DNA of 64,000 nt from Spironucleus salmonicida (GCF_000497125.1 NC_090603.1:62001-126000); one strand, 5' to 3'. Positions 1-64,000 are shown, counted from the stretch's first letter. Notes: generated by a model not told the origin, from the sequence alone. Translations and numbers: made by a program.

Positions 1-2
1 CG

Positions 3-596
3 AATTGTGCTTAATGCGACTTTGAGGATTGTATAGAATGTCGTAATAACTACAAATTGGTAAATGGTGTTTGTTTGCCAGATCAATGTTAAACTGACTC
101 ATAGTGCTCCAATTTATAATTTTGTGACATTAGTACTACATAAATCAATGTTTGCAAATAGTGCTCCAAAATCTGTAAAACATGTTCAAATATTGAAACA
201 TCATGTACATCTTGCAATATTGACTAATTTTTATATAATAATGCATGCAGTCCTTGTAATACAGCTGCGATTGTTGGTTTCCAATGCTATTGTTAAAATA
301 TGGTGATTGAAAACTGTTCTAAATGCGGAGCAGTAGGTTGGTAGTCTTGCTTAATGCCTCGTAGATTAATAGATGGAGAGTGTATCAACGGTTTAATATC
401 ACCAGAAGACTGCTAAATAGTTGTATCTACTAATATTATTATATATATCGTCGTAGGAGTAATATCAGCATTAATTTTGGTTATTGGAATAGTACTTATA
501 ACCTTAGTTATGAAAAGACGTAAATTAAGGTCACTTTTGGAAATGAACATTGATGCATTAGGAAAGAAAAATAATTCAAGTACATTGTTGTTTTGA
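3..596 (+). CDS. Cysteine-rich membrane protein, C-terminal part (5' end outside window)
   Basis: Open with TAA/TAG=Gln: CXXC repeats (NCAQCDFEDCIECRNNYKLVNGVC), hydrophobic TM IIIIYIVVGVISALILVIGIVLITLV, basic KRRK, TGA at 594-596. Confidence 0.85.
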
Positions 597-3500
597 ACAT
601 TAAGCTATGTGCGCATAATTGATTTAATAAAACTAAAGAGAAATAAATATGAAATGTGAATATAAGGTTTTGGATAAAAATGATTTAAGTATAATCAAAC
701 AGGCCAAGGTAATAACTTAAATATTTATAATTACGTTATTTTGTAATAATACTTAGATAATAATAGTTATTAGTTTATGCAAAATCTAAGTCTTCTTATT
801 TTATAGCTAATAACAGTTACTAAGAAAGTGAAATATTTTTTATTATATAACTTAAGTTACAAATAAATGATTAAACATCAATAAATAAGATTAGCTTCCT
901 AAGGCAAGCACTCTACAGAATTAAATATATTTAATTATTATTTACTAAATCGTGGAAATTAGATTTAGTATATATTTTTATTCTTATGTAAAACTATTAT
1001 CATGGCTAACTAATAATTTCTAAATATATTATTCAAATCTAACTTAGTGAAATAATTATTGTATCATAATCAATTTACCAGCATGAATCTTATTAACCGT
1101 AAATTTTACATAGCAGAATCTGCAATTGATGTATTTTATTAGCAGGAATGTGATAATATTTTATTATCATTATTACTAACTATAAGATATCTCTTTCTTA
1201 AATTTAATATTTTTAATCGATTAAACAGTGAAGTAAAATGACAATAGTTTTATAATTCTGACGCTAGTAGTGTACATTTAAGAATTATGGAAATTATACA
1301 ATTTATATATTGTGTCCGAGTATATTATATTTTCTATATAAATTGTGATTATATTTATTACTAAAATTATATCTTAATAGTTATATAAAAGATAAAACAA
1401 TATGTTGAATTTACTCCGGATTTTAACAAATTATGATTAAATTATATGTAAACCTATAAATATATAAAATGATATAAATTTATTATTTTAAACTTTAGTT
1501 TAATAAATATATTCCAAGAATAACATATATAAAATAAAAACACTACTGATTAACAATATCAGAACATAATTTAAAAATAAGATGATATGACGAGTATGGA
1601 TCATTGGTGATACTACAAAAATGATTTTAAACGCAAAGTTTAATAAAGATGTAACTAGTAATATAATTCTATTAATTACATTCGAGTAATGCGGTATAAC
1701 AGTATCGTTAGCTTTATGTTAAAGGTTAAAACTGTAAAAATATTTCTCAAAAAAACTAAATAATTTATCCACACTTTTACTATAGATTATCCAGATACTG
1801 TACCTAGCATTAAATTTAAGTAAAAATATGATACTCTACTAATAATTAACATGATACCATTGAAAAAAAATAACAAATTTAGTAGTAATTCACCATTACA
1901 CATCTCATAAACAATCCATTATTAGTTTCGGCAAGATATCATAATAGTATCATTAGCATTCGCGAACAATAAAATCATGGCACATTGTCAAAGCTCAAAT
2001 TGGCTGTTCTACACCCTATTTAATTATAATTTACTGCTCCATCTTTGTTTCGCACCTATTTTAACGCTATATCCCTATATTACTATTTTAATGTATTCTC
2101 AAAAACAGATTTTTTTACTAATCATCAGTTTTCCAATACCATTTAATCAATTTACCCATCATCTCAAAATTAATTTCAGCATTTCAGTCTAAACCATCTA
2201 TCTAGTATTGGCGCATATCTGTGCTATTTCACTCCCAACATACTACACGCATTATTCATCTTTCCTGATAACCGTTATTTCCACTATTATTTCTCGCTCC
2301 CTTTACCCTTAAACACCCACCTTCCCTACTTCCCTACCTCCCTACCTCCCTCATTACCGCACAATCTGCCCCCTTCACGCATCCCTTACAATTTTTGACG
2401 CCAATATTAATTACGACATATTTGCAACCTATACTATAATCCAATCCTCCAAATACCATTTTCCTTCCATTTCCTTCCATTTCCTTCCATTTCCACGCGA
2501 AAATACCGCAAATTTGAAACTTGAAATTTACCAAAACGCCCGAAAACGCAAATCAAGCCACCCACACTCCTCTAATTCCGCCCAAATCACACCCTGCCCC
2601 GAATTGCACTTTCGTCGAAATGCTCATTCCTCGCCCTCTAGCACTCCAAACTTTCGCTATCCATCCGAATTGTCGCGCGCAGTCGGCAAAATTCCGCATT
2701 TATATTTGTGGTTCATGGGAATATTTCCACTCCGCAAAACTCGATTTTCGCCACTTTGATTTTTTGGTTTTGGTAGAATTAAATAGAGGCTCCCAGCGAG
2801 GTACTCAACGCGCAAATTGCAGTCCGCTATGGCACTTTTTCGTAGCGATATGGGAAGTTAGAATTTCGTAGTTGATGTTTCGGGCGCAATGCGTGGGGTA
2901 GAGTGAAAGATTTAGGAGGTGATATAATAGGTAGTGATGGGACGTTATATTGCGTTTTTGGGTGTTGGGGGTAAACCTGTATATTTGGGGTGTTACGGAT
3001 TCTCAGGGTAGGTAAAGGTATTTGGGAGTGTATTGTGGTATTTTACTAATGTGAGTATGAGATATAAGGGTAGATAAAGTATTAAGAGGAAAGCTGTTGA
3101 ATGATTTTCTGGGTTAGTCTGGTCTGGGAATGGTGATGTAAGCCTTTCTAGCTGATCTGATATAATGATCTGCTGAAGTTGTAATAGATGCAATTAAACC
3201 GTTGAGAGTGCTATTTTGGTGATATAAATATCATGCGAATATTGAATTTGTTGTACAGTATATATAAACTTGCAAATTCTAAAATTGGAGTTTGTAGAAG
3301 TTATGAATGTTTGGTAGCTAGACTAGTAACTGATATTGGCATTGGCTAGAATTGAGGAGACTGTTGTATTTTTATTATTGGTGTAATTATTTGTATTCTG
3401 AATGAAATAATATACTTTAGGTCCTATAAATACCTTAAACTAAGAGATAAGAAATTAGCTTTTATGAGGTTAGGTGTTGTATGCTGAGGTGCTGGGGTTT

Positions 3501-6098
3501 CTACTTTATACATAGTATATTTGATAAATATTTGGTTGTACATCAAATAAAATAGTTATATCGCATACTATTTATTATTATCTATTTACTATATAATTAT
3601 TTTACATTTAACTTTATGATTTTGTGTTTCATTATCAGTATTTCATTAGAATATGCATTTTTTAGATATAACATCATTATCATAATATTATCATGATAAA
3701 ATTAACTAGCATATTAACAAATAGTGAAACTAACACCATAAAATAGCTAATACCTAGTAATAAATTTTCTTGCATAGATAAATTATAGATTGGATATTTT
3801 GTTCAGTGGTTTATTAAAGATAACGATACTGTACTGATAACTGAACAGGTATAAACTTATTATCCGTATTGAAGGCTAGCATTTATCATAGAATAATAAT
3901 ATTCGTATAAAGTTTACTTCTGAGTCTACTTTTTGATAAAATAGTAACTTGAATATCATAACATGCAAAAGTAAGATGAGTAATTCCTATAGCAAGATGC
4001 GATAAAAAATACACAAAGAAAGTCATTATATAAAATGCATTTTATTAAAATTTGAGTATATAATAAGTCTTTATTGGTGATGTTTAGTTACAATTAATTA
4101 TTACTATTATTTTCTAATAGTCATTGATAGAACCTGAATTATCACTATTTTAAGTTTAATAAGTTTATTGTAATAATATTATACTGTAGTTGATAAGTTA
4201 ATGGCCTAAAGTTACGTATTCTGTTTCAATAGAAACTAAGTATGTACTTTATGCATAATTATAATAGTCTGATACTATTTATTTTGCATTATTATGATTA
4301 TTTTGAGAGTTAAATTTGTAAGTTATATCAAAAATACAGTTTACAAGTAATTATTATCATATCCTTCTTGTACTACATTACTTATATCTATTTTATCGAC
4401 GGTGCGTTGTAACGTCTTTAGCTTTCATAATTTTTTAATATAAATATAATTGTGTACTAATAATCATTCGCTATTATTCATATAAACTTATTATTCGTTA
4501 ACAAATATAAATATATAATAAGTCAATTTTCTTAACCTTTTGCAGACAATATTATACCTGTTTAGGAACTGTTACCCTGTTTTTATCTTAAAATAATATT
4601 TTTTGATCTATAGCTAGTATATTAGCCTTTATTTTTATATTCCGATCTCTTTTTATTTTTCCAACTCAATTTCGGATATTTTCAGCTGCTTTTATATTCG
4701 TTTCTATATATCTTCTGTATAATCCTACCCAAACATATCCTTCATATAATCTCCTAATTTAAGAATAATAAGATCCCCTACGGCTTCTCAATTTTCAATC
4801 ATTGAATTATTAACCCAATCAAGTCTTTTATCGGTGATTAACTATGAAGAATCACCTAGCTCTTTAAACTAATTTAAAGGTAGATATTATCTTCACTAGT
4901 TAAGAACTCATATATTAGCTTACTAAACAATTGCATTATCGATAGGTTCTGATAAATGACTTAAGTAAAGAGAAATATTTGTGAATAAAAGGCATCTAGG
5001 GCAGTTTTTAAAAATTTGTATTTTTATCAAATCCGGCAAATACAGGATCTATTGCATCTAGAAGTTTATATTTAACCCGTGGAGAAATTAAATTAGTGAA
5101 TATAGAAATTAGCAGTTTTTAAATTCCATTAGCTTAGATAATTCATAATTCAAATTAATCCCTCTATACTAGAGGAAATAATATTTCAACATAATAAAAG
5201 CAGAATTGCCAATAATTTGCATACTATATGAATGAATCATCAAATCTATTATCTGAGGAATCCACAAAATAATGTATATTTTTACTAATAAATGATGCAA
5301 TGTCTAATGAAGTATATTGAATATACATCACCGTTATAGCTTTCGGAAAACATATCCAGCAGATAACTGAATCACGATATTTGACCGAATGATTCTCAGT
5401 TCCAAATTTCCGAATCACCCCATTCCAACTATTCCTAACATATGTTTTCTATAGCGATATAAAATATGCACTTTCCACATTTCTGTTGATTTTGTAATTT
5501 CCCCTAAATCATTCCATTTATAAAGATTCGCTACCGTTTTTCCGAATGCGTATAAGCACCTTTGTTGTACTAGCATTTGGTGAAGTGTAAAAATGCATTT
5601 AGTCTTCAAGTTTACGTGAGCGTAGGAAGCGCTGTTTGCTCTGAAATGTTAGAGCTGCAAAACTATCAAAAGTATATTTTTCCTCGTTTTAAGTAAGTTA
5701 TTTTATATACGTTGAGTCTAATAAACGCACGGAAGCGGAATGCTAGACCAAATAGAAGGCTCCATCTATGTGTTTGAAGCAGGATTTCAAAATTGCTTCT
5801 ATGGACTCAACAAAACTTAAAATTTGCCGGGCTAGTAGTCTAGTGATATTTCGTGTTCGTAAGTCACCTATATTACACTACATATGTAAATAACTAGTTA
5901 TTACATATTTTCACTTTCTTTGGACGTACCAATCCGTAATTTGTATTTTAGAGTACAAAAAATCGCGATATTTTGCTAATACAGTAGAAATACATAAACA
6001 TTCCCTTCCGATTTTTGAAAAAAATGAACAATTCATATGTTTGCAAAATATGACATGTACGACCTCTGCGACATAAAAAATTACAAAATAATGGTGGA

Positions 6099-7169
6099 TC
6101 ACTCAATTGCTATCAATTGCAGTATATCTTGATTTTCTTCATGTCTGATGCCTGTCGCCACAACTTTTATATCACTAAACAGGTTTGATAGATAGCAATA
6201 GCGACCTTATCCTCTTATCACAAGCTAATTGTTTCCAATATAGGTTCTCTACTCGTCAGTGTACAATTATCCGTATACCTCCACCTAGCATTAATATAAT
6301 TTATCTGGTCTATCATTTATCTATTTAAACAATTTCTCAATAGTATCAAACTGCTCCTTAAACGACTAACCAAACAAGAATTCGTTATCTAGATTAACTT
6401 TTTAGCTCTAAATAAAATTTATTACTAGATATGCATACTCTCTTTCATAGCTACTCATTTATGTTAATATTTACTTATTTGCATCAACAATGTATCCAAT
6501 GTACTAGTTCTTATTCGACAAATGAATAACGCCATTCTCAATTTTGTAGATAACACTTTAATAGTTTTAAATTTCTGAAAGTAACTTTCTGTAACTAGTT
6601 ATAATTGATATTTCCTAATTAATATATAGCACACTAAGGGTGTGCTTATAATAATCCTGCTCAATTTATGGATATATCTTCACATCTGTCAACTCAGCCT
6701 AATACTCGACGTCGATCTCCAGCAGTCTCATGTTTATTTAATTGGACGCGTATAGCGTTTTTATGGTAGTACTTAAATATGTTTTATCTTCACTAAGTGT
6801 TATTATGCTCATTGAATCTGTGTTTTGCCTCTACTGTACAATAGCAGTTAAAGCAGAATCATAATTTTACGTATACACCGATACTAGCTCCAGTTCCAGA
6901 AAATCAAGCAGATGTAACAACTTTACATTGCTATTGAATATAATTAAAATCTTCATATCCTGTTGCTCTATAAATTTAACCATCTGCGACATTTCGTGCA
7001 GCTGGGAATTAACCTTAGAGAGGTTATGAACAAGCGCAAGGTCCAGGATTACTTTGCTCAGTTATTCAATTTAATAGTAACATTCAAAATTCAATCTAAC
7101 TTTGCAGCTGGGTGAATTACATAGTTTCACAAAGTCGTGCAGTGGGACTTCGTCAGGCATCAGCATCAT
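6099..7169 (-). CDS. Hypothetical protein (~356 aa; start uncertain)
   Basis: No TGA from 7379 to 6099 in this frame; first in-frame ATG at 7169; ends GAG TGA (AGTGA motif). Confidence 0.6.
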
Positions 7170-7437
7170 CCTAATGTTTCGTAAAGCCGCTATTACTGTG
7201 TCTTTATCATTTTCTTTTGTTATCCTCAAGATATAGTGCTAACGGCCATGCCTTATGATTTTGAATAATCTGAGGTCTCTATGCAATTTTTTTAAAATTT
7301 TGATTAAACTTGTAACATAAATACTATATTTAATAAATATATGATCATATCTAATTATCGCTAATACTTTTTTGCTCTGTCATGTAAGTGTTCCTCTCCT
7401 CCGTCTGCTGCTGCGTAACAAACTCATCCGCTAGTTT

Positions 7438-10400
7438 TCACATCCTAACCAGTGTAATTGCTTCGTGCTGATCCTGACCTATCTGGACGACATTCCTGAG
7501 TCCAAACGGTGCTGCCCTCTTCTCAAGCACTTCCTAGTTGTGGTAGCCGCACTGTACCGGCAGAACCTGGCAGCCGTGCAGCTGCTCCAGTCCGAGGTCC
7601 CCGTACCCGTGGAAGGTGAGCACGAAATTGAATGGCATTTCGGCTGCTTCTAATATCAGTGGTAGGTCCACACTCTTACTGAAGCAGATAGCGACGATCA
7701 ATCTGTCATCGATGGTTTTCTGCTACCTCAGGATATCGAAAGCTTCCACAGCTGACCCAATCGAGTCTTCCAGCACCTGGTTCCAAACCGCAGACTGGCT
7801 AAATCTTTGCACCCCGTTGTTGAAATCGTGTAGCGCAAAGTCAAAGGTGGGCGTCAGGGTCATCATTTCGTGCTTTCCTGGTATTCTACTTATTAACATC
7901 ATCAATTCCTCAGCATTCCTAGTAGCAATACTACCTTAGCGTAGATACTAGCAACCGATATCCCTGCTATCCCCCTGCTGGATAATCAGTTGGATATTCT
8001 GGATAGCAGTCTCCGGTTGTTGCGTCACAATCATCATGAACAAGATGGTGTTCAGGTAGTTTATCAGTACGCTTCGCTTGAATAGCATGGACATGCTGCT
8101 GAACTCGCGCTAGGCCTCCATCGATGTAAGCTGGACCTTGGAGTACGTTTCTATGAACTAGCACATCAGACTATAGCTCAGAACCACGACCACCTCTTTG
8201 TTAAGGGTGGCTGAAGCAGTATACCTCAAATTGTAACTGCCGTCACTTGCGTGTAGATCAACATCTTATCTATGTATGTTAATTTTAAATTCATTCCATC
8301 TATTTTTATTACAACGTGTGCTAATGTCAATGTAATCTACTATTTAGGTAAGACTGCTGAACTAGTAAACTATACTCTTATTGCCGTTCACCTAAATAGC
8401 ATGCTTCTCAACTGCATTAAAATTACAAGCTTGCAATTGGTACTATGTAGTCACATACCATATCTAAGGGCAGATATAAGGGCATATTAGCTGCATCCCG
8501 GCAGACTTCTCACCCATCATAGAATTTAGCAGTTCTACTAGAATAGAATTCTTGTCTAAATATGTTTTTAAGGTTTTTGGGATACCATCCAGTATTGCAC
8601 CCATATCATCACGGTTAGCCAACATGCTGCGCTTGTCGTACTGGGCACTATGCACCAGCGACGGGTGTGGTTGGACGTAACCAAGAATGCTGGCGGCACA
8701 ATTGTAGATAGAGTATCGTTCAGAACCTTAATAGCTGAACTTATTTAGTGAAGACTCATTTATTAAGTTTATATCTGTCCCAACTATTATAACTTAAAAT
8801 GTAGCGGCACGACGAGTCTAAAACAGTTTTGCATGAGTGATGTTTAATCGATTTTCTAACATTTTATTGTTAGTAGTTAGTAATCGCATTTAATCCACAT
8901 ACTGCATGGGGAGAGCTGCTTAGCCTAAATAGCAAATTATTTATTCATTTATAGAATATTACCAAAATCTTGTAGCAACTTCACACTCACCTCTATAATT
9001 ATTGCCATAATTCTTATCTTTATATATACATATATCACTTAAACCAATAAACTAAAATGTCTTCCAGAACAGCGTCTCCACCGCCCTCGGGTCGAACAAA
9101 GAAAGTATGAACCTGAAAAAGTACACGTCGAACTCTTCGTGGTAATTTTTCTAGCCTAAGTAATTTTTCGGTAGTCCTAAGTAAAATTTGTTTTTAAACT
9201 TTTCCCTGTTTTTTACATTCAGAATTTGCGGTGAGTAGACTATAAGCTCATCAAGGATGTCGTATTCCTCAATCTGAAGCTGCAGGTACTCTGTCGCTAT
9301 AAAAACGTACTCCACATCGGTCAGTATTGCTTCGAGCAGGCTGAAGTATATTGTAAGAAAGCGCTGGTTCGCATATATCTGCTTGTATATTTCTGTTTAT
9401 TTATCGTATTTCTGTTTTCTTAACGTTCGTATATTTTTTATAATATTCTACAGTTCCTGGTAGTAATCTAGGTTCAAACTCCTATGTTGTTCTGAGGCAC
9501 TTACTTCGTCTAGTTCCATTTTTACTGCTAAGAGGAAGTCCGTATGCAGAAGCTGCGAAAGCACTCGACAAGCGAAAGTATGTTTTGTATACTTTTTAGC
9601 TTTATACTCATCGGAATACTATTCAAATTGGTCATTTTGTAGAATATTTACTATAGCACAATAATGTTGTCTTCCAATGTTAACCAGCCTCTGTCGGTAA
9701 TCGCTGAAGATCATCTAGCACAGCACTGTGCATTTTACATAATTTTACTTCTGCGATTCTAGACACTCGTCAACTAGCATCAACGGGCGTTTCTTACCCT
9801 AGTGTTTATAATTATATTCCAGCACTTAAGCATCCGTTATGCCGCTGGTATCAACATCACCCTCGTAGATAAAAAATGAGTATTGTTTTAACAAGTCGAA
9901 CTGTTGCTTTATCGAGCTATTAAATTTCAAATGCTTAATAACCCTGATCCCAGATACCCCATTAATTCTGCTTTAGTCTTTATACATATTTTTGATAAAA
10001 ATATTCATCTTCCTGTAAAGGTACTATAAATGGTCCAAACTATCCAGCTGAAAGGTACGGAAGTCGCATATATCATTTAGTATCGTTTCTTTGAAATTAT
10101 TCAAATCCTGCAGCTCGAAAGTATTTTGGTATAATGTCTCCAGTTACGAGTGGAATGACCCAGTTTTGTAGTAATATAGCGGCTGGTCCTCAGAGCCTTC
10201 TTTGTTAACCAACATTGGAGAATTTCCCATCAGGAGGTGGAAAAAATACTGCGTGTACAAGGCTACACTTTTCCCAGACTTGGAACTCTGGTTTATGACA
10301 GCGTTCGTAAGATTCTTATTTATTTCATTTTTAACCAACGAGAATAATGCAAAATATTCTGCCTTGAAGAGGTAGGACACGTGGCAGAGCTGCTGGAACA

Positions 10401-11214
10401 TGAACAGGCAGATCCCGGTGCCGAGAAAGTGGAAGGGGAGCTGGAACAGGTTGATAAGGTCAAACTTATCCAGCTATGGTTTTTCTTTTTCTGTGAATGA
10501 CTCTCCATTGTAAATCTTATTCGATACCTCAAATATCTTTCTAAGCAAAACCAATTTATAGCTATACACATTTGTTGCGCTTTTATTCTTCTTTAATTCT
10601 GTAAACTAAGTATCATACAACCTGAATGCCGACTAGCCAAAAATCAATGGTAGAATTAGAGGATACTTACCTTCTGATTGGTATTTAATAGCTGCTAGCT
10701 ATAATAATACCTGATTTTCATGAAAATTTAAATCATCTATAAATTCAGGTTAGAGAAGCTATTCCGTGTCAAAACTACTGTAAAAAGAAAAGTACTGCAA
10801 ATCATAATCTTCGATGATCTTTGCAAATTTAGCAAAAGAAGGTTTTCGTGTGGAGTTTGTCGAAAGCACCCTAAGTCCCATCTGCGCTGCGACAAGACCG
10901 ATATTGTCCCAAAATTATGGATCTTGCGATTTAATTATCTCTTCAAACTGTGATATCTAAAACTGAACATTCTGAGCAATTTTCCCCAGCTACTTGTAGA
11001 GCAGGACTACCTAGACCGCGCACAGTTGCTCCTTGGTGGTAATAGCTGATCTGAGTATGTGCCTGCAACTCATGTCCAACTGCCTGGACTATCTGATCTC
11101 GCTGCCTTCTATGGTAAACGTTATCATCGCCTAGGTATTTCTTTTGACTTTGACTTTTCCATCACGAATCGCGTATTGGTGCACAGTGAAGTCTACTGAT
11201 ATTAGATTTGTCAT
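7438..11214 (-). CDS. Large (~1258 aa) protein with divergent copine-like C-terminus (C2-like plus VWA-like)
   Basis: Single frame free of TGA from ATG 11214, joining ORFs 10144-10401, 8464-8655 and 7723-7905. EAAEMPFNFVLTFHGYGDLGLEQLHG and LRNVVQI resemble copine VWA motifs (LPMSIIIVGVG..F..ME.LDG, RDIVQF). The ORF is better supported than the copine call. Confidence 0.7.
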
Positions 11215-11399
11215 TTAGAGTAAAATCCGTGCAATTAAATATGTTAGGCAATAAGTAATTGCAAGTTTAACTATATAGCATATAAACTGGTAGTATTGTA
11301 TATAATACTGTATTTTAAGAGATATTAAAATTTTTAAGCAAAGTCTCTATTGGCGTGGCACTGTAGGCAGATTGGCATGCTACCCGTCCTTCAGCGCAA

Positions 11400-11945
11400 G
11401 CCAATTATAATATTTATTGTGCATCCTGTATATATTTCCTGACATAGTGATCTGCCTCTCCTTGCGTTGTATGGTAGAGGTGAGGATCCAGCTCTCGTAC
11501 ACTGGGAAATGCATCACTCCCTCCGCTACGTCCGCGGCATCATATATCAATAACATAACACTCTGGACACCGTTATCAGGAAGTTCGCAGAATTTTGTTT
11601 ATGAAACTTCTGTACTATAGACCTTCCACCCCCTTAGACCTCAACCAATAATTATGGAAAAAAGCAAATTGCACGAAACTAGCCCTCGTAGCAGCCACTC
11701 ATGGTATAACCTTCCAAGATGTATATGTTTACCTTTCCAATAAATTTCTGGCGATGCACTCAAATGGTGCGCCAGCGCTAAAATATCACGATGCTATGCT
11801 TCTATATTACCATAATGGTAAAATTGATTCTATCGAGCATACTATCACCTTCCTGTCCATATAATAGTATCATCATGATAGTTCTTTCAGCATTCCGATT
11901 TAGCACCGTATCCCATTTCAGCTGGCATTCTTTCCAATAATATAT
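11400..11945 (-). pseudogene. Degraded actin/actin-related protein fragment
   Basis: One frame (11820-11401) reads EAQHRDILAL...W...LLFS..*..TEVSQTKF...VQSVMLLIY...DVAEGVMHFPVYESWILTSTIQR, collinear with actin EAQSKRGILTL, VLLT, IQAVLSLY and [24 protein letters not shown]. Internal TGA at 11641-11643; 5' part frameshifted. Confidence 0.6.
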
Positions 11946-12330
11946 TACGAAGCTATTATATATTAGTATATAATATAAAATAAACCGAACAAACCATATA
12001 ATTCCATTTTGCTTAATAGCCTTATTGTACAAAATGGAACCCGATTCATTCCCTCCATCGATACGGTGAGTAGCCGTTCTCACCCGAGAATGGAGGTTTC
12101 CCGACGCCGTTATGACCGCGGTTGGATTAGTACTTTTGAGCTAGATTCACCTTATTAATTCTTTTCGCTGCTGCTTTTGACGCGTAGCAGCAGCAGGTTG
12201 CCCCCGCGCCCTTTGCTGTACGCGTCATTTTTCCACTCCACTATAATATTTTATCAATTTAAACATATAATAACTATATATATTTTTTTCGATTCGCGCG
12301 CATTTTTGACCCTCTCCGCTCCGTAATTGA

Positions 12331-12912
12331 ATGTTCCGCAACACGTACCAGTCGGGCTTCCTGTCAATCCTGTACGCGGTAGGTGCAAAGCCGTTAGAGC
12401 AGTGGTCTTCGCACGTGGAGTCGGGCTACATAAAGCGTATTACGGACCCCGATATCCAGTCCTGCGTCATCGAAATCATGGGCACGAACATCGCCACGAA
12501 CTACATTTCGACCCCTGCCGACCCGAACCAGACGCTGGCGATCAAGCTCCCGTATCTCGTCATGCTGATCAAGAATATGAAGAAGTACTTCTCCTTCGAA
12601 ATTTAGATCATTGACGACAAGCAAATAAAAAGGCGTTTCCGAGCCTCGAACTACCAGAGGACGACGAGAGTCAAGCCGTTTATCTGCACCATGCCGCTAT
12701 GCCTTGGGCCTGGATTCAATTAAATTTAGTTCAATCTCATCGACTTCACGGCGAGGGCCTACAGGACGAACTACATCGAAACCAGCAGAATGACCGTGCA
12801 CGCAAATTGCAGGCTCAGGAGAATCTATTTTGCTGATAGTTTGTACGAGGAGGACGAAATTCCAGCAGATTTCAGGATGTATGTTGACAAGAAGGGCGGC
12901 AAAAAAGAGTGA
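12331..12912 (+). CDS. CFAP20: Cilia- and flagella-associated protein 20 (BUG22/DUF667)
   Basis: [15 protein letters not shown]...[24 protein letters not shown]...[11 protein letters not shown]. Internal TAG/TAA fall at conserved Gln positions (FEIQIIDDK, NQIQFNL). Ends GAG TGA. Confidence 0.97.
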
Positions 12913-13256
12913 ACGGAAATCAGTTTTTGGAAGGGAGCATATATATAAAATTGTATAATAATAAATATTGAAAAATTGCCGAAGTGGAAAGGGATTTTTA
13001 GTTTATATAGTAGATAATAATATGGAAAATTAGAAAAATATATATATAATATGTATAATAATTAAATTATGGAGAAAGCAAAAATGGAGTGGTAGAAAAA
13101 AATATATACTAGTGGGGGGCAGTTATATGAGACGTGTTGAAATTGGAAATAAAAGGAAGTTTTTGCTGGTCTAGTTCAAGGGCTGGGTTTCTTGTCATTT
13201 GGCAACTAAATGAACTCAATTTGGAGCACTATTAGCATCGGAAAAAATTATAAATT

Positions 13257-13329
13257 TGGACAACCCGGGAATCGAACCCGGGGCCTCGCGCTTGCGAAGC
13301 ACGCGCTCTACCAACTGAGCTAGATGCCC
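13257..13329 (-). tRNA. tRNA-Ala(CGC)
   Basis: GGGCATC..TAGCTCAGTTGGTAGAGC, anticodon arm CGTGC-TTCGCAA-GCGCG, GGTTCGATTCC, G3:U70 pair. Confidence 0.93.
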
Positions 13330-14183
13330 TCAAAATATCTATTTCACTCATTCTTATGCTCTAAATTCATATCTAAACATTCTATTCGCTATTATCTAGC
13401 CATTTTTCTCTCCTGGACGGTGTAGAAGAAAATACTGATAATGTGGCCTATGTTTCTGGCCATATTCCCTAGGGTGAACACCAGGTCTACTCCCTAGCTT
13501 TTAACACTCGGGCAAATAAAAATGAAAACTAAAAACTAAATAATGGTACCGACCTGCTACACAAATAAGAACACGGAATGCTTCTCTATTTATTGTTTGA
13601 AAATAGTGTAAATAGTAAACGAGTTTAAATAAAGACTGACTGCAGAACAGCATTACATGTTAAAGGATATTAGTGAAGGATAAAAATCTAAGAAAAATGT
13701 ATACTAAAATAAGCCTACGATAAACATAAGAATATATGGAACAGAAATTAAGAAATAGACATGTCTAGAGTATATTGGAGGCAAGAAACTCAAGACTACA
13801 GCATACGTAGGAATAACCTGAAATAACTATTCTATAACAAAAATTGGCGTGTGGAGTTTCCCAGTCAAATAATAAAGTACGCAAGCACTTGCCTCGAAGT
13901 ACTAAGCCAGGTCATATGTTAAAATAATAAAAACTGTGTTCAGTTAGTTTTTCTGCTTATTAAATATCATGAATATGAGCTGCATTGATGTAAGTAATAG
14001 CAATACTGCAATTAAGAACACTGATATTAACATCACAACCCATTCCATTTTAATAATTCTATATTTATATAATTATATATTTAATTGACGTTATGATTAT
14101 TCAACCTAATTAAGTATCTTTAGGTCATAGTACCCAACTGTCTATAAATAGAAACTTCACTCACTCCTAAGACCATAAACGCC

Positions 14184-15155
14184 TCATTCCACCAACTCCT
14201 AACCATCAACGAAAGCTTGAAAATCAAACAGATACCCAAACTGCTCTCTGTTTTAGACCGCCTGTGGGCTTCTGGAAACACGCAATTCGTCGACAATTTC
14301 GTAAACTCTTCGATTCCAATTCTAAATCAATTTTCCACTTCTTTTTTCTCTCAAAATTTCAAAACAGGCTGCGAAAGTCGCTGCTCTGCCAATTCCAGCA
14401 GAGCAATGGACGAGCAGTTTCTTGTTAAGAAATTGGCACGTCAAATCGTACATTTTCTGCAGTGGAATTATTGTGAAATCATCCCACGTCAGTAGTGCAT
14501 GCAGTAGAATATTTTTCTCATTAATTTTAATATTATATCTAAACTCTTCATTTTCTACATCCGAAATAAAATTTGATGTTATTATATTATTATTAATATT
14601 TATTTTCTCTCCGCTCCAAAAAACATCCTCTTCACAAATTTCAAAGTCTTTTTCTACGCCAAAAACCGGCTTTTTAGACTCCTTTTTACATATTTCCATT
14701 TTTTCGTACAATAGTGCTTAATCTTCGATCCATTTAGGCTCGTTTTCCGCTAGAGGCCACCACCTTTAGGCCTTCTAAATATTGTTTTCTGTGAATTTTG
14801 TAAGCATCAAAATTACGTCTGGTGAATTTTCTGATATAGTTTCCACGAAATTATTGAAGGATTTTGGCGCGCAGCCTACTATTATATCATTGTAAAGGTT
14901 TCCGTATGGAAGCGTTGATTCGTAGACTGATAGTTCTGGATAGCGTTCTTTCGGGTTGCTCTGGATCAGATTCTGGCGATTTTTTTATAAAGTGTGCATG
15001 TAGGTATCAAAAAGGAGCAAAAACTCGTCTTTCGAAGTCGGCGATGGCCTAGGGTACTAAGGTTTTAGTAAAGATCTTGGGGAGAGTTCCGGCAGTGGAA
15101 ACTTATCCGGCAACAACGCTGGAAGCCTTAGTCGGTTTAGAGGAGATTTATTCAT
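14184..15155 (-). CDS. Classical protein-tyrosine phosphatase (~323 aa)
   Basis: VILMLTKFTE...WWP, WDD in place of the WPD loop, catalytic VHCSAGIGRAATF, Q-loop AVQNREQF (first Q is a TAA codon). Confidence 0.92.
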
Positions 15156-15887
15156 TCTATTGATGAGAAGTGAAGCGGAATATATAAATAAGTTATTATA
15201 TGAAATTATAATAATTTAATAAAAAGTATCTCAGTGATTTGAACATTGTTTTTTATATTTTTAGAGCTTCATGAGGGTTATTGAAGTAAACATTATAAAT
15301 GAGAATGCTATGGTGAAGAGCAAAATATATCTCTGATCTGTGTTAACATAGTTGAACATTTATGTAGGTTAGTATAATACACGAATTGTAAAGTCAAACT
15401 TTCCGTTATAAAAATCCTGCTGCTAAATGAAAAAATTAGACTGTTATAATAGTAACATATAATATTTATATTAATGAAAGGGTGTATTTGACAATTATTA
15501 TAATTATCTAGAAAGTTATATTTTTAAGTTTCTAAATTTGTAAACTTAATTTTAATCATATGTATTGAATATATTTCTAGAAATTCGATTTATTTAAATA
15601 ACTCATAAAGATTTTAAAAGTTGAATTTCAGTTATTTTATGTTATATATTTAAGTATAGACTTTTAAAATTTATATTATAAATATACTAAATATTTTATA
15701 TTGTTAGCATAATATATTTTTTCTACTTAGATAACAAAAGCTTTATATTATTTTCAACAATTTAACCTAAATGCAAGATACACAATTAGTTAAAATTGTA
15801 ATAACTGTACTTTTAAAAAAGTTATATTTATCAATATTTATTTTACTATTCATCTTATTTACAACAAGTACTTTTAATTAAAAAAAT

Positions 15888-15961
15888 AGCCAATATTGGG
15901 ATTTGAACCCAAGACCTCGACATTACTAGTGTCGCGCTCTAACCAACTGAGCTATACCGGC
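15888..15961 (-). tRNA. tRNA-Thr(AGT)
   Basis: GCCGGTA TAGCTCAGTTGGTTAGAGC, anticodon arm CGACA-CTAGTAA-TGTCG, GGTTCAAATCC. Confidence 0.93.
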
Positions 15962-17663
15962 GTATAAACATATCACTCTAACTTCAACTATTAAAAATAT
16001 ATTTACTTACATCGTTGCCTATAACTTTTATTGTTCTAATAAGCTGAAACTTATTTCTCTATTATCGGCCGTTTATATCTGCTGAAACTATCAACCAAAC
16101 TCTCGCGCAAAACTAAGTTTTAGTTCATATAGAATCTGTTCATTTTGAAAATGATAAACTACTACAACTTTATATAATATAAATTATTTTAATCTAAACC
16201 ATCTAGTTATTACTATAATTTATAAATTACCCGTTAATGTAGCTATTATTCACCAATCTAAGCTAACTCAATAAGTAATATCTTGACACCTTTCTCATGT
16301 TTCTCCCAAATTCAGTAAAATTTCAACACAGTGTATTATTCCCAATCCTTTTTAATAATATACAATTATTATATATTGATAAACTAACTTAAAAACAAAA
16401 ATCCTTCTCTTCGATTCTTAACTTTTAATCTAGTAAATTTTTCAGGTGCAGCTTAGTAGGATTTGATATCTAAACTAATTCGACTGCAAAATATGATGTT
16501 TTTGATGTTTCCTGTAAATGGTATCAGCGAGTTCTTTGCGTGAGAGAAGGCGGATTGTGGAAATTTGGCTTTAGGATGTACGGGTTCTAAAAATATATTT
16601 GTATAAATTTAAATTTATATATTACTATTTAGTATATAATACTATAAATTTATATAAAATACTTCTTGTTGCTTATAAAGCAATCTAAAAACACTGTTTT
16701 TACATCTTTTAAATAACTAGAAAACTATAGTTATTATTCTCATGTTGTAACGAATTCTACATAATCCTAACTGAAAAATTCTCAGCAGTTCTAGAACTTC
16801 TTAAATAATTATATTCTACAGGCTTAAATCTTGTAACTCACGTTTATAAATTTTATAACATTGGTTTAGATAATAATGTGATGTATGTTGTCTCTGCATG
16901 CAACTAATCGAAGTGTACATCCAGTTGATAGATTTTCAATGTGGTAATTAACGGTTCTGGCTTAAAAAATATACATTGTATTAATATATAATAATGCGTA
17001 TAAATGAGAAAAAATAAATGTATATAAAAGTATATTATATATTATTATATAATAACAGTAATATAATTAAAACGTGAATAAAGTAAATAAAACTGTTGTA
17101 GGTAACGGATATGTTTATTTTTAGTAGTAATGCTGACTTTTAGACTTTAATATTAATCATTAAAAGTAGTGTTTTATGCTAGTAATACAGCAAATTGCTG
17201 CTTTCCTGGGCGAGTTTGATTATATTTTGATGCTCTATAGAAACATTTCAACGCTTCAATTTTATTGGATAGCTGAATTTTATAAATTAGTGTGTATATA
17301 ATAGTAAATAATATTCCCTATAATGAAATCTCAAAACTCTATTTTAGGGGTTTGAATGTATTATGGAAAGTGAAATTATAATAATTAGTTGTATACTTTT
17401 TATATCTTTGAATTAATTATATTTTATGTATAATATTATATGTTGTAGATAATTCTAAATAGGATTATCAGCTTATTTTGTGTGATTATTATAGTTCCAA
17501 ATTTGAATATATATATTCTAAATTTGACTTTATTATTTTATAATTCTAAGATTTTATTTTTAATAATATTATTTTAGCCGATATTCGAAATATCCTTAAA
17601 ACTTTAAAAACATAAATAATGTGCTTCATTAATAATATATAATCTAAGTACAATGTATTTAAA

Positions 17664-20600
17664 ATGATCTTAATTTATGGACTAATTTTTTTGTCATCTG
17701 TTGACGATTTTAATCAGCTCAATAAGCTACCAGGTGAAAGTTTTATTCTATAAAAGGATATTTCAATTCAGATTTCGAAAGAATCCCTAGTAAATTAATT
17801 CAGCGGAGCCTTATCTGGCGCCAGACGTAATATTAAGTTCACTAATATGAAAGGAGGTTATTTATTCATCGAATCCTTATCAGGATCGATTAGTAACATA
17901 TTTATTCTAGTAGAATCAGATTTAGAGAACTCGTTTATGCTAATTTAAAAGTTACAGGGAGCTTTAATTTATGATTGTTAATTTCGAATCCAAAGCGATT
18001 AAATAAACCATAACGCCGATATTACCTATTTTGAGTCAATAGTAAACTCGCAATTCTTAAGATGCAAGTATACGTGCTCCTGCCATACTATTGTTAATAA
18101 ATATAAAGTATTCGGGATTTCAAGCACAATAGATAGTCTTACGGCGAAGTCCTTAGAAGTAGAATTGCTTATTACCAACGCTGTATAAGTCATTGGTCTC
18201 TGCAAAATACTAAACTCCTAATTCCCTGTTTCCGTTAGTTTTAATGTTTTTGATATCGAAGAATTGTACGGGATAGCAATTTCGAGCCCAGTAGCCTTAA
18301 AAGACATACAAATTAGCATTTCTGGCAGAGAAACTGGTTTAGTTTACGGTATTGCAGAAGCTGTCGTAGGTTTATCATAGTCTTAACTTTATATTCAAAT
18401 GTCGTACAATAAGCCTGCCTCGGCCGCGTAAGTTTTTGGAATTTGTAGATAAATGTAGGGAAACTTAAAGTAGCTCTAAATTTCAATAAGCATTGCCTCA
18501 TTTTCTATTACCTAAGCAAAAATTCATTAACTAGCGTATGATATTAAAGAAAAATCTTAAATTTCTAACATTGCTATTCAATCATATTATTCTGCATTGT
18601 AAAATCCATTGTAAGTCATTTTATTATCAGAAAGTAATGCATAGAATATTAAAATACTTTTTATTTCCATTAACGCGACAATTAAATTGGACTAATGTAA
18701 ATTATTTAAAGTTGTATACTTTAACGGTGATCTAGAGAATGTTTAACTATCAATGGCCAATTTTAATTTGACAATAAGTGGTGGATCCAAAGGCATGGTT
18801 CAAAGCTTGGGTATTGGCTAAAAAATTATAGATAGTTAATTTACAAATATATCACTAATATAGGATATACATTTATCAGAGTTGTTATCAGTGATTTAGT
18901 ATTATCCAGTAGGATAATAAGTAAATAACCTTTAAATTGCCAATGCCTCATTTCGTAATTCTATATTTATAGACTATGGGGTAGAAACTGAAAAAAGCTA
19001 CATACATGGGGTTGCTAAAGCTATTATCAGGAGTTAATTATAGAATATTATTGTTTAAAACTTAATTTAAATAAGAAACTTACCCATCAATGAATTTTAA
19101 GGCCTATCGGACAGCATTAATGAAATACACGTTAGTTTTTTGGTACTTTGTGGATCTGTAAGTATCGCAGAAAAAACATCTATAAGTGGAATTTCAAAAA
19201 CCGGATAGAATTCAGAATTTAATGATGTCTTAATAAACTTCCTAATAAATAGCCCATAAAGTTCAAGCTGTAATATACTATTCGAAAACGCAGTAAGTAA
19301 TACACTAACAAATATAGTTGATTAGATATTTTCAACTCGGTGTGCAGGTGAATCCACTTATACATCAGATACCAGTAATACAATGACTAATATTTTCATA
19401 ATGAGTGGCACAGGAAAGTAGAATGTAGTATATACAGTAAGTTAATCCAAAATGAGTTCCAGTAGTGATATGGCTGTACTTCTAGCTTCCAATAATTGGG
19501 TTATCGATACTACTAATAATAAAATGATACACTTGAAGAACTTTTTTACAGTAAGTAGTTCTGGGGACGTGGAAGATGTGGTTGCAGAAATCCCTCCATT
19601 CACACAATAACGCATAGCAATCTCTTCAATAATCAATATCAAAAACCCAGAAAACCTGTGCTTTGATAGATGTTAAGGGATTTTCGACGGCAACTCTTTA
19701 ATCTGCAATGTAGAATTTTCTGGCTAATTATGCCAAGAATTCGTCTGTCCTATAGACTTCTGCAAAGATGGAGCAAAATGCCACTAATCAAACGGCTGTG
19801 AGTGTCCGTAGGGCAAGACTGGAACCTAGTGCGAAATCGATAATTGCGAGTTTTGTTTCGGTGGACCTAATAAATGTGAGGAAATATAGAATGTTTTGAC
19901 ATGTAAAAACGACCAATCAGCCAACTGTTACCACGGTAAGGTTACCAATAATTTATGCGTTTGTTCCAGCGGTTATGAAAGCATTAACACTATTTGCGAT
20001 ACTTTCGAATGCAAGAACTCCTTAGATTGCAATGATGGTTTGTGCATAAATGGGTTGTGTCACTGCTTTAGTATGTTCGGTGGGATTAGTTGCCAATTTT
20101 GCAATATTCGAGGGCAGTTAGGATGCAAAACCACCTGCTTGAAAGATAGCTGTGCAAATGGTGCTGGCTGTGTTTATCTAAGTGGCGCAGCTGGGGACTG
20201 GGAATGCTCTGTCTGCGATTTCGGATGGAAGGCACCGTTTTGCAGCGAGTGTATAGATGGATTTCGAAAAGATGGAAACACTTGCATAAAGAAGTGTGAC
20301 GAATGCCTCGCTGGTGACTGTTATTTTACTGAGCTGTGCACAGGCCCTGTAGAAGATTGCGACATAAAATGCTTTTCCTGTAATCTAGGTATTCTTGGGA
20401 TAAAATGCGATATGTGTCCTGCGGGGGAACATATTTACTAGTATAAATGTTACGCGCTAGAAGACGAAAAGGTGACGAATGGGGTCTGTATAAAGGTTGG
20501 GGGAAGCCTTATTTGCTTATCGTGCTCACAAAATTATATCTTGATAAATGACTTGTGTGTATTTTAGTGCCTGCCAAGCAATTGTATAAATGGCGACTGC

Positions 20601-23600
20601 TAGCCTGATTAAACTTGTGTATGTAGAAGATATGCCCTGGGAAAATATTGCGACTCATGCTAGCCAGGTACTGGTAGCTTTTTGGGGCAATGTCTTGTGT
20701 TATGTAATACATGTAATGGTGACTGCTACTACGAAAATGATGAGATTATATGTTCTTCATGTAATGATAACTTTTAAGGCCCACCATGTTAAGGCTGCTG
20801 GGAAGGGTACATAAATATAGGTGCATAATGTCTAGAGATTTGCTAAAAGTGTCACGGCGATAGATGTTATATAGACGAAATTGGTAATTATAAATGTTTA
20901 GGATTTTGTGATGAAGGATATATTTCAGATGGATGCTTTACGTGTGACACTATAAACGGGTACGAAAATGCACTAGATGGATGCTATAAACCGTGTAATA
21001 CCTGTCCAGAAGGTACTTGTTTCCATACTTTCTAGGGCATTCTCTGCTCTAGTTGCAACGGAGGGCTTACTGGTCAACAATGCAATATTTGTTTGGAAGG
21101 GTTTGTTTTTGCCAAAAGCTCTTGTCGCAAGTAAGTAACCGAAGATGATTGTTATCTGGACAGTACAGGAACTGTTGTATGTGTTTCTTGTATACCAGGA
21201 AAGATATTAGTAAACTAAAAATGCATGATAAGGTGTGTTCTCCCGGAATGCGCAGGCGAATGCTTCCAAGATGGTCTGTCGTACTTCTGCGATAGTTGTC
21301 ATCCATAGTTCATTCACCATGAAAGAAAGTGCTACCCACAAGTAATTAATCCTAATGGGTTGTGTTTTTAATTAAATAATGTACTTATTTGTGATTGCTA
21401 TCGGGGCTACACTGGACCTACGTGCGGTGAGTGCAAGGAACTAGAGCAAGATGGCAGTTGTTATTATCGAAATGATATTTCTACTGGGATATGCTACAAT
21501 AATGCAGCTATTCCGTTAGATACTTTCTGTAAAGAATGTTAATATAACTATGCAATGCCTTTGTGTGTAAACTGCGCATGGGGGTACGATCTTGATGTAA
21601 AAAATTAGTGTAGTCTTTGTGATGTGGGATTCATCAGCTCCAACACTCTTCCTCCTAATGAAAAGGCACTAATAGGAGCTGATAAGTGTCTGATGAAGTG
21701 TTAAAGCTGTATTTAAGGCAACTGCTTCTACACTGCTGATACCATTTAATGTGTGGCGTGTTAGGTGGGGTACAATATTGCTGGTAACTGCTTTTAGTGC
21801 TAGCATGAGTTCGTAATATATGGGAGATATTGTTTGAGAGCCGAATCAGATTCCTGCGGCAAAGAAAATAGTGGAGAGGATTACTGCCATACCTGTGGGC
21901 CATTACACGAATCGTTCAACTGCTCTAAATGTTCCGTAGAGGATACCTTTGGAACAGAATGCAAATAGCACGCCGTAATTTTCCCTGGAGACTGCTACTA
22001 AGATGCGTCAATAGCCACTTGCACAGACCGCACATGTCTCAGCTACGATTTAAGCTAACACCAGTGTATTATATGCCAACCCGATAGGTAGAATATTCTT
22101 GGTCAGTGTGCCAAAAACACTATCCCACAAAATGACATATTCCGCGGTAGCTGCGTTAGTATTCAAGATACATTTTAGTGCTAAGCATGCTAAGTTGGCT
22201 GGTCCGGAGTTTTTTGCTAGAACTGTGCTAAAGGTTTTATCACTTGTGAATGCGGGACAGAATCTTTTAAACGCTGTTGCTGCCCTCTGCTAACAGACGA
22301 AAACGGTGTATGCTTCAGAAGCTAATTAGGCGAGGTTTTGTGCTATTACTGTGGGTCTAATTACAAGCTGGTATCTCAGAAATGCATTAAACTAGAGTCT
22401 GGAACTGGTCGGTTGCTGCTCATGATAATACTTCCTATGGTAGTTTGTTTTTTCTTGCTTCTTATTCTGGTATTTGCGTTAAATATATCAAGAAGCAAAA
22501 AAAGAAGGATAAAAGCTTATATTAGACGGAGAACTAAGTGTATTGGACCTCACCTATTATTCGTACTTCTCTCACAGGCTCTTGCCATAATTATAGCCAT
22601 TTAGGACGTATATATAGACAATTTCTTTATGCAAATTTCAGTCAACATATTTTCAATGATACCATTCATTCTTATGTTATTCTTGTTCGCAGCGCCTACA
22701 TATACTCGTTTCTTTTATAATCTGCCGTCTCACTTTTTCCTGTTCATTCTGTCGGCTATGCTTGAACTATCTTTTCATTTCGTATAGTATCAAGCCGTGA
22801 CAGAGGTATCGTAGGATTTTGGGGAACAAATTTATAAGCTAGCAAGTCCCCTTGTAACGTTATTTATGTGCATATTTTTAGCTGGATTCCGATTCAAATC
22901 ACAATAAAAATTAGCAGTATTCATTGCTATCGCACTGCCAATTTTTGCCTAGGTGATGTATGCCATATAAGATTCTTAGGCTTCTGGATACTTCTCTGAA
23001 TCTTCAGCCTGGAACATTATTTTTGGTTAGATGATGGTAAATCTGGCTATTCTGCTTAACGGCGCTCAATTTTATCTATTTGATCTTATTCTAGGGAAAT
23101 ATGGGGAGATTGGAGCAATTGGTCGATTATCGTTAGCATCATTTTTATTGAATACTACCGTGGGATTGCTAAACCCGGGGGAAATTATAAATTCTATACG
23201 ACAATATGACATCTTTTTCTCAAGTTTGTGCACGTAAATTTTCTTTAACGTGATAAATGTTGTGGTTATGATGCATATCTCGGCAGTAGAATTTGGTATC
23301 AATCTAATTTCGTCAGCAATTTGGGCATAGTTTATTACTGCTGTTGGCGATTACTAAATCGCTAGAAACAATAGCTATACAATATCGCCGCTGGCTATTA
23401 TATTATAATCTATAGCGCTAGTTATTGTATTCTTCAGCTTACTGTATTTTAACATTCGAGGCTCCTACTGGCATCACCGTGATAATACAAAACTATCTGA
23501 AGGTCCTGTAGTAATAACTGGAGTTAAAGCATACTTTGAAGCGCGTAAAGACCATAAGTAATTCCTAACTGGTGTAACTAGAAATAAATTATATGAAAAA

Positions 23601-23921
23601 TTTATCCCAACTACTAATAATTAATTACTAAAAGATATGTAGATTAACTTAACAACAATGAAACATAGAAACGAGTATGCTAGTACAGATTAATTATTAC
23701 CATAAACTATACCTAAAAGTACAGAAGATTATATAAACTATACCCCAAGAAGTTAAGTATTGTATATCAAATAATATAATAACTAAATTACAAAGCTCCC
23801 GACAAAGACACTTAATATTCAAATACCTTAACTTTAATTAGCAACTGAGAATATTTTATAAGTTTAAGTTAGACTTGACACAAAATTAAACAATATTTAA
23901 GATATTCAAACTCCTAAGTGA
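17664..23921 (+). CDS. ~2085-aa membrane protein: signal peptide, Cys-poor ectodomain, EGF/laminin-like Cys-rich repeats, TM, SLC35F/DMT-like multi-TM domain, cytoplasmic tail
   Basis: One frame from ATG 17664 (MILIYGLIFLSS) to AAG TGA, containing ORFs 19896-20441, 22338-22604 and 23031-23237. EGF motifs (CECPQGKTGTQCE, CVCSSGYE, CHCFSMFGGISC). About 10-11 hydrophobic segments at 22410-23455. Confidence 0.88.
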
Positions 23922-24541
23922 ACATTATAAAATTTTTATATGTTAGAGTATGATTATAAAGTAAAAGAATATATACTTTAAAGGCATCTAACTTAGAATA
24001 CTATCGTTAAAGTGAGATATTTACTAGTGTTAACGTTATGTTCTCAAAAAAAGCAAGTTTATTTAAGCAATATAAAATTTGCATACTAATTATACTTTCT
24101 GTTAGACGAAATATATATATATATATATATTTCTATAAAATAACAATTGATAACCACTGAAACTATAAAATTTTATCATTGTTAATATTACATACGAAAA
24201 TTTATAATAATGAAGAAAATTTTCATGAAATCAATATAAACTATAATAACTTAGGAAAATACTTAATTAAATACAGTGACAATTATGACCTCTAATAATA
24301 TAAATAACGTTCATGAGATCATTCTCATAAATGTTTATTTCTACGTCCAAAATACGAATAATAACATCCATTATTACGAAACTGGAGAGCCTGAGTTTCA
24401 CCGTAATCACATTTTGGATTTATTTTAATCATCTATGCACATTATTATATATTAGTATATAAGCAAATATATGATCTGCTAATTTGAGCTTGGCCCTTTA
24501 GTCGATTTTGCACTTCTTTTTCAATTTTTCGCTCCCTCGTC

Positions 24542-25093
24542 ATGGTATTGAAGAACCTCTGTACCATTACTATCCCCGAGGGCGTCAAGTGCGAGCTTGT
24601 TGGCAAGAAGGTGACCATAACTGGTCCCCGCGGTACCTTGTTCCGCGACTTTGCCCACACCCACTGTGAACTTGAGATGGTAGGTGCCGAAGTTCTCGTA
24701 ACTGTATGGTTCCCCAGAGGCTAATAGAAGTCTCTTCCCAGAACCATCACAGCCCATATCCAGAACCTGATCACTGGTGTGACCAAGGGTTATCTCTACA
24801 AGATGAGACTCGCCTATGCCCATTTCCCCATCTCTGTCAACATTGTTGACAACGGTGCTACTATTGAGATCCGTAATTTCCTCCGTGAATAGGAAGTCCG
24901 TAGAATAACTGCTCAGCCTGGTGTCAAGATCGAAATCTCTAAGGAGATCAAGGATGAGCTTATCATCACCGGTAACGACGTTGAATTCGTTTCGATGTTC
25001 TGCGCCCAGATCCATGAATCGGTCAAGATCCGCCATAAAGATCTTAGAAAGTTCCTTGACGGAATCTATGTATCCCACAGAGGTACCCAGTGA
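24542..25093 (+). CDS. RPL9: 60S ribosomal protein L9 (uL6)
   Basis: [58 protein letters not shown]; internal TAA/TAG read as Gln; ends CAG TGA. Confidence 0.97.
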
Positions 25094-26340
25094 TATTAAT
25101 CTTTGATCATACTTTCGTATTGATCTCAGGAGTGAAACCGTGTTAAACTCAATATTAAGATTAAGTCAAGTATAATTATTGAAAGCATTTAGTATTCTTT
25201 GGATAGTATTAAACGAATCTTTTGGTCGCATGCCCGAAATAAAACTCAAGCCACAAGCGTCGCATAAATGAAATGATTTTTTAAATACATGAAACTCATC
25301 ATATTTAGGAAGGGTAATATAAAGTAGGCTTGCTTATTTTCAAAAATATGTAGATTATAATAATTATATAATATAAGTATAACATTTTTATTTGATTTTA
25401 TTTGAGTTCATTTTACGGATGTGGAAAACTACTTCTTAGGTGTAAGTAAAATATATTTAAGAGCAAAGAATTTGACTATAGTATAATAAGTTAAACACTA
25501 AATGACGACAAAATTCCATACTTTGCTGTTTATTTAAGTTTTATTAAGTTCATTTATTCGTAAAGCAGTACGAGCAATATTAGGTCATAAAGTAAGTTTA
25601 CTCAATAGAAAATGGTTTTACAGTAGTAATTACTATATGTCACTTATCTTTGCCTAATTCTTAAATGTGCAAAGTTTGCTGACAGAACTTAGCTAAGAGT
25701 ATTTTATAATAATTACTCAACAATATTACTTTGCACAACTCAATAACCTTCAAACCTGTACCTTGTATTACTTTATAGGAGTAGAAATTGCTAAAAGCTA
25801 AGTGATAAAACTACTTATTACTAGAATATTTAAATAAGTTAATTTGTACTGTATTAAATATTGCTTGCTAGTAGAAGAATAGTTAGGAATTGAAATACGA
25901 ATATAAGAAAATTTTAGTTGTAAGCTAAGACGACTTATACATATTAGATTCTATAGGATCCACTATAGCAAATCTTAGATATAACATAGTAGACCGCATA
26001 TATTCAACTAGATATTATTATTTCTCTAAAATGATTGTACTCTTGATTTCTCCTGCCAAGCAGACTCGCCGAGTATGGTTCTGACCCCAGATTGGAACGC
26101 GATTATTCCGTCCCCATCCCTAAATAGCAGCGTAGTAACAACGAGGTGGTAAGCTGCAAGGCCCAGCCCACTAGGCAGCACGGACAAAGTCAAAGTTGGC
26201 GAACTTATGCGCAGACCAAACTTTTAGTTCTATAGTGCAATTGCTCCATACAGCGCCAACCAGTCTCTGCGGATGCCCATTCCTCAAAGGATGCTGCCAA
26301 CTTTGGGCTGGCATCATATACGATTAAGCTCGAGTGAGAT

Positions 26341-26483
26341 TTTAGTTTGCAGTGGTACTGTGGTCAGCATGTAACCGCGGGAGCAATCATAGGGAAGGAA
26401 TTTCGGGCGCAGAGGTCTAGCTCAGCACGCGCGAAAATGTTAACCCGCAATGCAATCGCCCAAACTACAAGACGCCCCCAGCA
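26341..26483 (+). repeat. ~143-bp dispersed repeat, copy 1 (copy 2 at 49516-49658)
   Basis: Shared core CTAGCTCAGCACGCGCGAAAATGTTAACCCGCAATGCAATCGCCCAAACTACAAGACGCCCCCAGCA; the 5' part is more diverged. Confidence 0.9.
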
Positions 26484-29400
26484 AACTGAATGTCTTGCCC
26501 GAAAGTTCAGTATTATGATTTCGTCTAGTAGCGTTACTAATGGCTAGGCCTATATGGCACTCCGAAGCACTATCATACCGGACCCCAGTTGCATCAGTTT
26601 CGCGAAAATGACGAAGGTTATGCTGATGTCGCTCCCAACTTGTGATGCCCAATGCGTAGATAAGAGTGCAGTGGGATAGTGCACGGGCCGTCAAAATTAT
26701 CCTTTTCTGATTGTGTGACGCACGTCATGCAAGCGCCTAGACCATATGCGGTTTTCAAAAGTACTTCGTAAGGCCGTACTGGGCTGTGGTCACCAACAGC
26801 AAAGGTGAGAGGTTTAGGAGTTTGCCCATTAACTGGACCATCAGTACTGCCGACTATGTGACCTGCGCCGCTCGGGTAGAGTGGAGGTTGAAGGCCCGAG
26901 GATTGTAAAGCCGCGCTGATGGATGCTCTTCCCACTAAGTGTGCGCCTCAATAAGTGCTGCGTCCAACGCTTCTACTGCAGATAGATCGTACATGGGCCC
27001 TCATATATTTCCTCTGCCATTATACCTGGCGTGAGGGATATCTGCCTCAATCAATAGTAGATTATGCGCGTCTACCAGGAAGCTCCTTACTCCAGACGCG
27101 CGGTCGTATCAATAACAGCAACCATCGCATCCCACATATGATGGTAGCACGCCAAACTCCCCCTCCTAATGGCTGGTAGTCTTCTGTCCCGCCGTTCGGC
27201 AGCGCATCCGGCCGCTAGATAGAGTCAACCGCCTCGGTGTACGGTTGCAAAATTAGCGCGTATTACTACTTCGGAGTCGTTGAGAGGCTTGGACGCGTGC
27301 TCTAAATTCGTAACATAGCACGATGTGAGAAAAGTACCTATGCCTTAAAACTAGCACTCTATACTTCCAGTTCATTTCTTTTGACTTTAAATGGCATATT
27401 AATTAACTAGCATGGTAGGCCAAACTTTGTGTCAGCGCTCGTATATTCATACCGCGCAGACCATGTTCCACTAATTTATGGTTTCTATATAATAATAAGA
27501 TTTAAGTGTAAGTATTATTATAATAATACAATTGACCCACGTTCCTGAATTGCAAACTCCACCACCCTGCATTTTCGAAAAAATAAAAGCTGCGGAAATG
27601 TATTCTTTGAGCTCTTTGGACTCCCAAAACCGCAAAATCTCGTCCTTCTACATTGTATCAGATTGAAGTTCCTTAAGAAATCCCAGTAGCGTAAACTTGA
27701 TTGCGAAAAGCTTTATCTGAATTATATTATATGGTATATAATTAACTATTGGCAGAGCATTAGTCAAGATAAACCGCAGAAAACTCACGCACGGCACTGC
27801 ATAGAAGCAGATAGAGTAAGGGTAAGGCTTCTGGAGGTGTGCTAGCCAATAGTTATTATCTCAAAAAATATTTATTTTATAAAATTTCAATTTTTGACTA
27901 CAATAGGAAAAGTATTAAAAGTTTATAAAACTCTATATGTCTTGCTTTATTTACTATTCATGTATTTAAATACCTCAAACGCCGCCTCTCACCAAAAGAC
28001 TATACTTGCGCGATTTCAAGTCAATACATGCCGAACTCTATTATTGTCCATGCACACCACATCCAGAAATACACAGTGTCTGCAAATCTAGCGCAACTCA
28101 GTTTGCTGTACTCCTGCCGTCTTCCACAAGCACGCATTCACACATACAAAACTAAGCGGCTCCTGCATTTCTTCCCCCTATCGCTTCCGTAATTAAAAGT
28201 TTAACCTATTGTTATATGGCATCACAAAGTTTCATTTGTGGTTTATGTATTTATACAATTTAGTGGGCTTCGAAACATTCTTATTCCAAACTATTTAATA
28301 CCACATTCCCGCCCTCAAAATGTGCTACCACAATGTTTACACTCCTGATTAACCTGTGATTGCTCGCTCAGAGCCATGTATTATCCGACCTAGATTTTCA
28401 TAGATAATTAGTGCGAATTCCCCTTACGGCCGCTGCATCAAAGGGTCAGGGGTGCAGCCAGACCACCTGCAACGGCTGCTTCGGTGATTCTGGTAGGCGC
28501 CGTAACTGCACATTTATAGTGGCACTCGCGAGGACAGACGTTCTTCTGTGACCTCTACCGGCAGGTCCAGGAAAACTGCGCTTAGTACTATTCACGTACG
28601 GGTAAATAATGTATCGGCTGCGTACCACGATTAGAGCGTTTTGTGTCTTTGTATCAACTGCAAAATGTGGCCAACGGATATGGTAAATTGGTAGAGTACC
28701 ATTCCGCGCAGGTGGGAAGTGCTAGGAATGGTATGATTTGGCGGATGGAAATTCTGAAACGTAAAGGTGCATGTATCTGTGAATGATACTTGTTAGCGCT
28801 ACGCGAGATTAGATGGTGATGAGTGTTCCACGTGTAAGCATAGTTACTGCCGGGTGGCCAGTGAGCTTCGGTTGGTGTGTGGAAGGTGAAGGATCGAAAC
28901 TCTAAATTATGTGATATACCGACCAACCCCGCAATCTGCTCCGGCCGCCCAACTTTAGCATATCAAATAGCATCTGCCTCGTAAACAACTTCTTCAAAAT
29001 ATCCACCCGAACTGCGCCGCCAGCCAGAACGACTTGGCGCGGTGCAAAAATCCCCTGAAACTTTAAGTATGTGCCTTGTAGTGTAGCTGCCTTGGGTACT
29101 GACTATGGAGCAGGATTCCGCGCACCAAGGAAACATGGAGAAGTGGGGATTGTTGAACTGGGTAAATAGGAAGACTGGGGAGAGCGATTTGCTGGTGAAT
29201 GCAATGAACATGAGAAAATATGGGGTCAATATTCGGTGTTCATTTTCAGAGCTGTCGGTAAAAATTTGTCTGACCGGCTGATTGGAATTGGCTAATGGCA
29301 AAGAGATCTTTACTTAGTGCTCTTGGTGAGCTATGATGTTATAGTAGTTTCTATAGTTGGCAACCGGGGTGATACGGAACGCGTCCACTCGAAATGTGCA

Positions 29401-29558
29401 CCTCCCTGCTCCATAGTCACTATTTTCCCCCAGTGACTTAGTACGATTCCCGGGGTTAGAGATTTACTCCAAGCTGAGCTGAAGGATAAGTACAACATGT
29501 AATGGCATTGAACACAATGTCAGATGCACCACTAAGACCTATAAGGTGGAGGGTGTCT

Positions 29559-32085
29559 ACTGTTAAGCGCCGGAAGCCGAATATTCTTATCGGTGGCCTA
29601 CTCATCTAAGGTAAATCCGTTGCATGCATTCAATTAGCATCCCTAGAGTCGCGCAAATCCCACCTACCCTTCGCACCACTGGCATGCCTTTACCATTTAT
29701 TTGGGCGCCAGCCTTCTGAGAGGTAGCGCTGGATCAAAAATATACGCGTGCTCCGCCATGGGCTTCTATAAGACCCTGCTAATATGCGCCTGAGGTTCCC
29801 GGCGCACGCCTACTGCCCCATCTTGCCACCCCTAATGCCACCAGCCCCAGCTACTAGTCCCATCGATGCTTCTAGGCGCAGCGTGCCTCGGACTTCAACT
29901 GCGTGTTTAGCCGCTTTGCTACTTTGGGTGGCTGTTTGCTGCACACAGTAAGGAGGAGTGCTGCCATATGGCCCAAACTATGGCGGCAGGATTCCGGTCC
30001 AGATCCCTGATGCACTCGCTCCGTATTCCGATATTACCAGACCTGGGTGCGCTGCCTACCACACTCAGGGATAGCGCTAGAAGCTAGAGCCTATTTCGAA
30101 GTATCGCAGCGATTGCCGGCTCCCGCTCGTTAAATAAGTTTGCTGAATGTGAAATTATCAGCCCAGCCAATTTTGAATTTTGCATCCCTTGCCCGCCAGA
30201 CCTGCCCATGCACATTCACACCTACCACCCACCAACAATTTTTCATTCTCACTCTGCCGCCACTTCCCCACCCAGCTCATCCTGTACCTTAAACCTCCTA
30301 ACTCATCACACACCAATAAACTTTACCAGATATACCAAATACTATCACTTCGAGACTTTGCTCCAAAGGCTGTCGTCGTCTACTTAAAGCTAGAGATTCT
30401 CCTTTTTCACCTCCAAATCGCCCTAGACCGAACGCTGTGCCTTCCGCTTCCTCGCGACCGCAAATGCTATAGCGCCACCAATGAGCCCTACAAGCAGAAC
30501 CAACCCTACAACGATTCCGGCGATTGACCCGCCGCTCATCCTCTATACCTGCTGCGCGCAGAGACCGTCGACCATTTCGGCCCCGTCTTGGCATGCGTAG
30601 CAAAGGTCTTAATCCTAGCAACTTTTGCAGTTCTGGCCGCAGGGTGCGCAGACCCCTCTGCTACTGAAATGGCCTTTTGCGCACTAACGGCATGTGCTGG
30701 AATCTGTGCAAGTAGCGCAGCCCTTTAGACAGCTTCTGCAGGTATTTCCTGTAGATTTCATCTCGCAAAATGATCCGGACTCGCACTACTTCGACTATGC
30801 GCAAATTTACTTAACGCAGGTTTAGTTGCTCAGCATGTAGCCATCTATGCAGGCGGTGCAGGACTTGATATCGGAGCAGGCGGAGCAGCCCTCAACGCAG
30901 GTCTCGCACGTGCTTATCCAGGGGTAATACAAGCAGAATTTGCCGCTTGGGCAGGGCTTGGATTTGGAGCTAGGGCTAGAGCAGTCGTGGGGACCCTGTT
31001 TTTGGCAAATATTACCGTCCATCTAATATCCATTGCCGCACTTCGTGCACTTTGTCGGGCTGTCGCATACCCTACACCCGTCGGAGCAGGTGGTGCATAC
31101 ACCGGTTTTGAGGAAATAGTAATCGTAGCACTCGGTGCATTGCTTAGACGAAATACAGGTTTTGCAGTGTTCCGCGCATGACGCGCACTTGCCGTCTTCT
31201 GCCACATAGGGTGCGGTGCATTTAATGCACTTTCCGGAAATGTCAGCCTCGAGACAGTTTTTGGACAAGTGGACGCATTTGTTGCCAGTAGGATCAATAC
31301 CGCAGAATTTTTTATCAGTGCATTTGTTCACGTTGTTACACTCGTTCAATATGCACTTTCCGCTCTGAATGTCGTACCTCTCCTTGCAGAGGCGGCACGT
31401 ATTCTCAGATTTGCAGTCCATGCAGTTATCGCCGCACGAAACGCACATGCCGTTCTTCAAGAAGTTTCCGTCTTGACAAGCGGTACAGGAGCCTTCGGTT
31501 GTGCATTTGCCGCAGTTACTAGGGCACTAAGTGCATTATCCGTCTTTTAGAGCATAAGAGTAGTTGCATTTCGTGCAACTTCCATTACTGCAGGTCTTGC
31601 AACCTATGGGACAAGCTTTACATGCTGTTTTAATGAGTTCGAATCCACCAGAGCAAACAGAGCAATTACTTGAGCTTACGCATTTAGTACAGCCTGTATC
31701 GCATTTATAGCAGTCAGGGTCAACTCCAGTGAAAAATCCTGGACGGCAAATATTGCAATCACCATACTTGTCGCAGTCAATACAGTTATCTGAGCACTTA
31801 TAACAGTAACGTCCTTTAAGTTAATATCCTGAAAGACAACTAGTGCATTCGTAATCGTTATCACATGTTCTGCATCCGGCTTGGCAAAGCTTGCATGTCC
31901 AATTTTAAAGGAAATATCCCTAATTGCAGGTAATGCATTGCGATAGCCCATCTGATAGGCAGCTGGCACAATTATAAGTCTTGCAGCGAAGACACATTTT
32001 ATCTTTACCAGTTGGTGCATAATCTGGGCATACGGTACCGTTGGGGCATTTTTTATCATTACAGATGTATGATGACATTTTATGA
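29559..32085 (+). repeat. Direct segmental duplication, copy A (copy B ~42388-44895)
   Basis: Starts ACTGTTAAGCGCCGGAAGCCGAATATTC in both copies. Near-identical ~0.8 kb noncoding block and gene 3' end, then a more diverged Cys-rich gene body. Confidence 0.95.
30345..32078 (-). CDS. Cysteine-rich membrane protein (VSP/CRMP-like), 577 aa, paralog 1
   Basis: MSSYICNDKKCP..., CXXC repeats throughout, TM SGGSIAGIVVGLVLLVGLIGGAIAFAV, RKRK, short tail, AAG TGA. Confidence 0.92.
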
Positions 32086-33435
32086 AGAAGTGGCAACGTG
32101 ATATTATTATAACTTCAATATAACATAAGTATTTAGTTTCTAGCTGTTTCTTAGTTTCTGGAAAATGTAGTGTGACTTTATAAATACTAATAATCGATCC
32201 ATTTAAATATTCTATAACGATAATTGAATAATTAGAAAACAAAATGCTTTTTTATGACTGTAGAGTAACAACATTTTAGTTTAGTAAGGGAAACTAATTT
32301 ATTAGTTTAGACTTAATGTAGAAGTATTTTTGTTGTCAGTTATAGAACTCAAAATATTTGCACAATACTATATAAATATGTTATTTTTTAAGATATAAAA
32401 AATTATATGTGATAGGGTTATCAAATTATATAACAAGATTATCATAAAGAGAATATATAGTATGAATTATATATAAATACTAAACAAAATGGAATCTTTA
32501 AAATACATCAGCAATTCTAGGATCTACAAGGCCCTCGTGATAATTCAGGATATTATATTGCTGCTACCAATACAAAGCATTTACCATATTCCCATAAGCC
32601 TAACATCACATCTCATGGTTATTCCTATAAAACAATTAATCCCCAACAATGAGGTTATTTGCACTATTTTGTATCCTAATCATTAAGTTGAACTTACCAA
32701 AGTAATTTTCAGCTAATATATATTGAGTTATAGGCCAAGAAATCATGTAGCTCTCTAGGTTAAATATGTCATGACCGGCATGAAGGTTTCATACTATATT
32801 CTTATTGGCATTGTTTGACCAAAATATTAAACCTTGTTATTATCTCTTCGCCGTTGCATGACCAAACCGAGAAACATCATTTTAGTATAATCGACACTTT
32901 ATAAGTTTTAACAAGCAGCAGCTCTTATTTTAAGTATCTTTTACGAAATAATGTCATTCATGATATTTTAAATCAGTAGTAGTTTTTCATTAGGATTAGT
33001 AGCCCAGCATCATCTATACTATCTAAAAATAAGGTATTATCGGTCTATACTACCAACCTGCCATACTCATACGATTTCCAGATAAGTTTTAACAATTTAC
33101 ATTTACTTGTGTAAAATGCACAAGTTTGTATAACAAATTAATAGCTTCGATATTCATATTGAACTTTCACCAACAGTCCCATCCCACATGAAGGCACTCT
33201 TATAGCGTCTTACTTAGCGCCAGACGACTCCAGGGCTTTCCAATTGTGCTAGCAGCTTTCCGGCCGACTAGCCAGAGCCCAGGTGGAGCTTGCCAATTCG
33301 GAGACGGCCAGTTCGCTAAATTACAATTTTAAGCACTTGGCTGATATTCGGGTCGAGATAAAATTCGATACGGTGGAACAGCAAGCGGCAGGCGCTCTCA
33401 CGAGGCAGTCGAACTTTTTAATCTAAATATTGGAC

Positions 33436-34104
33436 ATGGACGCCGAAATCAAACAGACCCTTTCCTATTTTTCGGTGTTGAGCTTCAACAGCAACGACCG
33501 CCTGACCGCTGCCACGTGCGAGATACTAGGCGAGACGCTCATTATCAGCTCCAAAACTACAGGCTGCGACTATTCGAATACGCTGTTCGCAGATGCTGCC
33601 ACCCTGAACGATACCGTACTGAATCAGAGCGTGTACGCCGAGCTGTCCGCATTCAACAAAACGCTCCGGCTGACAAGCGGGCTGTTCATGAAAAACCAGG
33701 CAGATCCCACAAACCCAGTGGTTACCTTTGACTGTAACACGCATCTTGAGGAGTCCAACGTCCTTCTGTGCAGAGAAATTTTATAGGACATAAGATTCAC
33801 CCCCTTGCTTGACTTTAGCATTAGCTTCTACTACTAGATGAAGAGCCCTCGGACAAGTTTCATGCCGCTATATAGTAGTAAGGAACCCGATAAGGGACAA
33901 CTATTGGTTATTCCAGCTTCTTATAAATTAGAAACGGTCATCCATAACGGTAACCATAAGTTTACAATTCATAATACGACACAAAATATCTAAGTTTTTA
34001 GAAAACTAGCTCATCCAACTATTTAACATACTCGAATGCAAAGAAGTGAGTATAAAATCACTCTTCCATTAAACGAAAAAATAGTATATGTCGCTTATTA
34101 CTGA
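33436..34104 (+). CDS. Hypothetical protein, possibly a 5'-damaged gene
   Basis: Frame open 33163-34104 with TAR=Gln and coding-like codon usage; first ATG only at 33436. Confidence 0.45.
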
Positions 34105-36849
34105 TTTAAAAAAATAAATATTTTCACATTCCACACCATGTTAACGGTTTAGTTACTATGTAAAATAGATTCTGAACTAACTTAATGAAATCTTTTCGTT
34201 TATTGTTTTTAAAACTCTATTAATTAATTCTTATAAATAAATCTTACATACTTTAGATGAAGTTGATTAGTTCTCTTACAGAATCGTATCTAAAATACTC
34301 ATCGTGTTGTATAGTTTGATGTCACCCTATTTCTTACCCTTAAAACAGTACTCTGATAACGCTACAACTCATTCGACCATGTCATACAATAGTCTATCTG
34401 TTAGTTCTAACGAAATATATCTCGCTGTTAATATTTTACTATAATGCCCAAATTTCGCATTATTACTATCCTCTTCAAACTTTAATAAAGATGAGTGATA
34501 TTATTATAATTGGCTTGACTGAAGTTTACTTTACTTGAGTCAATATTTTTGATCACCTCTTTTGAATATTATTCTACAGTATCTTATTTTTATGGAACTG
34601 GTATCGCTTCTTTATAAGATTTTTTGATTCTCAATCTTTTATTACTGCGTATCTGTTCATTTTATTTATTTAAAAAAATAAGTATTCAAAAAAGTTAATT
34701 TATATTTATTGTTATTGATTTTTTAGAAACCATTTTTATTTTTGTGTTCACTTTAGAAATCGGACGCCTCAGGGTTTCCATTTTATTCATTTTATTTTGT
34801 GTTATCTGAATTAATTGAATTTGATGCCATTCAATTTTATTAATGCAAAAAAATCTTTTTAATTATTGAAATATTATCGAACACTAAAATGTCAATCTTT
34901 ATGGTATCTCTGCAAGATTCATTATTCTTCTTAATTAATGAATTTAATTATATAATTTAGATGATGTCTAAGAGTTTGATTGCAATTATTATTCTAGTCT
35001 TAATAAATAGTATTCAAATTTTAACTCGTAAGATATTTGCTAATCATATTTTAGTTCTTATATTGATTTATATTTATTATTTACGTATTTATGTTTTACT
35101 TTACATTCGATAGCAGAATACATTCTACTTAACTATTTTCTTCGTTGTTTCATATAAGTTTTTTTCTATCGTGTCTGTCATCATTCAACCTTATTAATAT
35201 AAAAATTAATCTTTTTTAAGTATAATAAAGTGGTATTAAACTTTAATGCTCCAAATTTGATGTTATACTTTCACTCATCAAATAGGAAAAAATTCTTGAC
35301 ATGCTTTACCTTCAGATTACCTTAGGGATCATAACCGTTTTTAATTTTTATACAATAGATCAAGCATTTGCTCAGTTTCCTCTGCGTTCCTTACTACTAC
35401 ATTTCTTCTAATTTTTCTCAATCCTAGGGTACCATTATTTTATGATACCGCTCATTTTGAGCCTTTCAGCCCTTACTGATTCAGAATCAATTACGATGCT
35501 AACAGCTTCAGCTCCTGCTTAAAACCGAAGATCCGGTTCAGGTCAATTACGTGATTGCCCTTCTCTAGGGGCTTCATCTGAATATCTAACTTCTTCGCAA
35601 GCCCCAGAGTTAAAATTTCAGCATTTTCTTGCATGAGGGGTACAGAACTTTCGATTTCCGCAGCGATAGTGTGTTATATCACGTAACGGGAATTCTGAGC
35701 GAATCGCTTCACTAGTTCGCGCACTAGGCATGCTGATCCTCTAATATTACGTCGAAAAATGCAAAATTATCTTTAGCCTGGCTAGCGATCGAAGCGGGTA
35801 ATGTAATTCAAAAATTTTAATGATCTTATATATCGAGATAATTACATTTTGAAATATCGGTTTTTCCGTAGAATTTGCTCAGATCAGCCTTGAAAGTGAA
35901 CCTGCAACGTTATTTCTTGCTCAAAATCTCGCTGAAAACGTTTTTGAGCTCCGTCGAAACGACCGCCAAATGCTCGAATTTCTGCACAATCTCGCGAGCG
36001 ATCTGCGCTAACTCGGTCTCGACGTTTTTGAGCCTATCCGCGACATGTTCCAGGACGCCTTCGGACCGCCCTGCTCGATGCATCTCACAGACTCCTCGTT
36101 GAAGCGGCTCTGGAGGTTCGTCCACGAACTATTATAGTATTATAGTATTATAACTATTATAACTTCTAACTCTACTCACCCTACTGCAGTATCACCGAAT
36201 TCGCACCTTTTCGAAGGTCTGAATTTCGCTTTCCGGGCTCGAAACCCCCTCCACGAAGTCGCAAGAATGCGCCGTTTGGGGGCATGATACTGCTTAATCT
36301 GGGAGTGCATGACTCTTAATGTGTTGTTTTGCGCTGACTGAGTTTTTGGTCGAATTTCAGAGGGTTCCGGGTGTATGTTTGGGAGCGGGAAAACGGCGAT
36401 AAGGAAGGGCTTTAAATCACTTCTTTCATAGAATGGACGTAATGCACTTTTCCGGTGTAGCGGCGATCGTTTAGCACTGCTTTTCGAAAATGTGGAGCTT
36501 TCGGTCAATAAGAAGTCGGTAAAGTGAGCAATCTGGTAGGTGTCGTTTGGGGATTATAGCGGAGATTGCGATATCGGATTTTGTGTCCGGGCGATTTCGA
36601 TGAACGGGGCTGGTTGAGGCATGTAGAGTTTTTCAGCTTCTTCGGTTTGGCGAATTCGTCGTTTTTCAGCGAGTTTAGGTAATTGATGTGTGGAATGTGC
36701 ATATAGTCGTAGTTACTCGCGAAATGCAGCGTTTACTGGTGTTTTCCATACTGGAAATGAAGCTGTAGGCCGCTTTTTCGATGGTATCATTTTACGACTT
36801 TTTTGACGATTTGGTTCAGAACGTTCGCGGAGTACTCGAAGTTTTTGAG

Positions 36850-38260
36850 TGTTAAGTTCGCATGAACCGCACTCCTCCCACCTGGTGCATTATGTCCGGC
36901 AGGTAAAGATGCCGCAGGTACGAGTAGGTGAAAAACTCAGCATCGGTGGTCGTGTAGAGGGGGAAGGTTACCGCCCAGCACTCGGTTGATGCAGGGACCG
37001 CGAGCAGTGCCAGTCGCAGTATACGAACCCCATGTGGTCGCCGCAGGAACCGCCGAGCCCGAAGTTTCTTGTGGAGTGTGGAATTTTGTCACTAGGTCTG
37101 CATCTGCGGATTTTAATACCTGGCGCCCGTTCTGGAGGCGCATTTGGCTGAAAGTGTTAATGCGGAACTGGTACTTCGCATCATTCGCCCTGCCTAAGAA
37201 CCACCAGAAGCCGCTGCTGATCTTCCGGTAGTCCGGGAGCAGGTAGAATACGTAGGTGGCCGTACCGTGAATTTGAATAACTAGTAGAGATTAGATGAAT
37301 CGAAATTAACGTCGAACGCTAGGGTGGACTTCGCTCCCTTGCAGGGCTAGAACGGCTTCTGGGTCAGCGACACCAGGTAGTGGATTACTATGTCCTTTGG
37401 GAGTTTCTGCTGCTTGCCGACTTACAGCGCGTATTCTGATACGTTGAACGTGAAGTTTGAACATTGCGGCTCCGGGGTGAAGAGGTTCAAAGTGTTTGGT
37501 GCCGTGCTCTTCAGGATCGTACTCTTCAATTTTGGCTGCTGCTTGAATTTTTCATTTTCTGGTACATCCTGCACCTCCTCAGCGTGGTTGAGCGCGGAAT
37601 CGAAGGTGAGGAAGTCCCAAGGGGCTGCACGGATACCGGGAGCCGCACCTGTATAACTATCGTGTTTGACGGTAGGATACGCCACTGAGGGACAGCAGAT
37701 GCGTCATGGTCTCTTACTGCAACTCTGGCGTGCTCATTTTTAGGATTAATAGAAATTTGCCCCTAATATTATCTAATAGTTGTGCCTCTGAAATGAGCGA
37801 AACGGTGTACGTCAAGCTCACGGTCAGAGCCGGGGTCAGCACGCGGTACACCTGCTGAGGCTGCAGCTGCACGGGTATCTTGCAGGCGATTGGCCTTACT
37901 GGACCAGGAGCGCTGCTGTAGGTGACCTACCTCCACCACAGGCCGCTGGGAAGCGGGCCGGCCAAGATGCTGTTTGGGTACACCTGGAAGGCCGTGGCGT
38001 TTGGTCGCTGTGCGGGAGCACATTGTGGGGAACAGAAATCACTCGTGGAGGACAACCTTGTAGTAGGTAAGGCCCTCGCACAGGAACACCTTCACAGCGT
38101 TCTCGAAGCCGCAGCAGCCAAGGACCGCGCTGTAATAGATCCCGGAGTACTCGCCCAGCAGGTAGTCGAAGAGCCGCCGACCAGGCTGGGTGGGCTGCCG
38201 CGAGCGCAGGTGCTTATCGTACAACGTGAGAATGACCGCATTGGGAGCGGAACGATTCGA
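36850..38260 (-). pseudogene. Frameshifted GC3-rich coding relic of unknown family
   Basis: Successive coding-like segments in different frames (LFDYLLGEYSGIYY.., TAFQVYPNSILAGP.., APWDFLTFDSALNHAEE.., GTATYVFYLLPDYRKISSGFWWF) with no continuous ORF. Confidence 0.5.
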
Positions 38261-38266
38261 AGCGGC

Positions 38267-40321
38267 TCACTCCACCAGCGCCCCGCACAGGACGACCAGC
38301 GGCTCTATCTTCTGCCGGTACACGAACGCCGCCAGCCTCGTTGGCAGCGCCACCGGCTGGGAATCGCCCTCCTGGTACACCATGCTGCCCCGCTGGACGT
38401 ACTGCTGCCCCACCCGGACGGCCAGCTCAATGTCCACACCATGCCTCCGGATGAAGGCCGGGAGCGCGAACTGCTACAGGCTGGCGGCATCCTGCTGCCC
38501 GGAACCCACCCCAATGCAGCTCACCTTCAGATACATGACCGTTCTGACCCTCACCAGCCTGGCTAGCACAGGCAGTTGGTCCGGCGGGATGCAGATGTTG
38601 CGGAGCCGGAGCCGCTCCACGCACGGGGCACCGACCAGGACCAGCCGCTCCAGACGCACCCTATCGAGCTCCAGCATCATGACCGAGGGCTGCAGGTATA
38701 GCTCCAATACCGCGGTGCAGTTCTCAGCCGTTCCGCGCACGATAAACCGCTCGAGCCCGTGTGCTAGCTGCATCACCCTAGCCAAGGAGGTGCTTTCGTT
38801 GGTTACGCCCTCCAGGACTATCTCTCGTAGTTCCGGCAGTGAATCGGCATCGCACTGGAAGTTATTAACGGTACACTTCGTGAGGGTGATGCTCTGCAAA
38901 CTGGGGGAAAAACATATATCGCCCTCTATTCCGTCAAGTACCAGCGTCTCCAGCTATGTCAGCCTGGATATTTATACAGGCCACACTTTATAGATAGATT
39001 AAAAGTAACGGTTATATTTCAACGTCAGCTTCCGCAACCCGTTCGCCCTTCCCAATATTTTATTCAAGGAAGGTTAATCACAGTACACATCGTCGAGGAA
39101 GATCTCTCGTAGGTCCGGCAGCGACTTAACACTGCACTGGAAGTTATTAACGGTACACTTCGTGAGGGTGATGCTCCGCAAACTGGGGGGAAAACAGATA
39201 TCGCCCTCTATTCCGTCAAGTGCCAGCGTCTCCAGCTATTTCAGCCTGGATGTATATAGTGAATGAACTTTATTAGAAGGTACAACGGATTCGTTATATT
39301 TCATCTTCAGACTACGTAACCTGTCAGCCTTTCCCAATATTTTATTCAAGGAAGGTTAATCACAGTACACATCGTCGAGGAAGATCTCTCGTAGGTCCGG
39401 CAGCGACTTAACACTGCACTGGAAGTTATTAACGGTACACTTCGTGAGGGTGATGCTCCGCAAACTGGGGGAAAAACAGATATCGCCCTCTATTCCGTCA
39501 AGTGCCAGCGTCTCCAGCTATTTCAGTCTAGATATTTATGGTGGACACATTTTATAAGCATCGTATAATGAACCGCTATATTTCAACGTCAGACTCTGCA
39601 ACGCATGCGTCCTTTCCAATATTATATCCAAGGATAATTAATCATACTTTATAAGGTCGAGGCAGATATATCGGAGGTCCGGCAGTGAATCGGCATCGCA
39701 CTAGAAGATCGAATCGATGCAATCCGTGAGGGTGACGCTCCGCAGGCTGGGGGGAAAGTAGACACTGCCAGTTATTCCATTGAGAGCTAGCATCTCCAGC
39801 TATCTAAGTCCGGACATATCCGGCGCACTCGCGTAAGGCGTACCGCTACGATTCAGTGTCATGTTCTTCAGCTATTTCGCCCCCTATAGTATGTTGAGCA
39901 GCGGCTGCCAGTTGCTGGCCAATTCGCAGGGTTCTGAAAACTCCTTTGACGTACATGATATGATTACCTCGGTCAGGTTCGGAAGGTCGCGGCCCTGGGG
40001 GTTGCGGCACATAATGGGCGAGTCGACGATGGTGAGCCTGGCGAGGGCGGGGCCGACATCCATCTTGCCGCTCACGCGCTCCAGCCGCAGATCGCGCACG
40101 TTCCCCACGTACCTGAGCGGCTCCGTCCCGTCCATATCGGCGAGGGCCAGGCTGGTCAGAGCATCCAGGCGCACTGCGGCGTCCCACCTGCCGTCGAGCG
40201 AGAGGTGTGCTACGGGGGGATCGGGAAGCTCGGCTGCGGCCGGTATCGTGGTAGTCATGAGGCTCTGGGACTCTGGGGCAGCATCCCCGCTGCGGTCTGC
40301 CGCGCGCGCACCATCTGTCAT
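38267..40321 (-). CDS. Leucine-rich repeat protein (~684 aa) with four 94-aa tandem units
   Basis: LxxLxL motifs (LKQLETLALDGI, PSLRSITLTKC, LPDLREIFLD). Frame joins ORFs 39884-40603 and 38474-38899; ends GAG TGA. Confidence 0.85.
38810..39930. repeat. Intragenic tandem repeat, 282-bp period, ~4 units
   Basis: Anchor CACT(G/A)GAAG recurs at 38853, 39135, 39417 and 39699. Confidence 0.92.
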
Positions 40322-40388
40322 TTTTAGTGCGAAAGGAAAAGGAGTGTAGGCAGCCCCCCTAGCTGCGGCCCGCGCTACCCTGACGCCG

Positions 40389-40699
40389 ATGCGGGCACTC
40401 AATCTGGAGGTGGAGTAGCAGAGCGACGACCAGAATGGATATAACCTGGACAGCTCGTGAGGGAGAGGAACCTGGAGGGGCTGGGGAACGTCGTATAGCC
40501 GGTGAACTGCGTCATGAGCAGCTTCCAGAAAATGCTGGCGATCGTGTGCGGGATCCTCGTGGGGCTCGTGTTCAACGTCCTGGCGCTCCCCTTCGTGCTG
40601 CACAGCAGCATGCCCGGGGAGCTGCGCGTCGGCGTCTTCTGTGGCGTCCTCAGCAGCCTGGTGTTCGCCCTGTTCGTGGGGCTGGCCGGCACTCCGTGA
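40389..40699 (+). CDS. Small 2-TM membrane protein; probable 1-nt frameshift near 40455, or start at 40514
   Basis: GC3-rich hydrophobic ORF MSSFQKMLAIVCGILVGLVFNVLALPFV...VGVFCGVLSSLVFALFVG. Upstream ATG 40389 is in another frame that stops at 40458. Confidence 0.5.
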
Positions 40700-40758
40700 G
40701 CTTCTTTCGTGTCACTCGGGGTCGTCTCCCGCGGCACCTCGTGATAAACAGGAAAACG

Positions 40759-41931
40759 TCACTCGGCGTAGCTCTTGAAGTAGTTCTGGATCAGCACGAA
40801 CGGGGTGCCCTTGTCGCCGCTGCCCGTGGTGAGGTCCGCCAGGCTCCCGAGCAGGTCCGTCAGCGCCCTTGGCGTGGTGCCCTGCGCGGCGATGCTACCC
40901 ACCAGGTCCGCGCTCTTGCGCCTGATGAGGGCGCGCATGGCCTGCTCCGCCTCCGGGCCGCTCAGCCCGTCCAGCTCGTTGTCGGCGGCGTACTTGAGCT
41001 TGATCTCGTTGGGGAGCCCGCTGAGACCCGCAGTGAAGCCGGGGCTCACCACGGGGTCCGCCAGCTCCCAGATGCCGCCGACGGGGTCCTTGAAGGCGCC
41101 GTCGCCGAAGACCATGACCTCGAGCGTCCTGCCGGTGCGGGCCAGGAGGTCAGCCTGGATCTGCTCGACCAGGGCCTGCGAGTCGCGGGGGAAGAGCTTC
41201 ACCTGGTCGTCCCGGGCGAGGTTGCTGCCGAGGAGCCCGAACTGGGGCTGGAAGCCGGAGCCGTCCACGCTGGCCGTGAGCAGGTCGTCCAGGCAGAGCA
41301 CGGTCCGCGCGCCTTGACTGAGCAGACGCTGCTTGGTGCGCCCGCGGGAGTGGATGTCCGCGGCGATGACGACGTCGGTGTAGGCGAGGATGTGCGCGGG
41401 GTCGTTGCTCAGCACGATCTCGCAGTTGGGGCCGGCGACGGACTTGTAGTATTCGATGTAGTCTACGCCGGTGAACTGGTGGATGGTGCTCGGGAAGTGG
41501 GCGCGGAAGGCGGCCTCTGTGAAGTGGTCCGAGTGGGGGTTAATGCCCTTGGCGAGCAGAGCCTCAATGGGGAACAGCAGGTTGCCTACCTCGTCGCCCG
41601 GGTAGGACAGCTGGATGACCACTTTGTCCACGCCCTGCGCGATGCCCTTGAGGAGCATCGAGAAGCGGTTCCGGGACAGGATGGGGAACACCAGCCCTAC
41701 CGTACCACCGCCTGTCTTGGTGCGGACGTCGGCAGCGATGGCCGCCGTGGAGGCGTAGTTGCCCTGGGCGCGGGCGACGACTGACTCGGTGATACAGACC
41801 ACGTCGCGGTCCTGGAGGGTCACAGAGTTTTCTTGGGCCGCCTTGAGAACGGTATCGACCACGATGGAGCGGATTTCGTCTCCCTGCTTGATGATCGGAG
41901 CGCGGATGCCACGAGACACAACACCTAGCAT
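40759..41931 (-). CDS. Coenzyme F420-0:L-glutamate ligase (CofE-like) family protein, bacterial type
   Basis: VSRGIRAPIIKQGD, DVVCITESVVARAQG, GDGAFKDPVGGIWELADP, GTTPRALTDLLGSLADLTTGSGDKGTP are characteristic of the ~390-400 aa bacterial family. Confidence 0.9.
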   Translation of the reverse strand: MLGVVSRGIRAPIIKQGDEIRSIVVDTVLKAAQENSVTLQDRDVVCITESVVARAQGNYASTAAIAADVRTKTGGGTVGLVFPILSRNRFSMLLKGIAQGVDKVVIQLSYPGDEVGNLLFPIEALLAKGINPHSDHFTEAAFRAHFPSTIHQFTGVDYIEYYKSVAGPNCEIVLSNDPAHILAYTDVVIAADIHSRGRTKQRLLSQGARTVLCLDDLLTASVDGSGFQPQFGLLGSNLARDDQVKLFPRDSQALVEQIQADLLARTGRTLEVMVFGDGAFKDPVGGIWELADPVVSPGFTAGLSGLPNEIKLKYAADNELDGLSGPEAEQAMRALIRRKSADLVGSIAAQGTTPRALTDLLGSLADLTTGSGDKGTPFVLIQNYFKSYAE

Positions 41932-42387
41932 TTTGGGGAGTGGGACTTTACTTAAATATAATTATTTTAGTATATATACATGATAAAATTTGTGGTTCTG
42001 AAAATTGGTTCCCAAGGTATATGCACTTATTATCCCTCAAGTATCATTATAAATATTGAAAACTCAGGCTAAAACTAAAATTTCATCTAGTACTCAGAAT
42101 AAAGTGAAAATTTGCATACTAGACACATATATTTATATTCTTCTTATTTTTTGTGGTTCACATTTTGTGGTTCGTTATTTATTTTTATCTATCTACAAGT
42201 AAAACTATTATAGTGTAAGTAGCTCATACTAAAAGTAACTTTTGTTTGCTTTAGTTTTAAAGGCAGCGAGGCATGTTATGATCACATCGCGGTCATAAAA
42301 AATGGCTTTCCACTTTTGAAACTGAAGACTGCCCTAAGTGGCTTTTGGTATTGACTACTTACTGCTGGAGGGTACCTACTGCTTGGC

Positions 42388-44895
42388 ACTGTTAAGCGCC
42401 GGAAGCCGAATATTCTTATCGGTGGCCTACTCATCTAAGGTAAATCCGTTGCATGCATTCAATTAGCATCCCTAGAGTCGCGCAAATCCCACCTACCCTT
42501 CGCACCCCTGGCATGCCTTTACTATTTATTTGGGCGCCAGCCTTCTGAGAGGTAGCGCTGGATCAAAAATATACGCGTGCTCCGCCATGGGCTTCATAAC
42601 CCCCTTGCTACTATGCGCCTGAGGTTCCCGGCGCACGCATACTGCCCCATCTTGCCACCCCTAATGCCACCAGCCCCAGCTACTAGTCCCATCGAAGCTT
42701 CTAGGCGCAGCGTGCCTCGGGCTTCAACTGCGTGTTTAGCCGCTTTGCTACTTTGGGTGGCTGTTTGCTGCACACAGTAAGGAGGAGTGCTGCCATATGG
42801 CCCAAACCATGGCGGCAGGATTCCGGTCCAGATGCCTGATGCACTCGCTCCGTATTCCGATATTACCAGACCTGGGTGCGCTGCCTACCACACTCAGGGA
42901 TAGCGCTAGAAGCTAGAGCCTATTTCGAAGTATCGCAGCGATTGCCGGCTCCCGCTCGTTAAACAAGCTTGCTGAATGTGAAATTATCAGCCCAGCTATT
43001 TTTGAATTTTGCATCCCTTGCCCGCCAGACCTGCCCCTGCACATTCACACCTACCACCCACCAACAATTTTTCATTCTCACTCTGCCGCCACTTCCCCAC
43101 CCAGCTCATCCTGCATCTTAAACCTCCTAACTCATCACACACCAATAAACTTTACCAGATACTATCACTTCGAGACTTTGCTCCAAAGGCTGTCGTCGTC
43201 TACTTAAAGCTAGATATTCTCCTTTTTTACCTCCAAATCGCCCTAGATCGAACACTGCACCTTCCGCTTCCTCGCGACCGCAAATGCTATAGCGCCACCA
43301 ATGAGCCCTACAAGCAGAACCAACCCTACAACGATTCCGGCGATTGACCCGCCGCTCATCCTCTATACCTGCTGCGCGCAGAGACCGTCGACCATTTCGG
43401 CCCCGTCTTGGCATACGTAGCAAAGGTCTTAATCCTAGCAACTTTTGCAGTTCTGGCCGCAGGGTGCACAGACCCCTCTGCTACTGAAATGGCCTTTTGC
43501 GCACTAATGGCATGTGCTGGAATCTGTGCAAGTAGCGCAGCCCTTTAGACAGCTTATGCAGGCATTTCCTGTAGATTTCATCTCGCAAAATGACCCGGAC
43601 TCGCACGGCTTCGACTCTGTGCAAATTTGCTTAACGCACGTTTACTCATGCAACCTGTAGCCATTTATGCAGGCGGTGCAGGACTTGATATCGGAGCAGG
43701 CGGAGCAGCCCTCAGCGCAGGTCTCGCACGTGCTTATCCAGGGGTAATACAAGCAGAATTTGCCACTTGGGCAGGACTTGGAGTTGGAGCACTCGCGAGG
43801 CCCCTGTTTTTGGCAAATATCTTGATCCAGCGTATATCCCAGGCCGCACCTCGTGCACTTTGTCGCACTTTCGCAGGACCTGCACCCGTCGGAGCAGCTG
43901 GTGCATACGCCATTTTTGAGGAAGTAGTTCTCGTAGCATTTGGTGCACTGCTTAGGTGAAATGCAGATATTGCAATATACTGCGCAGTACACGCACTTGC
44001 CGTCTTCTACCCCATAGATATTTTCACATCTTATGCAGTTTCCGGAAATGTCAGCGTCAACGCAGTTTTTGGGCAAGGTGACGCACTTGTTGCCCGCGGG
44101 ATCCCTGGCGCAGAATTTATTGTCAGTGCATTTGTTAACATCGTTACATTCGTTTAATATGCATTTCCCGCTCTGAGTGTCGTACCTCTCCTTGCAGAGG
44201 CGGCACATACTGTCGGATTTGCAGTCCATGCAGTTATCACCGCACGAAACGCACATGCCGTTCTTCAAGAAGTTTCCGTCTTGACAAGAGATGCAGGAGC
44301 CTTCGGCTGTGCATTTGCCGCAGTTTTCAGGGCACGACGTGCAATTGCCGTCCTTTAACGCAAATGAATATATGCATGACGTACAAACTCCCTTATTGCA
44401 GGTCTTACAACCGATGGAGCATGTTTTACAGACCATTCCGCCCAGTTCGAAGCCATCGAAGCAAGCAGAACAATTATTTGAGTTAGTACATTTAACGCAG
44501 CCGGTGCTGCATTTATGGCAGTTAGGGCCACCTTCAGTAAAAAATCCTGGGCGGCAAATATTGCAATCACCATACGTGTTGCAGTCAATACAGTTATCTG
44601 AGCACTTATAACAGTAACGTTGATCCAACTTATATCCTGAAAGGCAACTAGTGCATTCATAATCGTTATCACATCTTCTGCATCCGGCTTGGCAAAGCTT
44701 ACATGTCCAATCTTAAAGGAAATAGCCCTAATTGCAGGTAATGCATTGCGATAGCAAATTTGATAGGCAACTGGCACAGTTATAAGTCTTGCAACGAAGA
44801 CACATTTTATCTTGACCAGTTGATGCGTAAAATGGGCATACAGTACCGCTGGGGCATCTGTTGTCATTGCATATGTAGGATGACATTTTATAAAG
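42388..44895 (+). repeat. Direct segmental duplication, copy B (of 29559-32085)
   Basis: Direct sequence match to copy A. Confidence 0.95.
43165..44886 (-). CDS. Cysteine-rich membrane protein (VSP/CRMP-like), 573 aa, paralog 2
   Basis: MSSYICNDNRCP..., CXXC repeats, same TM and near-identical tail as paralog 1, AAG TGA. Confidence 0.92.
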
Positions 44896-46095
44896 AAGCG
44901 GAAAAACCACAATCTCAGTATTTACAGTAAACTTCAAATTAAAATTTGTTCATTTCTTAGTTTCTTGTACAGTTTAATATAAAGGAAGGAATAATATTTG
45001 AGGACGTATCGCTTTTTAAGCTTAGTAATATTAACGATAAATACGTAGAAGTTAGAAGAAACCAGGCATATATTTGTTAGATTCAGAAAATATAGTAGAA
45101 TTTCAATTTATAATTTTAAACATAAATACGTAATATACAAGTAAATATAAATTATTTTATTCGGGGTTTGTATAGAATTTTGAGATATTGTATAATACAT
45201 TCCAAGCATAATATATAGTCCACACTAAAAATCTTATTTACCATACAATGTATTACTATTTAATTCATTTAGCACCAATCATAAAATAAAATATAGTAAA
45301 CAAATAATGTATAAGGTAGCGAATTAACTTGAATATTTGAAATGCATAAAATATACGATAATTTACAAGAGTTTTTGTAACCATTCATCATGAAGTTGCA
45401 GCTCATTATTTTAGTAAATTGCGCATTTACCTAAAACTCCAGCTTATTTGAGAATCATTTCCTAAAGATCATCAAATACACGCAATTTTTTATTTACCTT
45501 CTCGTTATTAACGCGTATTTTTACTACACCAATTCAATTATGTCATATATTTGGTAAATTATCAATCGAATTTATTATATAGAATGTGAGCGCAATATAA
45601 TAAATCTCTGCCCTTATAAATAGAGGCGAAATTTACTGTATCGCCAGATACCAGTCCATTAGCCTTCCTATTTTTGAAACCATTGACTAGTCCGACCTTT
45701 ATTCGTTACTGCCGCTTTACCTAATAACTGGGCTTGGCGGGATATTGGGCGGGGTTTTTGTGGCCGGTATTCAGATATTGGTTGATATCAGGGGGTTCAA
45801 GCAGCCTAAGCAGTGAGGATGTGTAATTGTGATTTTCGTATTTCTGTGCACGTGCGCATAGCACTGAGCCGTTCGCATATTATTTACGAAAAATTATCCA
45901 TAGATTATATATAATATTTTTTAGAGTTAGAAAGTAGTTTGCTACATATTAGGTGCACGCAACTCTCTGCCTCTAAGTAGAGTGTTTTTTCTGCTAACCT
46001 ATTCTTTCAACGAGACCCCCAGCATCTACATTCGGAGCTCAGGCTAGCCCTACGCGGCCCTACTCGCTGGGCTCGGTATACGCCCCCCCCCAAGA

Positions 46096-46800
46096 ATGCC
46101 AGCCTGCCGCAACATATCCGCCCAGCCTGCCCTCGAAGTAGCCAGGGAGATCGCCGCCGTGATCCGCGCCAAGCCCGACGCCGTGCTCGGCCTCGCGACT
46201 GGCTCCACACCCATCCCGGTGTACCAGGAGCTCGCGCGCATGCACCGCGAGGAGGGCCTCGACTTCTCCAGCGTACGCTCCATCAATCTGGACGAGTACT
46301 ACGGCCTCTCAGGCGACCACCCCCAGTCCTACCGCCACTTCATGCACGAGCACCTGTTCCGCCACGTGAACATCCAGCGCTGCAACACGCACTTCCTCGA
46401 CGGCTCGGTACCACAGGACTGCATCGACCGCGAGTGCGACCGCTACGAGGCGCTCGTGTCCAGCTGCCCTCCGGACATATGGCTCCTCGGTATCGGCCTC
46501 AACGGTCACATCGCCTTCAACGAACCGGGATCCGCCTGCGAGTCCCGCACCAGGCTCGTGAGCCTCACTCCCTCCACCATCGAGGCCAACCGCCGCTTCT
46601 TCGGCGTCGATGAGCAGGTCCCCACTTCCTCCCTCACGGTGGGCATCTCCACCATCCTCAAGGCCCGCAAGCTCGTCCTCCTCGCAACCGGCGACGCCAA
46701 GAAATGCGCGGTCGACGCCGCCTTCGCCAGCGTGTCGTCCGACTGCCCGGCCTCCTTCCTTCAGGGCACCGACTGCGGGTTCTGGGTGGACTTCGAGTGA
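46096..46800 (+). CDS. nagB: Glucosamine-6-phosphate deaminase, copy 1
   Basis: VLGLATGSTP, NLDEYYGL, HPQSYRHFM, LLGIGLNGHIAFNEPGS, TVGISTILKARK. Confidence 0.96.
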   Translation: MPACRNISAQPALEVAREIAAVIRAKPDAVLGLATGSTPIPVYQELARMHREEGLDFSSVRSINLDEYYGLSGDHPQSYRHFMHEHLFRHVNIQRCNTHFLDGSVPQDCIDRECDRYEALVSSCPPDIWLLGIGLNGHIAFNEPGSACESRTRLVSLTPSTIEANRRFFGVDEQVPTSSLTVGISTILKARKLVLLATGDAKKCAVDAAFASVSSDCPASFLQGTDCGFWVDFE

Positions 46801-47353
46801 TTCTTTCGCTTGTTTACAAGGCCAATTTTCTCATAGTATCATATTACGGTTACTTGTACAATATATATTTATATATTCTCACGCTGTGCCATATTATTAG
46901 GGATAATAATATTATTTCTCAGAATAGTGGTACAGTACACATAGGGTACAAAGCGATAAATACTTCAACCAAGCTCTAAAATGCTTGGGAATGCCTGATA
47001 TTAGCTATACATGATTGGTATAATACTAAATGTCGCAGCATTCCAGTGCTAAATTCTAAAGACTATCGTATAACGTGTTTCAATAACGAGACTTCCCTAC
47101 ATCCATAAATTAGGACTGTATAGCGATGATGAAATATTGGTACTAACGCTGCAACTACACACCTCCCTGACCACCTTTGGGAGGATCTAAAGTAAGCAAT
47201 CATCCTGTCCACTCTCGCGCAGAGGCCCATCGCACTCTATAGTAGGAGATCTTTTAAAATATTGCATATGCCTATTTGGCTCGCTGGCCACGGCAATTAT
47301 TATCGAAGGCGGATCTGGATACAGGTAAATATACCGTGCGCTAAAAATGTACA

Positions 47354-47426
47354 GGGCTGGTAGCTCAGTTGGGAGAGCGCATCCCTAGCATGGATGAGGC
47401 CCGGGGTTCAATCCCCCGTTAGTCCA
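47354..47426 (+). tRNA. tRNA-Ala(AGC)
   Basis: GGGCTGG TAGCTCAGTTGGGAGAGC, arm CATCC-CTAGCAT-GGATG, GGTTCAATCC, G3:U70. Confidence 0.92.
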
Positions 47427-49142
47427 AATTTTCCAAATTGCAGAAGTACATACGGAGGGCAACTATTACTTTGGTTTGCCGTAGTAGTATATTTCTACGC
47501 GCTCAAGGAATAGCCGGCCTGAACCCACTCTATTCCTAGCTCCCGCTTGCGTAGGCCACCAATCTCGGCCCCTTCCTCTTAAATTTACCACCTACTAGGT
47601 CAAAGTGAGATGGCCCAGAAACTGGAGACGACAGCCATACCTGCTGGTAGGGTTTTGTCCGCTAAGGACATACTGACCATTGTTCGCCGGAAACTAAAGA
47701 ACTCCATATGACAGCTAGTATCTACATTAAGCGCTTTCTCGGCAAGACTCTAGAGACTGTTTAGCGCGGATGTTGCCTGAAGTGAATATGTCATTTTACC
47801 TGGGGACATATAGTATCAAATATGTTATATGCTAGTGGCTGCTTTATCTTCATTGCAGAGTTAGCTCGAGGTTGCAAGCACCTAGAACAGCGGCCAGTGG
47901 TACCACAGTGCGCAGTATAAGGACACCAGTATTGTGAGTTTATTATAAAATAAAATAAAATCATACAAGCTACTAGTCTTCAAATATTTATTTGAAAACT
48001 TGAATTTTCTGTTTTGATATGACTTTCTATGTTACTAAGCTCAGTTCCAATGTTATCTGGTAAAAGATTACTACAGTCAAGTGTAGAATTGATAACAATA
48101 ATATCTTAAGTTATTATTTATTTTTAACTTGGAATACAAATATTAGAGCCCATTTATTTTCACGAAATGGTTAAACAATACATTTATTATATAAAAATAG
48201 AGAACTAAATTATACTACTTTGTTTTCTTGAATATTATTATACTCATTCTTATTTATAGTGGTATTGAGTATTAAATTATAGAATGTACTGTTACTACTT
48301 AATAGGCAGAATTGTTAATAATATATAATTCACTAATAAAACATAACATAAGATTGAATTACTATCATTTTGTTTTGTGAGCAGCTGATTTAAATTAGCT
48401 AATTAAATTCATATTAATATTGACTAGGGCCTCTTAAGAAGAGCTTGAAGACTCGTCATAGGTTCTTTCTAATCTATTACTATTTAACTGAAGATTACTT
48501 TACTTGATAAATTTGAGTGATGACAAGTTTTATGACATTTTAAAGAAAAGATTAATAATATACTATTTAATACATAATGATTGACGTAAACTTACGCTAT
48601 GAAACGAAATCAATAAACTCTACAAACTGATTAAGAATACTCGTGTCCTTATACTGCGCACTGTGGTACCACTGGCCGCTGTTCTAGGTGCTTGCAACCT
48701 CGAGCTAACTCTGCAATGAAGATAAAGCAGCCACTAGCATATAACATATTTGATACTATATGTCCCCAGGTAAAATGACATATTCACTTCAGGCAACATC
48801 CGCGCTAAACAGTCTCTAGAGTCTTGCCGAGAAAGCGCTTAATGTAGATACTAGCTGTCATATGGAGTTCTTTAGTTTCCGGCGAACAATGGCCAGTATG
48901 TCCTTAGCGGACAAAACCCTACCAGCAGGTATGGCTGTCGTCTCCAGTTTCTGGGCCATCTCACTTTGACCTAGTAGGTGGTAAATTTAAGAGGAAGGGG
49001 CCGAGATTGGTGGCCTACGCAAGCGGGAGCTAGGAATAGAGTGGGTTCAGGCCGGCTATTCCTTGAGCGCGTAGAAATATACTACTACGGCAAACCAAAG
49101 TAATAGTTGCCCTCCGTATGTACTTCTGCAATTTGGAAAATT

Positions 49143-49215
49143 TGGACTAACGGGGGATTGAACCCCGGGCCTCATCCATGCTAGGGATGCGCTCTCCCAA
49201 CTGAGCTACCAGCCC
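49143..49215 (-). tRNA. tRNA-Ala(AGC)
   Basis: Inverted copy of 47354-47426. Confidence 0.92.
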
Positions 49216-49515
49216 TGTACATTTTTAGCGCACGGTATATTTACCTGTATCCAGATCCGCCTTCGATAATAATTGCCGTGGCCAGCGAGCCAAATAGGCA
49301 TATGCAATATTTTAAAAGATCTCCTACTATAGAGTGCGATGGGCCTCTGCGCGAGAGTGGACAGGATGATTGCTTACTTTAGATCCTCCCAAAGGTGGTC
49401 AGGGAGGTGTGTAGTTGCAGCGTTAGTACCAATATTTCATCATCGCTATACAGTCCTAATTTATGGATGTAGGGAAGTCTCGTTATTGCAACACGTTATA
49501 CTATAGTCTTTAGAA

Positions 49516-49658
49516 TTTAGTTTGGAGTGGTACTGTGGCCAGCGTGTAGCCGCGGGATCAATCCAAATGAGGGCATTTCGGGCGCAGAGACCTAGCTCAG
49601 CACGCGCGAAAATGTTAACCCGCAATGCAATCGCCCAAACTACAAGACGCCCCCAGCA
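49516..49658 (+). repeat. ~143-bp dispersed repeat, copy 2
   Basis: Matches 26341-26483 and begins at the outer end of palindrome 1. Confidence 0.9.
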
Positions 49659-49967
49659 GACGGTCCTTGTGATATCGACTCCAAAGAGTGCGGTTAGCCG
49701 ATTAGGCTATTCCTACATCATTTTTATATCTTGTTAACCTCATGCCATAAAATACATAATTTATCCGTAAAGTCCAACCAATTCATATCACGGTATAACT
49801 TGTCTTCCAGCATGCCTAGTTCGAAAAACTACTTCCAGATCATTTTCTATTTATTACTATTATTATACAATATATTAATTATAGTTTATTAACTTATTTT
49901 GATTTTTAAAATTAATTATATTATTATATATTAATTTACATATATTTTTTTCCTTCCATGCCTTCGA

Positions 49968-50339
49968 ATGACAAGCTCATTTCCACGTGACGTGTCGATA
50001 CGCCTGCCAGACAAACTATTCGAGCTCATAAACTAGCCCCTCATAAATGCACCAGCCAATGCGGTTTTCGAGGAGCTCAAAGGCGACGTTTTAGGGCTTT
50101 TAGAGACGGTAAATTCGCTAATAATTGACCAGATCTCGCCAAATGATGAATTTTCGTACTAGCTGATTCTTTTGACTTTAAAATTGATTTTTCACTCCAT
50201 CTCTGTCGACGTTCCATACAGCGAAATAGCAATTCAGCTGATCAGAATTTTCCGGAAAACGCAGCTTTTACTGGGCCCGGAACTCGCCACCAGCCTGGAG
50301 CAGCAGTTCTACGACCAAACGCGGATGAATTTCGACTGA
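49968..50339 (+). CDS. Hypothetical protein (123 aa)
   Basis: ATG after an AT-rich then C-rich leader; open with two TAG=Gln; TGA at 50337. Confidence 0.65.
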
Positions 50340-50449
50340 TTAGCATTTTCACTCTCTCAAATTTTTCCTTCCATCTACTTGAAAATCACAAGTTAAACTT
50401 ATTATTATACATTAAATTACATATAATTCACCACTCCACTAAACCCAAA

Positions 50450-53161
50450 ATGGCCGACTCCCAGCTCCAGCTGAAAGTGCTCCAGGCCTCCTCATTTGAG
50501 CAGAACTACGCCCCCGACGCCGTTTTAGCCGCGAATCCGTTATCCGACGGCTGGCGAACGGCGCCGAACGCTGCAGCGCCGCATTTCTTAACGCTGGCGC
50601 TCGCGAACGGCCCCGCGGAGGTGAGCTCGATCCAATTCGTCGCGCACGAGGCGCTGACGCCGCTAACAGTGGAAGTATACGTCCTGCCGCCCCAGGAAGC
50701 CACGTGGCAGCGCCTTGGGCACGTCCGCATGGCCGAGAATTCCAACGGGCGGCAGCGCAAGACCTTCAAAGTTAAGATCCGCGCAGCGCAAATACGCTTC
50801 CAGATGACCGAAATCGTCCAAAACGCAGAAAACAACTACAGCCAGATTTCGCTCACCTCGGTCCTCATTAAAGGCGAGCAAGTAAGCGAAATACGCCCCG
50901 GAAGCGCCCAAATGAGCGCTTTCAAGGACAAATTCGTCCCAGAAGCCGTCAAACAGCAAATCGGCCACAATCAAGTATACAACGAAATTGTTATTAAAAT
51001 CATATAATAATTGAATATGAACGAAAGTTTAGCCGTAGAAAAAGACGAATACTTAGAGGCCGAGCGCATGTCAGTAGCCTGTAAGAAGGTCCAGGAGTTC
51101 GGAAAAGCGCTGGATCAGCTGGAAATCAAGAAAGCAGCCGCCGTAAAGCGAAAAGACTACAAAGCGGCTCAGGAGATCAAAGAGAACATCGATTAGATCA
51201 AGGAGATCATTACGATGGATTTGGACGACATGATAAGCACATTGAACGGCGAGCAGCTGAAGAAAAAAGTTGTTGCGAAAGCTAATTTTTAAACTGAAAA
51301 AGCTAATTTTTAACCCCAAAAAGCTAATTTTTAATAAATTCCTCAAATTCCTCAAATTTAATAAACCCGCGAAAACGAAATACCCGAAACGACGACGAAC
51401 CACAACGAGGAAAAACCTCTCGCAGGCCAGCAGCAAAACGCGCAATTTGCACTTTCTGAGGAAGAAAAAGCGGAAATTGAAGAGGAGCGGAAACGCCGCT
51501 CCGAGGAAATGAAATAGGAGCGGTTGCGCAAGGCGACGAAAGGCGGGAAAGCCCAAATTCCTGACTTAGAGCCGCAGAATGCCGTCGCCCAGAACCTCGG
51601 AAAATCGCGTTCCGAGCACTTCCAAACCACTCCATTCCACTTCATCCAAGCCCTTGAGCAACTTTCCTAATACTGGGAAAAGTCAGAATAGGCACCGGCG
51701 TAAATTCCTCCCCAGCAAACCCACTCGGACCCAGTTCAAGTCCTGCGGGTCCTAAATTTTAGCGAAATTTTTATTCGGCTCGCGGCGTCAAAATCGCTCG
51801 AACACGTCAGCGACGCGGTGCTTTTCGCGAAGTGCGCGGCGCAGGGGGACTTGGTGGCCTACTGCGAGGGCTGCGCGGCGGTGTGCGAAATCGTGGCCGA
51901 AAACGCGAATTTGAGCCTCTTGAATCACGCGAATCAGCTTTTCGCGTTCGCGTACGTCGGTTTTATGCAGAAATTCGGCCGTTTTGAGCGTTTTCAGCTC
52001 GAGCCGATTTTTCTGAACGTCGACGACGAACTTTCAAAGCAAAAAGAAAATGCGGTAATTTACGCGAATTTGGGCGTAAAAAATACTGGTTCAGATGACC
52101 TGAATTCAATTTAAAATCAACTTTTCGCTCCTTTAGGTCAAAACGTGCAATTCGCGAATTCAATTCTAAAGCTAATTTCCACTCCTATTTCAAGATTGCA
52201 GGAAAAGCAAAAACGCACGAAACTGCAGGCGCTGAACATAACGGCGACGTTGGCGTCGTTTCCGGCGTTTCCTGAGCGCCAATTTCTGGCTTTTTTGATC
52301 TCGAAAACGCAAATCGACAAGGCCTCAAACTTGAAGTCCACCGAGCAAAATCTGTTAAATAAACAATACCTTTCGTTGTATGAGGCCAGAACGCAGGCAC
52401 TTTATGCTGTTATATCAGTTCAAAACGCATTAATTTCGAAAAATTCCGCTCCAATTTTACTCGATTTTTTGAAATTTTCCCTTCCAAATGCGAACAAAAA
52501 GGAAGTGAAAGACGCCGTTTTGGGCGTTCTGGGGCTCATGTACGGCGCAGACGACGTTTTCACGCCACTTCAGATCCTGAACGCGATAAGCGAAAATCTG
52601 AAAAACGAGCCCCTAAAAAAGCAAATTGCCGGCATTTTCAGCGCCTGCGACGCCCAAAGAGGCGGCACGCCCCGAATTGTATACCTTGCGGAAAGTCAAA
52701 AATTAATTGTTAATATTAATATATAATAATAATAGTAATAAGTCCCTTCCAATATGTGCCAATTTTGTCTTTTTTAGTGCAAAACGAGCAACATCCTTGA
52801 GATGCACAAGCATTTGCTCCTAGAGTGCCCCTGCTGCGGTATCTGCCCGGGATGCCACCAGCTAATCGAGATTCCGTGCCTTCCTGACCATTTGCTCCAT
52901 TCCTGCTCGAATTCCGAGCAATTTAACGTTTTGGAGTGCAAAAAATGCCTCTGCGCAGTCGACAAAACGCAGCTTTCGGAGCATTTGAAGGAGTGCCAAT
53001 TTGCGCTCAAAGGAGAGGAAAGCGTCTGCCCGCTCTGCGGAGCGGTGCTGAAGGACGGCGAGGACGCGCTGGTGCACTACAGCGACGGCGGCTGCAACGC
53101 AAATCCGCGCACCAGCGCCGACCTGCAGGGCGTCATTCGGCAGAAAATGGAGCGCGGCTGA
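50450..53161 (+). CDS. CEP104: Centrosomal/ciliary-tip protein CEP104 homolog (~903 aa)
   Basis: N-terminal jelly-roll (WQRLGHV..N....RQRK..K...N..N.YSQISL), coiled coil (KKAAAVKRKDYKAAQEIK), helical middle, C-terminal C2HC zinc fingers ending CPLCG...GCNANPR. Five ORFs lie in one frame. Confidence 0.88.
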
Positions 53162-53540
53162 CGATTTTGGACATAGAGTGAGAGAGAAATAAGAAAAAAA
53201 TTAGCGGGAGTGGAAAGTCGAATTCCACTTCAAATTCGACTTTTTCAGAATATCAAATTGTATAAATTATAATGCAACAAACTATAATATAGAATAAACT
53301 ATAATATAATGAGATAAAATACATTATAATATTTACTAAACGAATACTACCAATTACCCTAATATATCGGGTTCCCACAGTTTCCAAATTTCAGCATCCG
53401 GACAAACCCCGGACAAACCTACCCAATTATATCATTATTATCATTATTATCATTATCATCATCCCCCAAAATAACTTTTTCAATTTCCTCTATATTTATA
53501 TATAATATTCACTATATTAATTATTCCATATGAACCACAA

Positions 53541-54191
53541 ATGGACCTGCAAAATTTTCTCTCAGATTGCGCCAAAACGGACGTCTCAGAAATCGTCCGC
53601 TCCGTTTTCGCCAAAATCGACGTCTCGAAGCTGACAGAGTACAGAAAAATCGTCAAATCGCTCAAAATCGAAATGCCGGACTCTGCCTTTAAGGCCATTT
53701 ACGGGGAGGTGATTATCGACAAACCGCTCGAATTCGCCCTCTCCGTTTTCGACGAAAACTACACCGAAATCACCGAAAAGTCGCACCCCGCGCTCCTCAA
53801 AATTCACGTTTTCCAGAACTGCTTCTTCGATTCTAACGGCTCGAAAACTCACTTTCTGGTCCACTCCTGCGCCCTTTCCCCTGTCCCTTCCATCGTCTCG
53901 AACCGCGAGGTTTTCTGCCACGCCCAGCGCGATAATGAACCAGATTAAATGACTTAATATATGGTCTCCGTTGACCCCTTCGCCTCTCCCACTCCAAAAA
54001 CGGTTACCGGGAAAGTTCTCGCCGGTTTCTTCCGTATGGAACGATATGGTTAGTAAACTAAATTTTCGCAGTTCAGTTTCCTTGATCCGTCCGGAAAAAT
54101 ACCGGGAAAGATTTTTAATATTGCACTTGATGGTAGAAATGATATATTAATCATAATTAAAAAAATATGCGAAAATTCTACTGTAGAATGA
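53541..54191 (+). CDS. START-domain lipid-binding protein (216 aa)
   Basis: SIVSNREVF and FLDPSGKIPGKIFN match START motifs (vs.Rd.v; DpkG.iP..lvN); size fits. Confidence 0.8.
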
Positions 54192-55110
54192 GAGTGATTG
54201 TTAATTTGTGGGTGGGTGAAATATTATATAAAGAAAATGGCGGGGAAATAGTTTTTATCGGCAAAAATGCAGCTGTATTGATTTATAGCCAATAAAAGCA
54301 GCTGTGCGCAGATGTGCGCAGATGTGCGCAGCTGCATGCTTGCAGTTTGTCACAAGTTCGTTAAAATGATTATGCACTTACGGAAATTAAAAACTGCAAT
54401 TAAAATTTTAAGGAATGTGAGCAAATGTAACATTTTGGCGTGCATAGTGGATACTATTGAATGGATTCTACTGTTTATTGCCATTTTTACAGGTAAACAT
54501 CACTACAATCATTTTCTAATTAACACGAAATCAAGATAACACATTTATCTTATAATGCTTGTTAATTAAGTTATGTTATATATACGTAAATTATAGCTTA
54601 TAGGAAATATATTTTCGCCTTATTTTTATTATTACTATTATTAGTATGACGGCATTTGAATAGCAGTTTAAAAATAGCACTGGTTAACAAACTGATTCTG
54701 AACTTTGGAAATATCATAAAGTCATTAATATTATACATTATTATAAATTTAATATATGTAGTTTTAATTATTTTGTTATAAATGAGAAATTATAAGCGAA
54801 ATTATGAGTTTGTTTTTAGTTTTTCCATGCAGTATTATTTTATGTTATTTATTAAAATTTATTTGTGATTTTAAACATTAGAAAGTATTATCTTCTATTT
54901 TCAAACATTAATGCACTAGAATTTGGTTCTAATAAAAAGAAGGTAATTATTATTATACATCAATAAAAATTTGTGTAGAAAACTATCAATTTTTTATTTG
55001 TTAGTATTATCATATATTATAAGTAATTTATAAAAGTGTAATGTATACCAATTTAGCCCTCATTATGCATACCTTATTATAGCAATAATTCAACTTCGCT
55101 CTTTTCACAA

Positions 55111-56337
55111 ATGGCTATTTACCCCTTAAAGGTATGGATCGTCATCATTGGAATGCTAATTTTCGGCACTTCCAGCACACTCACGGGCAAGGGAATGTCG
55201 CAGTTTGATATTGTCCCCTGTGCTGGTTGTCCTCCTATCAAATTCAGCCACCCCTACGTCCAGACGCTCTTCATGTTCATCGGAGAGTTTCTGTGTCTCG
55301 GGCTCTACTTCCTGATCGATTTTATCAACAAGAAGAAAGGAGTCGCGGACACGAAGCTGAAGGAGGGTAAGGTGTTCTACAAGTTCTGGCCCCACGTCTT
55401 CCTATTCCTCGTCCCCACCGCCTGTGACACGGCCGCATCCACACTCTACAACGTAGGACTCTATTTTTCTATCGCCTCCGTCTACCAGATTCTGCGTAAT
55501 GTGCGCGTAATTTTCGTCGCCCTGCTCTCACTGTGCATCTGGCGCGATTTCAGGGTCAAGTTTGACCTCCCGCAGGTTTTTGGTCTCGTAGTATTGTTCC
55601 TCGGAGCCACCCTCGTGGCCCTCTCCGCGATTGTGTTCGGCACGGCCGACAGCACCGCTGTGAGCCCGATTTTGGGTGTCGTCCTGACGATTCTCGGATG
55701 TCTCTTTTCCGCCCTCTTCTACTGTTCAGAGGAGCTGTTTTTGCGCAAAATACAGACAACTGGCCTTATGGGCGTCGGAAACGAGGGCGGATGGGGGATC
55801 ATTATCTACGCGATCTTGCTGCCTATCTTCAACACAGTTACGGACCCATTTTCGTCTAAAAATCCCAAAGAAGTTTTCGATAATTTGTCGCATTGGGTGT
55901 ATTAGATGGGTTAAAGTGTCCCTGAAATCATTATTCACATTGCCTACAGTTTTTCTGCCATGGGATTTAATTATTCGGGTATGGAGGTAACAAATAACGT
56001 TTCTGCAGCTGCTAGATCTACGTTTGATGCGTGTAGAGTTATTCTTGTGTGGGTGGTTTCGCTGATTGTTGGCTGGGAAACATGGGAAAATAAGAAATAA
56101 TTCCTATAGATTGCAGGGTTTGTATTGGTTACTTTTGGTGTTCTGACCTATAATAATATCGTTAGAGTTATTCCGTTCCTTAGAGAGTCGAACAAGATAA
56201 TTTGGGGGCGTCCATGCTCTAAGCTACCTAAGGTAGAACCAATAGAAGCTGAGATGTAACCAGCCACTGAAAATAATGAAATCAACGTATTCAGGAGTTC
56301 AACGGTACCCCTTGTTGATGAAGAGGCTAAAGATTGA
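55111..56337 (+). CDS. SLC35F6-like DMT / nucleotide-sugar transporter family protein (408 aa)
   Basis: FSHPYVQTLFMFIGEFLCL, PTACD, SVYQILRN, GNEGGWG, NYSGMEVT..VSAAARSTFDACRVILVW; about 10 TMs. Confidence 0.88.
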
Positions 56338-56685
56338 TATTTTTTTCTCATTTCTTTTGGCAGAAACTTGTTCTATTAATGAACTAAGAAATTGGGAATA
56401 TTCCGGATAAGCAATTATCTATTATAAAAAATATTAAACCGTTTTGTAATAGCTTAACTTATATTAATATTACTGTCTCAATTTTTGCTAAATATAGGTT
56501 TAGAAGTTTCTACTATTTTACAATCCTCAGAAACTATGTATTTAGCCAATAGTTTTACTAGCCAAATCCTAGCAAATGCTAAATTATTTAAGATTACAAG
56601 TATATATTTTGATAATTATTAGTTCCTAATTTTATTACTCTAATAATATAAAACTATATTATTTGCAAACTATTTATTTTTAAAA

Positions 56686-57249
56686 ATGGCAGCTAGATCT
56701 ATTGATAAAAACGCAGCCGTGGAAATCCTATCCAGACACCTGGCATCCTTCTCAATGTATTCATACGTTTAGTTACTGGGAGATCACCAACTTCTTGCCG
56801 ATTAGATCACGGCATATGGAGCCGACTGGAAAGCAGTGGCAGAGGAACTTGGCATCAGCAAAAGCAAGCTATACCACTGGTTTCGTGAGACGTTCGTGCG
56901 GAAGCTTGCTGACCGCATTAGCCCCGAGGATATGCTACTTATAAAGAAGGAGGTTTGTATAGGCACTGCTAAGGAGGAAATTCTTGAACTCCTATCCAGA
57001 GAGTACAATTGTCAGGTCTTTAACGTTGCCATCCAGAATGCCCGCAAGCTCCACTAACGGAAAGTAACAATCAAGGCTGCCCCATCAGCAGACTATAAGA
57101 ACATGGCCGCCTCCATGCCGTAGCTACGTCTTGACAAGATGCAGCATTTAGCCAATGAGACTATCATGGCAAGTGGTAGGGCGCCTCAATAACCACCGAT
57201 GGACTTCATCATGGAGGCAAGCAGCGACTTTAGCATCCAGTTGGTCTGA
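56686..57249 (+). CDS. Myb/SANT-like helix-turn-helix protein (187 aa)
   Basis: YGADWKAVAEELGISKSKLYHWFRETF; open with TAR=Gln; TGA at 57247. Confidence 0.7.
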
Positions 57250-57557
57250 TCAAGTGAATCCGCGATAATCTTCACTCATTGTTCGGTGGCCAGGCTGCAC
57301 AGAGAGCTTGCGAATACATCTAGTTGTCTCCTGGCAGCTGCTTACCCCGATAGAGCCTTCTATGCTGCTAGTTATGAATTCTACAAGCATACCACGGTCT
57401 AATTAAGAGTGGAAATTGTTTCCTTGTAAACCTACTGGTTGTAGCTAGACATTTCCTGAGTGAAGCTCATGATTTGAAGCGAAATACTAAATGCTTCATA
57501 TTAAATAGTATATAATAATTAATTACTTTATAATATGTAGGAGTAATTACTGATCTT

Positions 57558-58244
57558 ATGCGCATCGTCCATAAATTAGTTTATCCTTTACAGCCTGCCC
57601 TCGAAGTAGCCAGGGAGATCGCCGCCGTGCTCGGCCTCGCGACTGGCTCCACGCCCATCCCGGTGTACCAGGAGCTCGCGCGCATGCACCGCGAGGAGGG
57701 CCTCGACTTCTCCAGCGTACGCTCCATCAATCTGGACGAGTACTACGGCCTCTCAGGCGACCACCCCCAGTCCTACCGCCACTTCATGCACGAGCACCTG
57801 TTCCGCCACGTGAACATCCAGCGCTGCAACACGCACTTCCTCGACGGCTCGGTACCACAGGACTGCATCGACCGCGAGTGCGACCGCTACGAGGCGCTCG
57901 TGTCCAGCTGCCCTCCGGACATATGGCTCCTCGGTATCGGCCTCAACGGTCACATCGCCTTCAACGAACCGGGATCCGCCCGCGAGTCCCGCACCAGGCT
58001 CGTGAGCCTCACTCCCTCCACCATCGAGGCCAACCGCCGCTTCTTCGGCGTCGATGAGCAGGTCCCCACTTCCTCCCTCACGGTGGGCATCTCCACCATC
58101 CTCAAGGCCCGCAAGCTCGTCCTCCTCGCAACCGGCGACGCCAAGAAATGCGCGGTCGACGCCGCCTTCGCCAGCGTGTCGTCCGACTGCCCGGCCTCCT
58201 TCCTTCAGGGCACCGACTGCGGGTTCTGGGTGGACTTCGAGTGA
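57558..58244 (+). pseudogene. nagB: 5'-replaced nagB copy 2 with in-frame 24-nt deletion
   Basis: Identity to nagB starts at 57591; native start and leader are missing; VIRAKPDA deleted; fortuitous ATG at 57558. Confidence 0.75.
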
Positions 58245-58796
58245 TTCTTTCGCTTGTTTACAAGGCCAATTTTCTCATAGCATCATATTACGGTTACTTG
58301 TACAATATATATTTATATATTCTCACACCGTGCCATATTATTAGGGATAATAATATTATTTCTCAGAATAGTGGTACAGTACACATAGGGTACAAAGCGA
58401 TAAATACTTCAACCAAGCTCTAAAATGCTTGGGAATGCCTGATATTAGCTATACATGATTGGTATAATACTAAATGTCGCAGCATTCCAGTGCTAAATTC
58501 TAAAGACTATAGTATAACGTGTTGCAATAAGAGACTTCCCTACATCCATAAATTAGGACTGTATAGCGATGATAACGTATTGATACTAACGCTGCAACTA
58601 CACACCTCCCTGGCCACCTTTGGGAGGATCTAAAGTAAGCAATCATCCTGTCCACTCTCGCGCAGAGGCCCATCGCACTCTATAGTAGGAGATCTTTTAA
58701 AATATTGCATATGCCTATTTGGCTCGCTGGCCACGGCAATTATTATCGAAGGCGGATCTGGATACAGGTAAATATACCGTGCGCTAAAAATGTACA

Positions 58797-58869
58797 GGGC
58801 TGGTAGCTCAGTTGGGAGAGCGCATCCCTAGCATGGATGAGGCCCGGGGTTCAATCCCCCGTTAGTCCA
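58797..58869 (+). tRNA. tRNA-Ala(AGC)
   Basis: Identical to 47354-47426. Confidence 0.92.
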
Positions 58870-60585
58870 AATTTTCCAAATTGCAGAAGTACATACGGAG
58901 GGCAACTATTACTTTGGTTTGCCGTAGTAGTATATTTCTACGCGCTCAAGGAATAGCCGGCCTGAACCCACTCTATTCCTAGCTCCCGCTTGCGTAGGCC
59001 ACCAATCTCGGCCCCTTCCTCTTAAATTTACCACCTACTAGGTCAAAGTGAGATGGCCCAGAAACTGGAGACGACAGCCATACCTGCTGGTAGGGTTTTG
59101 TCCGCTAAGGACATACTGGCCATTGTTCGCCGGAAACTAAAGAACTCCATATGACAGCTAGTATCTACATTACGCGCTTTCTCGGCAAGACTCTAGAGAC
59201 TGTTTAGCGCGGATGTTGCCTGAAGTGAATATGTCATTTTACCTGGGGACATATAGTATCAAATATGTTATATGCTAGTGGCTGCTTTATCTTCATTGCA
59301 GAGTTAGCTCGAGGTTGCAAGCACCTAGAACAGCGGCCAGTGGTACCACAGTGCGCAGTATAAGGACACCAGTATTGTGAGTTTATTATAAAATAAAATA
59401 AAATCATACAAGCTACTAGTCTTCAAATATTTATTTGAAAACTTGAATTTTCTGTTTTGATATGACTTTCTATGTTACTAAGCTCAGTTCCAATGTTATC
59501 TGGTAAAAGATTACTACAGTCAAGTGTAGAATTGATAACAATAATATCTTAAGTTATTCTTTATTTTTAACTTGGAATACAAATATTAGAGCCCATTTAT
59601 TTTCACGAAATGGTTAAACAATACATTTATTATATAAAAATAGAGAACTAAATTATACTACTTTGTTTTCTTGAATATTATTATACTCATTCTTATTTAT
59701 AGTGGTATTGAGTATTAAATTATAGAATGTACTGTTACTACTTAATAGGCAGAATTGTTAATAATATATAATTCACTAATAAAACATAACATAAGATTGA
59801 ATTACTATCATTTTGTTTTGTGAGCAGCTGATTTAAATTAGCTAATTAAATTCATATTAATATTGACTAGGGCCTCTTAAGAAGAGCTTGAAGACTCGTC
59901 ATAGGTTCTTTCTAATCTATTACTATTTAACTGAAGATTACTTTACTTGATAAATTTGAGTGATGACAAGTTTTATGACATTTTAAAGAAAAGATTAATA
60001 ATATACTATTTAATACATAATGATTGACGTAAACTTACGCTATGAAACGAAATCAATAAACTCTACAAACTGATTAAGAATACTCGTGTCCTTATACTGC
60101 GCACTGTGGTACCACTGGCCGCTGTTCTAGGTGCTTGCAACCTCGAGCTAACTCTGCAATGAAGATAAAGCAGCCACTAGCATATAACATATTTGATACT
60201 ATATGTCCCCAGGTAAAATGACATATTCACTTCAGGCAACATCCGCGCTAAACAGTCTCTAGAGTCTTGCCGAGAAAGCGCGTAATGTAGATACTAGCTG
60301 TCATATGGAGTTCTTTAGTTTCCGGCGAACAATGGCCAGTATGTCCTTAGCGGACAAAACCCTACCAGCAGGTATGGCTGTCGTCTCCAGTTTCTGGGCC
60401 ATCTCACTTTGACCTAGTAGGTGGTAAATTTAAGAGGAAGGGGCCGAGATTGGTGGCCTACGCAAGCGGGAGCTAGGAATAGAGTGGGTTCAGGCCGGCT
60501 ATTCCTTGAGCGCGTAGAAATATACTACTACGGCAAACCAAAGTAATAGTTGCCCTCCGTATGTACTTCTGCAATTTGGAAAATT

Positions 60586-60658
60586 TGGACTAACGGGGGA
60601 TTGAACCCCGGGCCTCATCCATGCTAGGGATGCGCTCTCCCAACTGAGCTACCAGCCC
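60586..60658 (-). tRNA. tRNA-Ala(AGC)
   Basis: Inverted identical copy. Confidence 0.92.
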
Positions 60659-61210
60659 TGTACATTTTTAGCGCACGGTATATTTACCTGTATCCAGATC
60701 CGCCTTCGATAATAATTGCCGTGGCCAGCGAGCCAAATAGGCATATGCAATATTTTAAAAGATCTCCTACTATAGAGTGCGATGGGCCTCTGCGCGAGAG
60801 TGGACAGGATGATTGCTTACTTTAGATCCTCCCAAAGGTGGCCAGGGAGGTGTGTAGTTGCAGCGTTAGTATCAATACGTTATCATCGCTATACAGTCCT
60901 AATTTATGGATGTAGGGAAGTCTCTTATTGCAACACGTTATACTATAGTCTTTAGAATTTAGCACTGGAATGCTGCGACATTTAGTATTATACCAATCAT
61001 GTATAGCTAATATCAGGCATTCCCAAGCATTTTAGAGCTTGGTTGAAGTATTTATCGCTTTGTACCCTATGTGTACTGTACCACTATTCTGAGAAATAAT
61101 ATTATTATCCCTAATAATATGGCACAGCGTGAGAATATATAAATATATATTGTACAAGTAACCGTAATATGATACTATGAGAAAATTGGCCTTGTAAACA
61201 AGCGAAAGAA

Positions 61211-61915
61211 TCACTCGAAGTCCACCCAGAACCCGCAGTCGGTGCCCTGAAGGAAGGAGGCCGGGCAGTCGGACGACACGCTGGCGAAGGCGGCGTCGAC
61301 CGCGCATTTCTTGGCGTCGCCGGTTGCGAGGAGGACGAGCTTGCGGGCCTTGAGGATGGTGGAGATGCCCACCGTGAGGGAGGAAGTGGGGACCTGCTCA
61401 TCGACGCCGAAGAAGCGGCGGTTGGCCTCGATGGTGGAGGGAGTGAGGCTCACGAGCCTGGTGCGGGACTCGCGGGCGGATCCCGGTTCGTTGAAGGCGA
61501 TGTGACCGTTGAGGCCGATACCGAGGAGCCATATGTCCGGAGGGCAGCTGGACACGAGCGCCTCGTAGCGGTCGCACTCGCGGTCGATGCAGTCCTGTGG
61601 TACCGAGCCGTCGAGGAAGTGCGTGTTGCAGCGCTGGATGTTCACGTGGCGGAACAGGTGCTCGTGCATGAAGTGGCGGTAGGACTGGGGGTGGTCGCCT
61701 GAGAGGCCGTAGTACTCGTCCAGATTGATGGAGCGTACGCTGGAGAAGTCGAGGCCCTCCTCGCGGTGCATGCGCGCGAGCTCCTGGTACACCGGGATGG
61801 GCGTGGAGCCAGTCGCGAGGCCGAGCACGGCGTCAGGCTTGGCGCGGATCACGGCGGCGATCTCCCTGGCTACTTCGAGGGCAGGCTGGGCGGAGATGTT
61901 GCGGCAGGCTGGCAT
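61211..61915 (-). CDS. nagB: Glucosamine-6-phosphate deaminase, copy 3 (full length)
   Basis: Near-identical to 46096-46800 (SACES vs SARES). Confidence 0.96.
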   Translation of the reverse strand: MPACRNISAQPALEVAREIAAVIRAKPDAVLGLATGSTPIPVYQELARMHREEGLDFSSVRSINLDEYYGLSGDHPQSYRHFMHEHLFRHVNIQRCNTHFLDGSVPQDCIDRECDRYEALVSSCPPDIWLLGIGLNGHIAFNEPGSARESRTRLVSLTPSTIEANRRFFGVDEQVPTSSLTVGISTILKARKLVLLATGDAKKCAVDAAFASVSSDCPASFLQGTDCGFWVDFE

Positions 61916-63124
61916 TCTTGGGGGGGGGCGTATACCGAGCCCAGCGAGTAGGGCCGCGTAGGGCTACCCTGAGCTCCGAATGTAGATGCTGGGGGTCTCG
62001 TTGAAAGAATAGGTTAGCAGAAAAAACACTCTACTTAGAGGCAGAGAGTTGCGTGCACCTAATATGTAGCAAACTACTTTCTAACTCTAAAAAATATTAT
62101 ATATAATCTATGGATAATTTTTCGTAAATAATATGCGAACGGCTCAGTGCTATGCGCACGTGCACAGAAATACGAAAATCACAATTACACATCCTCACTG
62201 CTTAGGCTGCTTGAACCCCCTGATATCAACCAATATCTGAATACCGGCCGCCAAAACCCCGCCCAATATCCCGCCAAGCCCAGTTATTAGGTAAAGCGGC
62301 AGTAACGAATAAAGGTCGGACTAGTCAATGGTTTCAAAAATAGGAAGGCTAATGGACTGGTATCTGGCGATACAGTAAATTTCGCCTCTATTTATAAGGG
62401 CAGAGATTTATTATATTGCGCTCACATTCTATATAATAAATTCGATTGATAATTTACCAAATATATGACATAATTGAATTGGTGTAGTAAAAATACGCGT
62501 TAATAACGAGAAGGTAAATAAAAAATTGCGTGTATTTGATGATCTTTAGGAAATGATTCTCAAATAAGCTGGAGTTTTAGGTAAATGCGCAATTTACTAA
62601 AATAATGAGCTGCAACTTCATGATGAATGGTTACAAAAACTCTTGTAAATTATCGTATATTTTATGCATTTCAAATATTCAAGTTAATTCGCTACCTTAT
62701 ACATTATTTGTTTACTATATTTTATTTTATGATTGGTGCTAAATGAATTAAATAGTAATACATTGTATGGTAAATAAGATTTTTAGTGTGGACTATATAT
62801 TATGCTTGGAATGTATTATACAATATCTCAAAATTCTATACAAACCCCGAATAAAATAATTTATATTTACTTGTATATTACGTATTTATGTTTAAAATTA
62901 TAAATTGAAATTCTACTATATTTTCTGAATCTAACAAATATATGCCTGGTTTCTTCTAACTTCTACGTATTTATCGTTAATATTACTAAGCTTAAAAAGC
63001 GATACGTCCTCAAATATTATTCCTTCCTTTATATTAAACTGTACAAGAAACTAAGAAATGAACAAATTTTAATTTGAAGTTTACTGTAAATACTGAGATT
63101 GTGGTTTTTCCGCTTCTTTATAAA

Positions 63125-64000
63125 ATGTCATCCTACATATGCAATGACAACAGATGCCCCAGCGGTACTGTATGCCCATTTTACGCATCAACTGGTCAAG
63201 ATAAAATGTGTCGTCGTTGCAAGAATTATAATTGTGCCAGTTGCCTATCAAATGTGCTATCGCAATGCATTACCTGCAATTAGGGCTATTTCCTTTAAGA
63301 TTGGACATGCAAGCTTTGCCAAGCCGGTTGCAGAACATGTGAGAACGATTATGAATGCACTAGTTGCCTTTCAGGATATAAGTTGGATCAACGTTACTGT
63401 TATAAGTGCTCAGATAACTGTATTGACTGCAACACGTATGGTGATTGCAATATTTGCGGCCCAGGATTTTTTACTGAAGGTGGCCCTAACTGCCATAAAT
63501 GCAGCACCGGCTGCGTTAAATGTACTAACTCAAATAATTGTTCTGCTTGCTTCGATGGCTTCGAACTGGGCGGAATGGTCTGTAAAACATGCTCCATCGG
63601 TTGTAAGACCTGCAATAAGGGAGTTTGTACGTCATGCAGATATTCATTTGCGTTAAAGGACGGCAATTGCACGTCGTGCCCTGAAAACTGCGGCAAATGC
63701 ACAGCCGAAGGCTCCTGTATCACTTGTCAAGACGGAAGTTTCTTGAAGAACGGCATGTGCGTTTCGTGCGGTGATAACTGCATGGACTGCAAATCCGACA
63801 GTATGTGCCGCCTCTGCAAGGAGCGGTACGACATTCAGAGCGGGAAATGCATATTAAACGAATGTAACGATGTTAACAAATGCACTGACAATAAATTCTG
63901 CGCCAGGGATCCCGCGGGCAACAAGTGCGTCACCTTGCCCAAAAACTGCGTTGACGCTGACATTTCCGGAAACTGCATAAGATGTGAAAATATCTATGGG
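63125..64000 (+). CDS. Cysteine-rich membrane protein, paralog 3 (runs off window)
   Basis: Inverted copy of paralog 2 with substitutions; MSSYICNDNRCP..., CXXC repeats. Confidence 0.9.

What the first reader, a model, noticed from the sequence alone, without database searches (positions are those of the whole stretch)
17664..23921. Giant EGF/Cys-rich ectodomain fused to an SLC35F-like transporter: candidate surface transceptor
Seen: one ~2085-aa frame, invisible in the standard-code track. It has a signal-like N-terminus, ~660 aa Cys-poor domain, ~900 aa EGF/laminin-like repeats, a TM with a basic stop (RSKKRRIK), ~10 more TMs and a ~150-aa tail. Known: diplomonad Cys-rich surface proteins usually have one C-terminal TM. 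Inference: the multi-TM part follows the SLC35F1/F2 DMT pattern (FILSAMLELSFHFVQYQA; SPLVTLFMCIFLAGFRFK; NIIFGQMMVNLAILLNG..DLILGKYGEIGAIGRL; ISAVEFGINLISSAIW). I know of no such fusion; it could be a ligand-capturing transporter or a transporter-derived receptor.
Basis: partly seen in the sequence, partly recalled or inferred. Interest (0 to 1): 0.85.

Follow-up and report, generated by a model that had tools for sequence, protein, structure and literature searches.

The report
Giant cysteine-rich ectodomain fused to DMT-fold transporter
This is a real 2085-residue gene of the salmon parasite Spironucleus salmonicida, one of a dozen unstudied paralogues in which a huge cysteine-rich surface domain is joined to a ten-helix domain predicted to fold like a drug/metabolite-type solute transporter.

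Summary
Under table 6, 17664-23921 (+) is one open frame of 2085 codons with 102 in-frame TAA/TAG. The stop-to-stop TGA-free run is 2169 codons; the longest in 300 shuffles was 456. The protein is already in public databases as 'Transmembrane domain-containing protein' of Spironucleus salmonicida.

At least 11 paralogous loci in that species keep the same order of parts: signal-like start, Cys-poor domain, CXXC/EGF-like region, anchor helix with a basic cluster, ten helices, tail.

The ten-helix core is the best conserved part: 76-79% identity against 34-38% for the N-domain.

An AlphaFold model of the core (pLDDT 75.7, pTM 0.71) matches only DMT-fold transporters in the PDB: SLC35B1, PfCRT, LicB, CMP-sialic acid transporter, Vrg4, TPT and YddG, with TM-scores up to 0.71. 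Language-model features of a paralogue's core point to the same superfamily.

No sequence profile confirms this. Pfam gives nothing on 13 members. A specific SLC35F assignment is therefore not shown, and transport or "transceptor" function is untested. No paper describing the fusion was found.

The parts
17664..23921 (+). Whole coding sequence: 2085 codons plus TGA under table 6 (TAA/TAG = Gln)
   Evidence: The identical protein is in NCBI/UniRef in one 90% cluster with paralogue P0005, on the same 1,071,966-bp contig.
17664..17702 (+). Signal-like hydrophobic N-terminus (residues 1-13, MILIYGLIFLSSV)
   Evidence: Read from the sequence. Paralogues have a similar short hydrophobic start. No signal-peptide predictor was run.
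17703..19643 (+). Cys-poor, variable N-terminal ectodomain (residues 14-660), with an hxG[ILV][ACSG] repeat of about 26 aa in residues 149-260
   Evidence: Cys density. The motif occurs 8 times, against a shuffle mean of 0.45 and a maximum of 3. Only 6 of 660 positions are invariant in 10 paralogues. Identity to mid-distance paralogues is 34-38%. No Pfam or PDB sequence match. A GLUG/Peptidase_M26_N-like lead comes from ESM features of paralogue P0023.
19644..22397 (+). Cys-rich CXXC/EGF-like region (residues 661-1578)
   Evidence: 138 Cys, 32 CXXC and 7 CXC. 129 of 138 Cys are invariant in 10 paralogues. EGF-signature-like patterns give 6 matches at 5 places, against a shuffle mean of 0.45. 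No Pfam hit at E<=10.
22416..22472 (+). Anchor transmembrane helix (residues 1585-1603, LLMIILPMVVCFFLLLILV)
   Evidence: Kyte-Doolittle score of 3.32, the highest in the protein.
22473..22523 (+). Basic stop-transfer cluster (residues 1604-1620, FALNISRSKKRRIKAYI; RRRTK follows)
   Evidence: 6 K/R in 17 residues. All 10 paralogues have a basic cluster here. The strict CRMP-1 motif [KR][KR]X[KR][KR] was found by script in 1 of the 8 paralogues whose segment was picked correctly. In the window protein it is absent by eye (and in P0005 as far as seen) (the script picked the wrong segment for P0001 and P0005).
22524..23462 (+). Ten-helix core predicted to have the DMT (drug/metabolite transporter) fold (residues 1621-1933)
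   Evidence: AlphaFold2 model with pLDDT 75.7, pTM 0.71 and ten long helices. Foldseek against the PDB returns only DMT transporters at the top. ESM features of the paralogue's core point to the same superfamily. It is the most conserved part of the protein. 28 of 310 positions are invariant, including Q1638, Q1647, D1648, K1725, R1821, N1862, N1880, S1884 and W1887.
23463..23918 (+). Cytoplasmic tail rich in Q, N and K (residues 1934-2085)
   Evidence: It is poorly conserved: 1 of 150 positions is invariant. It is only 50% identical to the otherwise 94-96% identical paralogue P0005.

Best explanation
The gene encodes an 11-pass membrane glycoprotein of Spironucleus salmonicida. It reads like a cysteine-rich membrane protein whose C-terminus has been extended by a DMT-fold solute carrier.

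Topology (inferred). A short signal-like segment sends about 1570 residues to the outside of the cell, or to the lumen of a compartment. This part consists of a variable Cys-poor head with repeats of about 26 aa, followed by a disulfide-rich CXXC/EGF-like stalk. One anchor helix with a basic cluster returns the chain to the cytosol. The ten-helix core can then insert with both ends in the cytosol, as canonical DMT and nucleotide-sugar transporters do.

Mechanism (inferred). The core works as an alternating-access carrier or exchanger for a small polar or charged solute. The ectodomain acts as a built-in ancillary subunit for adhesion, ligand or particle binding, or sorting and stability. This is the role that separate single-pass glycoproteins play for other transporters.

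Evolution. The family expanded to at least 11 loci. The head diversified, while the cysteine scaffold and the carrier core were held constant.

Shown: the single frame, the conserved architecture, the conservation gradient and the predicted DMT fold. Inferred: topology, location, transport activity and the role of the ectodomain.
For: One gene:
- The open frame is far beyond chance.
- The junction between Cys-rich region, anchor helix and ten-helix core is kept in 5 of 5 long hits.
- In the exhaustive profile search of 1.84 billion representatives, all 14 of 14 hits at E<=0.001 belong to this family. The long ones (2082, 2101, 2264, 1457 and 2672 aa) carry the domain at their C-terminal end.
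- Names and contigs show that these are S. salmonicida paralogues on four large contigs.

Fold:
- The AlphaFold2 model built with a 17-row alignment has pLDDT 75.7 and pTM 0.71.
- In the Foldseek PDB search, 14 hits have E<=0.001. All hits listed through rank 30 are DMT proteins (SLC35B1, PfCRT, LicB, CMP-sialic acid transporter, Vrg4, TPT, YddG), with TMq 0.45-0.65 and TMt up to 0.71. Rank 39 onward has TM-scores of about 0.2, apart from one further YddG chain at rank 40.
- ESM-feature neighbours of the core of paralogue P0009 score 0.96-0.97. Ten of the ten best hits that carry a family lie in one clan: UAA, EamA, SLC35F, Nuc_sug_transp, TPT and CRT-like.

Signs of function:
- The core is 76-79% identical in paralogues whose N-domain is 34-38% identical.
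- Invariant polar residues lie inside the predicted helices: Q1638, Q1647 and D1648 in helix 1, K1725 in helix 4, N1862 in helix 8, and N1880, S1884 and W1887 in helix 9.
- 129 of 138 cysteines are invariant.

Topology:
- Ten K/R lie between the anchor helix and helix 1, and the tail is basic.

Context:
- S. salmonicida cysteine-rich membrane proteins have a TM followed by a basic motif, and one tagged member was on the cell surface (PMC3916229, passages read).
Against: No sequence-level link to any DMT family was found:
- Pfam gives 0 families for the whole protein at E<=1 and 0 for the TM part at E<=10.
- None of the 16 weak Pfam families hit by single members among the 13 scanned is a DMT family.
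- A family profile against PDB sequences gives 0 hits at E<=10.
- hhalign against an alignment of 10 E. coli EamA-locus frames (at least one looks like the wrong frame) gives a probability of 1.2%.
- No similarity between the N-half and the C-half of the core was detected.

The fold rests on two machine-learning predictions made from a shallow family:
- The ESM evidence is for a paralogue, not the window protein, and its calibration was not measured for parts of proteins.

No direct evidence exists for expression, localisation or transport. The contigs that bridge the junction are only guessed to be RNA. They also differ by about 2% from the window, so they most likely come from a near-identical copy.

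The similarity of the Cys-rich region to the window's own VSP-like genes is marginal: E=7.6e-4, against a best of 0.03 in 20 shuffles.
Confidence: 0.6

Rival explanations
1. The DMT-fold core no longer transports anything. It serves as a multi-pass anchor, an oligomerisation module, or a transporter-derived sensor ('transceptor') that relays ectodomain or solute binding to the cytoplasmic tail.
For: No DMT sequence motif can be recognised by any profile, so the core is very divergent. The protein has a long cytoplasmic tail. The huge ectodomain dominates the protein by size.
Against: The core is the most conserved part of the family. It keeps invariant polar and charged residues within helices, which is what a working binding cavity would look like and more than an anchor should need. 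The tail, which a signalling role would need, is the least conserved part: 1 of 150 positions is invariant, and it is 50% identical between copies that are otherwise 94-96% identical.
Confidence: 0.2
2. The ten-helix domain is not a DMT-fold protein at all. The AlphaFold and ESM results reflect a generic prior for ten-helix bundles, and the domain is a lineage-specific fold of unknown activity.
For: No profile-level homology was found. There is no internal-repeat signal. The alignment is shallow, and the 5-sequence model failed with pLDDT 43. Mean pLDDT of the five models ranges from 65.6 to 75.7.
Against: Foldseek hits are exclusively DMT, over the full length, with TM-scores of 0.45-0.71. 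There is a sharp break to about 0.2 for other multi-pass transporters. The separately trained ESM-feature search gives the same clan in ten of ten best family-bearing hits, at scores that shuffled proteins reach about once in 100. The helix number and the inferred N-in/C-in topology fit.
Confidence: 0.13
3. The long frame is an artefact: two adjacent genes (a cysteine-rich membrane protein and a multi-pass protein) read through because only TGA stops translation, or an assembly join.
For: With only one stop codon, long chance frames are common here; for example, 555 aa on the opposite strand. The anchor helix plus basic cluster looks like the usual C-terminus of a cysteine-rich membrane protein. 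No run on record as RNA was found.
Against: The same uninterrupted arrangement is present in at least 10 full-length paralogues down to 25-28% core identity. No stand-alone version of the complete core was found at any length among 1.84 billion representatives. There is no TGA in 2085 codons, against 26 and 54 in the other frames. Contigs from two runs bridge 21699-23502 of a near-identical copy.
Confidence: 0.03

Closest known systems
DMT superfamily carriers with solved structures: SLC35B1, CMP-sialic acid transporter (SLC35A1), Vrg4, triose-phosphate translocator, PfCRT, LicB, YddG
   Same: The predicted ten-helix fold matches over the whole core. Foldseek gives E from 6e-5 to 4e-3, TMq 0.45-0.65 and TMt up to 0.71. 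The helix count and the inferred topology with both ends in the cytosol also fit.
   Different: Identity is 9-14% in the structural alignments. No profile match to any DMT Pfam family was found. The protein has an extra N-terminal anchor helix, an ectodomain of about 1570 aa and a tail of about 150 aa. The substrate is unknown.
   Same: Clusters rich in SLC35F are among the nearest ESM-feature neighbours of the paralogue's core, at ranks 2, 11, 13 and 16 with scores of 0.96.
   Different: PF06027 does not match at E<=10 in the window protein or in any of the 13 members scanned. Other DMT families (UAA, EamA, Nuc_sug_transp, TPT, CRT-like) are equally near. No subfamily can be assigned.
Spironucleus salmonicida cysteine-rich membrane proteins (CRMP-1/CRMP-2) and Giardia VSPs (PMC3916229 and PMC11437800, passages read)
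   Same: A CXXC/CXC-rich ectodomain is followed by a TM helix and a basic cluster on the cytoplasmic side. The gene belongs to a multigene family in the same genome. Two ordinary VSP-like genes lie in the same window.
   Different: About 480 residues, including ten helices, follow the anchor helix, where CRMPs and VSPs have a short tail. The protein does not match Pfam VSP (PF03302), while the two neighbouring genes do. Overall Cys content is 7.3%. The strict [KR][KR]X[KR][KR] motif is absent from the window protein. There is an additional 650-aa Cys-poor head.
Transporters that work with a separate single-pass ancillary glycoprotein (4F2hc-LAT1, basigin-MCT1); recalled, not tested here
   Same: The layout is the same: a large glycosylated ectodomain on one helix next to a multi-pass carrier.
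   Different: Here the two are one polypeptide. The carrier has a DMT fold, not APC/LeuT or MFS. No functional data exist.
Polycystin-1 type proteins: a giant adhesive ectodomain followed by 11 helices with a channel-like C-terminal part; recalled, not tested here
   Same: The overall logic is a very large modular ectodomain fused to a transport-protein-derived multi-pass domain.
   Different: The folds and lineage are unrelated. This is an analogy only.

Membership tests
DMT superfamily (drug/metabolite transporter fold) | Ten transmembrane helices in the carrier unit | tested here: met
   The AlphaFold model has ten long helices. Hydropathy gives eight regions above threshold, two of them broad or weak.
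DMT superfamily (drug/metabolite transporter fold) | Three-dimensional DMT fold | tested here: met
   This is a prediction only. The model has pLDDT 75.7 and pTM 0.71. All listed Foldseek PDB hits through rank 30 are DMT proteins, with TM-scores up to 0.71, followed by a break to about 0.2.
DMT superfamily (drug/metabolite transporter fold) | Sequence-profile match to a member family (EamA, SLC35F, TPT, UAA, Nuc_sug_transp, CRT-like, ...) | tested here: not met
   Pfam at E<=1 for the whole protein and E<=10 for its parts gives no DMT family for the window protein or for 13 of 13 members. A family profile against PDB sequences gives 0 hits. hhalign against 10 E. coli EamA-locus frames gives a probability of 1.2%. 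The only positive signal is ESM-feature similarity at 0.96-0.97.
DMT superfamily (drug/metabolite transporter fold) | Internal duplication: two 5-helix repeats recognisable in sequence | tested here: inconclusive
   hhalign of the N-half against the C-half of the family alignment gives a probability of 0.3%. Many true DMT proteins also lack detectable repeat similarity (my knowledge).
DMT superfamily (drug/metabolite transporter fold) | Solute transport activity | not testable with these tools
   This needs a transport assay.
SLC35F (PF06027) | Match to the family model above its cut-off | tested here: not met
   No hit at E<=10.
S. salmonicida CRMP-1/CRMP-2 (definitions in PMC3916229) | Three or more CXXC/CXC motifs | tested here: met
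   32 CXXC and 7 CXC in residues 661-1580.
S. salmonicida CRMP-1/CRMP-2 (definitions in PMC3916229) | A single C-terminal TM domain with a short tail | tested here: not met
   The anchor helix at 1585-1603 is followed by 482 residues that include ten further helices.
S. salmonicida CRMP-1/CRMP-2 (definitions in PMC3916229) | [KR][KR]X[KR][KR] motif after the TM (CRMP-1) | tested here: not met
   The motif is absent from ISRSKKRRIKAYIRRRTK by eye (sequence). The script found it in 1 of the 8 paralogues whose segment was picked correctly (P0007); it picked the wrong segment for P0001 and P0005.
Giardia VSP (PF03302) | Match to the family model | tested here: not met
   No hit at E<=10. Two neighbouring genes in the window do match, at E of 2e-9 and 6e-10.
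EGF-like / laminin-EGF domains | Match to a Pfam EGF or laminin-EGF model | tested here: not met
   No hit at E<=10. Only signature-like patterns written from recall are enriched: 6 matches, against a shuffle mean of 0.45. UniRef names some relatives 'EGF-like domain-containing protein'.

The most novel reading that the evidence does not exclude
These proteins are a new class of 'tethered carriers'. A DMT-fold transporter is covalently coupled to a diversifying, adhesin-like ectodomain. Contact with a host surface, a prey particle or a soluble ligand is therefore directly coupled to solute uptake, export or signalling at that spot. The dozen paralogues would then give the parasite a panel of ligand-specific transport or sensing units.
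Probability: 0.15. Interest if true: 0.8.

Novelty: new variant of a known kind. Interest (0 to 1): 0.6.

Why it matters
Diplomonad cysteine-rich surface proteins are usually discussed as single-pass coats for antigenic variation or redox protection. This finding shows a conserved subfamily of at least 11 genes, in a pathogen of farmed salmon, where such an ectodomain sits on a predicted solute carrier. That carrier escapes every sequence profile, so it is missing from transporter inventories.

If the core transports, it adds an unrecognised branch to the DMT superfamily. It would also be a natural single-chain version of the ancillary-glycoprotein-plus-carrier arrangement.

It is also a reminder that filters such as 'fewer than 100 residues after the TM' (PMC11437800) exclude such proteins from surveys of surface proteins.

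Tried and rejected
- **Whole-genome search:** no genome is held for this window.
- **Pfam:** nothing useful on the whole protein at E<=1 or on its three parts at E<=10. Nothing on 13 family members at E<=10.
- **PDB by sequence:** a family profile of the core gives 0 hits. The Cys-rich part gives only a weak Cys-rich antifreeze protein match at E=0.003. The N-domain gives nothing meaningful.
- **First structure job:** the 5-row alignment gave pLDDT 43 and was unusable.
- **hhalign:** N-half against C-half of the core found no repeat. The core against an alignment of 10 E. coli K-12 EamA-locus frames gave a probability of 1.2%. The weak local alignment was in register (query 103-221 to template 102-215) but not significant.
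- **Third word-indexed protein search:** alignment A3 with 'longer' covered only 649-2000 aa and returned one known paralogue.
- **Metagenome scan:** alignment A3 was too diverse to use. With A1, 255 pattern matches were found but no relative was confirmed. This is a weak negative, because TAA/TAG codons are not read there.
- **RNA runs:** no RNA holder is listed. Four runs of one study are only guessed to be RNA. In two of them, contigs cover 19113-23502 in overlapping pieces; one piece in each spans 21699-23502. They carry about 2% differences and diverge at 23502, so they most likely come from a near-identical copy. The other two runs laid nothing.
- **ESM Atlas:** the tool does not take the window protein read under table 6, and P0005 is too long for it. 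Parts of the public paralogues P0009 and P0023 were used instead.
- **BLASTP of the Cys-rich region against the two VSP-like genes of the window:** marginal, at E=7.6e-4. A direct origin from those genes is not shown.
- **Earlier findings of this scan:** none.
- **Supplementary tables:** Table S4 of PMC3916229 (lists of CRMP/CRP genes) and the expression tables of PMC6397501 could show how these genes were classed and whether they are expressed. They could not be read.

Full report
**1. The observation**

Read with table 6, window 17664-23921 (+) is one open frame of 2085 codons ending in TGA. It holds 102 in-frame TAA/TAG codons read as glutamine. In this frame the only TGA is the terminal one, whereas frames 2 and 3 of the same stretch contain 26 and 54. 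Glutamine is encoded 67 times by TAA, 35 by TAG, 28 by CAA and 8 by CAG.

The stop-to-stop TGA-free run is 2169 codons. In 300 shuffles of the region the longest run averaged 255 and never exceeded 456, and no other frame of the window comes close. An upstream ATG at 17619 would add 15 residues. The ATG at 17664 has the TTTAAAATG context that matches the 'AAAatg' initiator described for S. salmonicida genes (PMC3916229, passage read). The public model of the identical protein also has 2085 residues.

- A short hydrophobic start.
- About 650 residues with few cysteines.
- About 920 residues with 12-17 Cys per 100. This region has 138 Cys, 32 CXXC and 7 CXC.
- A very hydrophobic helix at 1585-1603, followed by ISRSKKRRIKAYIRRRTK.
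- A multi-pass region up to residue 1933.
- A tail of about 150 residues rich in Q, N and K.

**2. Whose gene it is, and the family**

No whole genome is held for the window, but the protein databases identify it. The window's own protein sits in a 90% cluster with P0005, on the same 1,071,966-bp contig. All named relatives are 'Transmembrane domain-containing protein [Spironucleus salmonicida]'.

P0005 is 93% identical over the full length. It is not inside the window: tblastn of the protein against the window finds only the gene itself.

Word-indexed searches found P0005-P0009 and a 386-aa fragment, P0003, that spans the junction. The exhaustive profile search of 1.84 billion representatives returned 14 proteins at E<=0.001, and all of them belong to this family. 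The long ones (2082, 2101, 2264, 1457 and 2672 aa) carry the domain at their C-terminal end, behind a Cys-rich region and an anchor helix.

Cluster look-ups add longer gene models: P0022 (2308 aa), P0024 (2766), P0029 (2757) and P0034 (2100). They also add a pair, P0023 and P0014, that looks like one gene split in two. That makes at least 11 loci on four large contigs.

Four short fragments from run assemblies of unnamed organisms (P0017, P0019, P0020, P0021) are distant members. Two of them, P0019 and P0021, also span Cys-rich end, anchor helix and the first core helices.

No stand-alone copy of the complete ten-helix core was found at any length. A pattern scan of JGI metagenome contigs confirmed no relative; this is a weak negative.

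**3. The conservation pattern**

Ten full-length paralogues were aligned. Identity to the window protein in the mid-distance paralogues P0006-P0008 is as follows:

| Part | Identity |
|---|---|
| N-domain | 34-38% |
| Cys-rich region | 56-57% |
| Anchor segment | 27-29% |
| Ten-helix core | 76-79% |
| Tail | 30-39% |

In the most distant paralogues the core is still 25-28% identical.

Invariant positions across all ten are 6 of 660 in the N-domain, 167 of 918 in the Cys-rich region (including 129 of 138 cysteines), 28 of 310 in the core and 1 of 150 in the tail. The invariant core residues include polar ones inside predicted helices: Q1638, Q1647, D1648, K1725, R1821, N1862, N1880, S1884 and W1887.

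The tail of P0005 is only 50% identical although the rest of that protein is 94-96% identical, so the two copies are mosaic.

**4. What the ten-helix core is**

Sequence profiles say nothing:
- Pfam gives no family for the whole protein at E<=1 and no DMT family for its parts at E<=10.
- Pfam gives no DMT family for any of 13 members scanned.
- A family profile finds nothing among PDB sequences at E<=10.
- hhalign against an alignment of 10 E. coli K-12 EamA-locus frames (at least one looks like the wrong frame), taken from loci found with PF00892, gives a probability of 1.2%.
- The two halves of the core show no similarity to each other.

Structure prediction does give an answer. With a 5-row alignment the model was useless, at pLDDT 43. 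With 17 rows spanning 95-19% identity (A2), the 321-residue core folds with pLDDT 75.7, pTM 0.71 and ten long helices.

Foldseek against the PDB gives 14 hits at E<=0.001. Every hit listed through rank 30 is a DMT-fold transporter: human SLC35B1, PfCRT, LicB, the CMP-sialic acid transporter, Vrg4, the triose-phosphate translocator and YddG. TMq ranges from 0.45 to 0.65 and TMt reaches 0.71. From rank 39 the hits are unrelated transporters with TM-scores of about 0.2, apart from one further YddG chain at rank 40.

A second line of evidence, also learned rather than alignment-based, agrees. ESM-feature neighbours of the core of paralogue P0009 score 0.96-0.97. They are clusters carrying UAA, EamA, SLC35F, Nuc_sug_transp, TPT or CRT-like domains, and ten of the ten best family-bearing hits lie in one clan. 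The tool states that shuffled proteins reach 0.95 about once in 100, and that this was not calibrated for parts of proteins.

I therefore rate the DMT fold at about 0.85. Assignment to SLC35F in particular is not shown.

**5. Topology and the likely origin**

Ten K/R residues lie between the anchor helix and core helix 1, and the tail is basic. By the positive-inside rule (established knowledge) this puts the linker and both ends of the core in the cytosol, which is the canonical DMT orientation. It puts the 1570-residue N-terminal part outside the cell or in a lumen, which fits its 138 cysteines.

A Cys-rich ectodomain followed by one helix and a basic cluster is how S. salmonicida CRMPs and Giardia VSPs end (PMC3916229 and PMC11437800, passages read). 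The simplest history is therefore a CRMP-type gene fused at its 3' end to a DMT carrier gene, followed by expansion of the family.

This is an inference, for three reasons:
- The Cys-rich region does not match Pfam VSP, whereas two ordinary VSP-like genes in the same window do.
- Its BLASTP similarity to those genes is marginal, at E=7.6e-4 against a best of 0.03 in 20 shuffles.
- The strict [KR][KR]X[KR][KR] motif was found by script in only 1 of the 8 paralogues whose segment it picked correctly. It is absent from the window protein by eye (and from P0005 as far as its sequence was seen).

**6. The ectodomain**

Patterns like the EGF signatures, written from my recall of PROSITE, give 6 matches at 5 places, against a mean of 0.45 in 500 shuffles. 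UniRef calls some relatives 'EGF-like domain-containing'. No Pfam EGF or laminin model matches.

The Cys-poor head has an hxG[ILV][ACSG] motif 8 times, five of them spaced 25-27 residues apart. Shuffles give a mean of 0.45 and a maximum of 3. ESM features of the head of a divergent paralogue resemble bacterial GLUG/Peptidase_M26_N repeat regions at 0.93-0.94, with only 150-160 shared features. This is a lead towards a beta-solenoid-like binding domain, no more.

**7. Expression**

No run on record as RNA holds the stretch. In two of four runs of one study, guessed to be RNA, contigs cover 19113-23502 in overlapping pieces; one piece in each spans 21699-23502. They differ by about 2% and leave the window sequence at 23502, about where the tails of the two near-identical copies start to diverge. 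They show that a near-identical copy is contiguous across the junction in those assemblies. They do not prove a single transcript.

**8. How it most likely works**

The best reading, at 0.6, is a surface or endomembrane DMT-fold solute carrier with a built-in ancillary ectodomain. It is analogous to, but not homologous with, the 4F2hc-LAT1 or basigin-MCT pairs (recalled).

The rivals are:
- A non-transporting anchor or sensor derived from a transporter (0.2).
- Not a DMT fold at all (0.13).
- A read-through of two genes (0.03).

The conservation gradient and the invariant intramembrane polar residues favour a working cavity. The poorly conserved tail argues against a conserved signalling output.

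**9. Novelty**

The sequences are public but unnamed. The four full-text searches found no paper that describes a DMT carrier fused to a Cys-rich ectodomain in diplomonads or elsewhere:
- Spironucleus salmonicida + cysteine-rich + transmembrane.
- Spironucleus + nucleotide sugar transporter.
- diplomonad + SLC35.
- EamA + EGF-like + N-terminal extracellular domain + transporter.

The passages read in PMC3916229, PMC11437800 and PMC6397501 treat only single-pass cysteine-rich proteins. The supplementary gene lists could not be read.

I file this as a new variant of known kinds (DMT carriers and diplomonad cysteine-rich membrane proteins), with interest 0.6.

Noticed in passing
window 30345-32078 (-) and 43165-44886 (-): Two ordinary single-pass cysteine-rich membrane protein genes (577 and 573 aa) match Pfam VSP (PF03302) at E of 2e-9 and 6e-10. 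They end in a TM plus ARKRK. They lie in a DNA duplication of about 2.5 kb, 29559-32090 against 42388-44898, at 89.8% identity.
   Followed up: partly
window 44011-49520 and 57620-64000: Large, near-identical (99.1-99.8%) direct and inverted segmental repeats occupy the last third of the window. Examples are 44011-47933 against 64000-60079 (inverted) and 46176-49520 against 57620-60962 (direct). They could be recent duplications or assembly-sensitive repeats.
   Followed up: no
window 36000-42000: A G+C island reaches 0.64 at 40001-42000, in a window that is otherwise 0.24-0.5. ORFs 40435-41784 (+) and 40759-41931 (-) contain no TAA/TAG codons at all, and the first has no Pfam match. The adjacent 38267-40321 (-) encodes a 684-aa leucine-rich-repeat protein with internal DNA repeats.
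   Followed up: partly
window 50450-53161 (+), 14184-15155 (-), 7438-11556 (-): Neighbouring genes include a CEP104-like centrosomal/ciliary protein (N-terminal and zinc-finger domains matched) and a protein-tyrosine phosphatase. A 1372-aa frame has no Pfam match.
   Followed up: no
window 23463-23918, compared with paralogue P0005: The cytoplasmic tail is only 50% identical between two copies that are 94-96% identical everywhere else. Contigs of a near-identical copy leave the window sequence at 23502. This suggests gene conversion or a recombination breakpoint at the end of the transporter core.
   Followed up: partly
paralogues P0023 + P0014 (public records, not in the window): Two gene models with consecutive protein accessions on one contig (1564 aa with the head and Cys-rich part; 1457 aa with the Cys-rich part and the core) look like one family member split in two. 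It may be a pseudogene or an annotation break.
   Followed up: no
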